NCBI GenBank assembly: GCA_964561935.1
Contig: CAZLQX010000003.1
Coordinates: 66,848 to 130,847, forward strand
Length of the DNA stretch: 64,000 nt
Direction: 5' to 3'
Origin: an uncultured Holophagales bacterium
GTDB taxonomy: Bacteria; Acidobacteriota; Thermoanaerobaculia; UBA5066
A program made the position numbers and the translations under genes. Under the pieces are notes generated by a model. The model ran no database searches. It worked only from the letters and a program-made list of their open reading frames with translations, and was not told the origin of the DNA. Shown piece after piece: positions 1 through 64,000 of this stretch. How positions within the stretch are numbered: the stretch's first letter is position 1; the number at the start of each line of letters is the position of its first letter.

Positions 1-468
1 GCGCAGCGTCTCGAGGAGATCATCGAGCGGGCGGGCGTCGAGCCCTCCCTCGTCGAGTTCGAGCTGACGGAGACCGCGGTGATGTCCGACCCCGACATGG
101 CCCTCGCCGTCCTCGGACGGATCACGGCGACGGGAGCGCGGCTCTCGATCGACGACTTCGGGACCGGCTTCTTCTCCCTCGCCTACCTCAAGCAGTTCCC
201 GGTGAGCGGCATCAAGATCGACCGCTCCTTCGTCGCGGAGATCGCGCGGTTCGAGCGGAGCGCCGCGATCGTCCGCTCGAGCATCGACCTCGCCCGGAGC
301 CTCGGTCTCCGGGTCGTGGCGGAGGGAATCGAGGACCGCGCGACGGCGGACCGGCTCCTCGAGATGGGGTGCGGCCTCGGGCAGGGCTTCTACTTCGCGC
401 GTCCCGGCCCCGCCGACGTCGTCGACTCTCTCCTCGGGCGGTCGCTCCCGTCTCCCGGCGTGCCGTGA
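1..468 (+). CDS. EAL-domain c-di-GMP phosphodiesterase, C-terminal fragment; the 5' end lies upstream of the window
   Basis: The frame is open from base 1 and the given ORF covers 79-468. It shows EAL hallmark motifs (DDFGTGFSSLAYLK, KIDRSFV, EGIED, GQGFYF). Confidence 0.8.
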   Translation, partial: AQRLEEIIERAGVEPSLVEFELTETAVMSDPDMALAVLGRITATGARLSIDDFGTGFFSLAYLKQFPVSGIKIDRSFVAEIARFERSAAIVRSSIDLARSLGLRVVAEGIEDRATADRLLEMGCGLGQGFYFARPGPADVVDSLLGRSLPSPGVP

Positions 469-508
469 GGAGAAGGCGCGGGCCCGCGCCTCCTCCTCGC
501 GGCCATCC

Positions 509-2590
509 TCAGAACGTCGCCGAAGCCCCGAACGAGAACGTCCGGCCCAGGCCGGGGAAGCCCGCCTCGCTCTCGGTGTCCTCGTCGAGGAGGTTGCGGC
601 CCGAGACCCAGACGCGGATCCCCTTCGCGACCTCCTGCGTCACCTTCGCGCCGAAGAGGACGTCGCCGTCGACCTCCTTGACGGGATCCGTCGGGTAGGC
701 GACGGACGGGAGGCTCGAGTACGTCTTCCCGAGCCAGAGGGCGTCGAGGTCGAGGAGCGTCCCCGGGCCGGGAATCCGGAAGGAGGCGAGGAGGCCCGCC
801 TTGTGCCGCGCGACGGTCGTGACGTCGTCGGTGACCCGGAGGTCGCTCCGGTCCTTCGCGTCGACGAGCGTGTAGTCCGCGCGGAGCGTCAGACCGGGGA
901 GCGGCGTCACCTCGAGGACCGTCTCGAGGCCGGCCATGCGGACCTTCCCGACGTTCAGGTAGAGGTTCGTCGCGCTCGAGCCGTTCCGCGTGATCATGTC
1001 GCTCACGTCGTGGAGGAACCCGCCCGCCTCGAGCCTCACGTTCGCGCCGAGCGGGTGCGAGACGCTCGCCGTCGCGTTCATGCTCGTCTCCGAGGCGAGG
1101 GCGACGTTGCCGCTCTTCGACGAGTAGAGCTGCGAGAGGGTCGGGAAGCGGCTCTTCCGGGCGAGGGAGGCGTTCACGACGGTGCCCGAGGGCGAACGCC
1201 AGACGAGCCCCGCCATCGGGTTCACCTGGTCGTCGCTCGGCGTGGCGAGGGCGTCCTGCCTCACGAAGTCGCCCGTCGACCCGTCCGTGACGTTCCGCTC
1301 GGCGCACGAGACGTCGAACTCGTCGTACGAGACGCCCGCGACGGCGCTGAGCTGGCCCGTGAGGGTGAAGGAGCCCTCGAGGCCGACGGAGCCGGTCGTC
1401 GAGGAGGACTCCGCGAAGGGGAGGTAGGCGTCGTCGCGCTCGCGGTGCGTGTCGTCCTTGAGGTGGGCCGCGAGGCGGAAGGTGCCCCACGGGGCGGCCT
1501 CCCACTCGGCGAGGAGCGAGCCGCCCGTGAGGGAGTCGTCATAGCGGCTGATCGCGATCCGCTCGCGGTACGTCTGGTCCCGGTACGACTCGTAGTCGTC
1601 GACGTGCTCGTGGTGGAACGCCTTGGCCTTCAGGGTCAGCCCCCGCGCGATCTCGTGACGGCCGTCGAGGTCGAAGGCGAGGTCGCGGTAGGTCGGGATC
1701 CGCGAGAACTGCGAGAAGGCGGGGCGCTTGAGGAAGACCTGCACCGCGTCCGTGGCGGGCGGCGCCCCCTTGTCGCGGTCGAAGAGGTGGACGTTGAGGA
1801 AGAGCGCCGTCGCCTTCGACGGCTCCCAGCCGAGCTTCGCCCACGCGTTCCACTGCCTCGTGCCGGAGTTCTCGCGGCGCCCGCCGTCCTCGAGGACGGC
1901 CGGGGTGCTCTTCGTCGGGTTCCTCTGCTGGATCGTCCCGGTCCTCGGCTCGAAGGAGCCGGAGACGGGCGTCCCGCCGCTCGTCTGGCCCGAAACGTTG
2001 AGCCAGTAGCTGAGCGCGCCCGCCCTCGCGCCGTGCGTCGCGACGAAGCGGCCGGACGCGTAGTCGCCCCCTTCGACGGCGACCTCCGTGAAGGGCTTCG
2101 CGCCGGCCGTCCGGCTGATGATGTTGATCGTCCCGCCGAGCGCGTTCGCGCCGGAGAGGACGGAGGCGGCGCCCTTCGTCACCTCGATCCTCGCGATGTT
2201 GTCCGTCGGGATCTGGGCGAGGTCGAGCTTGCCGTAGTTCGCCTCGTAGTACGGAACGCCGTCGATGAGGACCTGGACGCGGCTCTGGTCGAAGCCGTGG
2301 AGGTAGACGGTCGGCTCGTTCTTCCGGCCCGTCGAGACGCGCAGACCCGCGACGCCGGCGAGCGCCTCGGCGACGTTCCTCGCGTTTCGGGCGGCGATCT
2401 CCTCGGCCGTCACGGCGACGGTGAGGGCGGTCTCGTCGACCGGCGCCGCTTCCGTGGTGACGGTGACGCGAGCGAGGGCGTAGGCTTCGTAGCCGGGCTT
2501 GGACGGCTGGGGCTCCTCTCCGCGGGCGGGAAGGGCGGCGAGCGCGGCGGCGCAGGCGCCGGCGAGGAAGAGGCGGGGCGTCTGGTTCAC
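509..2590 (-). CDS. TonB-dependent outer-membrane receptor
   Basis: 693 aa with an N-terminal signal peptide, plug-domain motifs (YLHGFDQSRVQVLIDGVP, GAASVLSG) and a C-terminal aromatic residue (…SATF) typical of TBDR beta-barrels. Confidence 0.85.
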   Translation of the reverse strand: MNQTPRLFLAGACAAALAALPARGEEPQPSKPGYEAYALARVTVTTEAAPVDETALTVAVTAEEIAARNARNVAEALAGVAGLRVSTGRKNEPTVYLHGFDQSRVQVLIDGVPYYEANYGKLDLAQIPTDNIARIEVTKGAASVLSGANALGGTINIISRTAGAKPFTEVAVEGGDYASGRFVATHGARAGALSYWLNVSGQTSGGTPVSGSFEPRTGTIQQRNPTKSTPAVLEDGGRRENSGTRQWNAWAKLGWEPSKATALFLNVHLFDRDKGAPPATDAVQVFLKRPAFSQFSRIPTYRDLAFDLDGRHEIARGLTLKAKAFHHEHVDDYESYRDQTYRERIAISRYDDSLTGGSLLAEWEAAPWGTFRLAAHLKDDTHRERDDAYLPFAESSSTTGSVGLEGSFTLTGQLSAVAGVSYDEFDVSCAERNVTDGSTGDFVRQDALATPSDDQVNPMAGLVWRSPSGTVVNASLARKSRFPTLSQLYSSKSGNVALASETSMNATASVSHPLGANVRLEAGGFLHDVSDMITRNGSSATNLYLNVGKVRMAGLETVLEVTPLPGLTLRADYTLVDAKDRSDLRVTDDVTTVARHKAGLLASFRIPGPGTLLDLDALWLGKTYSSLPSVAYPTDPVKEVDGDVLFGAKVTQEVAKGIRVWVSGRNLLDEDTESEAGFPGLGRTFSFGASATF

Positions 2591-2676
2591 GGGGCCTCCG
2601 TTCGGACTCTACAGTCGAGCGCGGTCTTCGGTTCCCGCCGGGAACCTGAGACACTCGGGGACGTCGGGGAGATGGC

Positions 2677-3063
2677 GTGAAGAAGGCGACACGGAGAGCG
2701 ACCGGGGCCGGCGCGCCGGGAACGGCGCAGCTGAGGCCGAGGCTCCGCGTCGTGCGGGACGGGGAGGTCCTCCTCGGACCGGGGATGGTCCGGCTCCTCG
2801 AGGAGATCGCCCGCACCGGCAGCCTCCGGGTCGCCGCGGGCGAGCTCGGGATGTCGTACATGCACGCGTGGCAGCTCGTCCGCATGATGAACTGCGCCTT
2901 CCGGGATCCGCTCGTCGCGCTCTCGCGCGGGGGCGCCGCCCACGGGGGTGCGCAGGTCACGGCGACGGGCCGCGAGGTCCTCTCCCTGTACGGGGAGATG
3001 GAGGCCGAGGCGAGGCGCGCGGCGGAAGGCCGCTGGAGGCGCCTGAAGCGCCTCCTCTCCTGA
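2677..3063 (+). CDS. ModE/LysR-type N-terminal winged-helix regulator (ModE N-domain-like)
   Basis: 128 aa with a GTG start. Contains GMSYMHAWQLVRMMNCAF…GGAAHGGAQVTATGREVL, which is typical of the ModE N-terminal HTH. It is divergent from the TonB-dependent receptor. Confidence 0.6.
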   Translation: MKKATRRATGAGAPGTAQLRPRLRVVRDGEVLLGPGMVRLLEEIARTGSLRVAAGELGMSYMHAWQLVRMMNCAFRDPLVALSRGGAAHGGAQVTATGREVLSLYGEMEAEARRAAEGRWRRLKRLLS

Positions 3064-3228
3064 GCTCCCGGGGAGCCTCGGCCTCTCCGCGACGTCGCCC
3101 AAACCGACCTATTTTACGGGATATGTCGACGGGGGCGCGAGACGGGCCGAGGGCGGCTCGAGGGGCTGGGGCGCGGGGCCGGGACCGGGCGGGACGCGCG
3201 GCGCGGCGCGCCCCGCCCCGTCGACGCG

Positions 3229-3732
3229 CTACTTCGCGGCGGCGAGCGCCTTCTCGTAGTCCGGGTGGTGGGTCATCTCGGGGACGACCTCGGCGTGCCG
3301 GACGACGCCGTCCTTCCCGACGACGAAGATCGCTCGGGCGAGGAGGCGGAGCTCCTTCACGAGGACGCCGTACGCCTGCCCGAACGAGGCGTCGCGGTGG
3401 TCGCTCAGCGTCGTCGCCTTCTCGATCCCGGCGACCGAGCAGAAGCGCTTGTTCGCGAACGGGAGGTCCATCGAGACGTTCAGGACGACGACGTCGTCGC
3501 CGAGCTTCGTCGCGGCCTCGTTGAACCGCCGGAGCTGCGCGTCGCAGACGGGGGTGTCGAGGGACGGGGTGACCGAGACGACGACGGTCTTCCCGGCGAA
3601 GTCGGCGAGCGTCTTCGGCGCCAGGCCGTTGTCGAGGACGGTGAAGCCGGGGGCCTTCTCGCCGGACCTGATCTCGGGGCCGACGAGGGTGAGCGGGTTG
3701 CCGAGGAACGTGACGACTCCGGTTCTCTCCAT
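3229..3732 (-). CDS. tpx: thiol peroxidase (atypical 2-Cys peroxiredoxin, Tpx)
   Basis: Start re-set to internal ATG (MERTGVV) with GGAGAA 6 nt upstream. Contains the Tpx motifs SLDTPVCDAQ and …FCSVAG. Confidence 0.85.
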   Translation of the reverse strand: MERTGVVTFLGNPLTLVGPEIRSGEKAPGFTVLDNGLAPKTLADFAGKTVVVSVTPSLDTPVCDAQLRRFNEAATKLGDDVVVLNVSMDLPFANKRFCSVAGIEKATTLSDHRDASFGQAYGVLVKELRLLARAIFVVGKDGVVRHAEVVPEMTHHPDYEKALAAAK

Positions 3733-3812
3733 GCGGGGTTCTCCCTTTCGTCCAGGCTGAGTCTCGCCCGGAGTATCGCTCCTCGCGGCCGGGACGAAGG
3801 GGGCCGTCCTGC

Positions 3813-4352
3813 TCAGGAGGAGAGCTTCGACGCGACGGCCCGCACCGTCGTGACGTTCCGGAAGGTCGCGAGGAGCCCGAGCGCCTTCTCGAGCCGCCCT
3901 CCCGAGACCTCGGAGTCGGACGAGCGGACGCGGCAGAGCCACCAGATCTCGCGCTCGCTCACGGCGAGCTCGTCGGACGGCGTCCGGAAGCCGTCGACGA
4001 GGGCGTGCCGGTCGGGAGCGAGCGGCTCCTTCAGGAAGCCGACGTAGACCCCGTGGGCCGTCGCGACGTCCTCGGCGGGGAACGGCTCGCGGGCGACGAG
4101 GGCCGCGAGCTCGGCGGGGGTCCTGAGGAACGCCGGGACCTCCCAGCCGAGCGCGGTCCCGAGCGAACGCTCGATCTTCGCCTCGAGCGTCGCGGCGCGC
4201 CCGCGCCCCGCCGTGAAGAGGACGTTCCCGCTCGCGACGTGGGTCGTGACCCCGGTGAAGCCCGTCTCCTCGAAGAGCTGCCGGAGGCGTTCCATCTTCA
4301 CGACCCGCCCGCCGACGTTCACGGCGCGGAGGAAGGCGGCGTAGCGGGGCAT
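3813..4352 (-). CDS. DUF1697 family protein
   Basis: 179 aa matching the DUF1697 signature (MPRYAAFLRAVNVGG…VxMxxL…ASGNVLF). Confidence 0.75.
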   Translation of the reverse strand: MPRYAAFLRAVNVGGRVVKMERLRQLFEETGFTGVTTHVASGNVLFTAGRGRAATLEAKIERSLGTALGWEVPAFLRTPAELAALVAREPFPAEDVATAHGVYVGFLKEPLAPDRHALVDGFRTPSDELAVSEREIWWLCRVRSSDSEVSGGRLEKALGLLATFRNVTTVRAVASKLSS

Positions 4353-4400
4353 CGGGAGATTATAGGGTCAGGTTTCGATTTTCCCGGGCCGCGCGGGGGC

Positions 4401-5123
4401 TCAGGCGGCGACGCCGAAGAGGGCGCCCGCGGCGGCCGTGACCGCCATCGCGAGCGCCCCCCAGAACGTGACGCGCCCCGCGCCGACGGGGACGGAGGCC
4501 CCGCCGATCCGGGCCGCGACGCCGCCGAGCAGGGCGAGGAGGCCGAGGGAGGCGCCGACGACGACGGGGACGAGCGCGCCGCGCGGCGTCGCGACGACCG
4601 CGAGGACGGGGAGGGCGGCTCCGACGGCGAAGCTCGCGGCGGAGGAGAGGGCGGCCTGCAGGGGGCGCGCGGCGGTCGCCTCGTGCATCCCGAGCTCGTC
4701 GCGGGCGTGGGCGCCGAGGGCGTCGTGGGCCATCAGCTGCTCGGCGACCCTCTCGGCGAGGCCGCGGTCGAGGCCGCGCGCGACGTAGATCCCGGCGAGC
4801 TCGGCGCGCTCGCCCGGCTCGTCCGTCGCGAGCTCGTGGCGCTCGCGCTCGAGGTCGGCCCGCTCGGTGTCCGCCTGCGAGCTGACCGAGACGAACTCAC
4901 CGGCCGCCATCGACATCGCCCCGGCGAGGAGCCCGGCGACGGCGGAGACGGCGATCGTCCCCGGCTCGGACCCCGCGCTCGCGACGCCGACGACGAGGCT
5001 CGCGGTCGAGATGAGGCCGTCGTTCGCGCCGAGGACGGAGGCGCGGAGCCAGCCGATCCGGTCCGTCCTGTGGAGCTCGAGGTGGCGCGAGAAGCGGGCG
5101 GGGGCGGAGGTCGAGGCGTGCAT
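4401..5123 (-). CDS. VIT1/CCC1 family iron/manganese transporter
   Basis: Start re-set to internal ATG (MHASTSA). VIT-family motifs are present (GANDGLISTASLVVGVA, AMSMAAGEFVSVSSQ) and the C-terminal half has 5 TM segments. Confidence 0.75.
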   Translation of the reverse strand: MHASTSAPARFSRHLELHRTDRIGWLRASVLGANDGLISTASLVVGVASAGSEPGTIAVSAVAGLLAGAMSMAAGEFVSVSSQADTERADLERERHELATDEPGERAELAGIYVARGLDRGLAERVAEQLMAHDALGAHARDELGMHEATAARPLQAALSSAASFAVGAALPVLAVVATPRGALVPVVVGASLGLLALLGGVAARIGGASVPVGAGRVTFWGALAMAVTAAAGALFGVAA

Positions 5124-5178
5124 GGCGGGACGATAGCGCCCGGCGGGGGCCCCGGGCCGGACTAGACTCGGAGAGGCC

Positions 5179-6690
5179 TTGCCGCCGTCCGCCGACGCCG
5201 ACCCGTCCCCCGTCGAGGGTCGTCTCTCGGAGGCCGAGGAGCGCTTCGAGAGGAGGCGGCGGAGCCTCGGCCTCCCCCTCGGTCCGGCGCTCTTCGCGCT
5301 TCTCCTCGCGTTCCCTCCGGAGGCCCTCGCCCCGTCCGCCGCGCGTCTCCTCGCCGTCGTCGCGTGGGTCCTCGCCTGGTGGGTCACGGAGGCCGTCCCT
5401 CTCCCCGCGACGGCCCTCCTCGGCCCCGCCCTCGCTGTCCTCCTCGGCGTCGTCCCCGCGAAGGAAGCGTTCGCGCCGTTCGGCGACCCGATCATCTTCC
5501 TCTTCCTCGGGTCGTTCCTCCTCGCGGGCGCGATGGCGGCCCACGGCCTCGACCGGCGGATCGCCCGCGCGATCCTCAGCGCCCGCGCGGCGAGCGCCTC
5601 GCCGTTCCGCGTCGTCGTGACCTTCGTCGGCCTCACGGCGGCGCTCTCGATGTGGCTCTCCAACTCGGCGACGACGGCGATGCTCGCGCCGGTCGCCCTC
5701 GGGGCGCTCGGGACGCTCGGCGGGGGAGAGAGCCGGCCCCGGCTCGCGCGCCCTCTCCTCCTCGCCTGCGCCTACGGGGCGTCGATCGGCGGGATCGGCA
5801 CTCCCGTCGGCTCGCCGCCGAACCTCGTCGCGATCGGCCAGCTCGAGGCGCTCGCGGGCGTCCGCGTCGGCTTCGTCCCGTGGCTCCTCGTCGCGTTCCC
5901 GGTGATGCTCGCGATGCTCGTGGGGACGGTCCTCGTCCTCGGGCTGCGGTTCGGACGGACGCGCGCCGCCGAGGCGACGACCGGCGCGGGGGCCGGCGCG
6001 CCCGCGCCGGAGCCCGCGGGCCCGGCGCAGAGAAGCGTCGCCTTCGCCGTCCTCCTGACGGTCGCGGGGTGGGTCGGACCGGGCGTCGTCTCCCTCGTCC
6101 TCGGCCCGGAGCACCCCTCCGCCGCGGCGCTCGCGCGGGCGCTCCCGGAGGGGGCCGTCGCCGTCCTCGGCGCGGGGCTCCTCTTCGTCCTCCCCGGCGG
6201 GCCGGGGCGTCGCGCCCTCACGTGGCCGGAGGCGGCGCGGATCGACTGGGGGACGCTCCTCCTCTTCGGCGGCGGCCTCTCGCTCGGAAGCGCGATGTTC
6301 CGCACGGGGCTCTCCGAGGCGCTCGGCCGCGGGATCGTCGACGCGACGGGAGTCACGACGCTCGCCGGCCTCACCGTCGTCTTCTCGGTCTTCTCGATCT
6401 ACTTCACCGAGGTGACGTCGAACACGGCCGCCGCGACGATGCTCGTCCCGCTCGCGATCGCGAGCGCGCGGGCGGCGGGGGTCTCGCCCCTCGAGCCGGC
6501 CCTCGGCTGCGCGCTCGGCTGCAGCATGGCCTTCATGCTCCCGGTCGCGACCCCGCCGAACGCGATCGTCTACGGCACGGGGCTCGTCCCTATGCCGTAC
6601 CTCGTGAGGAGCGGCTTCCTCCTGAACCTCGTCGCGAGCGTCGTCGTGCCGGCGGGCGTCCTCCTCCTCGTCCCTCTCGTCTTCCGGTAG
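5179..6690 (+). CDS. DASS/SLC13 family divalent anion:Na+ symporter (CitT/ArsB superfamily permease)
   Basis: 503 aa polytopic membrane protein. Contains the SNxATxAM motif twice (SNSATTAMLAP and TSNTAAATMLVP), which is typical of DASS permeases. Confidence 0.8.
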   Translation: MPPSADADPSPVEGRLSEAEERFERRRRSLGLPLGPALFALLLAFPPEALAPSAARLLAVVAWVLAWWVTEAVPLPATALLGPALAVLLGVVPAKEAFAPFGDPIIFLFLGSFLLAGAMAAHGLDRRIARAILSARAASASPFRVVVTFVGLTAALSMWLSNSATTAMLAPVALGALGTLGGGESRPRLARPLLLACAYGASIGGIGTPVGSPPNLVAIGQLEALAGVRVGFVPWLLVAFPVMLAMLVGTVLVLGLRFGRTRAAEATTGAGAGAPAPEPAGPAQRSVAFAVLLTVAGWVGPGVVSLVLGPEHPSAAALARALPEGAVAVLGAGLLFVLPGGPGRRALTWPEAARIDWGTLLLFGGGLSLGSAMFRTGLSEALGRGIVDATGVTTLAGLTVVFSVFSIYFTEVTSNTAAATMLVPLAIASARAAGVSPLEPALGCALGCSMAFMLPVATPPNAIVYGTGLVPMPYLVRSGFLLNLVASVVVPAGVLLLVPLVFR

Positions 6691-6738
6691 ACGGGATCGG
6701 CGCCGCGGGGGGATATCGTCGGCGTCGAGGTGCCGCCG

Positions 6739-7422
6739 ATGACCTCCCCTTGCCGCGCCGCGCGCGCTCTCTCCTTCGTTCCCTGCGTCGCTCTCGCCCT
6801 CGTCCTCGCGCACGGCGCCTCGGCGGGGTCCGCGGCCGCCGCTCCGCCCGCGACGCAGGCCGCGGCCGCCGTTTCGTCTGAGGCCACGTCACAGGCCGTT
6901 TCGCCGGGCGCCTCCCCTTCGCAGACCGCCGCGACGATCGCCGACCTCGCGTTCCTCGAAGGGGGATGGGTCGCGGACGACGGGGCGCGCCGCGTCGAGG
7001 AGCGGTGGCTCTGCGCCGGCCCCGACGGGATGCTCGGCGTGGGGCGGACGACGGACCTCGCGAAGGGGAAGACCGTCTTCTTCGAGTACCTGAGGATCGA
7101 GGCGCGTCGCGACGGCCTTTTCTACGTCGCTCAGCCGCGCGGCGGCCCGGCCACCGAGTTCCGCCTCGTCCGTATCGAGGAGGGGAGAGCCGTCTTCGAG
7201 AACCCCGCGCACGACTTCCCGAAGCGCGTCGTCTACTCGAGGCGAACTGACGGCGGGCTCACGGCCCGCGTCGAGGGGGACGCCGGGAGCGCCGGGCAGG
7301 CCGAGGAGTTCCGATATCGGCCCGCCGGGTCGTGCCCTCGCGAGACGACGGCTGCCGCGGGCGCGCGGGAGCGAGTCGGTCGTCTCTCGGGCGACGAGGA
7401 ACCGCCCGCCCCGCCGCGATAG
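6739..7422 (+). CDS. secreted DUF6265-like (lipocalin-like) protein
   Basis: ATG at 6739 with GAGG 8 nt upstream; the ORF track begins at GTG 6730. Has a signal peptide and the motifs FLEGGW…FENPAHDFPKRVVY. Confidence 0.6.
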   Translation: MTSPCRAARALSFVPCVALALVLAHGASAGSAAAAPPATQAAAAVSSEATSQAVSPGASPSQTAATIADLAFLEGGWVADDGARRVEERWLCAGPDGMLGVGRTTDLAKGKTVFFEYLRIEARRDGLFYVAQPRGGPATEFRLVRIEEGRAVFENPAHDFPKRVVYSRRTDGGLTARVEGDAGSAGQAEEFRYRPAGSCPRETTAAAGARERVGRLSGDEEPPAPPR

Positions 7423-7516
7423 GGAACGGAGTATGGCGAAGGGCGTCGCCAGGGGACGCGGGAGGCGCGAGCCTGGGCGGCTGTCCCGGCGCGGCGTCTT
7501 TCCGGGCACTCGACCC

Positions 7517-7545
7517 TTGACGCGCCATTTCATGGGACTCATATT
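7517..7545 (+). promoter_or_regulatory. putative sigma70-type promoter upstream of the TrmB-family gene, possibly giving a leaderless or short-leader mRNA
   Basis: TTGACG, then a 17-nt spacer, then CATATT, ending about 10 nt before ATG 7556. It sits in an unusually AT-rich stretch of this GC-rich DNA. Confidence 0.25.
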
Positions 7546-7555
7546 ACTAGTTGCG

Positions 7556-8428
7556 ATGGCTACTACTATTGACGAGAACATCGTCAAAGCGCTCCAGGAC
7601 ATAGGCTTGTCCGAAATTGAGGCGCTCGTCTACGCCTTCCTCGCGCAGGGCGAAGCGGCCACCGGGTACCGGATCAGCCACGCCATCGGGAAGCCGACCG
7701 CGAACACCTACAAGGCGATCGCCTCGCTCGTCCAGCAGGGGGCCGTCCAGGTCGACGAGGGGGGGAGCCGCCTGATCCGGGCGGTGCCCCCGGAGGAGCT
7801 CCTCTCCGGATTCGAGCGTCGGGCGAAGGAGAGGCGCGAGGCGGCGCGGGCCGCCCTCGCCCACCAGCTCCCCGCGACGGCCGACGAGAGGGTCTACTCG
7901 CTCCGCGCGCGGGACCAGGTCCTCGAGCGGGCCCGGGCGATGCTCGGGCGGGCGAAGGAGATCGTCCTCGGCGACCTCTTCCCGGGCCCTCTCGACCTCC
8001 TCGCCCCCGACCTCGAGGCGGCCGCCGCCGGCGGGGCGCGCGTCGTCGTGAAAACGTACGGCCGCAGGGATCTCGACGGCGTCTCCGAGGTCGTCGAGCC
8101 CGACGCGCGACGGGCGCTGACCGAGTGGCCGGGTCAGCAGCTCTCCCTCGTCGTCGACGCCGAGGAGCACCTCCTCGCTCTCTTCGACGCCCCGCTCGGG
8201 GCCGTCCACCAGGCGGTCTGGAGCCGGAGCACGTTCCTCTCCTGCCTCCACCACAACCACGTCGCGATGGAGCTCCTCCACACCGCCTGGAAGGCGCGCG
8301 ACTCGCTCACCGACTCCGACGCCCTCGTCGGCATCTCCCTCCTCTCGAGCCGTCCGTCCGGGCTGCGAAGGCTGAAGGAGAGGACCAGGCGAGGAGGCGG
8401 TGAGGAAGAGCCCGGAGAACCCGAATGA
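7556..8428 (+). CDS. TrmB-family transcriptional regulator
   Basis: N-terminal wHTH (IVKALQDIGLSEIEALVYAFLAQGEATGYRISHAIGKPTANTYKAIASLVQQGAV) plus a TrmB C-domain. An alternative start is ATG 7532. The stop overlaps the next gene's ATG (ATGA). Confidence 0.7.
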   Translation: MATTIDENIVKALQDIGLSEIEALVYAFLAQGEAATGYRISHAIGKPTANTYKAIASLVQQGAVQVDEGGSRLIRAVPPEELLSGFERRAKERREAARAALAHQLPATADERVYSLRARDQVLERARAMLGRAKEIVLGDLFPGPLDLLAPDLEAAAAGGARVVVKTYGRRDLDGVSEVVEPDARRALTEWPGQQLSLVVDAEEHLLALFDAPLGAVHQAVWSRSTFLSCLHHNHVAMELLHTAWKARDSLTDSDALVGISLLSSRPSGLRRLKERTRRGGGEEEPGEPE

Positions 8429-10296
8429 ACGCCAGCCTGAAGCGATTCCTCGCCACCCCCGTACTCCTCCTCGCCCCGCTCCTCTTCCCGGGCCGCCTCG
8501 CCGCGGGCCGGCCCGCCGGGCCGGCTGTCGCTCCCGACGCCGCCGCTCTCGTCGAGAAGCACGTGATGTGGCTCGGCGGGTGGGAGGCGCTCGACGGGAT
8601 GAAGGACCTCTCCCTCGACGGGACGATCCGCGTCGCCGGCCTCGAGGGCCGCCTCTCGGTCCGCACCCGGCGCGACGGCCGCCAGCGAACGGAGGTCGAC
8701 CTGAAGGTCGTCCGGAGCGTCGAGGTCCTCGCCGGGACCGAAGGCTGGGAGCGGAACGCGAGCGGCCAGGTCGAGCCGATGGGGCGCGACAAGGCGGTGC
8801 GACAGCGGCGCGCCCTCGAGAGGACGTTCGGCCGCCACCTCCGGGGGGAGGGAGTCGTCGTGAGCGCGGCGGGCGCCGAGACGCGCGGAGGCCGTTCCTG
8901 GTCCGTCCTCCGCTTCGCCTATCCCGACGGCGACACGTACGACCTCCTCGTCGACCCGGCGACCGGCGAGTCGCGCCACGAGCGGAGCGTCGAGGACGGC
9001 CGGACGACCTGGACGACCTCCTCCGACCTCCGCGTCGTGAACGGTCTTCGCATCGCCGGCCGGCAGGAGGTCGAGGGAGAGACGGCCCGGCAGGCGCAGA
9101 TCGTGACGTGGGAGACGGTCGCCGTGAACCGGGGGCTCGACGACGCCCTCTTCGCGCCGCCGGCCGCGGCGGGCTCGCTCGTCCGCCTGCCTTCCGGCCG
9201 GACGACGACGGAGTGGGTCCCGGTGGAGCTCTTCCGGAAGAGCTACGTCTACCTCGCGGGCGAGCTGAACGGCGTGGCGACCGACGTCGTCCTCGACTCG
9301 GGCGCCGGGATGACCGTCGTCGACCGCGCCTTCGCCGAAAGGCTGAAGCTCCGCCCCGAGGGGGAGCTCGAGGCGCGCGGCACGGGCGGCAACGTCGGCG
9401 CGGGCCTCGTCACGGGCCTCACGCTGAAGGTGGCGGGCGTCGAAATCGGCCCGGTCTCGGCCGCGGTCATCGACCTCTCCGACGTCGGGCGGAGGCTCGG
9501 CCGGCCGCTCCCGGTCATCCTCGGAAAGGAGCTCTTCCACGCCCTCGTCGTCGACCTCGACTACCCGGCCGCGCGCCTGCGTCTCCACGACGCGGCGACG
9601 TTCCGCTACGACGGGCCCGGCCGAAAGGTCGACCTCCTGCCGGGCGAAGAGGGGCACAAGAGCCTCCGGATCTCGATCGAGGGGGGCGAGCCGGTCGTCG
9701 TCGGCCTCGACACGGGCCAGGGAGGCGCCCTCTCGGTCTTCCGGCACTACTCGGACGCGCGTCGGCTCCTCGACGGGCGCCGCGTCTCCGAGAGCCGCAG
9801 CGGCGGCGTCGGAGGCGCGACCGTCTCGAAGCTCGCGACGCTCCGCGCCGTCTCGATCGCCGGCTACGACCTCCGGAACGTCCCGGCCACCTTCCAGGCG
9901 ACGGACGTCCGCGGCGCCTTCGACACGAAGCGCCAGGAGGGGAACCTCGGCGCGGGGATCCTCTCCCGCTTCCGGGTCCTCTTCGACTACTCGCGCTCCG
10001 CCCTCTGGCTCGAGCCGGGGCCGCGTCTCGACGCCCCGTTCCCGAAGGAGAAGACGGGCCTCGACCTCGACTGGGTCGACGGGGCCCTCGTCGTCGAGTT
10101 CGTCGCGCCCGGCAGCCCGGCCGCCGCGGCGGGCTGGAAGAAGGGCGAGCGCGTCACGGCGCTCGACGGAGAGCCGGCGGGGCCGGAGTCGTGGCGGACG
10201 GAGCTCCGCTGGGCCGAGGCGGAGGCCGGGACGAAGGTCCGCCTCACGCTCGCCGACGGGACGGAGCGGACGCTCACGCTCGCCGAGTACTACTAG
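8425..10296 (+). CDS. secreted retropepsin-like aspartic protease (two DSG/DTG lobes) with C-terminal PDZ domain
   Basis: Has a signal peptide. Motif VVLDSGAGMTVVD and a second lobe GLDTGQGGALSV. The C-terminal PDZ region reads VVEFVAPGSPAAAAGWKKGERVTALDG. GGAGAA lies 5 nt before the ATG. Confidence 0.75.
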   Translation: MNASLKRFLATPVLLLAPLLFPGRLAAGRPAGPAVAPDAAALVEKHVMWLGGWEALDGMKDLSLDGTIRVAGLEGRLSVRTRRDGRQRTEVDLKVVRSVEVLAGTEGWERNASGQVEPMGRDKAVRQRRALERTFGRHLRGEGVVVSAAGAETRGGRSWSVLRFAYPDGDTYDLLVDPATGESRHERSVEDGRTTWTTSSDLRVVNGLRIAGRQEVEGETARQAQIVTWETVAVNRGLDDALFAPPAAAGSLVRLPSGRTTTEWVPVELFRKSYVYLAGELNGVATDVVLDSGAGMTVVDRAFAERLKLRPEGELEARGTGGNVGAGLVTGLTLKVAGVEIGPVSAAVIDLSDVGRRLGRPLPVILGKELFHALVVDLDYPAARLRLHDAATFRYDGPGRKVDLLPGEEGHKSLRISIEGGEPVVVGLDTGQGGALSVFRHYSDARRLLDGRRVSESRSGGVGGATVSKLATLRAVSIAGYDLRNVPATFQATDVRGAFDTKRQEGNLGAGILSRFRVLFDYSRSALWLEPGPRLDAPFPKEKTGLDLDWVDGALVVEFVAPGSPAAAAGWKKGERVTALDGEPAGPESWRTELRWAEAEAGTKVRLTLADGTERTLTLAEYY

Positions 10297-10976
10297 CCGC
10301 GGTCCCGGGGCCCGGGGCCGCCCGCGCCGCGAGCGGGCGGCCCCTCCACGGCGCTCGCGTACGCGGCGGCGAGCTCCGCCTCGCCCGCCGCGGAGACGCC
10401 GAGGTCGCGGAGGAGCCCGTCGGCGAGGTCGTAGACCCAGCCGTGGACGGCGAGCGACTGCCCGCGTGCCCAGGCGTCCCGGACGACCGTCGTGTTGCAG
10501 ACGTTCCGGACCTGCTCGACGACGTTCAGCTCGCAGAGGCGCGCGAGCGCCTCGGCGTCGGAGCCGAGCCGGGCGAGCCGCTCGCGGTGCTTCTCCTTCA
10601 CGTCGCCGACGTGCCGGAGCCAGTTGTCGACGAGGCCGTGCCGCTCGCCCCGGAACGCGGCCCTCACGCCGCCGCAGCCGTAGTGGCCGCAGACGACGAC
10701 GTGCGAGACGCGGAGCACCTCCACGGCGAAGTGGATCGTCGAGAGGGCGTTCAGGTCGCTGTGGACGACGAGGTTCGCGACGTTCCGGTGGACGAACATC
10801 TCCCCGGGCATCAGCCCGACGATCTGGTTCGCCGGGACGCGGCTGTCGGAGCAGCCGATCCAGAGGTAGGAGGGGGACTGCTGCCGCGAGAGCCGCGCGA
10901 AGAACTCCGGGTCGGAACGGCTGACGCTCGCGGCCCACTCGCGGTTCTTCTCGAAGAGGTCGGGGAGGTAGCGCAT
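10293..10976 (-). CDS. can: beta-class carbonic anhydrase
   Basis: Contains CSDSRV…HxxCGG (VVCGHYGCGG), the Zn ligands of beta-carbonic anhydrases. Confidence 0.85.
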   Translation of the reverse strand: MRYLPDLFEKNREWAASVSRSDPEFFARLSRQQSPSYLWIGCSDSRVPANQIVGLMPGEMFVHRNVANLVVHSDLNALSTIHFAVEVLRVSHVVVCGHYGCGGVRAAFRGERHGLVDNWLRHVGDVKEKHRERLARLGSDAEALARLCELNVVEQVRNVCNTTVVRDAWARGQSLAVHGWVYDLADGLLRDLGVSAAGEAELAAAYASAVEGPPARGAGGPGPRDRG

Positions 10977-10992
10977 CGGGTCCTCCGGAGAG

Positions 10993-12030
10993 TCAGCCGT
11001 TCTCGAATCCGTCGAGGACGTTCACGGCGTTCACGCCGAGCTCCCGCGTCGCGTAGCCCCCCTCGAGGACGAGCACCGTCGGGAGCGCGATCCGCGCGAT
11101 CCGCGCGCCGAGACGGAGGAAGTCGTCGCCCGCGAGGGCGAACGTCGTGAGCGGGTCGCCCGCGAAGGTGTCGAGGCCGAGGGAGACGACGAGCGCCTCC
11201 GCCCCGTGGGTCCCGATCCTCGCGCAGGCCGTCTCGAGCGCCGCGAACCAGTCCGCCGCGCCCGTCCCGGCCGGGAGCGGGAGGTTCAGGTTGAAGCCCT
11301 CGCCCTCGCCCTCGCCCGTCTCGTCCGCGTGGCCGAGGTAGAAGGGGTACTCGAAGAGCGGGTCCGCGTGGAGGCTCGCGAAGAGGACGTCGGAGCGGCC
11401 GTAGAAGAGGCTCTGCGTGCCGTTCCCGTGGTGGTAGTCGACGTCGAGGATCGCGACGCGCGCGCACCCGCGGTCGCGGAGCGCCTCGGCGGCGACCGCG
11501 GCGTTGTTGAGGAAGCAGTAGCCCCCCATGAAGTCGCGGCCGGCGTGGTGGCCGGGGGGCCGCGTCGCCGAGAAGGCGCTCCGCGCGCCGGAGGCGACGA
11601 GGTCGGCGGCGCTCGCGGCGGCGTCCGCGGCGGCCTTCACGGCGGACCACGTCCCCGCGGCGAGGGGCGTCCCGTTGTCCATCGAGTAGAGGCCGAGGCG
11701 GGCGACGAAGTCGCGCGGCTCGACGTCGCTCCGGAGCGTCCGGACGGGCCAGACCGAGGGGAACGGCTGCAGGCCGGCGTTCCCGGGGTCGCGCGCGAGC
11801 CACTCCTCCCAGGCCGATTCGAGAAAGGCGAGGTAGAGGGGCGAGTGGACGCGCGCGAGGAGCGGCGCGGCGTCGGCGGACGGCTCGCGGAGCTCGTGCC
11901 CCCGCGCGGCGAGCTCCTCGCGGACGAACGAGGCGCGTGCGGGCGACTCGAAGCAGGGGACCCGCTCGCCCCGGAAGTACTCGAAGGCGGGGGCGTGGCC
12001 GGCGTGGAGCGGGGTGAAGAAGGAGATCAC
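10993..12030 (-). CDS. histone deacetylase-family (acetoin utilization/acetylpolyamine amidohydrolase-like) protein
   Basis: HDAC motifs are present: PPGHHA, ILDVDYHHGNGTQ, and …LEGGY. Confidence 0.85.
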   Translation of the reverse strand: MISFFTPLHAGHAPAFEYFRGERVPCFESPARASFVREELAARGHELREPSADAAPLLARVHSPLYLAFLESAWEEWLARDPGNAGLQPFPSVWPVRTLRSDVEPRDFVARLGLYSMDNGTPLAAGTWSAVKAAADAAASAADLVASGARSAFSATRPPGHHAGRDFMGGYCFLNNAAVAAEALRDRGCARVAILDVDYHHGNGTQSLFYGRSDVLFASLHADPLFEYPFYLGHADETGEGEGEGFNLNLPLPAGTGAADWFAALETACARIGTHGAEALVVSLGLDTFAGDPLTTFALAGDDFLRLGARIARIALPTVLVLEGGYATRELGVNAVNVLDGFENG

Positions 12031-12085
12031 GCCCCGATGTTATCCGGGCCGCGCCGCCGGCCGGGAAGGGCCGCGTCCGCCCCGC

Positions 12086-12568
12086 TCAGCGCCCGGCGCG
12101 CCGCGCCCGCTCCTCGGCCTCCTCGAGGCGCGCGAGCGCGCCGCGGAGGAAGGCGAACGCCTCCTCGCGCGTCGTGTAGCCGGGCTGCCGGGCCGCCGCG
12201 ACGCCGCCGGGACGGAAGACGACGATCGTCGGCAGCCCGGTGACGCGGAACGCCTCGACGAGCTTCTTCACCTCGGGCGTGTTCGCGCCGTCCTCCCGGG
12301 TCCGGTCGACGACCTCCACCGGCACGAACCGCTCCTCGAGGAGCCGCGCGATCCCGGCGTCGGCGTTCACCCCCTCCTTCAGATCGCGGCAGGACGGGCA
12401 CCAGTCCGCCGTGAAGAAGAGGAGGAGCGGCTTCCCGTTCGCGCGCGCCTCGGCCGTCCCGTCGGCAATCCCGCGAAAGAGGACCCCGGGCCCCTCGGCC
12501 CGGAGCCCGGGCGCCACGAGCGCGAGGAGAAGGGCTGCGAGGAGCTTCGGGGCGACGGCCTGCTTCAC
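12086..12568 (-). CDS. secreted thioredoxin-family protein (WCPSC active site), tandem paralog 2
   Basis: GTG start at 12568 overlaps the upstream stop (GTGA). Has a signal peptide, then FFTADWCPSC. Confidence 0.7.
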   Translation of the reverse strand: MKQAVAPKLLAALLLALVAPGLRAEGPGVLFRGIADGTAEARANGKPLLLFFTADWCPSCRDLKEGVNADAGIARLLEERFVPVEVVDRTREDGANTPEVKKLVEAFRVTGLPTIVVFRPGGVAAARQPGYTTREEAFAFLRGALARLEEAEERARRAGR

Positions 12569-13056
12569 CGCTCCTTCGACCGCCTCTTCTTCTTCTTCTC
12601 GGCGGCCTCGAGCCGCTGCACGGCCTCGCGCAGGAACGTGAGCGTGCTGACGTGCGAGGAGTAGCCGACGTTCCGGACGGCGGCCGCTCCCTCGGGGCGC
12701 ACCACGACGAGCGTCGGGAAGCCGGTGACCCCGGCGCTCTTGACGAGGCCTGCGACCTCCGGCGTGTTCCGGCCGTCCTCGCGCGTCCGGTCGATCACCT
12801 TCACGGGGACGAAGTCGGCCTCGATCTGCTCGACGAAGTGCGAGGAGGCGAAGACGTCGGACTCGAGGCTGTGGCACGGCGGGCACCAGTCCGCCGTGAA
12901 GAAGAGGAGGAGCGGCTTCCCGTTCGCGCGCGCCTCGGCGAAGCCGTCGTCGACTCTGCGGAACCGGACCCCGCGGGGACCGTCGGCGGCGGCCGGATCG
13001 GCGAAGACGACGAGGAGGGCGGCTCCGAGGAGGAGGGCGCGAAGCGGACGCGTCAC
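12565..13056 (-). CDS. secreted thioredoxin-family protein (WCPPC active site), tandem paralog 1
   Basis: GTG start with AAAGGAG 7 nt upstream. Has a signal peptide, then FFTADWCPPCH. Strongly similar to the downstream paralog. Confidence 0.7.
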   Translation of the reverse strand: MTRPLRALLLGAALLVVFADPAAADGPRGVRFRRVDDGFAEARANGKPLLLFFTADWCPPCHSLESDVFASSHFVEQIEADFVPVKVIDRTREDGRNTPEVAGLVKSAGVTGFPTLVVVRPEGAAAVRNVGYSSHVSTLTFLREAVQRLEAAEKKKKRRSKER

Positions 13057-13203
13057 GCGGGAGCTCCTTTCGTGAGGTCGCGGCGCCGGGACGGCCGCGA
13101 CCGGCGAGTCGGCGACGAGGCTCGCGGCTCCGGGTCCGGTGGAAGCGAGGGCGGTCGCGAGCGTTCGCGGGGAACGGCGTCCCATGCGCGGTCGCATCTT
13201 CCT

Positions 13204-13737
13204 CTAGTCCCGGCAGCCGCCCGAGTAGGAGACGACCGAGGCGCTCGCCGAGCCGATCTGGAACGCCGGGTCGTCGTCGAGCGCCTTCGGGATGGCGACC
13301 GAGAGCTCCCAGGGACTGCCGTGGCCGGGAGCGAGGTCGGGCGAGCGGGGCGGGCCGGTCGCGGAGCCGACGAGCCGGCCCCGGGCGTCGACGACGGAGA
13401 CGCGAATCGTGACGTCGCACGCCGCGTCGCCGCCGGCGTTCGTGAGCCAGCCGTTCACCGACACGACGCCGGCCGACCTCCGCCAGGTCGGCTGCGGGAA
13501 GGCGAAACGGGCCCCGGCCGGGGCGGAGGAGCCGAGCTTGCGACCGGAGGCGACGGAGGCGAGCCGCGGCGTCGGCACGGGGGTCGCCGCGGGAGGGACC
13601 GGCGTCGGCGTCGGCGTCGCCGTCGGCGTCGGGGTGAACGTCGGGATGGGAGGACGCCGCGGCGTCGCCTGAGGCGCCTGACCGGGTGAAGCCTGCGGGG
13701 CGAGGGCGAGGAGGAGTACGAGCGGGAGCGGCGTCAT
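13204..13737 (-). CDS. secreted hypothetical protein with Pro/Thr-rich linker
   Basis: Has a signal peptide (MTPLPLVLLLALAPQASPG), a PT-repeat linker and a globular C-terminal region. It lies upstream of the thioredoxin pair on the same strand. Confidence 0.5.
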   Translation of the reverse strand: MTPLPLVLLLALAPQASPGQAPQATPRRPPIPTFTPTPTATPTPTPVPPAATPVPTPRLASVASGRKLGSSAPAGARFAFPQPTWRRSAGVVSVNGWLTNAGGDAACDVTIRVSVVDARGRLVGSATGPPRSPDLAPGHGSPWELSVAIPKALDDDPAFQIGSASASVVSYSGGCRD

Positions 13738-13815
13738 CGGGTGTCCGTCTCCTCGCGCATGGCCGCGTTCATTCTCGGCGACGAGCGTCGGCCGTGGAAA
13801 GCCCCTCGCGCCGAC

Positions 13816-14838
13816 TCACGGGGCCGAATCCCGCAGTGGAAAGGCGATCCCCGCGCCCGGGGCCTCGTGCGAAGCTGGCCGAACGATGGAGTAGACGAAG
13901 GCGTCCTGGGTCCGTCCGTGGACGACGAAGCGGCAGCGGAGGCGCCCCTCGAGCGCCCCGCCCGCCTTCGCGGCGACGGCCTGGCTCGCGCGGTTCTCGA
14001 CGGCGACGAGGAGCTCGAGGCGTTGCAGGTCCGTGTTCGCGAAGGCCCACTCCGCCGCGAGGCGCGCGGCCCGCGTCGCGCGGCCGCGGCCGGTTGCGGA
14101 GGTGCGGATCCAGTAGCCGAGGTTCCCGAGCCGGAACCCCCGGTTGACCTGGTTGACCCCGCAGCAGCCGAGGATCCGGCCGCCGGCGTCGACGACGACG
14201 AACTCGAACGCGGTCCCCGCCTCGCGCGCCGCGGGCTGCTCCCCGACCCAGCGGGCGGCGTCGTCGAGGCCGTAGGTGAGAGGGCACCACGGGGCCCACG
14301 GGTGGAGCTCGGCGATCGACTCGCGGACGGCGTCGAAGAGCGGCACGGCGTCGGCGGGCTCGGGGAATCGAAGCGCGACGCCCGCCTCCGCTTCGGCGTC
14401 ATCGCCGTCGCGGGGGGTCCGGGCGGGCGGCCGCGCGAACGAGATCAGCTCGATCGGCGCGCCGTCGTGGGCGATCATCGCGGAGCGGACCCCCTCGGAC
14501 GGCGAGCCGGGAGGATGGAGGACCTGCTGCCCCGCGAGGGCGGCCTCGAGGTCGTCCACCTCGAAGGCGACGTGGGGAACGGTCCGGATGAGCTCGTGGA
14601 GGGCGCTGTCGGGGTCGAACCGCATCCACTCGACGCCGTACGGGCTCGAGCCGAAGCCCGAGACGTGGAGCCCGAACGCCTCGAGGAAGATCTCGCCGGG
14701 GCGGGCCGTGGCGGTCGGGACGCCGACGTGGTGGAAGCGCCACCCGAGCCGGGCGACGACGGGCGGGGGCTCGTGGTCCCGACGGCGGGTCCGTCGGAGC
14801 CCGCACGGGAGTGGCGAAGACACGGCTCGATTCGTCAT
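13816..14838 (-). CDS. fusion of VOC/glyoxalase-like domain and GNAT N-acetyltransferase (RimJ/RimL-like)
   Basis: The N-terminal half has VOC motifs (HHVGVP…HVAFEVDD). The C-terminal half has GNAT motifs (FVVVDAGGRILGCCG…GNLGYWIRTSATGRGRATRAARLAAEWAF). Confidence 0.7.
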   Translation of the reverse strand: MTNRAVSSPLPCGLRRTRRRDHEPPPVVARLGWRFHHVGVPTATARPGEIFLEAFGLHVSGFGSSPYGVEWMRFDPDSALHELIRTVPHVAFEVDDLEAALAGQQVLHPPGSPSEGVRSAMIAHDGAPIELISFARPPARTPRDGDDAEAEAGVALRFPEPADAVPLFDAVRESIAELHPWAPWCPLTYGLDDAARWVGEQPAAREAGTAFEFVVVDAGGRILGCCGVNQVNRGFRLGNLGYWIRTSATGRGRATRAARLAAEWAFANTDLQRLELLVAVENRASQAVAAKAGGALEGRLRCRFVVHGRTQDAFVYSIVRPASHEAPGAGIAFPLRDSAP

Positions 14839-15087
14839 GGGCGGAGAAGCCTTCGGGTCCCGTCAGGATACCGCCGGTGCGGGTGCCGGAGGACGGCCCG
14901 GCGTTCCCCGTCCGCGGCGAACGGCGCGAAGGAGGGCGAGGCGGCCGCGCGCCGACGCCGGGCCGTGACGGTGTCCTCCTGCGGACCCCGTGGGACGACC
15001 GGGCGAGATGGACGCGCGACGAGCGGCGGGCGGAGAATGGGGCACCGTGCAGGGAAGGGGCGGTGTCGTCGGAACGGAGTCGGCGGC

Positions 15088-16377
15088 GTGAACGAGTCCG
15101 CCGCGCGCGGTGAAGGACTCGCGCGCTTCAGCCGCGCGCTGACCGAGCTGACGAGCCGCCGCCTCCTCGGGGGCGGGCCGTTGGAGCCCCGGGTGCGCGG
15201 GTTCGCGGAGGTCGTCGCGGAGACGCTCGGCGTCCCCCGGGTCTCGCTCTGGCGGAAAGACGTGCGCCAGGGCCGTCTCGAGTGCGTCGACCTCTTCGAC
15301 GCGCGGACGGGACGGCACGAGTCGGGGCACTCCGTCGTCGCGTCGGACTACCCGGACTACTTCCGCGCGCTCGACGACGAACGGAACATCGCGGCCGCCG
15401 ACGCCCTCGCGGACGCGCGGACGAGGGAGTTCGGCCCGGGCTACCTCGCTCCGCTCGGGATCTCCTCGCTCCTCGACGTGCCGCTCCGGAGGGAGGGGAC
15501 GACGATCGGCGTCCTCTGCGTCGAGGCGACGGGGGCGCGCCGCGACTGGTCGACGGAAGAGGAGCTCTTCGCTCTCTCCGCCGCGAACCTCCTGAACCTC
15601 GCCCTCGAGAGCGACGAGCGGAGGCGGGCCGAGGAGGCGCTCGGGGCGGCGCGCGACCGGGCCGAGGAGGCGAGCCGCGCGAAGACGCGGTTCCTCCGCG
15701 CGATGAGCCACGAGCTCCGCACGCCCCTGAACGCGATCCTCGGGTACGCGGAGCTCCTCGCCGAGGAGGCGGGGGCGGCGGGCGAGCCGAAGATCGGCGA
15801 GGACGCGGGCCGGATCCGGAACGCACGGCAGAGACTCCTCGTCCTCGTCGACGAGGCGCTCAATCTCGCGGACCTCGACGCGGGCCGCCTCGCCGTCCGC
15901 CGGGAGAGGGTCGACGTCGCGGCGATCGCCGGGGAGGCCGTCGAGGCCGCCCGGCCCCTCGTGGAGGGACGGCCCGTCCGCCTCGAGGCGGAGCTCGGAG
16001 GGGCGGGCGAGGTCCTCGCGGACCCGTCGCGTCTCCGCCAGGTCCTCGCGAGCCTCCTCGACAACGCGGCGAAGTTCACGCGCGAGGGGACGGTCCGCGT
16101 CGTGGCGCGCCGCGCGACGCGCGGCGGACGGCGCTGGGCCGAGGTCGCGGTCTCCGACACGGGCTGCGGCCTCCCGGCGTCGCTCCAGGCCGAGCTCTTC
16201 ACGCCGTTCACGCCGGGCGAAGACGAGGCCGCGCGCCCCTTCACGGGGCGCGGCGTCGGCCTCGCGATCGCGCGGCGGCTCTGCACGCTCATGGAGGGGG
16301 AGATCGAGGTCGCGTCGGCGCCGGGCGCGGGGGCGACGTTCACGGTGCGTTTCCCGGAGCTTGGGCCCGCTCCCTGA
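15088..16377 (+). CDS. GAF-domain sensor histidine kinase (orphan)
   Basis: GTG start with GGAG 8 nt upstream. GAF region, then HisKA (MSHELRTPLNAILGY), then HATPase_c (DNAAKFT…DTGCGLP…GRGVGLAI). Confidence 0.8.
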   Translation: MNESAARGEGLARFSRALTELTSRRLLGGGPLEPRVRGFAEVVAETLGVPRVSLWRKDVRQGRLECVDLFDARTGRHESGHSVVASDYPDYFRALDDERNIAAADALADARTREFGPGYLAPLGISSLLDVPLRREGTTIGVLCVEATGARRDWSTEEELFALSAANLLNLALESDERRRAEEALGAARDRAEEASRAKTRFLRAMSHELRTPLNAILGYAELLAEEAGAAGEPKIGEDAGRIRNARQRLLVLVDEALNLADLDAGRLAVRRERVDVAAIAGEAVEAARPLVEGRPVRLEAELGGAGEVLADPSRLRQVLASLLDNAAKFTREGTVRVVARRATRGGRRWAEVAVSDTGCGLPASLQAELFTPFTPGEDEAARPFTGRGVGLAIARRLCTLMEGEIEVASAPGAGATFTVRFPELGPAP

Positions 16378-16396
16378 GCGGCCCTGCGGCGCGGCG

Positions 16397-17320
16397 TCAG
16401 CCGCGGCGGTAGACGTCGGTGCTCAGGTACTTCAGGCCGGTGTCGCAGGCGAGCGTGACGACTGTGGCGTCCGGCCCGAGCCGGGCGGCGACCGCGAGAG
16501 CCGCGACGACGTTCGCTCCGGTGGAGGTCCCGGCGAAGAGCGCCTCCTCGCGCGCGAGGCGCCGCGTCATCTCCTTCGCCTCCTCCGTCCCGACGGCGAG
16601 GACCTCGTCGGCGAGGGAAGGCTCCCAGAGCGGCGGCACGTAGCCGACGCCGACGCCCTCGATCTTGTGCGGGCCGGCCGGGCCCCCGAGGAGGACGGAC
16701 GACTCCGCCGGCTCGACGGCGACGATCCGCACGCCGGGGCGTCGACCCTTCAGGACGGTCGCGATGCCGCGCAGCGAGGCCGCCGTCCCGACGGAGTGGA
16801 CGAAGGCGTCGACCTTCCCGTCCGTCTGCCCGAGAAGCTCCTCGGCGAGGGGGAAGTAGCCCGCGATCGCGTCGGCGTTCTCGAGCTGGTTCGTGAAGAA
16901 CGTCCCCGGCTCCCGTGAGATCTTGCGGGCGGCCGCGACCATGTCGAGGATCAGCTTCTTCGTCGTCAGGCCCCCCTCGCTCGGGACGAGCGTCAGCCCG
17001 GCGCCGAGCGCGGCCATGTGATCGCGCTTCTCGCGGCTGAAGGCGTCGGAGGTCACGATCCGGATCCTGTAGCCCTTCGCGGAGGCGACGAACGCGAGCG
17101 AGGTGCCGGTGCTCCCGCCGGTGTACTCGACGACGGTGCCGCCGGGGGCGAGTCGGCCGTCCGCCTCGGCCCGCGAGATCACGGCGAGCGCCATCCGGTC
17201 CTTCATGCTCCCGGTCGGGTTCTCACCTTCGAGCTTGACGAGGACGCCCGCGGAGCCGGCGGGAACGACCTTCCGGAGACGGACGAGGGAGGTGTTGCCG
17301 ACGGCGTCGAGGACGTTCAT
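16397..17320 (-). CDS. cysK: cysteine synthase (PLP-dependent, CysK/CysM family)
   Basis: Start re-set to internal ATG (MNVLDAVGNT). Contains NPTGSMKDR (PLP lysine) and the glycine loop GTSTGAN. Confidence 0.85.
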   Translation of the reverse strand: MNVLDAVGNTSLVRLRKVVPAGSAGVLVKLEGENPTGSMKDRMALAVISRAEADGRLAPGGTVVEYTGGSTGTSLAFVASAKGYRIRIVTSDAFSREKRDHMAALGAGLTLVPSEGGLTTKKLILDMVAAARKISREPGTFFTNQLENADAIAGYFPLAEELLGQTDGKVDAFVHSVGTAASLRGIATVLKGRRPGVRIVAVEPAESSVLLGGPAGPHKIEGVGVGYVPPLWEPSLADEVLAVGTEEAKEMTRRLAREEALFAGTSTGANVVAALAVAARLGPDATVVTLACDTGLKYLSTDVYRRG

Positions 17321-17403
17321 GCGCGGAGCCTGCCTCCGCGCGAGGATAGCGCCGCGCGTGGAAGGGAGCGCTTCGAGGGGACGGCGGCCGCCCGGCCGGC
17401 GGC

Positions 17404-17856
17404 TCAGCGGGAGGCGGCTTCCTCGCAGATCTCCTTCAGCTTCGCGAGCGCCATCGGCCACGCGTCGTCCATGAACGCCTCGAAGTCGGGGGGCGTCTCC
17501 ACCTCGGCGGTCACCTCCGTCGCGCCGCCGACGTCGACGAACGTGTAGTTCTCGAACGAGGGGGGCCAGGCCGTGGCCTCGGGGCTCGTCGTGTCCTCGA
17601 CGCCGTCCTTGACGATCCCGAGGTGCTTGATCGAGACGAACTCCGGCGGGCGGCTCTCGGCGATGACCGAGGTCATCCCTCCGTCGCCGCCCGGCCCGAG
17701 GAAGCGGATCCGGTCCCCCGTGTTCCAGGAGCCCTCGTAGTACGAGCCTTCGCAGAACGGCGTCGTCCAGACCCGGTAGGTCTCCGGTCCGAGCATCGCG
17801 GCCCAGACGGCCTCGCGCGGCGCGCGGATGGTGATCGAGTGACGGACCTTCTTCAT
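17404..17856 (-). CDS. SRPBCC (Aha1/START-like) family protein
   Basis: Start re-set to ATG with GGAGG 5 nt upstream (MKKVRHSITIRAPREAVWAAM…). This N-terminus is typical of the AHSA1/SRPBCC fold. Confidence 0.7.
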   Translation of the reverse strand: MKKVRHSITIRAPREAVWAAMLGPETYRVWTTPFCEGSYYEGSWNTGDRIRFLGPGGDGGMTSVIAESRPPEFVSIKHLGIVKDGVEDTTSPEATAWPPSFENYTFVDVGGATEVTAEVETPPDFEAFMDDAWPMALAKLKEICEEAASR

Positions 17857-18031
17857 GGGCGCCTCCTTCCGGACGAATCGGACGGCGCCCGGTCGACGGA
17901 CATATCGGTCCACCGCGGGACGCACCGAGCTCCGGGACGGTTTGTGGCTCTCTCCGACGGTGGCGGGGCGGATGGATTCCGGGGAGGGGCGTTTTCGCCG
18001 CGATCGGCCGACTTTGCCGTCCGGGCCCCGG

Positions 18032-18472
18032 TCAGCAGGGAATGAGGCCGAGGGCACCCGCGCCGAGGAGCCCTGCGAGGTCGGTGGCGAACGACAGGGC
18101 GACGCCGCCGAGGCGCCAGAGGTGCTCCTTTCCGCTCCGACCGAGGAGGACGACCACTGCCGATCGCCCGCGCCCCGCGGCGAGCGCGCCGACGTACGAC
18201 CACTCCAGCCAGCGGAGGAGAGCGGAGCCGGCGAGCAGGGCGAGCGGCGGGACGCCGAGGCGGTTCTGCGCCGGGGCGAGGGTGGTGAGGCCGAGGAGGA
18301 GGAGCCACCCGAGGAGGAGGCCGAGCGCGAGGCGGAGGAGCGCGAGGAGCGCGGCCCGGCGGAGCGGCGATGCCGGCCGGGCCGGTGCGAGGAGCGCGAG
18401 GCCCAGCCGGCACCACGCCGTGTAGGCCAGGAGCTTGACGCCGAAGAACGCGAGGACGCCGAAGGCGCTCAC
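18032..18472 (-). CDS. hypothetical membrane protein (3-4 TM)
   Basis: Hydrophobic Leu/Ala-rich ORF downstream of ade on the same strand. The opposite-strand ORFs are Arg-rich junk. No recognisable domain. Confidence 0.4.
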   Translation of the reverse strand: MSAFGVLAFFGVKLLAYTAWCRLGLALLAPARPASPLRRAALLALLRLALGLLLGWLLLLGLTTLAPAQNRLGVPPLALLAGSALLRWLEWSYVGALAAGRGRSAVVVLLGRSGKEHLWRLGGVALSFATDLAGLLGAGALGLIPC

Positions 18473-18506
18473 GCCGGACCCCGCGTCCGGGACTCGTCCC
18501 CTGCGA

Positions 18507-20243
18507 TCACGCGAACGAGGAGACGTGCTCGAAGCGGCCGACGTCGACGAGCCCCCTGTCCGTCAGCTTCAGCTCGGGGATGACGGGGAGGGCGAGGAAG
18601 GCGAGCGTCATGAAGGGGTGGTCGACGGCGGTGCCGAGGGCGCGGGTCGCCTCGTTCGCCTTCCGCTCGGCGCGGTCGACCTCCTCCATGGGGGCGTTCG
18701 ACATGAGGCCCGCGACGGGGAGCGCGACCTCGGCGAGGACCTGGGCGCCGTGCGCGACGACGATGCCGCCGCCGAGCTCGGCGGCTCTCCGGACGGCCGT
18801 CTCCATGGAGGCGTCGTCGCAGCCGGCGACGACGACGTTGTGCGAGTCGTGCGCGACGGAGGAGGCGATCGCGCCGCGCGCGAGGCCGAAGCCCCGCGCG
18901 AAGGAGACGCCGACGTTGCCGGTGCCGCGGTGCCGCTCGACGACGGCGAGCTTCGCGAGGTCGCGCGCGGGGTCGGCGGCGGCGCCGCCGTCGACGACGC
19001 GCGCCTCCGCGGTCGAGGCGCCGGTCGCGAGGGAGCCGGGGCGGACCTCGATGACGCGGACCCGGGCGCCGGGCTCCGCGGCGAGGCGGAGGCGCGAGGC
19101 GTCGAAGCCGTCGATCCGGAACGACGGTCCCTCGGGGATGCCGCGCGACGGGACGTCGACGAGGAGCCTCCCGCCCTTCGCGACGCTCCTCCCGCCGAGG
19201 ACGACGAGGTCGGGGCGGACGTCGTCGAGGCTCTCGAACGTGATCAGGTCGGCGCGGTAGCCCGGTGCGATCGCGCCCCGGTCGCGGAAGCCGTAGTGGC
19301 GCGCGGCCGAGAGGGAGGCGAGGCGGAAGGCGAGGACCGGGTCGAGGCCGAGCGCGATGGCGCGGCGGACGTGGTGGTCGACGTGGCCGTGGGTCAGGAG
19401 GTCCCACGGATGACGGTCGTCGGTCGCGAAGGCGAAGCGCTCGGAGTTGCCGGCGTTCACGAGCGGGAGGAGGTCGTCGAGGTTCTTCGCGGCCGTCCCT
19501 TCGCGGATCCAGATCGACATGCCGCGGCGGACCTTCTCCGTCGCCTCCTCGCGGCCGAGGCACTCGTGGTCGGTCCGGATGCCGGCGCCGACGTAGGCGT
19601 TCAGGTCGAGGCCCGAAAGGAGCGGAGAGTGGCCGTCGATGGGGAGGCCGCGGGACGCGGCGTCCTCCACCTTCGCGCGGACGTTCGGGTCGCCGAAGAG
19701 GAAACCGGGGACGTTCATCATCTCGGCCAGGCCCAGCACGTCCTTCCGGCCGTAGAAGCGGGCGAGGTCGGCCGGGCCGAGGTCGGCGCCGGCCGTCTCG
19801 AGGTGCGTCGCCGGGACGCACGAGGGGAGCATGACGTGGAGCTCGACGGGGAGGCCCTCGGCCGAGGCGAGGAACGCCTCGAGCCCCTCGGCGCCGCGCA
19901 CGTTCGCGATCTCGTGCGGGTCGGTGACGACGGCGGCCGTGCCGTGCGCAGCGGCGAGCCGCGCGAAGACGGGGGGCGTCGTCATCGTCGACTCGACGTG
20001 GATGTGGGCGTCCCAGAAGGCGGGCGCGAGGAACGCGCCGTGGAGGTCGATCTCGTTCGCCGGGTCGGCGGCGCGGTACGGCCCGAAGCCGAGGACGCGG
20101 TCGCCCGCGACACCGACCGTCTCCTCGTGGATCTCGCCCGTCAGGACGTTGACGACGCGAGCGTTCCGGAAGACGAGGTCGGCGGGGACGGTGCCGCGCG
20201 CGGCGTCGACGAAGGCGGCGAGGGGGAGCGTTCCGACGGCCAT
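18507..20243 (-). CDS. ade: adenine deaminase
   Basis: Start re-set to ATG with GGAGG 5 nt upstream (MAVGTLPLAAF). Amidohydrolase metal motifs are present (DAHIHVES, DGHS, HECL), and there is an Ade-type C-terminal domain. Confidence 0.85.
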   Translation of the reverse strand: MAVGTLPLAAFVDAARGTVPADLVFRNARVVNVLTGEIHEETVGVAGDRVLGFGPYRAADPANEIDLHGAFLAPAFWDAHIHVESTMTTPPVFARLAAAHGTAAVVTDPHEIANVRGAEGLEAFLASAEGLPVELHVMLPSCVPATHLETAGADLGPADLARFYGRKDVLGLAEMMNVPGFLFGDPNVRAKVEDAASRGLPIDGHSPLLSGLDLNAYVGAGIRTDHECLGREEATEKVRRGMSIWIREGTAAKNLDDLLPLVNAGNSERFAFATDDRHPWDLLTHGHVDHHVRRAIALGLDPVLAFRLASLSAARHYGFRDRGAIAPGYRADLITFESLDDVRPDLVVLGGRSVAKGGRLLVDVPSRGIPEGPSFRIDGFDASRLRLAAEPGARVRVIEVRPGSLATGASTAEARVVDGGAAADPARDLAKLAVVERHRGTGNVGVSFARGFGLARGAIASSVAHDSHNVVVAGCDDASMETAVRRAAELGGGIVVAHGAQVLAEVALPVAGLMSNAPMEEVDRAERKANEATRALGTAVDHPFMTLAFLALPVIPELKLTDRGLVDVGRFEHVSSFA

Positions 20244-20360
20244 GGGAGCCTCCGGGCGGAGCGTAGACCGGGACGGGGCGGGAGGCGAGGGGCGCACGGG
20301 GAGGAGGGCTTCCGCGGCCGGATCGACTAGGATCCGTGCACTTCGAAAGGAGGGTTCCCC

Positions 20361-21158
20361 ATGTCCGAGCGCAAGGAGCTGCTGCCCGGCTCGTTCTGCT
20401 GGCCCGAGCTCGCCACGGCCGACCTCGCGAAGGCGAAGGCGTTCTTCTCCGCCCTCTTCGGCTGGGAGCCCGCCGACGTCCCGACGGCGGGAGGCACCTA
20501 CACGGTCTTCAAGCTCCGCGGCCTCGACGTGGCGGCGGCGCGGTCGTTCAGCCAGGAGGAGCGCGGGCAGGAGATCCCGCCGCACTTCATGAGCTACGTC
20601 TCGACGACGGCCGTCGACGCGGCGGCGGAGAAGGCGAAGGAGCTGGGCGGGAAGGTCCTCTACGGTCCGTTCGACGTCATGGGGATCGGACGGATGGCCG
20701 TCGTCTGCGACCCGGAGGGGCTCCCCTTCGCGCTCTGGGAGGCGCGCGGCCACGTCGGGATCCAGCTCGCGGGCGAGCCCGGCGCCCTCTCGTGGACGGA
20801 GATCGTCACGCGCGACGCCGACGGCGCGAAGGCCTTCTACGGCGGTCTCTTCGGCTGGACGTTCAGGGCCTCGGGGGAGGCGATGCCCGACTACGTCGAG
20901 ATCTACCGGGAGGAGCAGCCGATCGGCGGCGTCTTCCCGATGAAGGGCGACGAGTGGGCCGGCGTCCCGGGGCACTTCATGCCCTACTTCGCCGTGACCG
21001 ACGCGGACGCGGCCTTCGCGAGGGCGAAGGGGCTCGGCGGGACGGCGGTCGTCCCGCCGACCGACATCCCGAACGTCGGGCGCTTCTCGCTCCTCCGCGA
21101 CGACCAGGGGGCCCACTTCTCGGTGATCGCCTTCGCGCCGATGCCGCAGGAGGGCTGA
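20361..21158 (+). CDS. two-domain VOC (glyoxalase/bleomycin-resistance fold) family protein
   Basis: 265 aa with duplicated VOC modules (FCWPELATAD…FKL and WTEIVTRDADGAKAFY…). Confidence 0.75.
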   Translation: MSERKELLPGSFCWPELATADLAKAKAFFSALFGWEPADVPTAGGTYTVFKLRGLDVAAARSFSQEERGQEIPPHFMSYVSTTAVDAAAEKAKELGGKVLYGPFDVMGIGRMAVVCDPEGLPFALWEARGHVGIQLAGEPGALSWTEIVTRDADGAKAFYGGLFGWTFRASGEAMPDYVEIYREEQPIGGVFPMKGDEWAGVPGHFMPYFAVTDADAAFARAKGLGGTAVVPPTDIPNVGRFSLLRDDQGAHFSVIAFAPMPQEG

Positions 21159-21243
21159 GGGGGGAGGTCGGGCGGGCCGCGCGGTCCGCGACGGCCGCCC
21201 CGACACGATGCCGGTGCTACCGTCGTCCGGCGGAGGCCCGGCG

Positions 21244-22287
21244 ATGCGGACGATCGACCTGCGAAGCGACACGGTGACCCGGCCTTCGGCCGCGATGCGG
21301 GCGGCGATGGCGGAGGCGGTCGTCGGCGACGACGTCTTCGGGGACGACCCGACGGTGCGGGAGCTCGAGGAGCACGCGGCGTCGCTCCTCGGGAAGGCCG
21401 CGGGGCTCTTCCTCCCCTCGGGGACGATGTCGAACCAGGCGGCGCTCCTCGCCTGGACGGAGCGGGGCGACGAGGTCTTCGCCCACGCGCAGAGCCACGT
21501 CCTCCTCTACGAGCAGGGAGGCGCGGCCGTCCTCGGGTCGCTCCAGACGCGCTCCTTCTCCTCCGACGACGGGCTGCTCGACCCGGAGGAGATGGAGGAG
21601 TTCGTCCACACGGGGGAGGACCCGCACAACGCGCGGACGCGCCTCGTCGCCCTCGAGAACACGCACAACCACTGCGGCGGGCGGGTCCTCGACCCGCGCG
21701 GGGTCCTCGCGGTGCGGGCCTTCTGCGACCGGCACGGTCTCGTCCTCCACCTCGACGGGGCGCGGGTCGCGAACGCCGCGGTCGCGAGCGGCCGGCCCCT
21801 TCCCGAGCTCGCGGCCCCGTTCGACTCGGTGAGCTTCTGCCTCTCGAAGGGGCTCGGCGCGCCGGTCGGGTCGGTCCTCGCCGGACCGGCCGATTTCGTG
21901 CGGAGGGCCCGGCGCGCCCGGAAGCTCCTCGGCGGCGGGATGCGCCAGGCGGGGATCCTCGCCGCGGCGGGCCTTCACGCGCTGCGGAGCAACGTGCCGC
22001 GTCTCGCCGACGACCACCGCCGCTGCCGGACGCTCGCGGAAAGGATCGCGAAGGCTCCCGGGCTCCTCGTCGACCTCGGGCGCGTGGAGACGAACATGGT
22101 CTTCGCCTCGACGCGGCCCACGGGGCTGAGGGCCGCCGAGGTCGCGCGCCGGCTCGCGGAGGCGGGGGTCCTCGCGCTCGACGAGTCGCCCTGGCTCCTC
22201 CGTTTCGTGACGCACCTCGACGTCGACGACGCGGACGTCGAGGCGGCGGGCGAGGCCGTCGTCCGGACGATGTCGGCGCTCGCGTGA
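21244..22287 (+). CDS. ltaE: low-specificity L-threonine aldolase
   Basis: ATG with GGAGG 7 nt upstream. Contains LRSDTVTRP, GTMSNQ, and the PLP-lysine motif (FCLSKGLGAPVGS). Confidence 0.85.
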   Translation: MRTIDLRSDTVTRPSAAMRAAMAEAVVGDDVFGDDPTVRELEEHAASLLGKAAGLFLPSGTMSNQAALLAWTERGDEVFAHAQSHVLLYEQGGAAVLGSLQTRSFSSDDGLLDPEEMEEFVHTGEDPHNARTRLVALENTHNHCGGRVLDPRGVLAVRAFCDRHGLVLHLDGARVANAAVASGRPLPELAAPFDSVSFCLSKGLGAPVGSVLAGPADFVRRARRARKLLGGGMRQAGILAAAGLHALRSNVPRLADDHRRCRTLAERIAKAPGLLVDLGRVETNMVFASTRPTGLRAAEVARRLAEAGVLALDESPWLLRFVTHLDVDDADVEAAGEAVVRTMSALA

Positions 22288-22302
22288 CGACGAACGCGAG
22301 AG

Positions 22303-22357
22303 GCCCGGCGCGACGGCGGCCGGCCCGGGAGGGCCCGACCCGCGTCGCGGGCCGGGC
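22303..22357. terminator. GC-rich stem-loop between convergent ltaE and pip, a possible bidirectional terminator
   Basis: GCCCGGCGCGACG…CGTCGCGGGCCGGGC inverted repeat with an inner palindrome. No U-tract. Confidence 0.3.
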
Positions 22358-22363
22358 GCAGCG

Positions 22364-23317
22364 TCAGAAGGTCCCCGAGTCGACGTCGCGAAGGAAGCGG
22401 ATCAGCCCCTCGAAGTAGGCCTCGGGGTCGTCGTACATCGCGAGGTGGCTCCCGTTCGGGCAGTGGTGGTACCGGCCGCGCGGAAGCGTCCGCGCCATCC
22501 GCTCGAGGTGCGACGGGTCCATCGTGTCGTGCGTCGCCCCGATGACGAGCGTCGGCACCGCGATGCGCGCGAGGTCCGCCGTCCGGTCCCAGCCGGCGAG
22601 CTTCCCCGAGGCGCCGAGCTCACTCGGCCCCTGCATCGGGACGTAGACCTTCGGGTTGACGTGCGCGAAGGTCCGCTGGACGGGGTCGGGCCACTCCGCC
22701 TGCGGGAGGCGCAGGACGTGCTTCTCGTAGTGGTGCGGGACGAGGAGCTCCATGTAGCGCGGCTCCTCGTGGCGCCCCTCGGCCTCGAGGCGGAGCGCCT
22801 CGGCGAGGGCGTCCTGGTCCATCGCCGGCATGAGGACGTCCCGCGCGTAGGCGTTGTAGGCGGGGATCGACGCCATCATGTTCGAGACGACGAGCCCCTT
22901 CAGGTGCTCCGGGTGCGCGAGGGCGTACTCGATCGCGAGGATGCCGCCCCACGACTGCCCGAGGAGGAAGAACGAATCGCGGTCGAGGCCGAGGGCCTTC
23001 CGCACCTGCTCGACCTCGTCGACGAAGCGGGGGATCTCCCAGAGCGACGGGTCGTCGGGCTGGTCGCTGTGCCAGGAGCCGAGCTGGTCGTAGTAGACGT
23101 ACTCGATCCCGGCGGCGGGGAGCCAGTCGTCGCACGCCTCGTAGCACTCGTGCGTGGCGCCCGGTCCGCCGTGGAGGAGGAGGAGCTTCACGCGCGGGTT
23201 GTCGCCGACGCGTCGCGTGTAGACGCGGAAGCGGCCGGCCGGGGTCTCGACCGGGATCCTCCGGACCTCGCCGGCGCGCGCGTCGGACGCGTTCCCCTCC
23301 GTCCCGGTCGTCGTCAT
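22364..23317 (-). CDS. pip: proline iminopeptidase (alpha/beta hydrolase, S33)
   Basis: Contains HGGPG and the nucleophile elbow GQSWGG, and shows overall PIP similarity. Confidence 0.85.
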   Translation of the reverse strand: MTTTGTEGNASDARAGEVRRIPVETPAGRFRVYTRRVGDNPRVKLLLLHGGPGATHECYEACDDWLPAAGIEYVYYDQLGSWHSDQPDDPSLWEIPRFVDEVEQVRKALGLDRDSFFLLGQSWGGILAIEYALAHPEHLKGLVVSNMMASIPAYNAYARDVLMPAMDQDALAEALRLEAEGRHEEPRYMELLVPHHYEKHVLRLPQAEWPDPVQRTFAHVNPKVYVPMQGPSELGASGKLAGWDRTADLARIAVPTLVIGATHDTMDPSHLERMARTLPRGRYHHCPNGSHLAMYDDPEAYFEGLIRFLRDVDSGTF

Positions 23318-23499
23318 GGGCCCTCCTCGAACGGGCGGGCGACGCCCGCCGGTGCCGGGGGCCGCCGCTCGCGCTCGTGACGGATCGTCCCCCCGACGAT
23401 ACGGCAGGAACGCGCGGGAGGCGAGCGGAAGCTCCGTCCACTATCCTCCTCCGCCGGGAGCCGCGCGGTTCCAGCCGCCGCGGGGAGAGGGAGGACGCG

Positions 23500-24522
23500 A
23501 TGAGGAGAACCGCGGGAACGCTCGCGGCGGTCGTCGCCCTGGCGGCGGGCTGCGCGGGAGGGACCGGGGGGGCGCGGACGTTCGCCGAGGCCGTCCGCGT
23601 CCGGTCCGACGTGACGATCGTCGTGACGGACTCGGGCCTCGGCGGGATGTCCGTCGTCGCGGACCTCGCGAGCCGCCTCCCGGCGAGCGGCATCGCCCGC
23701 TCGGCGCGCGTCGTCTTCGTGAACGCCCTCCTCGACGACGCGATCGGCTACAACGACCTGAAGGACGAGGCGGACAAGGTCCGCGTCTTCGACGCGGCCC
23801 TCGACGCGATGGAGCGCCGGTACCGGCCCGATCTGATCCTCGTCGCCTGCAACACTCTCTCGGTCTTCTACGGGAAGACCGAGCACGCGCGACGCGGGAC
23901 GACCGAGACGGTGAGCATCGTCCCGATGGGAGCGGAGCTCGTCGCGGAAGCTCTGCGGGAGCGCCCGGGCGCGGTCGCGGTCCTCCTCGCGACCAAGGGG
24001 ACGATCGACTCGGGCGCCCACCGGAAGCTCCTCCTCGAGGCGGGGGTCGACGAGGGGCGGATCGTCGGCCAGGCGTGCCCGAGGCTGACCGGGGCGATCG
24101 AGCGAGGGGCGCACTCCGAGGAGACGCGCGGCCGCGTCCGGGGCTTCGTGGCGGAGGCGGCGGCGAAGCTGCCGAAGGGGACCGGGCCGCCCGTCGTGAG
24201 CCTGAACTGCACGCACTTCGGCTTCGCGCGGCCGCTCTGGGAGGAGGCGTTCGCCGAGCTCGGCTTCCCGCAGGTGACCGTCCTCGACCCGAACCCGCGG
24301 ATGACCGACCTCGTCCTGAGGGAGGCGGGCGCGCGGCGCTTCCCGTCGACCGCCGTGACCGTCGAGGTCGTCTCGAAGACGCCGATCACGGACACGGTGC
24401 GCGACGCGCTCGGCGCGCTCCTGCGGCCGACCTCCCCCGCGGCCGCCGACGCGCTCGCGCGCTGGAGGCACGTGCCCGACCTCTTTCACGCCGAGGTCGA
24501 CCCGTCGAAGGTCGCCCGGTGA
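23500..24522 (+). CDS. Asp/Glu racemase-family protein (MurI-like) with N-terminal signal peptide/lipobox
   Basis: Start re-set to ATG (MRRTAGTLAAVVALAAGC…) with GGGAGG upstream. MurI motifs are present: VTDSGLGG, LVACNT, CTHF. Both catalytic Cys residues are present. Confidence 0.7.
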   Translation: MRRTAGTLAAVVALAAGCAGGTGGARTFAEAVRVRSDVTIVVTDSGLGGMSVVADLASRLPASGIARSARVVFVNALLDDAIGYNDLKDEADKVRVFDAALDAMERRYRPDLILVACNTLSVFYGKTEHARRGTTETVSIVPMGAELVAEALRERPGAVAVLLATKGTIDSGAHRKLLLEAGVDEGRIVGQACPRLTGAIERGAHSEETRGRVRGFVAEAAAKLPKGTGPPVVSLNCTHFGFARPLWEEAFAELGFPQVTVLDPNPRMTDLVLREAGARRFPSTAVTVEVVSKTPITDTVRDALGALLRPTSPAAADALARWRHVPDLFHAEVDPSKVAR

Positions 24523-24598
24523 GCGAGCCCGCGCGTCGGCGGGAGCCGCGGACACCGCGCCGCGCGGGACGTGCCCGCTTCGGCTAACCTCACGGGAG

Positions 24599-25750
24599 AT
24601 GCGGATTTCCTCGCGGGCCGTCCTCGTCGCGGCGCTCCTCGGCCGCCCGCTCGCGGCTCAGGAAGCGCCGTTCGCGACGGAGCTCTCCTTCGGCTTCCGC
24701 TACGAGGGGAGCTCGACGGATCGCCCCCTCGTCGTCCTCGACGGGACGCCGACGGACGCCTACGTCTACTCCGCCGACGACCGCTCCCACGCCGTCGAGG
24801 TCGCGGCGACGCGCTGGCTCCGCCCCGTGCCGGACGACGGGACGACGCCGCTCGCCCTCCTCCCCTGGGCGGCGCGCGTCCCGGGGCTGACGGCCCGCTT
24901 CGCGCTGACGGGCGCGAGCCGCGACTCGGCCGGGAGCTTCGCCGGACAGGCGTCGTCCTACGAGGCGCGGCTCTCCGGCGACGGCTCCGTCCGGGACGCG
25001 GAGGTCGGCGCGGAATGGTTCCTCGGCCGCGTCCTCTCCCTTCGCGGGGCGCTCGCCTTCGCGAACGAGCGGGAGACGGCGGCGTCGACGTCCGTCGAGC
25101 GCCCGTCGGGGCGGACCGACGTCGCGACGGCGGCGACCCGCGCCTCGGGGCCCTCGGCCTCCCTCGGGGTCGCGCTGCGCCTCGGCGAGCACGAGCTGCG
25201 CTTCGAGGGCGGGTACGGCGCGACGGACCTCGTCCGCGAGGACGAGAGCGCCTTCACGGGCGGGACGCAGCCGTTCTCCTCGCGGCTCGAGACGGAGAGC
25301 CTCTCGCGGCGCGGGTCCGTCGCGGCGCGGCTCCCCTTTCTGGAGAGGCGGCTCCTCGTCGACGTCGAGGGGGAGTATTCGCTCGCGACCTCCTCCTCCG
25401 ACCTCGAGGGGCTCCTCTCCGGGCCGTACGCGAAGGGGCGCGCGATCTCCCGCCGGGCGTCGGCCGCGGTGACGTGGTTCCCGCGCCGGCGGCTCGGGGT
25501 GACCGCGTCGCTCGACTACGCGACGCGCGACGCATCCTCGGGGACGGGCGGCCCGCTCCGCCCCTCGAGCTCCGGGACGACGCGGACGCTCGGGCTCTCG
25601 GCGCGCTGGTTCGCGACGGAGAGGGTCTCCGTCTTCGCGGCAGCGGCGCGTGTCGCCTCGGACTCCGTGACGCCTCCCGGCTCGACGACCTACCAGCGCT
25701 TCGACGAGACGTCGGGGCGCGTGACGCTCGGCGCGGCGGCGAGGTTCTAG
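24599..25750 (+). CDS. putative outer-membrane beta-barrel protein
   Basis: Has a signal peptide and alternating beta-strand-like composition. The C-terminus …LGAAARF ends in Phe. It lies directly upstream of the Kef gene. Confidence 0.55.
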   Translation: MRISSRAVLVAALLGRPLAAQEAPFATELSFGFRYEGSSTDRPLVVLDGTPTDAYVYSADDRSHAVEVAATRWLRPVPDDGTTPLALLPWAARVPGLTARFALTGASRDSAGSFAGQASSYEARLSGDGSVRDAEVGAEWFLGRVLSLRGALAFANERETAASTSVERPSGRTDVATAATRASGPSASLGVALRLGEHELRFEGGYGATDLVREDESAFTGGTQPFSSRLETESLSRRGSVAARLPFLERRLLVDVEGEYSLATSSSDLEGLLSGPYAKGRAISRRASAAVTWFPRRRLGVTASLDYATRDASSGTGGPLRPSSSGTTRTLGLSARWFATERVSVFAAAARVASDSVTPPGSTTYQRFDETSGRVTLGAAARF

Positions 25751-25753
25751 GCG

Positions 25754-27748
25754 GTGGGGGAGAGCCCGTTTCTCCGCGACCTCGTCATCGTCCTCGCGGC
25801 GTCGCTGCCGGTCCTCTTCGTCTTCCAGAAGCTGCGCGTGCCGACGATCGTGGCGTTCCTCTTCACGGGGATCCTGATCGGGCCCTACGCGCTCGGGCTC
25901 GTCGGCGACCCCGACCAGGTCCGGAAGATCGCCGAGCTCGGCGTCGTCCTGATCCTGTTCTACGTCGGCCTCGGTTTCTCGCTCCCGCGGTTGAAGGAGC
26001 TGGGGAGGACGGCCGTCGTGAGCGGCGCCCTCCAGATGACGCTCGCCGTCCTCGCCACCGCGGGGGTCCTCCTCCTCCTCGGCCAGGATCTCCGGCCGGC
26101 GATCTTCGGCGGTCTCCTCGTCGCGGGCTCCTCGACGGCGGTCGTCCTGCCGGTCCTCTCCTCCCGGGACGAGATCGACGCCCCGTTCGCCCGCCAGTTC
26201 CTCGGGACCTCGCTCTTCCAGGACCTCGGCGTGATCCCGCTCATCCTCCTCCTCCCGGCGCTCGCCGGCGGGACGCAGGCGGGCGAAGCGCCGTCGCTCC
26301 TCTCCGTCCTCGGGCGGGTCGGCCTCGCGGCCGCGAGCGTCGCGGTCCTCGTCGTCGTGGCGCGCTTCGTCGTCCCGCCGCTCCTCGACCGGCTCGTCCG
26401 CGTCGCCGGCCGGGAGACGTTCACGGCCGGCGTCGTCGTCGTGATCCTCGGGATGGTCGCGATCGCCGTCGAGGCGGGCGTCTCGGCCGCCATGGGCGCG
26501 TTCGCCGCGGGGATCGTCGTCGCCGAGAGCGAGTCGATGGCCGACGTCAGCGCGACCTTCGCGCCGTTCCGCGACATCCTGACGAGCCTCTTCTTCGTCT
26601 CGATCGGGATGCTCCTCGACCCGGTGTTCGTCCTGTCGCGCCCGCTCCTCGTCCTCGGCGTCGTCGTCGCCGTCGTCCTGCTGAAGGTCGTGACGGCCTA
26701 CCCGGCGCTGCGGGCGGCCCGCGCCGTGCCGCGCGTCGCGATCCGGGCCGCCTTCTCGCTCGCGACCGTCGGGGAGTTCTCGTTCGTCCTCGCGCTCGCG
26801 GGGCTCGGCTACGGGCTCCTCCAGGAGGGGCCGCAGCAGCTCTTCGTCGCGGTGTCGGTCCTGACGATGCTCTCGGCGCCCCTCCTCGTCGCGGCGGGGG
26901 CGCGCCTCGTCGGCCTCTTCCCGGAGCGGCTGGAGGGGGCCGCCGAGGCGCCGAGCGCCTCCGTCCTCCGGTCGGGGCACGTCGTCGTCGTCGGCTACGG
27001 CCTGAACGGGAGCAACGTGGCGCAGGCGCTCGGCGAGATCGGGATCCCGTACGTCGTCCTCGACGCCGAGGCGGACCGCGTCTCCCGTGCGCGGGCGGCG
27101 GGGGTGGAGGTCCTCCTCGCCGACGCGACCTCCTCCGCCGCTCTCGAGATCGCCGGGATCGCACGGGCCCGGGCGCTCGTCGTCACGGTCCCCGACCCGG
27201 CCGCGAGCCGCAAGATCGTCCGCCTGGCCCGGTCGCGGAACCCCGGGGCGAGGACGATCGTGAGGACGCGCTACATCCGCGAGGTCGACGAGCTGAGGCG
27301 CGCCGGCGCCGACGAGGTGATCCCGGAGGAGTTCGAGACCTCGATCGAGATCGTCGCGAGGCTCCTGCGCTCCTTCCACGTCCCGGGGAACCTCGTCGCG
27401 ACGCAGGTGCGGGTCCTCCGCGACGAGGCGTACCGGAGGCTGCGCGACCCGCTCGCGCGGCCCGAGACGGGCCGCCGCCTCGCCGCGCTCGTCGCGGCGG
27501 GGACGTCGGACCTCGTCCTCGTCCTCCCGGAGATGTCCGCCGTCGGGAAGACGCTCGGCGAGCTGAACCTCGAGGCGGAGCACGTCGCCGTCCCGGCGCT
27601 CCTGCGCGACGGGGCGCCGATGGCGCCGCCCCCGCTCGACCTGCCGATCGAGCCGGGCGACACGCTCCTCCTGGTCGGCGCGCACGAGGACCTCGTCCAC
27701 GCGACGAAGCGCCTCGAGGGGAGCGGCGGAGGCGAGGCGGCAGGGTGA
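25754..27748 (+). CDS. Kef-type K+/H+ antiporter (CPA2) with TrkA-N (RCK) and TrkA-C domains
   Basis: A 13-TM Na_H exchanger domain is followed by the Rossmann motif VVVVGYGLNG and a TrkA-C domain. Confidence 0.85.
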   Translation: MGESPFLRDLVIVLAASLPVLFVFQKLRVPTIVAFLFTGILIGPYALGLVGDPDQVRKIAELGVVLILFYVGLGFSLPRLKELGRTAVVSGALQMTLAVLATAGVLLLLGQDLRPAIFGGLLVAGSSTAVVLPVLSSRDEIDAPFARQFLGTSLFQDLGVIPLILLLPALAGGTQAGEAPSLLSVLGRVGLAAASVAVLVVVARFVVPPLLDRLVRVAGRETFTAGVVVVILGMVAIAVEAGVSAAMGAFAAGIVVAESESMADVSATFAPFRDILTSLFFVSIGMLLDPVFVLSRPLLVLGVVVAVVLLKVVTAYPALRAARAVPRVAIRAAFSLATVGEFSFVLALAGLGYGLLQEGPQQLFVAVSVLTMLSAPLLVAAGARLVGLFPERLEGAAEAPSASVLRSGHVVVVGYGLNGSNVAQALGEIGIPYVVLDAEADRVSRARAAGVEVLLADATSSAALEIAGIARARALVVTVPDPAASRKIVRLARSRNPGARTIVRTRYIREVDELRRAGADEVIPEEFETSIEIVARLLRSFHVPGNLVATQVRVLRDEAYRRLRDPLARPETGRRLAALVAAGTSDLVLVLPEMSAVGKTLGELNLEAEHVAVPALLRDGAPMAPPPLDLPIEPGDTLLLVGAHEDLVHATKRLEGSGGGEAAG

Positions 27749-29808
27749 GACGGCCCCCGGCGACCCGCCCCGGACGCGCGTTCGGCGTCGCGGCGGCGGT
27801 GGCCCTCGTGGCCGCGTCGCTCTGGCTTCCGGCGGGGCTTCCCCTCGTCGCGCTGGCGGACTTCGACCACGACGACGCCCTCTACGTGAGGCTCGGGAGC
27901 CACCTGGCCCGGGCCGAATGGCTGGGGCCCTACGACGAGTCGACGCTCGCGAAGGGGCCCGGCTTTCCGCTCTTCGTCGCGGCGGCCTATCGTGCCGGCA
28001 TCCCGCTCCTCCTCGCGGGCCGGCTGCTGTTCGCGGCGGCGAGCGGGCTGCTCGTCCTCGCGCTGCTGCCCCTGTTCCGGGGAAGGACCGTGCCGCTCCT
28101 GCTCTTCGCCGCGCTCCTCTTCAACCCCGTCGTCGTCACGCGGGCGGCGAGAGAGGTCGTCTACCCGTCGCTCACCCTCCTGGCGCTGGCCGGCGCGGCG
28201 GGGCTCTACCTGGCGTTTCCAGCGTCCCGATCGCGGGCGGCCGCATGGGCGGCCCTGTGCGGCCTCGGGCTCGGCGCGCTCTGGCTGACGCGCGAAGAGG
28301 GGGTCTGGATCGCCCCGGCCGTCGGGACCCTCCTGGCGGCGACGGCCGTCCGAACGGCGGTCCTGCACGGAAGGACGCGCCCGCTGGGCGAAGCGGCGCT
28401 CCTGTCGCTGCTCCCTGCCGGGATCCTCGGAGCCGTCCTCCTCGCGGTGGCCCTCGTGAACCTTCGGGTCTACGGCTCTTTCGCGGTGCGCGAGTCGTCG
28501 GGCGGGCCGTTCCTGGCGGCCTACGGCTCACTCGCGCGCGTCCTCCCGCTCCGTCCCGTTCCGCGGGTCCCGGTCCCGCGCGAGGCGCGGCTCCGCGCCT
28601 ACGCCTGGAGCCCGGCCCTGAGGTCCCTCGAGCCGCACCTCGAGGGAGACGTCGGCCGAGCCTTCGCCGCCGCGAGCGAAGCGCTCATGCCCGAGGCGAA
28701 GGGCGAGATCGGTGCGGGGTGGCTCCAGTTCGCCCTCCGCGAGTCCGCGGCGAAGACGGGCCGGTACCGCGACGCCCGGACGGCCGCAGCGTTCTGGGAG
28801 CAGGTGCGGCGCGAGCTGGACGACGCCTGCGACCAGGGCCGGCTCGCGTGCGGGCCGAACCTCGGGTCGATGACGCCGCCGGACGCGGCGTCACAGCTCC
28901 CTGCCGTCCTCGCGGACCTCCCGCGCAGCCTCGGCGTTCTCGTCTCGTCGGTGGACTCGGCCCCTGCGTTGAGGGATCCGGGTGCGAGCCGCGGGCCGAA
29001 GGCCGGCCGCGTCCTCTTTGCCCGCCTGACGCGCGAGCGGCTCGCGCCGGCGCCGGACGAGCCGCGCTGGATCCGTCTCCACGGCTGGGCCTTCCGAAGG
29101 GGGATCGGACCCGTCGAGTGGAGAGTCCGGAACGCGAAGGGCGCGGCCGTTCCGTTCGGAGTCCGCCGCACGGCGAGCGAGGACGTCGCCGCCGCCCTGG
29201 GGGCGCCGGAGGCGCGGGACGCGAGGGTCGAGCTCCTGGCCTCCTGTCCGGGGCCCTGCGTCGTGGAAGTCACCGACTCCGGACGACCGCTCGTGTGGTT
29301 CGACCCTTCTTCGCCTGGAGTGCGGACGGGCAACCCTCCGTCTTCCCTTGCGTTGAGCGTCGACGGCGTCGAGATCGTCTCGCCGGCTGCTTCACCCGGG
29401 GACTACGAGAGGGACCAGTGGCGACGAGACGCCTTGCGACGGGTCGCGGCCGCCTACCGCACGATCCTGACGACCGCCTTTCCGGCCGCCGTGCTGCTCT
29501 TCGCGCTCGCGGCGGGGATCACGGTCGTGCGCCGCTGCGACGCCCGTGCCGTAGTCGTGACCGGCGCCCTGCTCGCGGGCGTCCTCTCGCGCGTGGTGCT
29601 GCTCGACCTCGTCGAGCGGACCGCTTTCCCCGCGCTCCACTGTCTCTATCTCTCGCCGGCCTATCCCCTGCTCTACGCGTTCGTCGTCCTCGCCGCGGTG
29701 GCGGCGGCCGCCTCGCTCCGCGGCCTCCCGGCGGCCGGCCGCCTCCGGCGCTACTTCTGGACGAAGGGGACGACCCTCGGCTTCACGAGACGCTCGAAGT
29801 CCGCGTAG
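27745..29808 (+). CDS. GT-C fold glycosyltransferase (ArnT/PMT-like, GT39/GT83-like) membrane protein
   Basis: GTG start overlaps the Kef stop (GTGA). The N-terminal loop DFDHDDALYVRLGSHLARAEWLGPYDESTLAKGPGFPLF resembles the ArnT/PMT DE-motif region. Multi-TM, with a large soluble domain. The family assignment is tentative. Confidence 0.55.
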   Translation: MRRPPATRPGRAFGVAAAVALVAASLWLPAGLPLVALADFDHDDALYVRLGSHLARAEWLGPYDESTLAKGPGFPLFVAAAYRAGIPLLLAGRLLFAAASGLLVLALLPLFRGRTVPLLLFAALLFNPVVVTRAAREVVYPSLTLLALAGAAGLYLAFPASRSRAAAWAALCGLGLGALWLTREEGVWIAPAVGTLLAATAVRTAVLHGRTRPLGEAALLSLLPAGILGAVLLAVALVNLRVYGSFAVRESSGGPFLAAYGSLARVLPLRPVPRVPVPREARLRAYAWSPALRSLEPHLEGDVGRAFAAASEALMPEAKGEIGAGWLQFALRESAAKTGRYRDARTAAAFWEQVRRELDDACDQGRLACGPNLGSMTPPDAASQLPAVLADLPRSLGVLVSSVDSAPALRDPGASRGPKAGRVLFARLTRERLAPAPDEPRWIRLHGWAFRRGIGPVEWRVRNAKGAAVPFGVRRTASEDVAAALGAPEARDARVELLASCPGPCVVEVTDSGRPLVWFDPSSPGVRTGNPPSSLALSVDGVEIVSPAASPGDYERDQWRRDALRRVAAAYRTILTTAFPAAVLLFALAAGITVVRRCDARAVVVTGALLAGVLSRVVLLDLVERTAFPALHCLYLSPAYPLLYAFVVLAAVAAAASLRGLPAAGRLRRYFWTKGTTLGFTRRSKSA

Positions 29809-30215
29809 CGGAGCTTCATCAGCTCCGTGTGCGTCCCCGCGTTGAAGGCGATCTCGTCGTCCTCGGCGAGCTTCGGGGCGACGTAGACGTCCATCCCGTA
29901 GAGGTTGCCGAACGGCGGCATCGCGCCCGCCTCGCAGTCGGGGAAGAGCTCACGGAACTCGGCCTCGCTCGAGAGGACGACCGTCGCGCCGCCGGTCACC
30001 TCGCGGAGGACCTGGAAGTCGACGCGCTGCGAGGCGGGGAGGACGACCATCACCGGCTTGCCGTCGACCTTCACCATGACGGTCTTCGCGAGGTCGCGCC
30101 CCTTCACGTGGGCCGAAGCGGCGATCTCCTGCGCCGTGTAGGCCGGCGAGTGGACGACGGAGACCCAGCGGACGCCGTTCTGGTCGAGGAACTCCTTCAG
30201 CTTCCGTACGGGCAT
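29751..30215 (-). CDS. YbaK/ProX-type aminoacyl-tRNA deacylase (tRNA_edit domain)
   Basis: 154 aa. Contains KTVMVKVDGKPVMVVLPAS…GAMPPFGNLYG, which is characteristic of PF04073. Confidence 0.75.
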   Translation of the reverse strand: MPVRKLKEFLDQNGVRWVSVVHSPAYTAQEIAASAHVKGRDLAKTVMVKVDGKPVMVVLPASQRVDFQVLREVTGGATVVLSSEAEFRELFPDCEAGAMPPFGNLYGMDVYVAPKLAEDDEIAFNAGTHTELMKLRYADFERLVKPRVVPFVQK

Positions 30216-30341
30216 GGGACCCTCCTTTCCGGCCGGTCGGGGCGCACCCCGTCCGGCCCGTTCGCGGGCGCTCGCGGGGAGCCGGTGTGGTGCGGCGCGC
30301 TCATGCCGTCACCTCCGAGCCTGGGCGGGTGCGAGGGAATT

Positions 30342-31556
30342 CTATGACGGGGCGCGAAGGGTCGCCGCGCTCCGGGCGAGCCGCTCGAGCTGGATCTCCT
30401 CGAGCGCCGCAGCGAGCTCGGGGCGCTGCGCGAGGAGGCCGAGGAGGTCCGCGGCGGGGAGCTGCAGGAGCTCGGTCTCGGAGACGGCCGTGACCGTCGC
30501 CGTCCGCGTCCGCGAGCGCGTCCCGGCGAGGTCGCCGAAGAAGTCGTGCGGCGTCAGGAGCGCGAGGGCGGCGTCCCTGCTGCCGCGCCGCACGGTGACG
30601 CGGACGGCGCCGCGCTTCACGAGGAAGAGCCCGGCGTCCGCCGCCCCCTCGCGGACGACGACCTCGCCGGCCCGGACGGCGAGGGGGCGGAGGCGGCGGG
30701 CGAGGGCGTCGCGGTCGGCGCGGGGGAGGCGGCCGAAGAGGCGTGATCGCGCGAGGACGCCGTCGAGGACCCGCTCGGCGAAGAGGCGCGAGAGGGCGTC
30801 GGCGACGTGGCGGTGCTTCCGGACGACCGGGGCGAGGGCGTTCCGGTCGAGCTCGAGGAGGTCGGAGCGGACACGGGCGGTGACGGTCGCCGTGCGCGGC
30901 ACTCCGCTCAGGAACGAGATCTCGCCGGCGACGTCGCCCGGACCGAGGAGCCCGAGGAGGACGGGAACGCCCGCGTCCCCCTTCGCCGAGACGAGGAGCT
31001 CGCCGGAGGCGACGAAGAGGAGCGTGCTGCCGGCGTCTCCCTCCGCGAAGAGGCGCTCGCCGGGCTCGAGCGCGAGGAGCCGGATCTTCTCGAGGACGAG
31101 CTCGAAGAGGAACGGCGGCACGTCCTTCAGGAGCGGGATCCCGCTCGTGACGTCCCGGACCTTCGCCGCCTTCCGGCGGCGGGCGGCGACCTCCTCGGGG
31201 GGCGGCCCGCCGAGGGGAGGCGGGGGCTCGGTCGAGGCCTTCGCGGTCGCCTCGAGGATCTTCTTCAGCTCGATGTGCGAGAGGAAGCTCGACGTCACCT
31301 CGGCCTTCGGGTCGAGCGCCTCGACCTTCTTGTAGACGGCGATCGCCTCGACGAGACGCCCTGCCTTCTGGAGACGCGGCCCCGCGCGGTTCAGGACCTG
31401 GACGGCCTCGTGCCGCTCGCCGGAGGCCGCCAGGGCGTCGGCGAGGCGAAGGACGGCCGCCGCGTCCCCCGGCTCCTCGCGCAGGCGCCTGCGGCACTCC
31501 TCGACCGTCGCCCGGAGCCGGGCGTCTCCGCCCGCGCGGCCCTCGAACAGCGGCAC
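30342..31556 (-). CDS. TPR-like N-terminus plus tandem cyclic-nucleotide-binding (cNMP) domain protein
   Basis: Two CAP-family cNMP domains are present (GDAGSTLLFVASGELLV…GPGDVAGEISFL and GAADAGLFLVKRGAVRV…FFGDLA). The start is uncertain: GTG 31556 is chosen here; the longer ATG 31670 would add a low-complexity extension. Confidence 0.65.
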   Translation of the reverse strand: MPLFEGRAGGDARLRATVEECRRRLREEPGDAAAVLRLADALAASGERHEAVQVLNRAGPRLQKAGRLVEAIAVYKKVEALDPKAEVTSSFLSHIELKKILEATAKASTEPPPPLGGPPPEEVAARRRKAAKVRDVTSGIPLLKDVPPFLFELVLEKIRLLALEPGERLFAEGDAGSTLLFVASGELLVSAKGDAGVPVLLGLLGPGDVAGEISFLSGVPRTATVTARVRSDLLELDRNALAPVVRKHRHVADALSRLFAERVLDGVLARSRLFGRLPRADRDALARRLRPLAVRAGEVVVREGAADAGLFLVKRGAVRVTVRRGSRDAALALLTPHDFFGDLAGTRSRTRTATVTAVSETELLQLPAADLLGLLAQRPELAAALEEIQLERLARSAATLRAPS

Positions 31557-31668
31557 GACGCCATCGTACGCCGGACCGGGAACGCGAGGCGTCTGCGCCG
31601 GTCGTGCTGCGGCGCAGTAAGATCGCGTCGGCGTCGTCCCCGGCCGGGGCGCGCCCGAGGAGGACGGC

Positions 31669-31860
31669 ATGAAAGCGGCGCTCCGTTCGACGGACCGGGA
31701 CTCGAAGCGCCCCGCCGTGCCCCCCGTCGGCGCCTGCTCGCGCTGCCCGGCCTGCGGGAGCGAGGAGTGCCGGGTCCTCGAGGAGCTCGGCACGTACTGC
31801 CAGACGATGGCGGCCGCGGGCGCGGTGCCGGGAAGCCGCGGAGCCCGGCGGAGGGTGTGA
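31669..31860 (+). CDS. small Cys-rich zinc-ribbon-like protein (63 aa)
   Basis: GGAGG lies 5 nt upstream of the ATG. Contains the CSRCPACG knuckle plus 2 further Cys. It lies upstream of the diguanylate cyclase on the same strand. Its ATG shares a CATG with the alternative cNMP-gene start. Confidence 0.3.
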   Translation: MKAALRSTDRDSKRPAVPPVGACSRCPACGSEECRVLEELGTYCQTMAAAGAVPGSRGARRRV

Positions 31861-31903
31861 GGCCCCGCCGGAGCCGGCCGGCCCGCGCCTATCATCGGAA
31901 GCG

Positions 31904-33112
31904 TTGAGCCTCACGCTTCTCCTCTCCCGGGCCGCTTCGCCGGACTCTGTGCAGGTCTTCGCGCCGGTCCTCACCTCCGAGCTCGCGGTCCCCGCGGCCT
32001 CCGCGGTGGCGATCGCCACGCTCGGCCTCGTCGCGCTCCTCTTCTGGGCGCGCGACCGCGTACGCCGGGACCTCCTCCTCTACGCGCTCCTCGCGGCGGG
32101 GCTCGCGGCGTACCTCCTCGCGTCGCTCCCGGTCTGGACGTCCCCGCCCGCGCGGGTCGCGGCGACTCTCGCCGTCCTCCTGCCGCCGCTCGCCTGGCTC
32201 CTCCTCCTCCTCTTCCTCGAGGTCCCCCGCTCGGCCGCGCGGCTCGCCCTCCTCGCGGTTCCTCTCGCGGGTCTCGTCGCGACGTTCGCGGGGCCCCGCA
32301 ACGCGCCGGCCGCCGCGTGGGCCGGCGCAGCCTCGCTCGTCGTCTTCGGCGGCGCGGCGCTCGTCGACCTCGCGAGGCTCCGTCGTCCGGACGGCGCGCT
32401 CCTCTTCGCCGCGACGGCGGCGCTCCTGCTCGCGGCGCTCTTCGACGCGGCGGCCGGGAGCGGCGTCCTCCTCCCGGGAGCCCGGGTGACGCCGCTCCTC
32501 GGGCCCGCCTTCCTCCTCTTCACCGCACTCCTCCTCGTGGCCGTCGCCGACCAGGGGCGGCGCCTCTTCGAGCGGGCGACGACGGACGCCCTCACGGGGC
32601 TGCCGAACCGCGCGACGTTCCTCGAGCGGGCGCGCCGCGAGCTCGCGCGCGCCGAGAGAAGCGGCGGCTCGCTCGCCCTCGCGATGCTCGACATCGACCA
32701 CTTCAAGCGGTTCAACGACCGCTACGGCCACCAGGCCGGGGACCGCGTCCTCGCCCAGGCGGGGCGCGCCGTCGCCGGCGCCGTCCGCGGGATCGACCTC
32801 GCGGGGCGCTACGGCGGGGAGGAGCTCGTCGTCCTCCTCGTCGACGTCGAGGGGGAGGCGGCGGTCGCCGCGGTGGACCGGGTGCGAGGGGCGATCTCCG
32901 AGGTGCGGATCCCCCACGTCCCGGACGCCGTGACGGCCTCGGCCGGGGTCGCGCTCCACAGCGGCGCGTTCGACAGGGCGGACGTCGCGGCGCTCATCCG
33001 CCGGGCCGACGCCGCGCTCTACCGGAGCAAGGAGGCGGGCCGGAACCGGACGACCGTCGAGCCGCGCGGCCCGGAGCGCCCCGCTTCCCCGGCCGAGGTC
33101 CTCTACCGCTGA
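31904..33112 (+). CDS. membrane-anchored diguanylate cyclase (GGDEF, GGEEL variant) with I-site
   Basis: A 6-7 TM N-terminal domain is followed by GGDEF (RYGGEEL), with an RGID I-site 5 residues upstream. Confidence 0.85.
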   Translation: MSLTLLLSRAASPDSVQVFAPVLTSELAVPAASAVAIATLGLVALLFWARDRVRRDLLLYALLAAGLAAYLLASLPVWTSPPARVAATLAVLLPPLAWLLLLLFLEVPRSAARLALLAVPLAGLVATFAGPRNAPAAAWAGAASLVVFGGAALVDLARLRRPDGALLFAATAALLLAALFDAAAGSGVLLPGARVTPLLGPAFLLFTALLLVAVADQGRRLFERATTDALTGLPNRATFLERARRELARAERSGGSLALAMLDIDHFKRFNDRYGHQAGDRVLAQAGRAVAGAVRGIDLAGRYGGEELVVLLVDVEGEAAVAAVDRVRGAISEVRIPHVPDAVTASAGVALHSGAFDRADVAALIRRADAALYRSKEAGRNRTTVEPRGPERPASPAEVLYR

Positions 33113-33170
33113 GGCGAGGAGCGGCCCGCGCGCGGTCCGCCCGCGGGCCCGCTGGTAAGATCGTCGTTCA

Positions 33171-33641
33171 ATGGCCGCCGACACCGGCATCCGGGACGTC
33201 GTGACCGGGCTCTACGTCCGCGAGTACTTCGACGACGTCATCGCCCGCGAGCTGGAGCGGTCGCGCCGCCACGGGATCGTGCTCTCGGTCGTCGCGGCCG
33301 TCCTCGCGAACCTCTCCGAGATCGGCGCCGCGGGCGAGGAGACGCGCGACGCGGTCCTCGGCGAGACGGCGAAGGAGCTCCAGCGGAACGTCCGCGAGAC
33401 GGACCACCTCTTCCGCTGGGAGGACGACGAGCTCCTCGTCCTCCTCTTCGGCGCGGACGCGGCCGCCTGCGCGCTCAAGGTGGAGCAGCTCGACGGGATC
33501 TTCCGGCCGTGGCGCGAAGGCGCCGGGCCCGTCGCCGTCCCCGTGAAGGTCCGGATCGGCGGGGCGACGCACGAAGAGGGGCTCGTCTTCGCCACGGTCC
33601 TTCAGGCCGCTCGAGAGACGGCCCGCGCGCCGCACCGCTGA
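33171..33641 (+). CDS. stand-alone degenerate GGDEF-like domain protein (RWEDDE in place of GGDEF; RxxD I-site retained)
   Basis: 156 aa with GGDEF-fold motifs (TGLYVREYFDD…RETDHLFRWEDDELLVLL). Confidence 0.65.
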   Translation: MAADTGIRDVVTGLYVREYFDDVIARELERSRRHGIVLSVVAAVLANLSEIGAAGEETRDAVLGETAKELQRNVRETDHLFRWEDDELLVLLFGADAAACALKVEQLDGIFRPWREGAGPVAVPVKVRIGGATHEEGLVFATVLQAARETARAPHR

Positions 33642-34220
33642 TCAGAGCGGGAAGCCGACGCGCGCCCCGAGCCGCCGGACGAGGCGGAACGGGAGGCCGA
33701 TGACGTTCGAGGGAGTCCCCCAGATCCGCTCGACGAAGAGCCCGCCGAGACCCTGGAGGGCGTAGGCACCCGCCTTGTCGGCCGGCTCGCCGGAGGCGAC
33801 GTAGGCGTCGACCTCCTCGTCCGTCATCGGCGCGAAGACGACCTCCGTCGTCTCGCGGCCCGAGACGATCTCGCCGTCCCGCGCGAGGGCGACGCCCGTC
33901 ACGACGTCGTGGGCGCGGCCGCGGAGGGCCCGGAGCATCCGGCGGGCGTCCTCGTCGTCGCGGGGCTTCCCGAGCGCGGCGCCGTCGAGGACGACGATCG
34001 TGTCGGCGGCGAGGACGACGGCGCCGGCCGGGGCCGTCGCCGCCACGGCGGCGGCCTTCGCGCGGGCGAGGCGCTCGGCGGCGTCGTGCGGGTCCTCTCC
34101 CGGGAGGAGCTCCTCGTCGACGTCCGCGGGACGGACCCGGGGCTCGAGGCCGAGGGCCCGGAGGAGGGCGAGGCGGCGCGGCGAGGCGGACGCGAGGAGG
34201 AGCGGTGGCCGGTGCGTCAC
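33642..34220 (-). CDS. maf: Maf-like nucleoside triphosphate pyrophosphatase
   Basis: GTG start (VTHRPPLLLASASPRR…). Maf motifs LASxSPRR and …GEPADKAGAYALQG are present. Confidence 0.75.
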   Translation of the reverse strand: MTHRPPLLLASASPRRLALLRALGLEPRVRPADVDEELLPGEDPHDAAERLARAKAAAVAATAPAGAVVLAADTIVVLDGAALGKPRDDEDARRMLRALRGRAHDVVTGVALARDGEIVSGRETTEVVFAPMTDEEVDAYVASGEPADKAGAYALQGLGGLFVERIWGTPSNVIGLPFRLVRRLGARVGFPL

Positions 34221-34249
34221 GGGGGCGAAGTCTACGAAAGGGGCGCGGC

Positions 34250-37200
34250 CTACGGGTAGTAGCCGCTGATCGTCCGCGCCTCGAGGTCTCCCGGCGAGAC
34301 CTTCACCTCGACCTTCCGCCACTTGTCCCCCTTGCGTGCCGGGGGGACGTAGGTGAGGAGGTACTGGCTCCGGAGCTCCTCGTCGATCTCCTTGTAGACG
34401 CCCGCGAGGGCCTTCGCCGAGTCGACGTAGTAGACGGTCCCGCCGGTCTCGCGCGCCATCCGGTTCATCTTCGTCCGGACGTCGAACTGCGTCCCGGGGA
34501 CCTTCAGGGCGATGAAGTAGATCGCGACGCCCGACTTGCGGGCGTAGTCGAGCGCGGCCTCGTAGGCGAACTTCGAGGCGCGGTCCGCGCCGTCCGTCAG
34601 GAGGACGTACGCCTTCCGCCCCTTCGTCCCCTGGTACTGGTAGAGGCCGTAGACGACGGCGTCCCAGAGCGACGTCGAGCCCTGGGCCCTGAGGCCCGCG
34701 AGCGCCTGCGCGAGGCGGTCCCGGTCCGTCGTGAAGCGGGCGGCGAGCTGCGGCTCGTTGTCGAACGTGACGAGGAAGCAGCGGTCGCGGGGCGTCATGA
34801 CGCTCCGCAGGAAGTCGTTCGCGGCCTTCTGCGCCTCGGGGAGCGTCTCCTCCATCGAGCCCGAGGTGTCGACGCCGAGGCCGAGCGCGAGGGGGAGGTT
34901 CGTGACGACCTCGAAGCCGTCGACGGCCTGCTCGACGCCGTCCTCGAAGACCCGGAAGCTCGAGCGCGCGAGCCCCGTGACGGGACGCCCCTTCTGGAAG
35001 ACCGAGGTGTAGAGCTCGACGGCCTGGACGTCGACCTCGGAGAGGTACTTCGGGGCGTTGAAGTAGCGGACGTCCTCGCTGACGCTCCCGTCCTCGAGCG
35101 TCGCGACGACGCGGAGGAAGCCGATCTCCTTCTGCCTCGGGACGTCGACGACCTGCTGGAAGGGGGGCTGGTAGAGCGTCGCGGCGCGCGTCTCGTTGAC
35201 GAAGAGCTCGAGCTTCTGGAGCTTCTTCGTCTCGGGGACGGCGAGGTCCGCGACGACGCGGACGGGCCCGGCGAGAGGCGCGCCCTTCTCCGGGGCGGTG
35301 ATCCGCACCCGGAAGGCCTCGCGCCCCTCGTTCAGGACGAGCTCGTCCTCGGAGAGGAGCCGCCCGTCCTTCGAGTAGCCGAGGACCTTCACGGTCCGCT
35401 TCCGCGGGAGCTCGCCGAGGTCGAGGTCGGCCTCGAAGGGGGGGCGGCGGTCCGTGACGACCTTTCGCCCGTCGAGGAAGAACTCCGCCGAGGCGACGTC
35501 GTCCGAGGTCGAGCGCGTCTCGAACCGGACGACGCCTGTCGCGAACTCCCTCGCGATCGGGAGGAGCGAGAGCGAGCCCCGCTCGTTCGGCTCGGCGACG
35601 AGGCGCGCGAGGGCCGCCTTCGCCGCCTCGCGGGCCGCCTTCTCCTCCGGCGTGAGGCTCTGGTCGGGCGACTCCGGGACGACGACCTTCTCGTCGAGGA
35701 GGGCGGCGGCATTGCGGTTCGCGTCCGCGATCTTCACCTTGAGCCGGTACTCGCCCGGGTAGAGGTAGCGCTCGATGTTGAGCGGGAGGAACGCCCCCGT
35801 CACCGTCGAGGACGGGAAGTCGAACCGGTACCGGAAGTTGTCGACGAGCTTCCCCCCCTTGACGACCTCGCCGACGACGTCGAGGTCGTAGAAGCTCTCC
35901 TCGCCGAGCACCTTCGTCCCGAGGGTCTCGCGCTCGAGGAGGACGGAGAGCTCGAGCCGGATCTTGCTCGCGACCATCTCGGGGAAGCGGAGGACCCGCT
36001 GCACGGGGAGCCGCGCGGCGGACGGGTCGAGGTCCGTCGTCATGAGAAGGATCTTGTCGACCCCCTCGACGTCGGGCTTCGGCCCCGTCTTCAGCTCGTC
36101 GATGAGCTTCTGCGCCCCCATCGTCCCGAAGATCCCGGCGGACGTCGCCATCGCGGCCTGGATCTCCCGCCACTCCTGGCAGCGGGTCGGGTCGACGGTC
36201 CGCGCCGTCCCGGCGCCGCCGAGGCCGGCGATGCCGCCGGCGATGAGCGCCTGGGGACCGTCGAGCGGGGTCCAGAGCCGGTAGTCGCCGATGCCGAACG
36301 GCTGGTAGAAGAGGAGGCTCACCTTGCTCATCCGGAGCGACTCGAGGCGCTCGTAGTACCAGATCTCGACGGGGTTGTAGATGTCCTGGCAGTCGATCTT
36401 CCGGAAGCCGTCCGGAGGGCCGTTGATCAGGAAGACCCGGCCCTGGTCGCTGTTGATCGACCGGTAGCGCTCCTTGACGGTCTGGAGCCGCAGCTCGTAG
36501 ACGTCGCGGAATGCGACGCGCTGGCCGTCCTCGTCGACGGAACGGCGTTTCCAGAAGTCCTCGACGAAGCGGTCCCGCTGGTAGTCGGAAGCGAGGCGGA
36601 GGAAGGTCGCCTCCTCGAGCTCCGTCAGGATCGGCTCCACGTCGGCGAGGAACTGCCGGTAGCGGTCCGGGAGCGCGTCGAGCGCCTGCTTTCGCTCCCG
36701 GGCCGACATCCGCTTCGCCCCCAGGACGAGCGGGGCGGGCGCGCCGGCCGGGGCGGAGGCCGTCGGGCCGGAGAGCGGGACCGCGAGGGCCGCCCTCTCG
36801 CGCAGGCCTCCCGTCGTGTCCCCCTGCCGCTTGCCGATCGAGCGGTAGGCGGCCTGGACGAGGCCGGTGTCCGCGCAGCCGAACGCTCCCTCGGCGAGGG
36901 CGTCGAGCGGCTTGTCGGCCTGTGACTTCGGCGCGAGGAGGGCCGATTCCCCCTCCAGGACCGTCCAGTAGCGGCCGATCCCGGTGCCGGGCTCGGGGAA
37001 GAAGATCATCCGCGCGTTCGATCCGAGGAGCCGGTGGGAGAGGTAGGTCCAGACCTCGATCCGGGCGAAGAGGTTCGGGCAGGAGACGATCCTGCGGGCA
37101 TCGGGACCGCCGCCGGAGGCGACCCAGACCGCGGCGCGGTCGTCGTCGAGGCGTCCGAAGAGCGTCATCGCCTCGGCGCGCAGCGCGCGCGCCGCGTCGG

Positions 37201-37378
37201 GTGCCTCGTCCGTGACGTCGACCCCCTTCGAGGGGTCCGCGGGCGGGGCAGGCCGCTCCGGGGCCGGAACGGGAGCCGGGGTCGGGGGCGGGCCGCCGGC
37301 GGGCGGCGTCTGCGCCGCCGAGCCGGCCGCGACGAGCGCTGCCAGCGCGAGCCATCGAGCGTTCGACCGGACCGTCAC
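34250..37378 (-). CDS. large secreted GWxQ-domain / von Willebrand factor A (VWA) protein
   Basis: GTG start with AAGGAGG 5 nt upstream, then a signal peptide. Central region has FWKRRxVDEDGQ…IWYY. The C-terminal VWA has MIDAS motifs DTSGSM…LLTDGAD. Confidence 0.75.
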   Translation of the reverse strand: MTVRSNARWLALAALVAAGSAAQTPPAGGPPPTPAPVPAPERPAPPADPSKGVDVTDEAPDAARALRAEAMTLFGRLDDDRAAVWVASGGGPDARRIVSCPNLFARIEVWTYLSHRLLGSNARMIFFPEPGTGIGRYWTVLEGESALLAPKSQADKPLDALAEGAFGCADTGLVQAAYRSIGKRQGDTTGGLRERAALAVPLSGPTASAPAGAPAPLVLGAKRMSARERKQALDALPDRYRQFLADVEPILTELEEATFLRLASDYQRDRFVEDFWKRRSVDEDGQRVAFRDVYELRLQTVKERYRSINSDQGRVFLINGPPDGFRKIDCQDIYNPVEIWYYERLESLRMSKVSLLFYQPFGIGDYRLWTPLDGPQALIAGGIAGLGGAGTARTVDPTRCQEWREIQAAMATSAGIFGTMGAQKLIDELKTGPKPDVEGVDKILLMTTDLDPSAARLPVQRVLRFPEMVASKIRLELSVLLERETLGTKVLGEESFYDLDVVGEVVKGGKLVDNFRYRFDFPSSTVTGAFLPLNIERYLYPGEYRLKVKIADANRNAAALLDEKVVVPESPDQSLTPEEKAAREAAKAALARLVAEPNERGSLSLLPIAREFATGVVRFETRSTSDDVASAEFFLDGRKVVTDRRPPFEADLDLGELPRKRTVKVLGYSKDGRLLSEDELVLNEGREAFRVRITAPEKGAPLAGPVRVVADLAVPETKKLQKLELFVNETRAATLYQPPFQQVVDVPRQKEIGFLRVVATLEDGSVSEDVRYFNAPKYLSEVDVQAVELYTSVFQKGRPVTGLARSSFRVFEDGVEQAVDGFEVVTNLPLALGLGVDTSGSMEETLPEAQKAANDFLRSVMTPRDRCFLVTFDNEPQLAARFTTDRDRLAQALAGLRAQGSTSLWDAVVYGLYQYQGTKGRKAYVLLTDGADRASKFAYEAALDYARKSGVAIYFIALKVPGTQFDVRTKMNRMARETGGTVYYVDSAKALAGVYKEIDEELRSQYLLTYVPPARKGDKWRKVEVKVSPGDLEARTISGYYP

Positions 37379-37509
37379 CCGAGCCTCCTTGGCCTCCGTC
37401 CGCCCGGGGCTGCAAGACGGGGGCCGCATCCGAGTGTACGGCGGGCGCGGGCGCGGGTTCGTGAGCGGAGCCACGGACCGCGCGGGACGCGCTTCCTAGA
37501 ATCGGGACG

Positions 37510-38679
37510 ATGCCGACGATCCGGGTCTACGCCGACCACCACGCGACGACACCGCTCCGGCCCGAAGCGCTCGAGGCGATGCGGCCCTGGCTGGAGGGAC
37601 TCGCGGCGAACCCCTCGTCGATCCACGGCCCGGGGCGGGAGGCGCGGAAGGCGGTCGAAGGGGCGCGGCGGGAGGTCGCGTCGATCCTCGGCGTCCACGC
37701 GGAGGAGGTCGTCTTCACGTCCGGAGGGACGGAGGCCGACGCCCTCGCCGTCGTCGGCGGGGCGCGCGCGGCGCGCGCCGCGGAGCCGGACCGGACACGG
37801 GTCGCCTTCTCGGCGGCGGAGCACGCCGCGGTTCGGGAGGCGGCGCTCTCCCTCGGCGGGCTCGGCTTCGAGCCGGTCGAGCTGCCCGTCGACGGATGCG
37901 GGCTCCCGCGGGCGGAGGCGCTCGCCAAAGCGATCGGCCCGCGGACCGCGCTCGTGTCGCTGATCCTCGCGAACAACGAGACGGGTGTCCTGAACGGCGC
38001 GCTCCCGGCGACCGCGCGGGCGGCCCGGAACGCGGGCGTCCTCGTCCACGCCGACGCCGTCCAGGCGGTCGGGAAGGTCCCCGTCTCGCCGGCCGGTCTC
38101 GGTGTCGACCTCCTGTCGTTCACCGCGCACAAGCTCGGCGGGCCGAGGGGAGCGGGGGTCCTCTGGGCCCGGGACGGCGTGCGGCTCGCGCCGCTCTTCG
38201 TCGGGGGCGGGCAGGAGCGGGGGCGCCGAGGCGGGACGGAGAACGTCGCGGCGATCGTCGGCCTCGCCGCCGCGCTCCGCGCGGCGACGACGCGCCTCGC
38301 CGAGGAGGCGGCGCGCGTCGCGGCGCTCCGCGACACCTTCGAGAGGGCGCTCGTCGCGAGGATTCCGGGAACGCGCGTGAACGGAGCGGGCGCGCCCGCT
38401 CCGGGGCGCCTTCCGACGGTGACGTCCGTCACGTTTCCGGGCGTCGACGGAGAGACGCTCCTCGCGGCGCTCGACCTCGAGGGGATCGCGGCGTCGTCCG
38501 GTTCGGCGTGCGCCTCGGGGACGCCGGCCCCGAGCCGGGTCCTCCTCGCCTGCGGCCTGCCCGTCGCGGACGTCCGCGCGACGCTCCGCTTCTCGTTCGG
38601 CTGGACGACGACTGCGGAGGACGCGGAGACGCTTGTCGAGGCGCTTCCGCCCCTCGTCGCCCGCTGTCGCGCGGCTTGA
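37510..38679 (+). CDS. cysteine desulfurase (class V aminotransferase, IscS/NifS-like)
   Basis: Contains the PLP-lysine motif SFTAHKLGGPRG and the catalytic-Cys loop SSGSACASG. Confidence 0.85.
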   Translation: MPTIRVYADHHATTPLRPEALEAMRPWLEGLAANPSSIHGPGREARKAVEGARREVASILGVHAEEVVFTSGGTEADALAVVGGARAARAAEPDRTRVAFSAAEHAAVREAALSLGGLGFEPVELPVDGCGLPRAEALAKAIGPRTALVSLILANNETGVLNGALPATARAARNAGVLVHADAVQAVGKVPVSPAGLGVDLLSFTAHKLGGPRGAGVLWARDGVRLAPLFVGGGQERGRRGGTENVAAIVGLAAALRAATTRLAEEAARVAALRDTFERALVARIPGTRVNGAGAPAPGRLPTVTSVTFPGVDGETLLAALDLEGIAASSGSACASGTPAPSRVLLACGLPVADVRATLRFSFGWTTTAEDAETLVEALPPLVARCRAA

Positions 38680-38702
38680 TCCCGCGGTCGCGGGAGTGTC
38701 TA

Positions 38703-39449
38703 ATGGCCGCGGCTTCCAGTCCGGGACTGGCCCGCGGGGGAGATGCGTTGATCATCCAGTGCTCTGCCTGCAAGACGCGCTATCACTACGACGAGGCCCG
38801 GTTCGCCGGCGCCCCGGCGAAGAAGATCCGCTGCACGAAGTGCGCGACGGTCTTCGAGATCCGGAATCCCGCCGCCGCCCCGCCCCCCGCCGGTTTCCAG
38901 CCGGAAGAGACGGCCTCGATCGGCGCGCCGATGCCCGGCGCCGACGACTTCAACTTCGACACGACGGTGATGGGGCCGCACCGCAAGCGCCCCGTCGTCG
39001 CGGCGCCGCCGACCTCCGCCGTCCCGCCGCCGACGACGTCGGCGCCGGCGCCCGCACCCGCCGCGCCGCCGCGCTCCGGGACCGCGGAGTTCGAGAAGCC
39101 CGCCCTGACCGGCGCCGCCGGGGCCGGTCGCCGCCTCCGCCTCCCGGACTGGGAGAAGCTCTCCCTCGCGTGCATCGCCGGCCCCGAGGCGGGCCGGATC
39201 TTCGAGATCGACAAGGCGCGCGTCGTGATCGGCCGGGCGGGCGCGGACGTCCTCCTGAACGACCCCGAGTGCTCGCGGCACCACGCGGCGATCGAGGTCT
39301 CCGACGAGAAGGTCTTCCTCGTCGACCTCGGCTCGACGAACGGGACCTACGTCGCGGACAAGCGGATCACGCAGACCGAGCTCGAGAACCGGTCGGAGTT
39401 CGACGTCGGCTCCTCGACGCTCATGCTGATCCGGACCCGCAAGGAATAG
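38703..39449 (+). CDS. MJ0042-type zinc-ribbon plus FHA domain protein
   Basis: N-terminal CxxC…CxxC (IQCSACKTRYHY…IRCTKCATVF), a Pro/Ala-rich linker, then a C-terminal FHA domain (VVIGRAGADVLLNDPECSRHHAAIE…LVDLGSTNGTYV). Confidence 0.75.
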   Translation: MAAASSPGLARGGDALIIQCSACKTRYHYDEARFAGAPAKKIRCTKCATVFEIRNPAAAPPPAGFQPEETASIGAPMPGADDFNFDTTVMGPHRKRPVVAAPPTSAVPPPTTSAPAPAPAAPPRSGTAEFEKPALTGAAGAGRRLRLPDWEKLSLACIAGPEAGRIFEIDKARVVIGRAGADVLLNDPECSRHHAAIEVSDEKVFLVDLGSTNGTYVADKRITQTELENRSEFDVGSSTLMLIRTRKE

Positions 39450-39576
39450 CCGGCCCGGGAGCGGACCGGAGGGAACCGGCGATCTGCCGGCTCGCCCAGG
39501 GCGCCTCTGCGGTCGGATCCCTGACGGGATCTCGACCGGATCCGGGAGGATTGCCGGCGCCCTCCCTCTCCGTGAG

Positions 39577-40881
39577 CTATCGACCCTCCAGCGCCGCGAC
39601 GACCGCCTCGAGGGAGGCGGGGAGGCTCCGGGCGGGGTTCGCGTAGCGCGCGCTGCTCCCGTGGTACCTCACGGCGGCTCCCGAGAACTTGATCGCGTGG
39701 GCCGTCGCGACGACGACGACGGTCTCGTCCCTTCCGATCGCCCCCTCGCGCCTCAGCTTCGCCGCGCCCGCGAGGGCGACGGCGGAGTTCGGGCAGATGG
39801 CGAGGCCGTGCCGGTTCGCGAGGGCCGCGGCCTCGAGGAGCTCGGCCTCGGTGACGCGCGTGACGGCGCCGTTCGAGAGCTCGATCTCTCGCCGCGCCTT
39901 CGGGTGCGAGACGGGCGCGCCGATCCGGATCGCCGAGGCCTCCGTCTCGTCCGCGGTCCGCGTGACCCGCTCGGCGAAGCCGGTGAGGAAGGAGCGGTAG
40001 AACGGGTCGGCCGCCTCGGCCTGAGCCCCGGCGATCCGCGGACGCTTCCCGATGACGCCGAGGTCGAGCCACTCGCGGATCCCCTTGCCGATCGCCGAGA
40101 CGTTGCCCGCGTTCCCGACCGGGACGACGAACCAGTCGGGGACCTCCCAGCCGAGGTCGTGGATCGCCTCCTGCCCGATCGTCTTCTGCCCCTCGATCCG
40201 CACCGGGTTTTTCGAGTTCAGCAGGTAGACGGGGCGCGTGCGTGCGAGGTCCGCGACGATCCGCATGCATCCGTCGAAGTCCGTCGCGAGTCCCAGGGTG
40301 AGAGCGCCGTGGTGGAGCGCCTGAGAGAGCTGCTCTCCCGTGATCTTCGCCTCGGGGAGGAGGACGACGGCGCGCATTCCCGGCACCTCGGCCGCGTAGG
40401 AGGCGAGGGCGGCGGAGGTGTCGCCCGTCGAGGCGCAGACGACGTCGCTGCGGCCGAGCTTCCGCGCCCAGGAGACGCCGACCGTCATGCCGCGGTCCTT
40501 GAACGAGAGGGTCGGGTTCTCCCCCTCGTGCTTGACGAAGAGGCGCGCGAGGTCGAGCTCTTTCCCGAGCTCGACGCAGCGGTAGAGACGCGTCCCGCCC
40601 TCGGGCTTGCTGACGATCTCCCCCGGCGCGAGCGCCGGGAAGACGTGCTCGCGGTAGCGCCAGACGCCGCTCCGCTCGAACGCCGGCGTCTCACCGCCCG
40701 GCAGCGCCGAGCGCCGCCGGTCGAAGAGGTCGCGCCACTCGCGGCCCGACATCCCGAACGAGGCGAGGTCGTGGAGGACCTCGAGGAGGCCGCCGCACGA
40801 GGGGCACTCGGTGAGGACCTCCTCGATGCCGTGGGGGGCCCCGCAGCCGAGACAGGCGAGGCGGGAGAGGGGCGCCGCCAC
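39577..40881 (-). CDS. thrC: threonine synthase
   Basis: Contains the PLP motif NPTLSFKDRG and shows overall ThrC similarity. Confidence 0.85.
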   Translation of the reverse strand: MAAPLSRLACLGCGAPHGIEEVLTECPSCGGLLEVLHDLASFGMSGREWRDLFDRRRSALPGGETPAFERSGVWRYREHVFPALAPGEIVSKPEGGTRLYRCVELGKELDLARLFVKHEGENPTLSFKDRGMTVGVSWARKLGRSDVVCASTGDTSAALASYAAEVPGMRAVVLLPEAKITGEQLSQALHHGALTLGLATDFDGCMRIVADLARTRPVYLLNSKNPVRIEGQKTIGQEAIHDLGWEVPDWFVVPVGNAGNVSAIGKGIREWLDLGVIGKRPRIAGAQAEAADPFYRSFLTGFAERVTRTADETEASAIRIGAPVSHPKARREIELSNGAVTRVTEAELLEAAALANRHGLAICPNSAVALAGAAKLRREGAIGRDETVVVVATAHAIKFSGAAVRYHGSSARYANPARSLPASLEAVVAALEGR

Positions 40882-40888
40882 GAGCCGC

Positions 40889-41845
40889 CTACGCCTCGCG
40901 CGCGCCCCGCGGCGAGACGGCGTGGACGCTCGCGTCGGCCTCGACGCCGAGCGCGCGGAAGGCCTTCTCGGCCGCCTTCGCGATCTTCGCGGGGGCGGGG
41001 CCCTCCTCCGACAGCGCGAGGATCGTCGGGCCCGCGCCGGCGAGGGTCCAGCCGAGGGCGCCCGCCTTCCGCATCGCTCCGGTGACCTCGTCCCACCCCG
41101 GGACGAGGGCGCGCCGGCGCGGCTCGGCGATCCGGTCGCGCCGCATCCAGGTCCCGGCGGCGCCGAGGTCGCCGCGGTGGAGCGCGTCGATGAGGGCGGC
41201 GAGCGCGGCGGCCTGCCGCGTCGCCTCCGCGAGCGGCACCTCCCGCGGCAGGACGCGCCGGGCGTCCTTCGTCTCGAGCTCGGCGTCCGGGTGGACGAGG
41301 ACGAGCCTCAGGCCCGGCGGGACGGGGAGCGGGACGGGCGGGACGTAGTCGGCCGGGTCGGACGACGGGACGAGGACGAGGCCGCCGAGGATCGAGGCGA
41401 AGCCGTTGTCGCCGTGCCAGGAGCCGTCCGCCGCGTTCTCTCCGCGGAGGACCGCCTCGAGGAGGACGCGCAGCCTTCGCTCGCCGAGGAGGAGCGCGGC
41501 CGCCTTCGCGCCCGCGGCCGCGGAGGCCGCCGAGGAGCCGAGGCCGCTCGCGAGCGGGAGCCCCTTCTCGAGCGCGAGCTCGATGCCGGTGCGGGCCGTC
41601 GCGCGTCCGGCGGCGACGGCGGCCTCGAGGACGAACGCGGCGGCGACGGAGGCGGTGTTCCGCTCCGCGTCGAGCGGGAGGCGGCCGCGGTCCCCCTTCA
41701 CCTCGACGAGCCGCACGCCGGGCCGCTTCGAGCGCCAGGCGGCGACGGTGTCGCCGGGGCCGTCGAGCGCCGCGGCGAGGACGTCGAAGCCCGGGCCGAG
41801 GTTCGCGACCGTCGCGGGGGCGAAGGCGCGGACGGGCGCGCTCAC
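40889..41845 (-). CDS. thrB: homoserine kinase
   Basis: GTG start overlaps the lysC stop (GTGA). Contains the GHMP kinase motifs ANLGPGFD and PLASGLGSSAA. Confidence 0.8.
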   Translation of the reverse strand: MSAPVRAFAPATVANLGPGFDVLAAALDGPGDTVAAWRSKRPGVRLVEVKGDRGRLPLDAERNTASVAAAFVLEAAVAAGRATARTGIELALEKGLPLASGLGSSAASAAAGAKAAALLLGERRLRVLLEAVLRGENAADGSWHGDNGFASILGGLVLVPSSDPADYVPPVPLPVPPGLRLVLVHPDAELETKDARRVLPREVPLAEATRQAAALAALIDALHRGDLGAAGTWMRRDRIAEPRRRALVPGWDEVTGAMRKAGALGWTLAGAGPTILALSEEGPAPAKIAKAAEKAFRALGVEADASVHAVSPRGAREA

Positions 41846-43248
41846 CGCGTCACCGCCGCGTGGAGCGCCTTCACGGAGGCCGCTCGGTCCCTCTCGTCGA
41901 CGACGAAGGAGATGTTGCACTCGGAGGAGCCCTGGGCGATCGCTTCCACGTTCACTCCCGCGCGCGCGACGGCGGCGAAGACCTTCGCCGCGATCCCGAC
42001 GGTGCCGCGCATCCCGTCCCCGACGGCCGCGACGACGGCGACGGGCGAACGCGCCGCCACGCCGTCGATCGAGCCGACGAGCTTCTCGTACCGGAACTCG
42101 TCCGCGAGCGCGGCCGCGACCCGCGCGCGGTCCGCCTCGGGGAGGACGAGGGCGATGTTCTGCTCGGAGGAGGCCTGGGAGATCATGACGACGGAGGCGC
42201 CGAGCCGCGCCGTCGTCTGGAAGACGCGCGCCGCGATCCCCGGGACGCCGCTCATCCCCTTCCCGTCGAGCGAGAGGAGGCAGAGGCCGGAGACGGAGGT
42301 CACGGCCCGGATGCCGGGACGCGGGTCCCCCTTCTCGGAGATCGTCGTCCCGGGGCCGTCCGGGGCGAACGAGTTCCGGATGACGAGAGGGATCCGGGCG
42401 GCGATCGCGGGGAGGACGGCGGGGAAGTGGAGGACCTTCGCGCCGAAGTAGGTCATCTCCGCCGCCTCGCGGTACGAAAGGCGCGTCAGGAGCCGCGCGC
42501 CCGGGACGATCCTCGGGTCGGCCGTCAGGACGCCGTCGACGTCGGTCCAGATGACGACCTCGCGCGCGGAGAGGGCCGCCCCGAGGAGCGCCGCCGTCGT
42601 GTCGGAGCCGGAGCGGCCGAGCGTCGTCGTCTCGCCCTCCGCGGAGCGCGCGACGAACCCGGTCACGACCGGGACGACCCCGCGCGCGAGGAGGCGCCGG
42701 AGGACGCGTCGGACGCGGGGGTCGGAGCGCTTCCGGTCGCACGTCGCCGCGCCGTGCCGCCCATCGGTGACGAGGAGCTCCCGCGCGTCGACGGGGCGGG
42801 CCGGGACGCCGAGAGCCGAAAGGGCCGCCGCGAGGAGCGGCGTGGAGAGCCGTTCGCCGAAGGAGGCGACGAGGTCGGTCACGCGGGGCGTCCGCTCGCG
42901 CAGGAGCGAGATGCCGGCGAGCGCGGTCTCGAGCTCGGCGAGCGGGGCGGGGTCGAAGCGGACGGCGGAGCCCGTGGCGGCGGCGACGCCCGCGGCCGCG
43001 GCGCGGTGCCGCTCGCCGAGGGCGGCGACGGCGCGGCGGGCCGGGGCGAGGCGTCCCCGCTCGGCGTCGTGCGCGGCGCCGAGGAGGACGTCGGTCACGC
43101 CTCCCATGGCCGAGGCGACGGCGACGAGGCGGCGCCGCCGCGCGGCCGCGGCGAGGAGGCCTGCGGCGCGGACGATCCTCTCCGCGTCGCCGAGCGACGT
43201 GCCGCCGAGCTTGTGGACGGCGACGGGGCGGTCACTCGCTCTCGGCAA
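41842..43248 (-). CDS. lysC: aspartate kinase with C-terminal ACT domains
   Basis: TTG start (…KLGGTSLGD). Has an AA_kinase fold and two ACT domains. It overlaps the upstream transposase-like gene by 17 nt. Confidence 0.85.
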   Translation of the reverse strand: MPRASDRPVAVHKLGGTSLGDAERIVRAAGLLAAAARRRRLVAVASAMGGVTDVLLGAAHDAERGRLAPARRAVAALGERHRAAAAGVAAATGSAVRFDPAPLAELETALAGISLLRERTPRVTDLVASFGERLSTPLLAAALSALGVPARPVDARELLVTDGRHGAATCDRKRSDPRVRRVLRRLLARGVVPVVTGFVARSAEGETTTLGRSGSDTTAALLGAALSAREVVIWTDVDGVLTADPRIVPGARLLTRLSYREAAEMTYFGAKVLHFPAVLPAIAARIPLVIRNSFAPDGPGTTISEKGDPRPGIRAVTSVSGLCLLSLDGKGMSGVPGIAARVFQTTARLGASVVMISQASSEQNIALVLPEADRARVAAALADEFRYEKLVGSIDGVAARSPVAVVAAVGDGMRGTVGIAAKVFAAVARAGVNVEAIAQGSSECNISFVVDERDRAASVKALHAAVTR

Positions 43249-44173
43249 GGAGCCTCTTCTCCAGCTCGTCGAGCGTCGGACGGAGCGCCTTCCAGCGCCC
43301 CTCCCTGACGTCGCCGAGGACGTTGCTGACGCGCGCCGGCCTCACGCCGAACGCCTCGCCGACCTCGCGGCCGGAGAGGCCGGTGAGCCGCCGCGAGAGC
43401 CAGATCGCGGCGACCTTCGCCGCGTGGGCGTCGGACCGCCCGAGGCCGGTCTCGGGGACGCCGAAGCGCGCCGAGACGGCCGACTTCACGCGCGAGAGCT
43501 CGACGGCGCCGGGCCGGGGACGGCCCGCGGCAGGCGGCGTGAGGAGGAGCGCGCGGGCCTCGCGGGCGAACTCGGGGCTCCCGACGACGAGACCCGGGAG
43601 GGCGCGCTCGCGAAGCGGCCGGATGTTGCGGGTCCCCGAGACGAGCCGCCGGTAGCGCTCGCGCGCCCGCGGCCGGGCCGGGGAGAGGCGCCGGAGCGTC
43701 GCGTCGACCGTGAGCCAGGCGGGCCGCTCGGAGAGCCCGGCGATGGCGGGGGCGCTCGAGTAGCGCCACTCGAGGGCGGCGCGCGCGAGGCGCGCCCTCA
43801 CGGGGGCGAGGGCGACGACGCGCGCCGCCTCGAGGAAGGCCGTCGCGGGGTCGACGAGGAGCGAGCGGAAGCGCCCGTCGAAGAGCGCCCCGGAGCGGCC
43901 GTGCCGGCGGTTGAAGGCCTGGGCGTAGCGCCCCCCGAGGGCGCGCATGCCGGCCGAGAGGTTCGGCGCAGGCGTCTCGAGGAGGAGCTCGACGGAGGAG
44001 CCGAGGAGGGCGTAGGCGTGGACGAGCCAGCCCCGCTCCTCGGCGGTCCGTCCGAGGTCGAGGAGGAAGCGGTCCCGGTCCGCGTCATCCCGGAAGAGCG
44101 GGCTCCGCTCCGGCGCGCGCCATGCGACGTGGTGCACCGCGCCTGCGAGCTCGAGACGGGGAGGGCGGGACAT
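43232..44173 (-). CDS. Y1 (IS200/RayT, COG1943-like) transposase-derived protein fused to DnaA-C-type HTH; HUH and Tyr motifs substituted
   Basis: N-terminus reads HHVAWRAPERSPLFRDDADRDRFLLDL…AYALLGSSVELLL…GGRYAQAFNRRHGRSGALFDGRFRS. The C-terminus reads …AAKVAAIWLSRRLTGLSGREVGEAFGVRPARVSNV (Bac_DnaA_C-like). Confidence 0.7.
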   Translation of the reverse strand: MSRPPRLELAGAVHHVAWRAPERSPLFRDDADRDRFLLDLGRTAEERGWLVHAYALLGSSVELLLETPAPNLSAGMRALGGRYAQAFNRRHGRSGALFDGRFRSLLVDPATAFLEAARVVALAPVRARLARAALEWRYSSAPAIAGLSERPAWLTVDATLRRLSPARPRARERYRRLVSGTRNIRPLRERALPGLVVGSPEFAREARALLLTPPAAGRPRPGAVELSRVKSAVSARFGVPETGLGRSDAHAAKVAAIWLSRRLTGLSGREVGEAFGVRPARVSNVLGDVREGRWKALRPTLDELEKRLLAESE

Positions 44174-44251
44174 GCGCGGCGATTCTAGTGGGAAGGGGCC
44201 GCCGGTCCCCCCGCGCGCCCGGCGGTACGATGCCCGCACCACGAGGGAACG

Positions 44252-46825
44252 ATGGACGACGGGACGCGCGCGCGAGGGGTGAGGTGCGAGGCGCCGCCCG
44301 GCTGGGCGGAGGCGACCGCGCGCCGCGGCGCCACGGACCCTCTCGCCGCGCGGCTCGCCGAGGGAGGGCGGCTCGCCCCGCTCCGCTCCCTCCGCCTCGA
44401 GCCGCGACGCGGAGCGGGAGCGGGGACGGCGCGCCTCCACCTCCCCGAAGGGTCGGGGGACGTCGTGGTCGTCCTTCGCCAGCCGTCGGGCGCGCTCTCG
44501 ATCCACCGTCCCGAGGCGGGTGGGGCGTCGCGGCGCGGGGGCGCGACCGTCGACCTCCCCCTCCTCGCGCCGCGGGCCCGGCGTGCCGGGGAGGCGCCCC
44601 GCGGAGCCGTCGTCCTCGTCCTGGCCGCCGCCGCGCGCGTCGAGGCGCGCGCCGCGCGAACGCTCGCCCGCGTCTTCGAGGAGGCCGCGTTCCGGAGGGC
44701 CGGGCTCGTCGAGGGGCTCGTCCACGCCACGCCCGAGGGCTTCCGCGAGGGCCGGCTCGCCGCCGCACCGAGGGACCTCCTCGCGGCGCCCCCCGCGCGG
44801 AACCTCCTTCTCCTCCACGGCACCTTCTCGTCCACGGCCGCCGCGTTCGCGGGCCTCGCCCGGAGCGGCGTCCTCCCGGCGCTCGCGCCCCGCTACGGCG
44901 GCCGCGTCGTCGGATTCGACCACTTCACCGTGAGCCGGACGCCCGGGGAGACCGCGCGGAGGCTCGCTTCCGCGCTGCCGGCCGGCGGGATCTTCCTTTT
45001 CGACGTCGTCGCCCACTCGCGCGGGGGCCTCGTTCTCCGGACGCTCGTCGAGAGCCCCGGCCGGGTCGGGCCGTGTGCCGGCCGGTTCACCGCGGGGAGC
45101 GTCGTTCTCGCCGGGGTCCCGAATCTCGGCACGCCCCTCGCCTCACCCGACCGCTGGGAGCTCGCGCTCGCGGGCTGGCTGAACCTCTTCGACCTCCTCC
45201 CTCCCGCTCCCGCGCCGCTCCTCGGCGCCTTCGTCGTGGAGGCGCTCCTCTGGCTCGCGCGTCGCGTCACGACGCTCCTCCCCGGCCTCGCCGCGATGGA
45301 CCCGCACGGCGGGACGATCGCGGAGCTCGGCCGGAGCGCCCGGCCGGAGGCCTACTCGGCGATCGCGGCGCGCCACGAGGCGCGCGGAGCGCTCGCGCTC
45401 CGGCTCCTCGACGCCGGCGTCGGCTGCTTCTTCGGAGAGCCGAACGACCTCGTCGTCCCGACGGACGGCTGCGCGTCGCTCTCGCGGGACGGCACCGCAC
45501 GCGTCGCCGACGATCGGGTCGCGCTCCTCGGAACGAGCGGGGCGCCGGCGAGCCACTTCGACCTCCTCTCCTGCGAGGAGGGGGCGGCGTTCGTCGTCGC
45601 CGCGCTCGGCGGCGGGGGCGGGCCGGGCGGTCGCCGGGGAGCGCGGAGGTCGGCTCCCGGCGAGGACCGGGCGGTGCGGCAGGCGCGGCGAAGGCCGGCC
45701 TCCGCGGCTCGCGGCGGCGCGTCGCCCGCGCGTCTCGGCGAGCCGCGGCGCGAGGCGCTGGAGCTGACCCTCCTCCCCGGAGACCGGCGCGACGCGACCG
45801 CCCTCCTGTTCGCCAGATTCGGCGCGGCGCGCGCCGTTGCGGAGGTTCCGCGGAAGGGAGAGGCGTGGAGGGAGATCATCCGGGGACACGAGCGCCTCCG
45901 CGCCCACTACGACGGCGACGGGCGGCCGCTCCCGCCGGCGGCCGCGCTCGAGCGCTGGGGGGCGCTCCTCTTCGAGACCCTCTTCCCCGGCGAGGTGCGG
46001 AGGCTCTGGGACGCCGCGCGCGGGGCCGCGGGGGGCGTCCCGACGGACGTCGTCTTCACGTCGCTCCTCGACTGGGTCGCCGACAAGCCGTGGGAGCTCG
46101 CGTTCGACCCTCACCGCCGCGCGTGGCTCGCCGCGACCGAGGCGTGCTTCGTGAGGAACGTCGTCACGGCGATCCCGTGCGAGGCGCGGCCGCGCCGCCG
46201 CGGGAAGCTCGCGATCGTCGTCGCGGCGGCGCAGCCGGCGGGCCTGACGCCCCTCTCCTGGGAGGAGGAGGCCGAGGCGGTCCGGGCGGGGCTCGCGCCG
46301 CTCTCCGCCGCCGGCCTCGCCCGGATCCGCGTCGAGCGGGCCGTGACCGTCGAGGCGCTCCACCGTCTCGTCGCGGACGGGCCGTGCGACGTCCTCCACT
46401 TCGTCGGCCACGGCGCGTGGGACGCGGAGCGGAGGGTCGGGGCGCTCCTCTTGGAGTCCGCCTCCGGAGGCGCGGCGCCCGTCGAGGCGCCCGTCCTCCG
46501 ATCGCTTCTCGCGGGACGGGGTCTTTCGCTCGTCGTCCTGAACGCCTGCCAGAGCGCCCGCGGGAGCCGGTCCGACCTCGCCCGGGGGGTCGCGCCCGCG
46601 CTCGTCGCCGCGGGGGTACCGGCCGTCGTCGCGAACCAGTTCAGCGTCCTCGACGCCGCTGCGCTCGTCTTCGCGCGGGAGCTCTACCGGTCGCTCGCCC
46701 TCGGGCGGGCGCTCGGCGACGCGGCGCGCGAGGCGCGGCTCGCGGTGAGGTGCGACGCCGCGTGCGGGCCTCTCGACTGGGCCGTGCCGGTCGTCTACGC
46801 GCGAGACCCCGGCGCCGTCCTCTGA
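44252..46825 (+). CDS. fusion protein: N-terminal alpha/beta-hydrolase (lipase/PGAP1/DUF676-like, AHSRGG nucleophile elbow) plus C-terminal CHAT (caspase-like His-Cys) domain
   Basis: ATG with GAGGG upstream. N-terminal region has LLLLHGTFSST…DVVAHSRGGLV. C-terminal region has KLAIVVAAAQP…LHFVGHGAWD…LVVLNACQSA. Confidence 0.75.
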   Translation: MDDGTRARGVRCEAPPGWAEATARRGATDPLAARLAEGGRLAPLRSLRLEPRRGAGAGTARLHLPEGSGDVVVVLRQPSGALSIHRPEAGGASRRGGATVDLPLLAPRARRAGEAPRGAVVLVLAAAARVEARAARTLARVFEEAAFRRAGLVEGLVHATPEGFREGRLAAAPRDLLAAPPARNLLLLHGTFSSTAAAFAGLARSGVLPALAPRYGGRVVGFDHFTVSRTPGETARRLASALPAGGIFLFDVVAHSRGGLVLRTLVESPGRVGPCAGRFTAGSVVLAGVPNLGTPLASPDRWELALAGWLNLFDLLPPAPAPLLGAFVVEALLWLARRVTTLLPGLAAMDPHGGTIAELGRSARPEAYSAIAARHEARGALALRLLDAGVGCFFGEPNDLVVPTDGCASLSRDGTARVADDRVALLGTSGAPASHFDLLSCEEGAAFVVAALGGGGGPGGRRGARRSAPGEDRAVRQARRRPASAARGGASPARLGEPRREALELTLLPGDRRDATALLFARFGAARAVAEVPRKGEAWREIIRGHERLRAHYDGDGRPLPPAAALERWGALLFETLFPGEVRRLWDAARGAAGGVPTDVVFTSLLDWVADKPWELAFDPHRRAWLAATEACFVRNVVTAIPCEARPRRRGKLAIVVAAAQPAGLTPLSWEEEAEAVRAGLAPLSAAGLARIRVERAVTVEALHRLVADGPCDVLHFVGHGAWDAERRVGALLLESASGGAAPVEAPVLRSLLAGRGLSLVVLNACQSARGSRSDLARGVAPALVAAGVPAVVANQFSVLDAAALVFARELYRSLALGRALGDAAREARLAVRCDAACGPLDWAVPVVYARDPGAVL

Positions 46826-46834
46826 CTGCGAGCC

Positions 46835-47467
46835 TCAGGCGCCGAGGGAGCCCTTGAGCGCCGCGAGCTCGGCCTCGACGGAGGCGAGCCTCTCCTCGAG
46901 CGCGAGGAGACGGGCCTCGATCGCCGAAGGGCCCGCGGGAGGGAGGGGTCGGCCCGCGGCCGCGACCTCGGGCGCGCCGGAGACGAGGTGGGCCCAGCGC
47001 GCCTCCTTCTGCCCGGGCCGGCGCGGCAGCTCCACCACGAGCGGCTCGGGGTGCGCCGCCATCCCGCGGAGGATCTCCTCGGCCGCCGTGGCGGACGGGA
47101 AAGCGTGCATCCGCTCCGCCCGCGCGCGCAGCTCGGCCGCGGTCTGCGGGCCGCGGAGGAGGAGGAGGGCGAGGAGCGCCTTCTCGGGGCGCCCCGCCTG
47201 CCACTTCTGGTCGAGGTTGTGCTCCCACTTTTCGACCCGCCCGCCCGTCACCTTCCAGGCGAGGACGAGCTCGCGGAGGCGGTCGAGAGCGGCCGTCACG
47301 GCTTCCGCCGACAGCTCCGTGACCGGCTCGCGCGACGTCTTCTGGTTGCAGGCGGCTAGGAGCGCGGGGAGCGTGAGCGGGTAGAGGTCGGGCGTCAGCT
47401 GCTCCTTCTCGAGGAGCGCGCCGAGGACGCGGACCTCGTCGGCATCGAGGAGGCGGGGGAGCCGCAC
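46835..47467 (-). CDS. YceH/DUF480 (UPF0502) family protein
   Basis: N-terminus LDADEVRVLGALLEKEQLTPDLYPLTL is typical of YceH. Has a C-terminal coiled coil. Confidence 0.75.
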   Translation of the reverse strand: MRLPRLLDADEVRVLGALLEKEQLTPDLYPLTLPALLAACNQKTSREPVTELSAEAVTAALDRLRELVLAWKVTGGRVEKWEHNLDQKWQAGRPEKALLALLLLRGPQTAAELRARAERMHAFPSATAAEEILRGMAAHPEPLVVELPRRPGQKEARWAHLVSGAPEVAAAGRPLPPAGPSAIEARLLALEERLASVEAELAALKGSLGA

Positions 47468-47471
47468 CCCT

Positions 47472-48626
47472 TCAGCCCTTCCGCGCCGCGACGGCCGAGA
47501 TGAAGAAGCTCGGGTAGCCCTTCGCGATCTCCTCGGCGTCGGGGAGGAACGTCACGTCGACGAAGCCGGCCCTCCGGAGCGACTCGCGCCAGGCGGCGGG
47601 CGTCAGGAAGCCGTGGGTCGGGCGGGCGACGGGGTCGAGCGTGACCCGCGTGAAGCTCTCGAGGAGGTCGAAGACGAGCTCGACGTAGATCGGCTGGTCG
47701 TTCCCGAGGGGCCGCACGCACTCGGAGACGACGAGCCAGCCGCCCGGCGCGAGCGCCTCCCGGGCCTCGCCGAGGACCGAGGCGAGGTCGGGGGCGACGT
47801 GGAAGCAGTTCACGGAGTAGACGGCGTCGAACGCGCCGGCCCCGGCCCCCTGCGCGGCCCAGGGCTTCGTCATGTCGAGCTTCGCGGCCTCGACGGCGAC
47901 GCCCGGGGCCGCCGCGGCGCGGGCCGCGCGCTCGCCGCGCCGGAGGAAGGTCGGGACGACCTCGGTGAAGAGGTAGCGCGCGGGGCGCGCGCCGAGCCGC
48001 GCGAGGGCCGCCTCGGCGGCGCTCCCGGCGCCGCCGCCGATCTCGAGGACCCGCCCGCCCGACTCCGGGAGGACGCGCGAGAGGGCGAGCGCGCCGAGCG
48101 TGTTGTTGATCGCGTAGAGGAGGTTGCGGTTCGAGAAGTAGCGGAACCAGAGCGGGAGCCGGTCCGGCCGGAAGAGGATCTCCTCTCCCGTCCTTTCCCC
48201 CGAGAGGAACGCGGGGCACTCCTCGACGAGGATCCGGACGGCCTCTCCCGCGACGGCCGAGTCGGGGTCCGTCGCGGCGAGCTCCGCCTCGAGGGCGGCG
48301 AGGTCGCCCGGGTCGGAAGGCCCTGGGAAGTACGCGTCCTCCTCCGCGCGGAGGTGCCCGGCGGCGGCGAGCTTGCGGTGGACGAAGGCGACGAGCGGGA
48401 GGCTCCTCGGCGCCCAGCCGCGCGAGGCGTGGAGCGCCGCGGGGACCGTGCCGGGCGCGACGGGCCAGGCCCCGGCCCGCCGCAGGACCTCGGCGCAGGC
48501 GGCGTCCGCGAGCTCGTCGAAGACCTCGCTCGCGCGAAGGAACGGCAGCGTGAAGAGGGCGCGCGCCTCGGCGTCCGGGATGCGCGCGGAGAGGGCGGGG
48601 AAATGCTCCTCGGGCGTCCTCGACAT
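47472..48626 (-). CDS. class I SAM-dependent methyltransferase
   Basis: Contains motif I VLEIGGGAGSAA plus downstream MTase motifs. It is 5 nt from the YceH gene. Confidence 0.75.
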   Translation of the reverse strand: MSRTPEEHFPALSARIPDAEARALFTLPFLRASEVFDELADAACAEVLRRAGAWPVAPGTVPAALHASRGWAPRSLPLVAFVHRKLAAAGHLRAEEDAYFPGPSDPGDLAALEAELAATDPDSAVAGEAVRILVEECPAFLSGERTGEEILFRPDRLPLWFRYFSNRNLLYAINNTLGALALSRVLPESGGRVLEIGGGAGSAAEAALARLGARPARYLFTEVVPTFLRRGERAARAAAAPGVAVEAAKLDMTKPWAAQGAGAGAFDAVYSVNCFHVAPDLASVLGEAREALAPGGWLVVSECVRPLGNDQPIYVELVFDLLESFTRVTLDPVARPTHGFLTPAAWRESLRRAGFVDVTFLPDAEEIAKGYPSFFISAVAARKG

Positions 48627-48661
48627 CGGGCGGCATGATACGGATTCGTAGAATCGCGGGA

Positions 48662-49315
48662 ATGAAGATCTTCCTCGTCCGCCACGGCGAGAGCGAAGGG
48701 AACCTCGGCGGGACGCTCCAGGGGTGCCGGCTCGACACGCCGCTGACGCGTCGCGGGCGGCGGCAGGCGGAGGCCCTCGCCGTCCGCCTCGCGGAGGCGG
48801 AGATCGACGACGTCGTCGCGAGCCCGATGGCCCGAGCCCGGGAGACGGCCGAGATCTGCGCGGCGCCCCACGGGCTCGCGGTCCGGCTCGACCTCGAGCT
48901 CGTCGAGTTCGACTGGGGCGTCTGGACCGGACTGCCGCTCGACGACGAGATGGACCGAAGCGTCGCGGAGCTCCGCGCGAAGTGGCGCTCGGGCGACGTC
49001 GACGCGGCTCCGCCGCGCGGCGAGAGCCCGCTCCTCGCGGGAGGGCGCGCCGCGCGGGTCCTTGCGCGACTCAGGGCCGTCCGGCCCGCGGCGCCCCTCG
49101 TCGTCGCGCACGGCCGCTTCAACAGGATCCTGATGGCGACGCTCCTCGGGCGCGATCTCTCCCGGATGGACGAGGTCCGCCAGAGGAACGGGTCGATCTC
49201 CGTCTTCGAATGGGACGGCGACGGCGCCGCGCGGCCCGTCGTCCTCGACGACGTCTCGCACCTCGGGGGCGACGTCTCGACGCCGACCGGGAAGGTCGAC
49301 TGGGTGAGGGCCTGA
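48662..49315 (+). CDS. histidine phosphatase (phosphoglycerate mutase-like) family protein
   Basis: Start re-set to MKIFLVRHGESEGN (the RHG catalytic motif). An alternative start is ATG 48635. Confidence 0.75.
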   Translation: MKIFLVRHGESEGNLGGTLQGCRLDTPLTRRGRRQAEALAVRLAEAEIDDVVASPMARARETAEICAAPHGLAVRLDLELVEFDWGVWTGLPLDDEMDRSVAELRAKWRSGDVDAAPPRGESPLLAGGRAARVLARLRAVRPAAPLVVAHGRFNRILMATLLGRDLSRMDEVRQRNGSISVFEWDGDGAARPVVLDDVSHLGGDVSTPTGKVDWVRA

Positions 49316-49337
49316 CGCGCCGCGGCGATCTACGGGA

Positions 49338-49518
49338 CGCGCCGCATGCCGCGGGGAGGCTCGTGGCGAGCCTCCCCGATCCGCTCCGGCTTCCCGATCG
49401 AGGGGAGGCGCCGGAGGCGCCGCGGGGAGGCTCGTGGCGAGCCTCCCCGATCCGCTTCGGGGTTCCCGATCGAGGGGAGGCGCCGGAGGCGCCGCGGGGA
49501 CGCTCGTGGCGAGCCTCC
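49338..49518. repeat. REP-like tandem repeat array: about 2.5 copies of a 71-72 bp unit, each with a perfect 11-bp stem / 3-nt loop hairpin
   Basis: Unit: GCCGCGGGGAGGCTCGTGGCGAGCCTCCCCGATCCGCT(C/T)CGG(C/GG)TTCCCGATCGAGGGGAGGCGCCGGAGGC. Copies start at 49338, 49409 and 49481, and the third is partial with one stem mismatch. The array lies between convergent genes. Confidence 0.7.
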
Positions 49519-49528
49519 CCGATCCGCT

Positions 49529-50854
49529 CTATGCCGAGAGCCGCGGGTTCAGGGCGATCGCCTTGTTGAGCGCCTCGACCGCCGCCTCGAACTTCTTGAG
49601 CCCCTCGTAGGTCGTCTTCATCGCGTACCACGCCTCGGCGTAGTCGCTCTTGAGGGCGACGGCCTTCTTCAGGTGCCCGAGCGCCTCGTCGAAGGCGAGC
49701 TCCCGGTTCGCGGCGAGGCCGAGCCCGTAGTGCGCTTCCGCGCAGGAGGCGTCGCCGTCGAGCGCCGCCCGGAATGCCTCGGCGGCCTCGGGGAGCTTCC
49801 CTTCCTCCAGGAGCGCCATCCCGTGCGCGGCGTGGACGGGGGCGCTCTTCGGGTCGATCTCGACGGCCCTCTCGAACGTCTTCTGGGCGTCGCGGAACTT
49901 CTTCATCCGCCCGTAGGCGAGGATCGCGCACGCGGGGAGGAGCGGGTCCTTCGGGAACTTGCGCGAGGCCGCCTGGGTGGTCTCGACCGTTCCCTGGAAG
50001 TCGCCCGACTCGAGGAGCGCCCGGGCCGTCTTCAGGTGGAGCTCCGGGTCGTCCTTGTGCTGCTCGAGCGCCGTCCGGAGCGGCTTCACCGCCGAGGCGA
50101 AGTCCTTCGCTTCGTAGAGGGCAAGGCCGAGCTTCCGGTGGACGGGAGAGGTGTCGGGCGCCGTCTTCGCCGAGATCTTGTAGTTCTCGAGGGCGGTCTT
50201 CAGCTTCCCGCCGAGCTTCATGAGGTCGCCGAGGTTCTCGAAGAGGAGAGGGTCCGTCGAGGTGCGCGCCGCCTTCCTCAGGCGGAGCCGGGCCCGCTCC
50301 GCGTCGCCGCGCGAGTAGTCGACGAGGGCGAGCATGTGAAGGAGAGGCGCGTCCTCCACACCTCCCTGCTCGGCCCACGACTCGACGTCCTTCAGGATCT
50401 TCCGCGCCTCCTCGGTGAGGGTCTTCGGGTGGTCCCCGGCGAGCTCCTCGAGCCGCTCGGGGAAGCCGTCGGCGGCGAGGCGCTGGCGGAGCGTCTCGAA
50501 GGCCTCCCGGGCCTTCCGGCCGAAGAAGAAGCGCTGGGTCGTCTGCTCCCGTTTCGCCCTGTCGGCGAGGGAGTCCCTCTCGGCCGTGGCCGCCGCGAGC
50601 TGCTCCTCGGCAGCGGCGAGGCGGGCCTCGAGGTCCGCGGACCTCTCGGCGAGGGCGGTCCGTTCCGCAGAGACGGTCTCCAGCTCGCGCGCGATCCGCG
50701 CCCTTTCGGTCTCGACCTCGGCGAGACCTTCCCGGAGCTTCGAGGCTTCCTCGGTCGAGGAGGTCTTCAGGGCGGAGAGGGAGCGGAAGAGGACGACGGC
50801 GGTGACGACGGCCACGGCCGCGAGGGCGAGGGCGACGAGCAGTCCTGTCGACAA
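49529..50854 (-). CDS. membrane-anchored coiled-coil / TPR-repeat protein
   Basis: TTG start with GGAGG 6 nt upstream. Has an N-terminal TM segment, a coiled coil, then 6 or more TPR units. Confidence 0.65.
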   Translation of the reverse strand: MSTGLLVALALAAVAVVTAVVLFRSLSALKTSSTEEASKLREGLAEVETERARIARELETVSAERTALAERSADLEARLAAAEEQLAAATAERDSLADRAKREQTTQRFFFGRKAREAFETLRQRLAADGFPERLEELAGDHPKTLTEEARKILKDVESWAEQGGVEDAPLLHMLALVDYSRGDAERARLRLRKAARTSTDPLLFENLGDLMKLGGKLKTALENYKISAKTAPDTSPVHRKLGLALYEAKDFASAVKPLRTALEQHKDDPELHLKTARALLESGDFQGTVETTQAASRKFPKDPLLPACAILAYGRMKKFRDAQKTFERAVEIDPKSAPVHAAHGMALLEEGKLPEAAEAFRAALDGDASCAEAHYGLGLAANRELAFDEALGHLKKAVALKSDYAEAWYAMKTTYEGLKKFEAAVEALNKAIALNPRLSA

Positions 50855-51053
50855 GGGGCTCCTCCGCGCGAAAGGAACGGCGCGACTCGGGATGTTACCT
50901 CCGGGAGCGCCCTCTGCGGAACGGAGAAGCCCTGTCCGGGCGGAGGGTCGTGCGGCGCGGTCGAGCGCTCCGCCGCGCCCGGCGGCGAACCGGCGCCAGG
51001 GGGCAGGTGGCGGCCGGAGGCCGCCGTTAGAATGCGGCGTGGCTCGCACCAGG

Positions 51054-53198
51054 ATGTCGCCCCGCTGCCTCGCCGTCGCCCTCGCCGCCCCGCTCGCGCT
51101 CCTCGCCCCGGCCCTGGCCGCCCAGGAGGTCAAGGGACGGGTCGTCGTCCTCGGCTTCGACGGGGCCGACCACCGTCTCGTCTCCCAGTACATCGCGGAG
51201 GGGAAGCTCCCGAACCTCGCGCGGCTCGCCCGGGAGGGAAGCTTCTCGCCCCTCCGGCCGACGATCCCCGCCCAGACGCCGGTCTCCTGGTCGACCTTCT
51301 CGACCGGGCTCTCCCCGGGCCGGACGCAGATCTTCGACTTCCTGAAGAGGGACCCGAAGACCTACCGGCCCGAGTTCGCCGTCGCGACGGAGGGGAAGAG
51401 GCGCTTCCTCCTCGGGAGCGGGAACCGGGCCGGCGCCGCGGCCCTCGGGGCGCTCCTCGCGTTCCTCCTCGTCTTCCTCCTCGGCCGCTTCACGGTGAAG
51501 CGGACGAAGCCCGCGGCCCTCGTCGCACTCGTCCTCGCGGCGCCCGCCGGCTTCTTCTCCTACCGCTTCGGCGGCCTCCTCCCCGAGTCGCTCCAGACCG
51601 TCCACAACAACCGGAAGGGGACGCCGTTCTGGGAGGTCGCCGGTAAGAGCGGGATCCGGTCGGTGGTCCTCCATGTCCCGGTCACCTTCCCGGCCGTCGA
51701 CTTCGACGAGGGGCGGCTCCTCTCCGGGCTCGGCGTCCCCGACGTGCGGGGGCGGATCGGCACGCCGAGCTACTACACGTCCGACCCGTTCTTCTCGCCC
51801 CGGAACAAGAACGAGTTCTCCGTGGAGCTCGTCCGCCTCGAGTCGAACGTCGGGACGATCCGGACGGAGGTCTTCGGCCCCTACAACAAGCTCTTCGGCG
51901 AGCCCCCGGTCATCAGGACGCCGATGACGCTGACGGTCCTCCCGGACGGCGGGCGCCTGAGGATCGAGCCGAAGGGGAGCGAGCCGGTGACGCTGAAGCC
52001 GGGCGAGTGGTCCCCCTGGGTCACCTTCACGTTCGAGTTCAACCCGGTCGTCAAGCTCTCCGGCATCGGGCGCTTCCACCTCGCGAAGCTCGCGCCGGAG
52101 ATCGAGCTCTACCTCTCGCCGATCCACTTCAACCCGGCGAAGCTCCCGCCGGGCGTCAAGATCACGGCCCCCGGCGGCCTCGCGAAGGACCTCGCGAAGC
52201 GCTTCGGCCTCTACAAGACGATGGGCTGGTCGATCGACACCTGGTCGATGAGCGAGGAGACGATCGACGAGCCGACGTTCCTCGACGACGTCACCTTCAC
52301 GGTGCAGCAGTACCGGAAGATGATGGACGGGCTCCTCGCCGAGAAGGACGTGAAGCTCTACGTCCAGGTCTACGAGTTCACGGACCGGGTCGGCCACGTC
52401 ATGTGGCGCTTCCTCGACCCGACGCACCCGGCGTACGACGCGGAGAAGGCGGCGATGTTCGGTCCCTCCGTGGAGCGGAACTACGTCCAGATGGACGAGA
52501 TCGTCGGCGACGCGCTGAAGGAGCTCGGGCCGGACGACCTCCTCCTCGTCTGCTCCGACCACGGCTTCTCGAGCTGGAGGCGGTCGATCAACTACAACAC
52601 CTGGCTCGTCGAGCACGGCTACCTCGCGCTCAAGGGGGGCGACGAGAAGCAGGCGGACCTCGAGCAGCTCTTCGGCCAGGGGGAGTTCTGGCCGAACGTC
52701 GACTGGTCGCGGACCAAGGCCTACTCGATGGGCCTCGGCGAGATCTACGTGAACCTGAGGGGCCGCGAGTCGCAGGGGATCGTCGAGCCGGGGGCCGAGT
52801 ACGACGCTCTCCGGCAGGAGATCCGGGTGGGGCTGATGGCGATCGTCGACGAGGCGACCGGGCGCCGCCCCGTCGAGCGCGTCTACACCCGCGAGGAGGC
52901 CTACGGCTCGTTCGACCCGAACGTCATCCCGGACATCTTCGTGACGAACAGCGAGGGCTACCGGGTCTCGTGGCAGGCGAGCCTCGGCGTCGTCACGCCG
53001 GAGCTCTACGAGGAGAACGTCCAGGTCTGGTCGGGCGACCACTGCTCGGTCGACCCCGACGTCGTCCCCGGGATCCTCCTCTCGAGCCGGCCGCTCCGGA
53101 AGGAGCCCCGACCGAACATGGCCGACGTCCCCGCGACGATCTACAAGGCGCTCGGCCTGACGCCGCCCGAGCCGCTCGACGGGGAACCGCTCTTCTGA
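51054..53198 (+). CDS. secreted alkaline-phosphatase-superfamily protein (type I phosphodiesterase/nucleotide pyrophosphatase-like) with internal hydrophobic insertion
   Basis: Has a signal peptide. AP-superfamily metal and nucleophile motifs are present: VVLGFDGADH, PTIPAQTPVSWSTFSTG, LLVCSDHGF. Confidence 0.75.
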   Translation: MSPRCLAVALAAPLALLAPALAAQEVKGRVVVLGFDGADHRLVSQYIAEGKLPNLARLAREGSFSPLRPTIPAQTPVSWSTFSTGLSPGRTQIFDFLKRDPKTYRPEFAVATEGKRRFLLGSGNRAGAAALGALLAFLLVFLLGRFTVKRTKPAALVALVLAAPAGFFSYRFGGLLPESLQTVHNNRKGTPFWEVAGKSGIRSVVLHVPVTFPAVDFDEGRLLSGLGVPDVRGRIGTPSYYTSDPFFSPRNKNEFSVELVRLESNVGTIRTEVFGPYNKLFGEPPVIRTPMTLTVLPDGGRLRIEPKGSEPVTLKPGEWSPWVTFTFEFNPVVKLSGIGRFHLAKLAPEIELYLSPIHFNPAKLPPGVKITAPGGLAKDLAKRFGLYKTMGWSIDTWSMSEETIDEPTFLDDVTFTVQQYRKMMDGLLAEKDVKLYVQVYEFTDRVGHVMWRFLDPTHPAYDAEKAAMFGPSVERNYVQMDEIVGDALKELGPDDLLLVCSDHGFSSWRRSINYNTWLVEHGYLALKGGDEKQADLEQLFGQGEFWPNVDWSRTKAYSMGLGEIYVNLRGRESQGIVEPGAEYDALRQEIRVGLMAIVDEATGRRPVERVYTREEAYGSFDPNVIPDIFVTNSEGYRVSWQASLGVVTPELYEENVQVWSGDHCSVDPDVVPGILLSSRPLRKEPRPNMADVPATIYKALGLTPPEPLDGEPLF

Positions 53199-53284
53199 GG
53201 CTCCGCGCGGCCCTCCTCCTGGCGCTCCTCGCGGCCCCGCCGGCCGGGGCGCAGGAGGAGGGGGCGCGCCCGCCGGCCCGGGAG

Positions 53285-54364
53285 ATGGGCGGGGCGGAGC
53301 GGCGGCGGGAGCTCGAGCTCCTCCGGCAGCGTCTCGCCCTCCTGAAATCCCGCTACGAGACGACCCGCCGGAAGGCGGTCGACACCCGCGAGCAGCTCGA
53401 GGCGGCCGAGGCGAACCTCGAGCTGAGGACCGCCGAGAGGCGGCTCCTCGAGCTCCGGGCCGCCGAAGCCGAGCGCGCCGCAGTGCAGGCGCAGTCCGAC
53501 CGGGACGTGGCCGTTCGCAAGAGCGGCGCGCTCCGGGCCGACGTCGCCGTGCGGCTCCAGGCCCTCTACCGGATGGGGCGGCTCGGATACCTCCAGACGC
53601 TCGCCTCTGCCGACTCGGGAGAGTCCTTCCTTCGCGGGCTCCAGCTCCTCTCATTCCTCGCGGCCCGGGACGTGCGCCTCCTGCGCGCCTACGAGGGCTC
53701 CCTCGCCGAGCTCGCCGCGAAGGAGAGGAGCCTCGCGGCCCTCCGCGCCGCGATCGCGAACGTCGCCGCCGAGGCGCGAGCGGCGGAGCGGGAGCTGGCG
53801 CGGGCGCGGGCCGAGAAGGCGGCGCTCCTCGCGCGGCTCGAGCGGACCGCGGAGTCGCAGCGGACGCGGGTCGCGGCGCTCGAGGAGAAGACCGACCGCC
53901 TCGCGGCCCTCCTCGAGCTCCTCGAGACGCGGGGGAGGTCGCTCCCGGCCGGCTCGGCCTCCATCCGGCGGTACAAGGGGGCCCTCGACTGGCCCGCCGA
54001 GGGGGAGGTCGTCGTCCCCTTCGGCCGGATCGCGAACCCCCGCTTCCCGAAGACGTTCCTGAGGTCGAGCGGCTGGACGATCGACGTCCCCACGGGCACT
54101 CCGGTGCGGGCGGTCTTCGCGGGCGACGTCGTCTACGCCCAGTGGCTGAAGGGCTACGGGAACCTCGTCGTCCTCGACCACGGGGACGGGGTCTTCACCC
54201 TCTACGGGCACCTGATGACGGGGACCGCGGCCCGGGGGACGCGGGTCTCGCTCGGCGAGGTCGTGGGCAGGGTCGCCGATCCGCCCGAGGAGGAGGTCGC
54301 CGGCGTCTACTTCGAGATCCGCGAGAGCCGGGCCTCCGTCGACCCCCGCTCGTGGCTCAGGTAG
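53285..54364 (+). CDS. EnvC-like murein hydrolase activator (coiled coil plus degenerate M23/LytM domain)
   Basis: Coordinates start at the first in-frame ATG. A signal-peptide-like segment from 53195 has no ATG/GTG/TTG start. The LytM region VVLDHGDGVFTLYGHL is present and the HxH motif is replaced (VYFEIRE). Confidence 0.7.
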   Translation: MGGAERRRELELLRQRLALLKSRYETTRRKAVDTREQLEAAEANLELRTAERRLLELRAAEAERAAVQAQSDRDVAVRKSGALRADVAVRLQALYRMGRLGYLQTLASADSGESFLRGLQLLSFLAARDVRLLRAYEGSLAELAAKERSLAALRAAIANVAAEARAAERELARARAEKAALLARLERTAESQRTRVAALEEKTDRLAALLELLETRGRSLPAGSASIRRYKGALDWPAEGEVVVPFGRIANPRFPKTFLRSSGWTIDVPTGTPVRAVFAGDVVYAQWLKGYGNLVVLDHGDGVFTLYGHLMTGTAARGTRVSLGEVVGRVADPPEEEVAGVYFEIRESRASVDPRSWLR

Positions 54365-54437
54365 GTGGCGTCCGGGGCCTTCGCCCGGCGGGCCGGGCCC
54401 GTGCAACCGGCCCGGCGCGATCCCGTATCATCGTCGC

Positions 54438-55757
54438 GTGACGAAGTCCCGGCTCGCGTCGTTCCTCGGCTCGCTCGCCCTCCTCGGCACCCTCTTCCTC
54501 GTCCTCCCCGGGCTCGGCGCGGACGAGAAGAAGGAGAAGGGGGGGAAGGACGGCCTCTACCGACCGCTCGGCCTCTTCGCGGAGGTCCTCTCGCTCGTCA
54601 AGGGGAACTACGTCGAGCCGGTCGAGGTGACGCCCCTGCTCCAGGGCGCGTTCGCCGGGATGACCGAGGCGATGGACCCGTTCTCGGAGTACGTTCCGCC
54701 CGGCAGGATGGCCGCCTTCGAGGCGGCGAGGGCGGCCCGCGGGAAGGCCGACCACGTCGAGTCGGGCCTCGTCCTCGCCCGTCGCGGCGGGTACCCCGTC
54801 GTCGTGACGGCCGTCCCAGGGAGCCCCGCCGCCGTGGCAGGGATCCGGACGGACGACGTCCTCGAGAAGGTCGGGGGCGTCTCGGCGCGGGGCCTCGCCC
54901 TCTGGGAAGTGGAGGCGGCCCTCTCGGGCAAGCCGGGCGGCCGCGCGAGCCTCCTCGTCGTGAGGGATGCGAAGCCGCGGCGGCAGACCGTCGAGATCGT
55001 GCGCGCCTCGTGGACGCCCGCCCTTCCGTCGGCCGAGCGCGTCTCCGGGGAGCTCGTCGTCCGGATCCCGGCTTTCGTGCCCGGGACGACGGACGCGCTC
55101 GCGAAGCTCCTCGCCCCTCTCGACCGGACGAAGCCGCTCGTCCTCGACCTTCGCGGCAACGCCCGGGGCGAGTGGGACGAGGCGGCGCTCGCCGTCTCGC
55201 TCCTCGGCCCGGCCGGCCCGGTCGGAGACCTGAAGGGGCGGAAGGTCGCGACGAGGAGCTGGAAGGCCGAGCCGGGTCGACGCGTCCACGAGGGCGGGCT
55301 CGTCCTCCTCGTCGACAGCGGCACGGGAGGTCCTGCCGAGCTCTTCGTCGCGGCGCTCCGCGAGGCCGCGGCGAAGGAAGCGGGCTTCGACGTCGCCGCG
55401 GCGGTTCGGCGCGAGGAGAGGAAGGCCGAGAGCGGTCTCGACGACGATCCGGGCGCGGCTCCGGCCCCGGCCGTCGAGAAGGGGAAGCTCCGGGTCCGCG
55501 TCGTGGGCGAGCCGACGTTCGGGATGGGGATCACGCAGGAGGTCGTCCGCCTCGCGAGCGGCGGCGCGCTCCGCATCACCGTCGGCAAGGTGAGGACCGC
55601 AGCCGGCCGGACACTCTCGCCGCGCGGCGTCGCTCCCGACGACCGCGTCTTCCACGTCCTTCCCGAGGAGGGGGAGGAGGGGAAGCTCCCGGATCCCTTC
55701 CTCGAGCGCGCCCTGAAGGTCGTCACCGAGCTTCCCGCCGCTCCGCGCGCCTCGTGA
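54438..55757 (+). CDS. S41 family C-terminal processing peptidase homolog (CtpA-like) with PDZ; catalytic Ser/Lys motifs substituted
   Basis: GTG start, signal peptide and PDZ domain. The S41 core reads LVDSGTGGPAELF (canonical GSASAAE) and GEPTFGMGITQ (canonical TFGKG). Confidence 0.75.
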   Translation: MTKSRLASFLGSLALLGTLFLVLPGLGADEKKEKGGKDGLYRPLGLFAEVLSLVKGNYVEPVEVTPLLQGAFAGMTEAMDPFSEYVPPGRMAAFEAARAARGKADHVESGLVLARRGGYPVVVTAVPGSPAAVAGIRTDDVLEKVGGVSARGLALWEVEAALSGKPGGRASLLVVRDAKPRRQTVEIVRASWTPALPSAERVSGELVVRIPAFVPGTTDALAKLLAPLDRTKPLVLDLRGNARGEWDEAALAVSLLGPAGPVGDLKGRKVATRSWKAEPGRRVHEGGLVLLVDSGTGGPAELFVAALREAAAKEAGFDVAAAVRREERKAESGLDDDPGAAPAPAVEKGKLRVRVVGEPTFGMGITQEVVRLASGGALRITVGKVRTAAGRTLSPRGVAPDDRVFHVLPEEGEEGKLPDPFLERALKVVTELPAAPRAS

Positions 55758-56680
55758 CGGCGGCCCGCCGGCGCGGCGGCTGCGGTCGGTCGCTCGGCCT
55801 CCTCGTCGGCCTCGCGGTCCTCCTCGCGCTCGCAGCGGGCGCCGTCCGGCTCCTGCGCTCCCGCGCCGAGGCGCCTGTCGCCGGTCCGACCGGGGAGCGC
55901 CCGGGGGCGACGCCGTCGCCGACGCCCTCGCCGACGCCCCGGCCGACGCCTCGCCCGCGGACCGTGGCCGTCCCCGCCGATTTCGAGCCGGCGGCTGGCG
56001 AGGGAAGGGGGGCCGTCGCCGTCGTCATCGACGACGTCGGGAACGCCGACGGCTCGATCGAGCGACTCGCACGCCTCGAGGGACCGCTCGCGATCGCGGT
56101 CCTCCCCGGGGCGCCGCGGGCCCGCGAGGCGGCCGCCCTCGCGCGGCGGAAGGGCTGGGACCTCCTCGTCCACCTCCCGATGGCCGGCGTGCGAGGCCCC
56201 GCGGAGCCGGGGACGATCTCCTCGGACGACGACGACGCGGCGATCGCGCGGCGGGTCGAGGAGGCGATCGCGTCCGTCCCCGGTGCCGTCGGCCTCAACA
56301 ACCACCAGGGTTCCCTCGCGACGGCCGACGAGCGTGTCATGCGCGTCGTCCTGACCGTCGTCCGCGACCGTGGCCTCTTCTTCCTCGATTCCAAGACCTC
56401 CGCCGCGAGCGTCGCCGAGGCCGAGGCACGCGCCCTCGGCCTCGCGACGATCCCGCGGGACGTCTTCCTCGACGACGCCCGGGCCGAGGCGGCGGCGGGA
56501 GGGGCGCCCGAGGCGCGCGCGGCGGCGTGGACGCGCGCTCTCGCGATCGCGGCCTCGGGCGGGCACGCCGTCGTCATCGGTCACCCGAACGCGGCGACGG
56601 TCGACTTCCTCGGGAAGGCGCTTCCCGAGCTCGGGCGGAAGGGCGTCCTCCGGGCGCGCATCTCCGAGCTCGTCGACTGA
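55754..56680 (+). CDS. divergent polysaccharide deacetylase family protein (YibQ-like)
   Basis: GTG start overlaps the ctpA-like stop (GTGA). Has an N-terminal TM segment and PT-rich linker, then the YibQ core (AVVIDDVGN…LNNHQGS…VIGHP). Confidence 0.75.
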   Translation: MTAARRRGGCGRSLGLLVGLAVLLALAAGAVRLLRSRAEAPVAGPTGERPGATPSPTPSPTPRPTPRPRTVAVPADFEPAAGEGRGAVAVVIDDVGNADGSIERLARLEGPLAIAVLPGAPRAREAAALARRKGWDLLVHLPMAGVRGPAEPGTISSDDDDAAIARRVEEAIASVPGAVGLNNHQGSLATADERVMRVVLTVVRDRGLFFLDSKTSAASVAEAEARALGLATIPRDVFLDDARAEAAAGGAPEARAAAWTRALAIAASGGHAVVIGHPNAATVDFLGKALPELGRKGVLRARISELVD

Positions 56681-56791
56681 CGGGCGCTCCCGCGCGGGAC
56701 CCGGGAGGGGCGCGCGACCTCGCCCCGCCGGGCGTCGCGGGCTATCATCACGGCGCTCCAGCGCACGGAAGAGACGACGGGGGTTGCCGCG

Positions 56792-57211
56792 ATGGAACTT
56801 TTCGACGAGATCGAGCTGACGGACGACGAGGCGCGCGCGATCGGGCGGGCGATGCTCGCCGTGGCGCGGGCCGACGGCGCGGCCGAGCCCCGCGAGGTCG
56901 CGCTCATCGAGCAGCTCGCGCCGGTCGACCCGGCGGCTCCGGCCCCGCAGGCGGCGGAGCTCGCGGCGGCGATCCCGCGTGCGGACGCCCGGGAGCTCCT
57001 CCTCCGTTCCGCCCTCCTCGTCGCCCTCGTGGACGGCGACTACAGCGAGGCGGAGAAGGCGCTCGTCGCCGACTGGGCCGGGGCGTTCGGCGTGGCGCCC
57101 GCGCGGCTCGAGGAGCTCGCGAGCTCGGTCAAGGCGTTCCTGATGTCCCCGCTCGTCCCGCTCTCGAACAGCCCCGCGGTCGCCGAGGTCTCGAGGAAGC
57201 TGAGGGTCTGA
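56792..57211 (+). CDS. TerB-like / DjlA N-domain-like protein
   Basis: 139 aa acidic helical protein with the TerB-like repeats (ELTDDEARAIGRAMLAVARADGAAEPREVALIEQL … DGDYSEAEKALVADWAGAFGV). Confidence 0.55.
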   Translation: MELFDEIELTDDEARAIGRAMLAVARADGAAEPREVALIEQLAPVDPAAPAPQAAELAAAIPRADARELLLRSALLVALVDGDYSEAEKALVADWAGAFGVAPARLEELASSVKAFLMSPLVPLSNSPAVAEVSRKLRV

Positions 57212-57310
57212 ACCGGCGCCCCGGCGCGCGCCGGGCGGGCCGGGGGCGCCTCCCGCGCACGGGCTCCGGCCGCCTTTCGTCCGCGACCGCCGCGCGTAGA
57301 CTCCCGGGCC

Positions 57311-59824
57311 ATGCGTGGCCGCCCGTTCGCCCCGGCGCTCTTCCTCGCCCTGATCGCCCCGGCCGCCGTCGCGGCCCCGCCGTCGCCGTCGGCCTTCCTG
57401 CGGAAGCCGGTCGGCGCGGACCGGACCCTCGCCGACTGGCGCGAGGTCGTCTCCTACTTCCGGGCGCTCGACGCCGCCTCCGACCGTGTCGAGGTCTCGA
57501 CGATCGGGCGGTCGACGCGCGGGGAGGAGATGGTCCTCGCCGCGATCTCGAGCCCGGAGAACCTCGCGGGGAAGGAGCGGATCCGCGCGATCGCGCGGAG
57601 GCTCGCGGACCCGCGCGGCCTTTCCGACGCCGACGCGCGGGCCCTCGTCGCCGAGGGGAAGGTCGTCCTCCTCGTGACCTGCGGCATCCACGCGAGCGAG
57701 ATCGGCGCCTCGCAGATGGCGATGGAGTGGGCGCACGCCCTCGCGACGGCCCAGGACGCGGAGACGAAGCGCCGCCTGTCGGAGGTCGTCCTCCTCCTCG
57801 TCCCGTCGCTGAACCCCGACGGCCACGCGATGGAGGTCGACTGGTACCGGAAGAACCTCGGCACGCGGTGGGAGGGGAGCCGGATGCCCTGGCTCTACCA
57901 CCACTACGTCGGCCACGACAACAACCGCGACTTCACCCAGCTCACGCAGGCCGAGACGAAGGCGATCAGCCGCGTCCTCTACCACGACTGGTTCCCGCAG
58001 GTCTTCCTCGACGAGCACCAGATGGGGACGAACGGGCCGCGCATGTTCGTGCCGCCGTACGCCGACCCGCTCGACCCCGACATCGACCCGCTCGTCATCC
58101 GCGAGGTGAACCTCATCGGGTCGCTCATGTCGATGCGGCTCGAGCAGGCGGGAAAGGCGGGCGTCATCTCGGCGTGGGCCTTCGACGCCTCCTGGCCCGG
58201 CGGGTCGAAGAACACGGCCTGGTGGAAGAACGTGACGGGAGTCCTGACCGAGGTCGCCTCGGTCAGGGTCGCGACGCCCGTCGAGGTCCCCCCGTCCGAG
58301 CTTCGCGGCGGCGGGAAGGGGCTCGTCACCTACGGGACGCAGTCGAACTTCCCGAACCCCTGGCGGGGCGGGACGTGGCGGCTGCGCGACGTCATGGACT
58401 ACGAACGGGTCGCCTCGGACGCGATCCTCGAGTTCTGCGCGACGCACCGGCCGGACGTCCTCTCGAACATGCTCGCGAAGGCCCGCGCCTCGATCGGAGC
58501 CGCGGCCCCGGGCGAGACGTACCGGATCCCGAGGGCGCAGCGCGACCCGGCGGCCGCCCGCGCGCTCGCGGCGCTCCTCGTCGAACACGGCGTCGAGGTG
58601 TTGGCCGACGCGAACGGGGACGCCTGGGTCCCCCTCGCGCAGCCGTACGGGCGCTTCGTCCGCGAGATGCTCGAGCCGCAGCGCTTCCCCGAGGTGAAGC
58701 TCGTGCCGGGGAAGGAGATCGTCGCCCCGTACGACGTCACGGCCTGGAGCCTCCCGCTCTCGATGGGCGTGACCGTCGGGAAGGGGACGCTCCCCGAAGG
58801 GCTGGCCCCCTGGAAGGCGCCGGCGACGCCGGCCCTTCCCGCCGCGGAGACGTATGCGCTGGGCCCTGGGAGCCCGGAACGCTGGAAGGTCGTCGCCGCG
58901 GCCCGGAAGGGGGGCGAGGTCTCGCTCCTCCCGGCGGCCGCGGGAAGCCTCCCGGCCGGGACGCTCCTCCTCGACGCGGGGGCGGCGAAGGCCGGCGCGG
59001 CCGTCGCGGGCGAGCTCGGTCTCGCCCTCGAGCCCCTCGCGGCGGCCCCCGCCGGCGCAGCGAGGCTGCGCACCCCGCGCGTCGGCCTCTACAAGCCGTG
59101 GCTCGCGTCGATGGACGAGGGGTGGACGCGGTTCCTCCTCGAGCGGTACGGCTTCGCGCCGGTGACCCTCGACAACGCGGGCCTCCGAGCCGGGAAGCTC
59201 GGCACGCGCTTCGACGTGATCGTCCTTCCCGACGTCGAGAAGGAGGTCCTCGCCGGCGGGAAGCCGAAGCGCGACGAAGGCGAGATGCGCTACTTCCCCG
59301 AGCCGCGGCCCGAATACGCGGGCGGGCTCGGGAAGGAAGGGTCCGCGGCGCTGAAGGAGTTCGTCGAGGGAGGCGGGACGCTCGTCGCCCTCGCCTCCTC
59401 CTCCGAGTACCTGATCGACGAGCTCGCCCTCCCCGTGAGGAACGCCCTCGCGCACGTCCCCTCCTCGGAGTTCCTCTGCCCGGGCGGCCTCGTGAGGATC
59501 GAGCTCGGCCCGGCGCACCCGGTCACGTTCGGCCTTCCCGAGTCGCTCCCGGCGTTCCTCGACGGGCCGCTCGCCTTCCAGACCGCGATCCCGGGGGCGG
59601 AGATGACGCGGACCGTCCTCGCCTCGTACCCGGAGCAGGCTCGCGACGTCCTCGTCTCGGGCTGGATCCGCGGCGAGGAACGGCTCGCGCGGAACGCCGC
59701 GGCTGTCGCCCTGACGCTCGGGACGGGAAAGGTCGTCCTCCTCGGCTTCCGGGCCCAGCACCGCGCGCAGACGCTCGCGACGTTCCCGTTCCTCTTCAAC
59801 GCCCTCGTCTGGTCCGTGCTCTGA
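57311..59824 (+). CDS. secreted M14-family zinc carboxypeptidase-like protein with large C-terminal extension
   Basis: Has a signal peptide. M14 Zn-binding motifs are present: CGIHASEIG (HxxE), SLNPDGH, …HQMG. Confidence 0.8.
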   Translation: MRGRPFAPALFLALIAPAAVAAPPSPSAFLRKPVGADRTLADWREVVSYFRALDAASDRVEVSTIGRSTRGEEMVLAAISSPENLAGKERIRAIARRLADPRGLSDADARALVAEGKVVLLVTCGIHASEIGASQMAMEWAHALATAQDAETKRRLSEVVLLLVPSLNPDGHAMEVDWYRKNLGTRWEGSRMPWLYHHYVGHDNNRDFTQLTQAETKAISRVLYHDWFPQVFLDEHQMGTNGPRMFVPPYADPLDPDIDPLVIREVNLIGSLMSMRLEQAGKAGVISAWAFDASWPGGSKNTAWWKNVTGVLTEVASVRVATPVEVPPSELRGGGKGLVTYGTQSNFPNPWRGGTWRLRDVMDYERVASDAILEFCATHRPDVLSNMLAKARASIGAAAPGETYRIPRAQRDPAAARALAALLVEHGVEVLADANGDAWVPLAQPYGRFVREMLEPQRFPEVKLVPGKEIVAPYDVTAWSLPLSMGVTVGKGTLPEGLAPWKAPATPALPAAETYALGPGSPERWKVVAAARKGGEVSLLPAAAGSLPAGTLLLDAGAAKAGAAVAGELGLALEPLAAAPAGAARLRTPRVGLYKPWLASMDEGWTRFLLERYGFAPVTLDNAGLRAGKLGTRFDVIVLPDVEKEVLAGGKPKRDEGEMRYFPEPRPEYAGGLGKEGSAALKEFVEGGGTLVALASSSEYLIDELALPVRNALAHVPSSEFLCPGGLVRIELGPAHPVTFGLPESLPAFLDGPLAFQTAIPGAEMTRTVLASYPEQARDVLVSGWIRGEERLARNAAAVALTLGTGKVVLLGFRAQHRAQTLATFPFLFNALVWSVL

Positions 59825-59989
59825 CGCGCGCCCCCCCCCGGGCGGGATCGGGCGCCGCGGGCGCCCGTTCCCGCCGGGGACCCGGGGCTCGCGACCTCGG
59901 CCGAGGGGACAGTGCCGTGTCTTGCGTCACGGTCTCGGCGCCGCGTCGGACCTATCTTCCCGGGATACCAGTCTTACCGGGAGGTCGAG

Positions 59990-60763
59990 ATGAGCTATCC
60001 GCTTCTCCGAGAGAGAGATCTGCTCCCCGCCGTCGGAGTGCTCCAGAAGCTGCTGCAGAGAACGGGCGCGTCGATCGACGCCGACGGCGACTTCGGTCCG
60101 AGGACGAAGGCGGCCGTCGTCGCGTTCCAGCGGCCGCGTGGGCTGGTCCCCGATGGCGCCGTCGGGGAGAACACGTGGCCGCGGCTCGCCGCCGGGGCCC
60201 CGGGTCTTCGGGTCGTCGACTGCGTCGACGTCTTCGACCCGTCGCTCGCGAGGCTCGAGGAGCGGGACATCCGGCGGGCCGGCGGGAACCCGATCGTCAT
60301 CGGCGGGATGAGCGGCGGCGTCGAGCAGGCCGTCAGCGACATCCTTCGGACGGCGGCCCCGGGCTCCGTCTTCCTTCTGAGGTTCCACGGCCACGGCGCG
60401 CCCGGAGTGGCCGGGATCTCCGACGGCCACGGGGTCGCGGGCGAGCACCACTCGAGCCTCAGCGCCGGGAACCTCGCCGCGCTGCGCCCCGTCATCGCGA
60501 GGCTGCGCCCGATCTTCGGCCCCTGGGGCTGCGTCCAGTTCATGCACTGCTCGACGGGACGCGGCCCGAGCGGCCGCGCGATGCTCCGCAACATCGCGAA
60601 CGAGCTCGGCGTGCCCGCGTCGGCCGGCGTCGTCGACCAGCTCGGCGGAGGGCTGACGACGTTCCGGTTCGAGGGCCCGACGTTCACGGCCGTTCCGGGA
60701 GGCGGGGCGCTTCGCGACTGGAGCCGCGGCCTCCCGGACTTCGTGCAGATGTCCGTGGCCTAG
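59990..60763 (+). CDS. peptidoglycan-binding (PG_binding_1) domain protein with uncharacterised C-terminal His/Cys-containing domain
   Basis: GGGAGG lies 5 nt before the ATG. PG_binding_1 signature DGDFGPRTKAAVVAFQRPRGLVPDGAVGENTW. The C-terminal region has …LRFHGHG… and …VQFMHCSTG. The stop codon abuts the IS end. Confidence 0.65.
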   Translation: MSYPLLRERDLLPAVGVLQKLLQRTGASIDADGDFGPRTKAAVVAFQRPRGLVPDGAVGENTWPRLAAGAPGLRVVDCVDVFDPSLARLEERDIRRAGGNPIVIGGMSGGVEQAVSDILRTAAPGSVFLLRFHGHGAPGVAGISDGHGVAGEHHSSLSAGNLAALRPVIARLRPIFGPWGCVQFMHCSTGRGPSGRAMLRNIANELGVPASAGVVDQLGGGLTTFRFEGPTFTAVPGGGALRDWSRGLPDFVQMSVA

Positions 60764-62227
60764 TACTACTGTGTTGCGAAAGTCGGTGGTTTCGTGCGAG
60801 CGGGGGGGCGATCCGTGATGGCTCTCTGGCGGCAGGGACATCGGGGAATCCCCTCCAGAAGTACGAGAGCGATTCGTACGCGCATGGTCTCGATCGACTC
60901 CGGGACGTGTCGCTGCGGACGGATCGGGAGCACCCCTCGGGCGGAAACCTCCGGGTACGGCAGCGACCTGGAACGGGAGTCCGAGGAGCGAAACGCCTGA
61001 GGGGGAAGAAAGGCCCCGTTCCACGGCGAGGAAAGCGTATGCGGCTATGCAGAGCGTCGCGTGATGGTGGAAGCCCCGCCATCCACGGCCTTCGTAGTGG
61101 TCCAGTCCGATCTCGTCCTTCAGTTCCTCGTAGTCGCGCTCGGTGCGCCACCGCAGCTTTGCCGTCCGCACGAGCGTTGCGAGCGGCGTGTTCGGCGGCA
61201 GGGTCGACAGGAAGTACTTCGTGGGCTCCTTCTGGCCCGAGGGCCACTCGATCAGAAGCCATTCCTCGGGGCGGGCCTCGGCTCGCCAGTAGTCGCGAAG
61301 AGCGGGCCGGACGCGGACCGCATGGAAGCGCGACGTGAGCGGGGCTTTCGTGCCCTGCCGCCAGGTCACGGATCGGAAACGCGCGCGCCCGATTCGCTGC
61401 GCGAGCGCCTCGACGGAGATCGGCTGATGGGTCGCGTCTCGAGAGAGAAGCCTGGGGGGGCGTCCCTTGCCGGAAGAGGCAGGGGCAGGCAGAGGGCCCT
61501 CGCCCGGAGGCCAGACAGTCGTCGCAGCCTGGATTCCGACGGCGTATTCGAGGCCGAGCGCGGTGACGTCGTCACGGAAGGGCGTGCTGTCGCCGTATCC
61601 GGCATCGGCCAGGAGAACCCCTTTGGGGACCCCATCCTCGACCGCGGTTCGAAGCTGGGCCGTGGCGATCTCGAGCTTCGTCCGGAAAGGGACTTCGTCA
61701 GGGACACCCGCCTTCATTCGCCGCTCCCGGTCGGCCGCCCAGACCTCCGGCAGATAGAGCTCGTAGGCGATGGGCAGGCTGAGGCGCTCGTTGGCCACGG
61801 AGAGGCTTACGGCGACCTGGCAGTTCTCCTGCTTTCCGAGAACACCGCAGTGCTGACGCGTGACTCCCACCGAATGGCGTCCCTTCTTCGGAATGCCCGT
61901 GTCGTCCACGATCCACGCCTTCACACCGCCGTGCGCCTGGAACACGGGCAGGGCGTAATCCCGGATCGCCGCCAGAAGCCTGCGGTCGCTCCAGGGCGAA
62001 TCCGCCACCAGGTGGTGCATGCGCTGATGGACCGAGCGCACGTCGCCAGGCGCGAGCCGCGCGGCCATCGGCTCCACACTCTTCCGCTCCCCGGGCAGAA
62101 GAAGCCCGGCGCAGTAGAGCCGAAGCGGCTCAGCGCGATCCGAATGCCCGACCGCCCTCATCAAGACCGACGTGCAGTTTTCGAACCGTTCGCTCGGCGA
62201 CGGGGCGAAGCCGGCGCTTGTGGCCAT
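60764..62227 (-). CDS. IS701-family DDE transposase; no in-frame stop inside the element
   Basis: N-terminus MATSAGFAPSPSERFENCTSVLMR…WIVDDTGIPKKG…LLADAGYGD…GWRGFHHHATLCIAAYAFLAVERG. The ORF stays open to 59927 and runs antisense through the PG-binding gene. The 3' end given here is the putative IS boundary. Confidence 0.55.
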
Positions 62228-62280
62228 GGCCGACTGAACCGCACCGCCGCCTCAGCGTCAAGCCTCATAACACAGCAGCA
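60764..62280 (-). mobile_element. IS701-family insertion sequence (about 1.5 kb); the boundaries are approximate
   Basis: Has a DDE transposase. Imperfect terminal inverted repeats TACTACTGTGTT (60764-60775) and AACACAGCAGCA (62269-62280) match at 10 of 12 positions. It is inserted between the stop codons of the flanking genes. Confidence 0.45.
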
Positions 62281-62309
62281 CGAGCCGCCCGGGCGCGGAG
62301 GCGGCCGGG

Positions 62310-63083
62310 TCAGAACCTCAAGGAGAGACAGCTGAGGCCGCCGTCGAGCTTCCGGAACTCGGACATCCCGAGGGCGACCGTCGGGAGGCCGCGGGAGCGG
62401 AGCGCGGCCTCGAAGCGGGGGAAGCCCTCCGCGAGGAGGACGGTGCCGTTCACGAGGACGGCGTTCGCGGCGTACTCCTCGCCGTCGGGGACGCGGAGGA
62501 GGTCCCATCCGGCGAGCTCGCGGCGGGACGCGAAGGGGGCCGAGACGGCGAGCGTCCGCCCCCCGAGCCAGGCGATCCCGCTCTTGAGGTGCAGGAGGCC
62601 GGGAATCCTGCGGACGTCGACGAGGGTCGCGCCGAGGCCGCGGCTCGCGAGGTGCCCGGCGAGCTGCCGTGCCCCCTCCGCGTTCGTCCGCTCCGATACG
62701 CCGACGAAGACGTGGTCGCCCGCCTCGCAGACGTCGCCGCCGTCGACGGTCCCGGGAGCCTCGATGGCGGCGACGTCGGGGAAGAAGGGCTCGATCGCCG
62801 GCCGGACCGCCTCGACCTCGCCGGCGCGGCTCGGCGCGCCGGGCCGGCAGAGGACGGCGAGGCCGCGCGCGAGGACGGCCGTGTCCTCGACGAACGTCGA
62901 GTCGGGGAAGCGGTCGTCCGGGGGAAGGGCGGTGACGGCGAGCCCGAGCGCCTCGAGCGCGCGGACGTAGGCCCCGTGCTGGTCGCGGGCGAGCGCGAGG
63001 TCGGGAAGGCCGAGGCCGGCGGTCGTGAGACCCTCGGCGAAACGGCCGCACGGCGGCCGGACGATCGCGCGCGCGAAGCTCAC
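62310..63083 (-). CDS. N(G),N(G)-dimethylarginine dimethylaminohydrolase (DDAH) / amidinotransferase-superfamily protein
   Basis: GTG start overlaps the mazG stop (GTGA). Contains VSFARAIVRPP… and a C-terminal catalytic-Cys motif (KLDGGLSCLSLRF). Confidence 0.75.
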   Translation of the reverse strand: MSFARAIVRPPCGRFAEGLTTAGLGLPDLALARDQHGAYVRALEALGLAVTALPPDDRFPDSTFVEDTAVLARGLAVLCRPGAPSRAGEVEAVRPAIEPFFPDVAAIEAPGTVDGGDVCEAGDHVFVGVSERTNAEGARQLAGHLASRGLGATLVDVRRIPGLLHLKSGIAWLGGRTLAVSAPFASRRELAGWDLLRVPDGEEYAANAVLVNGTVLLAEGFPRFEAALRSRGLPTVALGMSEFRKLDGGLSCLSLRF

Positions 63084-63910
63084 GGCGCCTCCTCGCGCTT
63101 CACCGCGTCCCACGTCGCGTCGAGCTCGGAGAGGGACGTGTCGCGCACCTCGCGGCCGGCCGCGCGGACGCGCCGCGCGACCTCCTCGAAGCGCCTCACG
63201 AACTTCCCGTTCGTCGCCTGGAGCGCCGCCTCCGGGTCGACCCCGTGCCGCCTCGCGACGTTCACGACGGTGAAGAGGATGTCGCCGATCTCGTGGGCGA
63301 TCGAGTCCTTCGTCGCCCCCTCCGCGAGGAGCTCGGCCTTGAACTCGGCGACCTCCTCGTCGAGCTTGACGAGGACGTCCGCGTCGCGCTCCCAGTCGAA
63401 GCCGAGGTCGGCCGCACGGGACGTGACGCGGACGGCCTTCAGGAGGGCGGGGAGCGTCCTCGGGAGGCCCTCGAACGGAGAGGGGACCGCCCCGGCATCG
63501 CCGCGGGCGGCGCGCTCCCCCTCCTTGAGCTTCTCCCACTGGACCTTCACGGCCTCGGCGTCCGCGACCTCCTTCTCGCCGAAGACGTGCGGGTGGCGGG
63601 CGACCATCTTCGCGTGGACCCGCTCCGCGAGCGAGGCGAGGTCGAAGGCGCCCGCCTCGCGCCCGAGCTCCGCGAGGAAGACGATCTCGAAGAGGAGGTC
63701 GCCGAGCTCGCCTTCGAGCGCGTCGAGGTCCCGCCGCGCGAGGGCGTCGAGCGCCTCGTGGCACTCCTCGAGGAGGTAGCCCGAGAGGTCGGCGAAGGTC
63801 TGCTTCCGGTCCCAGGGGCACTCGGCCCGGAGGCGGGCCATGAGCCGGACGAGGGCGGCGGCGGCCTCTCCGGCGGCCTCGGGGCGCAGGGAGCTCGGCG
63901 GAATCGTCAC
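63080..63910 (-). CDS. mazG: nucleoside triphosphate pyrophosphohydrolase MazG
   Basis: Has two MazG EExxE repeats (LLEECHEALDA…, LDEEVAEFKAE…) and WEKLK. Confidence 0.85.
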   Translation of the reverse strand: MTIPPSSLRPEAAGEAAAALVRLMARLRAECPWDRKQTFADLSGYLLEECHEALDALARRDLDALEGELGDLLFEIVFLAELGREAGAFDLASLAERVHAKMVARHPHVFGEKEVADAEAVKVQWEKLKEGERAARGDAGAVPSPFEGLPRTLPALLKAVRVTSRAADLGFDWERDADVLVKLDEEVAEFKAELLAEGATKDSIAHEIGDILFTVVNVARRHGVDPEAALQATNGKFVRRFEEVARRVRAAGREVRDTSLSELDATWDAVKREEAP

Positions 63911-64000
63911 GGGAGCCTCCTCGTCGCGGCGCCGGGGAGAAGATCCCCTAGAATGAAGCGCCCGAACGAGGCCTTATGGCAGAAGCAACCAGGACGATCA

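Follow-up and report, generated by a model that had tools for sequence, protein, structure and literature searches.

CtpA/Prc-type proteases are currently seen as degraders that set the levels of cell-wall hydrolases, and the gene considered here raises the question of what such a protein is for when the residues that cut peptides have been replaced. The gene lies in a window of 64,000 nucleotides (the whole stretch of DNA that was analysed), and according to the original prediction its product resembles CtpA with both motifs of the S41 catalytic dyad substituted. A 439-aa ORF was confirmed on the + strand, from a GTG start at 54438 to a TGA stop at 55757, and tblastn found no second S41 gene in the 64-kb window. 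The start at 54438 is right, because homologues begin at the same Met-Thr/Ser-Lys position. The features of the protein are:

54438..55757, + strand: CtpA-like S41 homologue lacking the catalytic Ser and Lys (alignment, Pfam, fold, dN/dS)
54438..54521, + strand: N-terminal hydrophobic segment, residues 1-28, a putative signal peptide or signal anchor (sequence)
54759..55007, + strand: PDZ domain, residues about 108-190 (Pfam PDZ_6; G110 and the GSPAAxAG motif kept)
55314..55340, + strand: former nucleophile motif DSGTGGPAE, with Gly298 for Ser (alignments)
55365..55490, + strand: charged, poorly conserved insert of about 40 residues (310-351) between the two former catalytic motifs
55515..55529, + strand: former general-base motif TFGMG, with Met363 for Lys (alignments)
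55743..55754, + strand: C-terminal tail PRAS, the equivalent of a clade-wide (K/R)xAA (tail counts)

By sequence and predicted fold, the product is an S41/CtpA homologue. Pfam matches the ORF to Peptidase_S41 (PF03572) with 75.8 bits (cutoff 24) and to PDZ_6 with 36.1 bits over residues 121-176, and a phmmer search of PDB chains aligns it to Pseudomonas aeruginosa CtpA (7rpq) at E 9.6e-28. The AlphaFold2 model has a mean pLDDT of 79.5, rising to about 90 in the PDZ region, and Foldseek matches it to CtpA of P. aeruginosa and Helicobacter pylori, CtpB and D1 protease at E of about 1e-28 to 1e-24, with TM values of 0.6-0.76 against CtpA and CtpB. Within the PDZ domain, G110 never varies in a wide alignment of 62 sequences, and P130, A131 and A134 each reach at least 90% conservation. 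The claim that the PDZ and the overall fold had been retained is thus borne out jointly by Pfam PDZ_6, the S41 core and the model, and a PDZ placed before an S41 core of CtpA-like fold is one of the marks of S41A. The score against TIGR00225 'prc' is 117.3 bits, less than the cutoff of 218.6, and the more specific CtpA/B/C/Z models are far under every cutoff. At the N-terminus, the hydrophobic stretch runs to LPGLGA and is followed by DEKK; the -3/-1 rule would place signal cleavage after LPGLGA (LPGLGA|DE), and 48 homologues all share S12, L15, V22, L23, P24 and A28.

Neither of the catalytic signatures of S41A, the nucleophile Ser of G-S/T-A-S-A-S/A-E and the base Lys of T/S-F-G-K-G, is found in this protein. 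In the phmmer alignment to PDB chains, 'lvllvdSGTGGPAElf' lies opposite 'lvvlinGGSASAAEiv' of P. aeruginosa CtpA (7rpq). The middle Ser of GGSASAAE is the nucleophile, since in the mutant entries 7rqh and 8sxe the motif has become GGSAAAAE; this Ser aligns to Gly298 (nt 55329-55331). Likewise, 'SFGKG' of CtpA aligns to 'TFGMG', which puts Met363 (nt 55524-55526) in the place of the general-base Lys. The double substitution had been proposed with the proviso that the motif register might be shifted; comparison with CtpA and CtpB structures rules this out, as phmmer, MAFFT and Foldseek all put Gly298 and Met363 in the catalytic columns. An H. pylori entry (9ku3) mutated at S300A/K325A/Q329A points to Gln as the third residue of a Ser/Lys/Gln set, and this column holds Q367 in the window's protein and Ala in 66 of 120 homologues. 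When the 62-sequence alignment was searched for Ser, His, Asp or Lys residues that had become conserved, only canonical structural residues came up, the conservation of K384, S294 and D293 being confined to a subclade. Because Gly298 and Met363 occupy the two columns, peptide hydrolysis of the Ser/Lys type should be impossible, and protease activity is predicted to have been lost.

The same state extends well past this one gene. Every one of the 120 closest homologues (56-100% identity) carries Gly in place of the nucleophile Ser and Met in place of the Lys, which answers the question, raised with the original prediction, of whether the Met-for-Lys substitution is conserved in orthologues. The S41 proteins of related loci that are alignable at the nucleophile column have Gly in 84/84 and Met in 76/84, and in the H/Y subfamily Gly stands at the nucleophile column in 120/120 proteins. 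The former Lys column is variable across the clade (M, H, Y, R, L, V, W, F and others), often hydrophobic, and carries His in one subfamily. A crude NJ tree of 50%-identity representatives holds a clade of 107, 92 of them with Gly and only 2 with Ser plus Lys, and places the remaining canonical proteins elsewhere; all named members of the clade are Thermoanaerobaculia or Acidobacteriota MAGs. Hundreds of independent assemblies encode full-length homologues, the best 80 of 350 matching GTDB species genomes having been inspected. In the wide alignment, with its mean column identity of only 28%, E301 and G357 do not vary and T296, G298 and G362 reach at least 90% conservation; dN/dS is 0.19-0.29 against nine orthologues of 77-82% identity. 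As judged from these alignments, catalytic loss is a clade-wide state, common to an entire class of uncultured Acidobacteria, rather than a quirk of a single gene, and the protein, a family homologue without the essential residues and under purifying selection, is to be classed as a predicted pseudoenzyme. A loss on this scale lay beyond what the earlier reading of one sequence could see.

Gene order around the S41 gene is conserved: a phosphodiesterase-like gene, an EnvC-like one (with a degenerate LytM domain), the S41 gene and a YibQ/SddA-like one follow each other on the + strand. The neighbours are:

51054..53198, + strand: exported or membrane phosphodiesterase-family protein (alkaline-phosphatase superfamily), first gene of the conserved cluster (Pfam PF01663 Phosphodiest, E 2.5e-30)
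53195..54364, + strand: EnvC-like amidase activator with a coiled coil and a degenerate LytM/M23 domain (Pfam Peptidase_M23, E 8.8e-23)
55754..56680, + strand: YibQ/SddA-like divergent polysaccharide deacetylase (Pfam PF04748, E 8.6e-61)

For the first gene, the ATG at 51054 was picked as the start on the strength of the signal-peptide-like MSPRCLAVALAAP. The second had been read as EnvC-like, and rightly so: its best PDB matches, over residues 53-384, are the EnvC chains of 8tzk, 8i6o and 6tpi (FtsEX-EnvC complexes), and its M23 domain is degenerate, reading VYFEIR (LYFEIR in EnvC) where the HxH zinc motif would stand. Its best NCBIfam match is EnvC, under that model's cutoff. The 5' end of this gene is uncertain, the sole in-frame ATG/GTG/TTG being at 53285, downstream of a signal-like peptide that is conserved; the upstream stop is overlapped by a CTG at 53195. 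Start/stop overlaps recur within the cluster, and the GTG start of the YibQ/SddA-like gene overlaps the S41 stop (GTGA). No promoter-like or terminator-like site was found in 50800-57400, which is weak evidence in a genome of 74% G+C.

This arrangement is widely kept. Across 85 related loci, the phosphodiesterase-like gene lies upstream of the M23 gene in 65 and the YibQ-like gene downstream of the S41 gene in 82; the full set of four is present in 63 and M23-S41-YibQ in 76, with most of the exceptions to the latter ending at a contig edge. An S41 gene flanked on one strand by a degenerate LytM gene and a Polysacc_deac_2 gene is the envC-ctpA-sddA type of operon. The proposal that a dead CtpA is paired with EnvC therefore stands as far as gene order goes (the same 76 of 85 loci), and the operon structure, from which any physical or functional link between the two proteins is drawn, suggests such a link. 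The C-termini of the neighbours were also considered as PDZ ligands and are disfavoured: WLR, at the end of the EnvC-like protein, and ELVD or ELVP, at the end of the YibQ-like one, are not of the classical small non-polar kind. The phosphodiesterase-like protein has a conserved C-terminal LDGxPLF and ends PLF.

The closest known system is found in P. aeruginosa, whose CtpA (PA5134; MEROPS S41A) is the best match of the dead S41 protein in both sequence and fold. The two share N-terminal helices, a PDZ and an S41 core in that order, at an identity of only about 25%. Unlike P. aeruginosa CtpA, the dead protein has Gly for Ser302, Met for the Lys and an insert between the motifs, and it falls under the TIGR00225 cutoff. 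GpmM of Escherichia coli is an alkaline-phosphatase-superfamily protein, and the cluster resembles gpmM-envC-sddA in that its upstream gene belongs to the same superfamily. In P. aeruginosa the operon reads envC-ctpA-PA5135, sddA being the E. coli orthologue of PA5135, so that CtpA, like the dead S41 protein, sits between an EnvC-type LytM protein and a YibQ/SddA-type deacetylase (PMC12569750). An E. coli prc mutant has raised SddA levels, as would be expected of a Prc substrate, and Prc/Tsp-SddA together with gpmM-envC-sddA tie an S41 PDZ protein to SddA and EnvC in septal splitting (bioRxiv 10.1101/2025.02.18.638797). Prc, however, is a 680-aa active protease encoded outside that operon, whereas the dead S41 protein is encoded inside its operon and is predicted not to cleave.

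Proteins of peptidase families that have lost catalytic residues are known from several other settings. Within the same pathway, EnvC, NlpD, ActS and DipM are degenerate LytM/M23 proteins that have lost catalytic residues and bind and activate other wall enzymes; one protein of the EnvC type is encoded directly upstream of the dead S41 protein. The logic is shared, but these factors have the fold and ancestry of metallopeptidase family M23, whereas the dead CtpA belongs to serine peptidase family S41. Among S41 proteins, IRBP derived from a PDZ-less branch. The dead S41 protein, a bacterial single module with a PDZ, has neither the PDZ-less tandem modules nor the retinoid binding that mark the IRBP type, and loss of Ser is all that the two have in common. 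IRBP/RBP3 and its amphioxus homologues are S41-derived, lack the catalytic Ser, conserve nearby residues and have a binding role (PMC10120077); IRBP is eukaryotic, arose after horizontal transfer, binds retinoids or lipids and is unrelated to cell-wall operons. CspA and CspC of Clostridioides difficile, conserved subtilase-like homologues of serine proteases whose catalytic residues are mutated, serve as regulators or receptors (PMC7200643, PMC6636752); they differ from the dead S41 protein in protease family, compartment and process. Searches of the openly accessible literature turned up no account of a bacterial S41 or CtpA that is catalytically dead.

The loss that the clade shares, in each case within a cell-division operon, suggests that the dead S41 protein probably binds proteins and does not cut them. 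On balance, we favour an exported, non-catalytic PDZ binding protein derived from CtpA that acts with EnvC and SddA in remodelling the septal wall. By position it is the counterpart of the active CtpA in the P. aeruginosa envC-ctpA-PA5135 (sddA) operon, and its gene probably shares a transcript, with some translational coupling, with those of an EnvC-like amidase activator and an SddA-like glycan deacetylase. With its PDZ and S41 core kept, along with the residues that set the shape around the old active site, it may still bind the ancestral targets, i.e. the C-terminal tails or exposed stretches of proteins that remodel the cell wall, with LytM-domain proteins or the SddA-like deacetylase as candidates. 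These targets would be held, shielded or positioned stoichiometrically instead of being degraded, and the splitting of septal peptidoglycan would be tuned in this way.

Might the gene have no function of its own, as a sequencing artefact, a register error or an incipient pseudogene? Its shortfall against TIGR00225 (about 117 bits, where 218.6 are needed) and its low-complexity insert could be read that way, but the idea is hardly credible and can be taken as already refuted by the full-length frame in hundreds of independent assemblies, the invariance of Gly and Met in close homologues, a dN/dS far under 1, the kept synteny and a confidently predicted fold. Indeed, with Gly and Met fixed, dN/dS low and Gly298 conserved, both an error and a gene in decay are ruled out. 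That the protein is still a hydrolase whose active site has been rewired, using for example Thr296 or the clade-specific Ser294/Asp293, is very improbable. Tricorn protease and CPAF are S41 members that use Ser/His-type sets rather than a Lys base, so there is precedent for a base other than Lys; DSGT is invariant in the subclade of the window's protein, and T296 is among the residues that pass 90% conservation in the wide family. Yet canonical S41 proteins also have Ser or Thr at the T296 position, where it is not the nucleophile (GSASA/GTASA), and proteins outside the subclade read DRGT, DDAT or NRGT in place of DSGT, so that S294 and D293 are not conserved beyond it. The former Lys column is hypervariable and often hydrophobic, the third-residue Gln is so often Ala in close homologues, and the wide alignment gave no new conserved His, Ser or Asp. 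Unconventional hydrolysis is possible in some members, to judge from the conserved Thr296, two residues ahead of the lost Ser, and from the subfamily with His in the former Lys column.

The C-terminus bears on a different account, in which the dead protein serves an active protease. Tail-specific proteases classically recognise small non-polar C-termini, as known from work on Tsp and the ssrA tag. An Ala-Ala tail is present in 65 of 93 Ser-less representatives against 3 of 27 canonical ones (Fisher p = 5.5e-8), and in 75 of 107 members of the clade against 1 of 28 proteins outside it (p = 5e-11); C-terminal Ala-Ala is thus a new hallmark of the clade. At the related loci, 60 of 83 S41 proteins end in AA and 19 in AS. 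An active CTP of about 540 aa is widespread in the same class, with GTASA[SA]E and [ST]WGKG in 120/120 proteins, several of them from named Thermoanaerobaculia. A regulatory subunit or pseudo-substrate of this CTP, either co-assembling with it or offering its tail to the CTP's PDZ, would gate or compete with the proteolysis of wall hydrolases. CtpA and CtpB form oligomers, and the N-terminal helices, which correspond to the dimerisation region of CtpA, are conserved here. Together with the tail bias, these points favour such a role, as does one 925-aa ORF (P0125) that joins a canonical CTP to a Ser-less module without a signal peptide of its own. That ORF is a singleton on a single contig and may be an assembly chimera, for a protein 93% identical to its N-terminal part (P0388) continues into unrelated sequence with no dead module; it is so far the only case of the dead protein and the CTP of about 540 aa together in one genome. 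Moreover, the dead gene never adjoins an active one in the 85 loci, where its neighbours are always EnvC-like and YibQ-like, and the window's own protein ends in Ala-Ser, not Ala-Ala. On these grounds we regard the regulatory role as unlikely.

The tail could also add a second layer to the PDZ binding protein that we favour. The small-residue end (AA, or AS here) may make the dead protein itself a PDZ ligand or substrate, the CTP of about 540 aa being a candidate partner. Taken to its full extent, which we consider a long shot, a division-operon protease would have been turned class-wide into a tail-bearing pseudo-protease that captures wall-remodelling proteins through its PDZ and cleft and shows Ala-Ala to the active CTP, so that its own degradation, rather than that of the hydrolases, times septal splitting. 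Two AlphaFold2 monomer models gave no sign of the protein's own tail in its PDZ groove, the last three residues having a pLDDT below 50; these models lend no support to docking in cis and are compatible with binding in trans.

A clade that keeps the fold, PDZ, operon and cleft-lining residues of CtpA without catalysis would mean that the binding function of S41 proteins is selectable by itself. The long-unexplained position of ctpA between envC and sddA would then imply a physical or regulatory partnership besides proteolysis. Hundreds of Thermoanaerobaculia entries annotated as 'carboxyl-terminal processing protease' or 'S41 family peptidase' are probably not peptidases, and the clade offers a natural 'substrate-trap' CtpA that could be used to find ligands of operon-encoded CtpAs.

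One further feature, absent from the original prediction, is the insert between the two former catalytic motifs. The spacing of these motifs is 12 residues in CtpA and the sister subfamilies versus 38-60 in nearly all members of the subclade, and the AlphaFold2 model shows a helix at residues 319-331, with residues 333-345 below a pLDDT of 50.

The S41 homologue of the window retains the CtpA fold and a PDZ domain and lacks the Ser/Lys dyad. It is embedded in a gene cluster within DNA of 70-79% G+C; its GTG start lies 73 nt past the TAG stop of the EnvC-like gene, and at the other end GTGA (55754-55757) contains both its own TGA stop and the GTG with which the YibQ-like gene begins.

Genes of the cluster and its surroundings (strand where assigned)
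44189-46825, large protein, DUF7379 and, at the C-terminus, a CHAT (caspase-like) domain
49529-51193, minus, TPR protein of 554 aa, divergent, just upstream of the cluster
51054-53198, Phosphodiest-family protein, further upstream, heading the cluster
~53195-54364, EnvC-like degenerate LytM factor, coiled coil and C-terminal M23 domain (Pfam, PDB matches)
54438-55757, plus, ORF of the CtpA-like S41 homologue, 439 aa
55754-56680, Polysacc_deac_2 protein of the YibQ/SddA family (Pfam, E 8.6e-61)
56792-57211, TerB-like protein, after the YibQ-like gene
57311-59824, M14 carboxypeptidase-like protein, 837 aa, after the TerB-like gene
59912-60763, minus, PG_binding_1 protein
~60800-62227, minus, DDE_5 transposase
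63080-63973, minus, MazG

Judged by profile matches, the protein is a clear yet aberrant S41 homologue. Its Pfam domains are Peptidase_S41 (75.8 bits, cutoff 24) and PDZ_6, beside a weak CtpB_N-like match. The general CTP model of NCBIfam, TIGR00225, reaches 117 bits where its cutoff is 218.6, and every specific model (CtpA/B/C/Z, Prc, MXAN_5808) stays far under its own cutoff. The best PDB chain is Pseudomonas aeruginosa CtpA, 7rpq (phmmer, E 9.6e-28). An AlphaFold2 model made with 48 homologues (mean pLDDT 79.5, pTM 0.76) exceeds 90 in the PDZ domain and core and is partly below 50 in an insert; Foldseek matches it in the PDB to CtpA of P. aeruginosa and H. pylori, CtpB, D1 protease and Prc (E 1e-28 to 1e-21). 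Export is predicted from a hydrophobic N-terminus ending LPGLGA/DE.

The original prediction that both catalytic motifs are replaced is borne out in every detail. The phmmer alignment to 7rpq, with high posterior probability over both motifs, places LVLLVDSGTGGPAELF of the window protein opposite LVVLINGGSASAAEIV of CtpA. The middle Ser of the latter is the nucleophile, since it is mutated in entries 7rqh and 8sxe (GGSAAAAE), and its column holds Gly298. Likewise, TFGMGITQ stands opposite SFGKGSVQ, making Met363 the counterpart of the general-base Lys, and the shift in register that might have undone the claim is absent. In PDB entries of H. pylori CtpA the catalytic residues are named as S300/K325/Q329, and the window protein keeps the Gln of this set as Q367. 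The motifs are spaced by 12 residues in CtpA, and in the window protein a charged 40-residue insert (310-351) lies between them.

The 120 best homologues from a collection of 5.8 billion proteins (56-100% identity), which where named are an "S41 family peptidase" from a Thermoanaerobaculia or Acidobacteriota bacterium, share both substitutions without exception, Gly for the nucleophile and Met for the Lys, and 66 of them have Ala at the position of the Gln. Purifying selection acts on the gene: pairwise Nei-Gojobori dN/dS against nine orthologues (77-82% identity) is 0.19-0.29, probably too high an estimate given a GC3 of about 0.95. The intact full-length reading frames, the fixed substitutions, this selection and the synteny described below exclude an artefact or pseudogene.

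A full HMMER scan over 1.84 billion cluster representatives reduced the window subclade to little more than a single 50% cluster (P0034). The ~100 representatives ranked after it (28-42% identity, ~390 aa, without the insert) also lack the Ser. Among ~142 alignable representatives, 99 have the motif G-T-x-G-x-A-E with Gly and only 28 have Ser and Lys; at the former Lys column H occurs in 24, R in 12, Y in 11, M and L in 8 each, K in 6 and V in 5, alongside other residues. With a His-type member as query, the 120 proteins listed all have Gly, together with His, Tyr or Trp at the former Lys column, and the named ones are Thermoanaerobaculia. In a crude neighbor-joining tree rooted on P. aeruginosa CtpA, a single clade of 107 representatives unites the Ser-less proteins (92 with Gly). 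Only two of its members, P0129 and P0249, have Ser and Lys, and the other 25 canonical proteins fall outside. The loss of the Ser/Lys dyad is fixed across a large Thermoanaerobaculia clade. P0129 is nearest to Ser-less members (46% identity to P0124) and its gene lies directly 3' of an M23 gene, so the Ser-less state originated inside an EnvC-linked CtpA lineage. Six representatives in the clade (P0168, P0188, P0205, P0213, P0244 and P0261) and the protein of locus L082 keep Lys beside Gly, and a few, such as P0195, have kept Ser opposite a residue other than Lys. This patchwork of partial losses fits a weaker constraint on the remaining residue after one of the two was lost.

The operon setting is conserved. 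The upstream neighbor is an EnvC-like degenerate LytM factor: in the PDB it is closest to EnvC as found in FtsEX-EnvC complexes (8tzk, 8i6o, 6tpi; residues 53-384 aligned), and the LYFEIR of EnvC, at the HxH zinc-ligand position of active M23 enzymes, reads VYFEIR. In GTDB, scanned with one genome per species, 350 genomes encode a relative; the best 80 of these are all Acidobacteriota MAGs labeled "Holophagales" or Thermoanaerobaculia, bar one Acidithiobacillales genome taken to be mis-binned. Across 85 loci (these 80 and five from exact-protein look-ups), the order phosphodiesterase-M23-S41-YibQ is intact in 63 and M23-S41-YibQ in 76, most of the rest being broken at contig ends; one additional locus of the His/Tyr subfamily has the M23-S41-YibQ order as well. 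Start/stop overlaps are common at the M23/S41 and S41/YibQ junctions, and the alignable S41 proteins of these loci have Gly in 84/84 and Met in 76/84. The S41 gene is locked in an EnvC-like/SddA-like operon. P. aeruginosa has a three-gene operon of the same type, envC-ctpA-PA5135, its PA5135 and yibQ/sddA of E. coli being orthologues (PMC12569750), but its S41 protease is active, whereas the window protein lacks the dyad. E. coli SddA removes acetyl groups from denuded glycan strands and modulates the activation of amidases, and FLAG-tagged SddA is raised in a prc mutant, from which its authors infer digestion in vivo by the S41 protease Prc (bioRxiv 10.1101/2025.02.18.638797).

The window protein is, we infer, proteolytically inert and acts through binding. 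A rewired hydrolase is unlikely, since the former Lys column is hypervariable and a wide-family alignment (62 sequences, mean column identity 28%) contains no newly conserved polar residue able to rebuild a catalytic set. In that alignment E301, G357, G375, D237 and G110 never vary, and conservation reaches 90% or more at T296, G298 and G362, which places the PDZ loop and the old active-site surroundings among the most constrained positions; Gly298 itself is under selection. The CtpA-type enzyme at this operon position in P. aeruginosa degrades wall hydrolases, including LytM-domain proteins. Given this, and that an E. coli S41 protease appears to degrade SddA, the most economical model is that the PDZ domain and cleft of the dead protein would still recognize such clients, which it would hold rather than cut, much like the adjoining degenerate LytM factor.

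The main rival would make the dead protein a regulator or pseudo-substrate of an active CTP, engaged through an Ala-Ala tail. Tail-specific proteases and their PDZ domains recognize small non-polar C-termini (Tsp, the ssrA tag, CtpB). An Ala-Ala end, typically (K/R)(K/R/A/E)AA, is found in 65/93 full-length Ser-less representatives and only 3/27 canonical ones (Fisher p = 5.5e-8), or 75/107 inside the clade against 1/28 outside; tails of the His/Tyr subfamily are AA 87, VA 30 and PA 3. The window subclade ends in AS (PRAS in the window protein). Since both nested Ser/Lys members are AA-tailed, the tail is probably older than the catalytic loss. Modeled as monomers by AlphaFold2, neither the window protein nor an AAA-tailed orthologue, P0035 (pLDDT 81.7), docks its tail in cis. 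As to an active partner, the 64-kb window contains no second S41 gene. P0125, a 925-aa ORF on one 14.5-kb contig (locus L088, 5134-7911), is a fusion of a canonical CTP, with GTASASE and TWGKG, and a Ser-less module without a signal peptide of its own, which reads GTLGAAE and TFGYAGR and ends KRKAA. This fusion is a singleton, and its relative P0388 (93% identity) departs from it at the junction and has no dead module; it may be chimeric and is treated only as a lead. A TPR gene lies divergently upstream of the fusion ORF. The N-terminal half of P0125 as query listed 120 proteins of ~540 aa, all with GTASA[SA]E and [ST]WGKG; several are named Thermoanaerobaculia, which suggests that the class, though not necessarily each genome, retains a conventional CTP outside the cluster. 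The binding model and regulation of an active CTP are not mutually exclusive.

Degenerate LytM factors are standard in the septal wall-splitting pathway. Databases name the Ser-less S41 proteins peptidases. Among S41 descendants, vertebrate IRBP and amphioxus homologues are documented to have lost the catalytic Ser (PMC10120077), and bacterial pseudo-proteases are known from other families, with Csp of C. difficile as one example (PMC7200643). Full-text literature with limited coverage of subscription journals yielded no account of a bacterial CtpA/S41 clade that is catalytically dead. The finding is credible and broad, the mechanism a proposal. The clade, restricted as far as seen to uncultured lineages, offers a concrete handle on the placement of ctpA between envC and sddA.

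Several features of the neighboring genes deserve mention. The EnvC-like protein has a conserved signal-peptide-like stretch, LRLRAALLLALLAAPPAGAQEE, with no in-frame ATG, GTG or TTG before it, in the window (53195-53285) and at the equivalent positions of related loci L006, L009 and L012; the only canonical start, ATG 53285, falls behind it. CTG 53195 runs into the TGA with which the phosphodiesterase-like gene stops (CTGA), and a non-canonical start with translational coupling is suggested. The Phosphodiest-family protein, which appears to contain an internal hydrophobic hairpin, has a nearly invariant C-terminus (LDGxPLF in 42/65 loci, LW or FW in most others). Its gene precedes the EnvC-like gene as gpmM precedes envC in E. 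coli, and GpmM also belongs to the alkaline-phosphatase superfamily. The known adaptors of CtpA and Prc are TPR lipoproteins (LbcA, NlpI); the 554-aa TPR gene is not kept in synteny in other loci, and no lipobox was seen in its product. Downstream, the TerB-like and M14-like pair, the latter with an apparently intact HxxE zinc motif (GIHASE), occurs only in the closest subclade (L006-L019), and other Thermoanaerobaculia have a minus-strand MazG gene directly after the YibQ-like gene. The PG_binding_1 and DDE_5 genes, between the M14-like gene and MazG, were found in none of the related loci, so this segment looks like a local insertion; G+C falls to 0.696 at 60001-62000.
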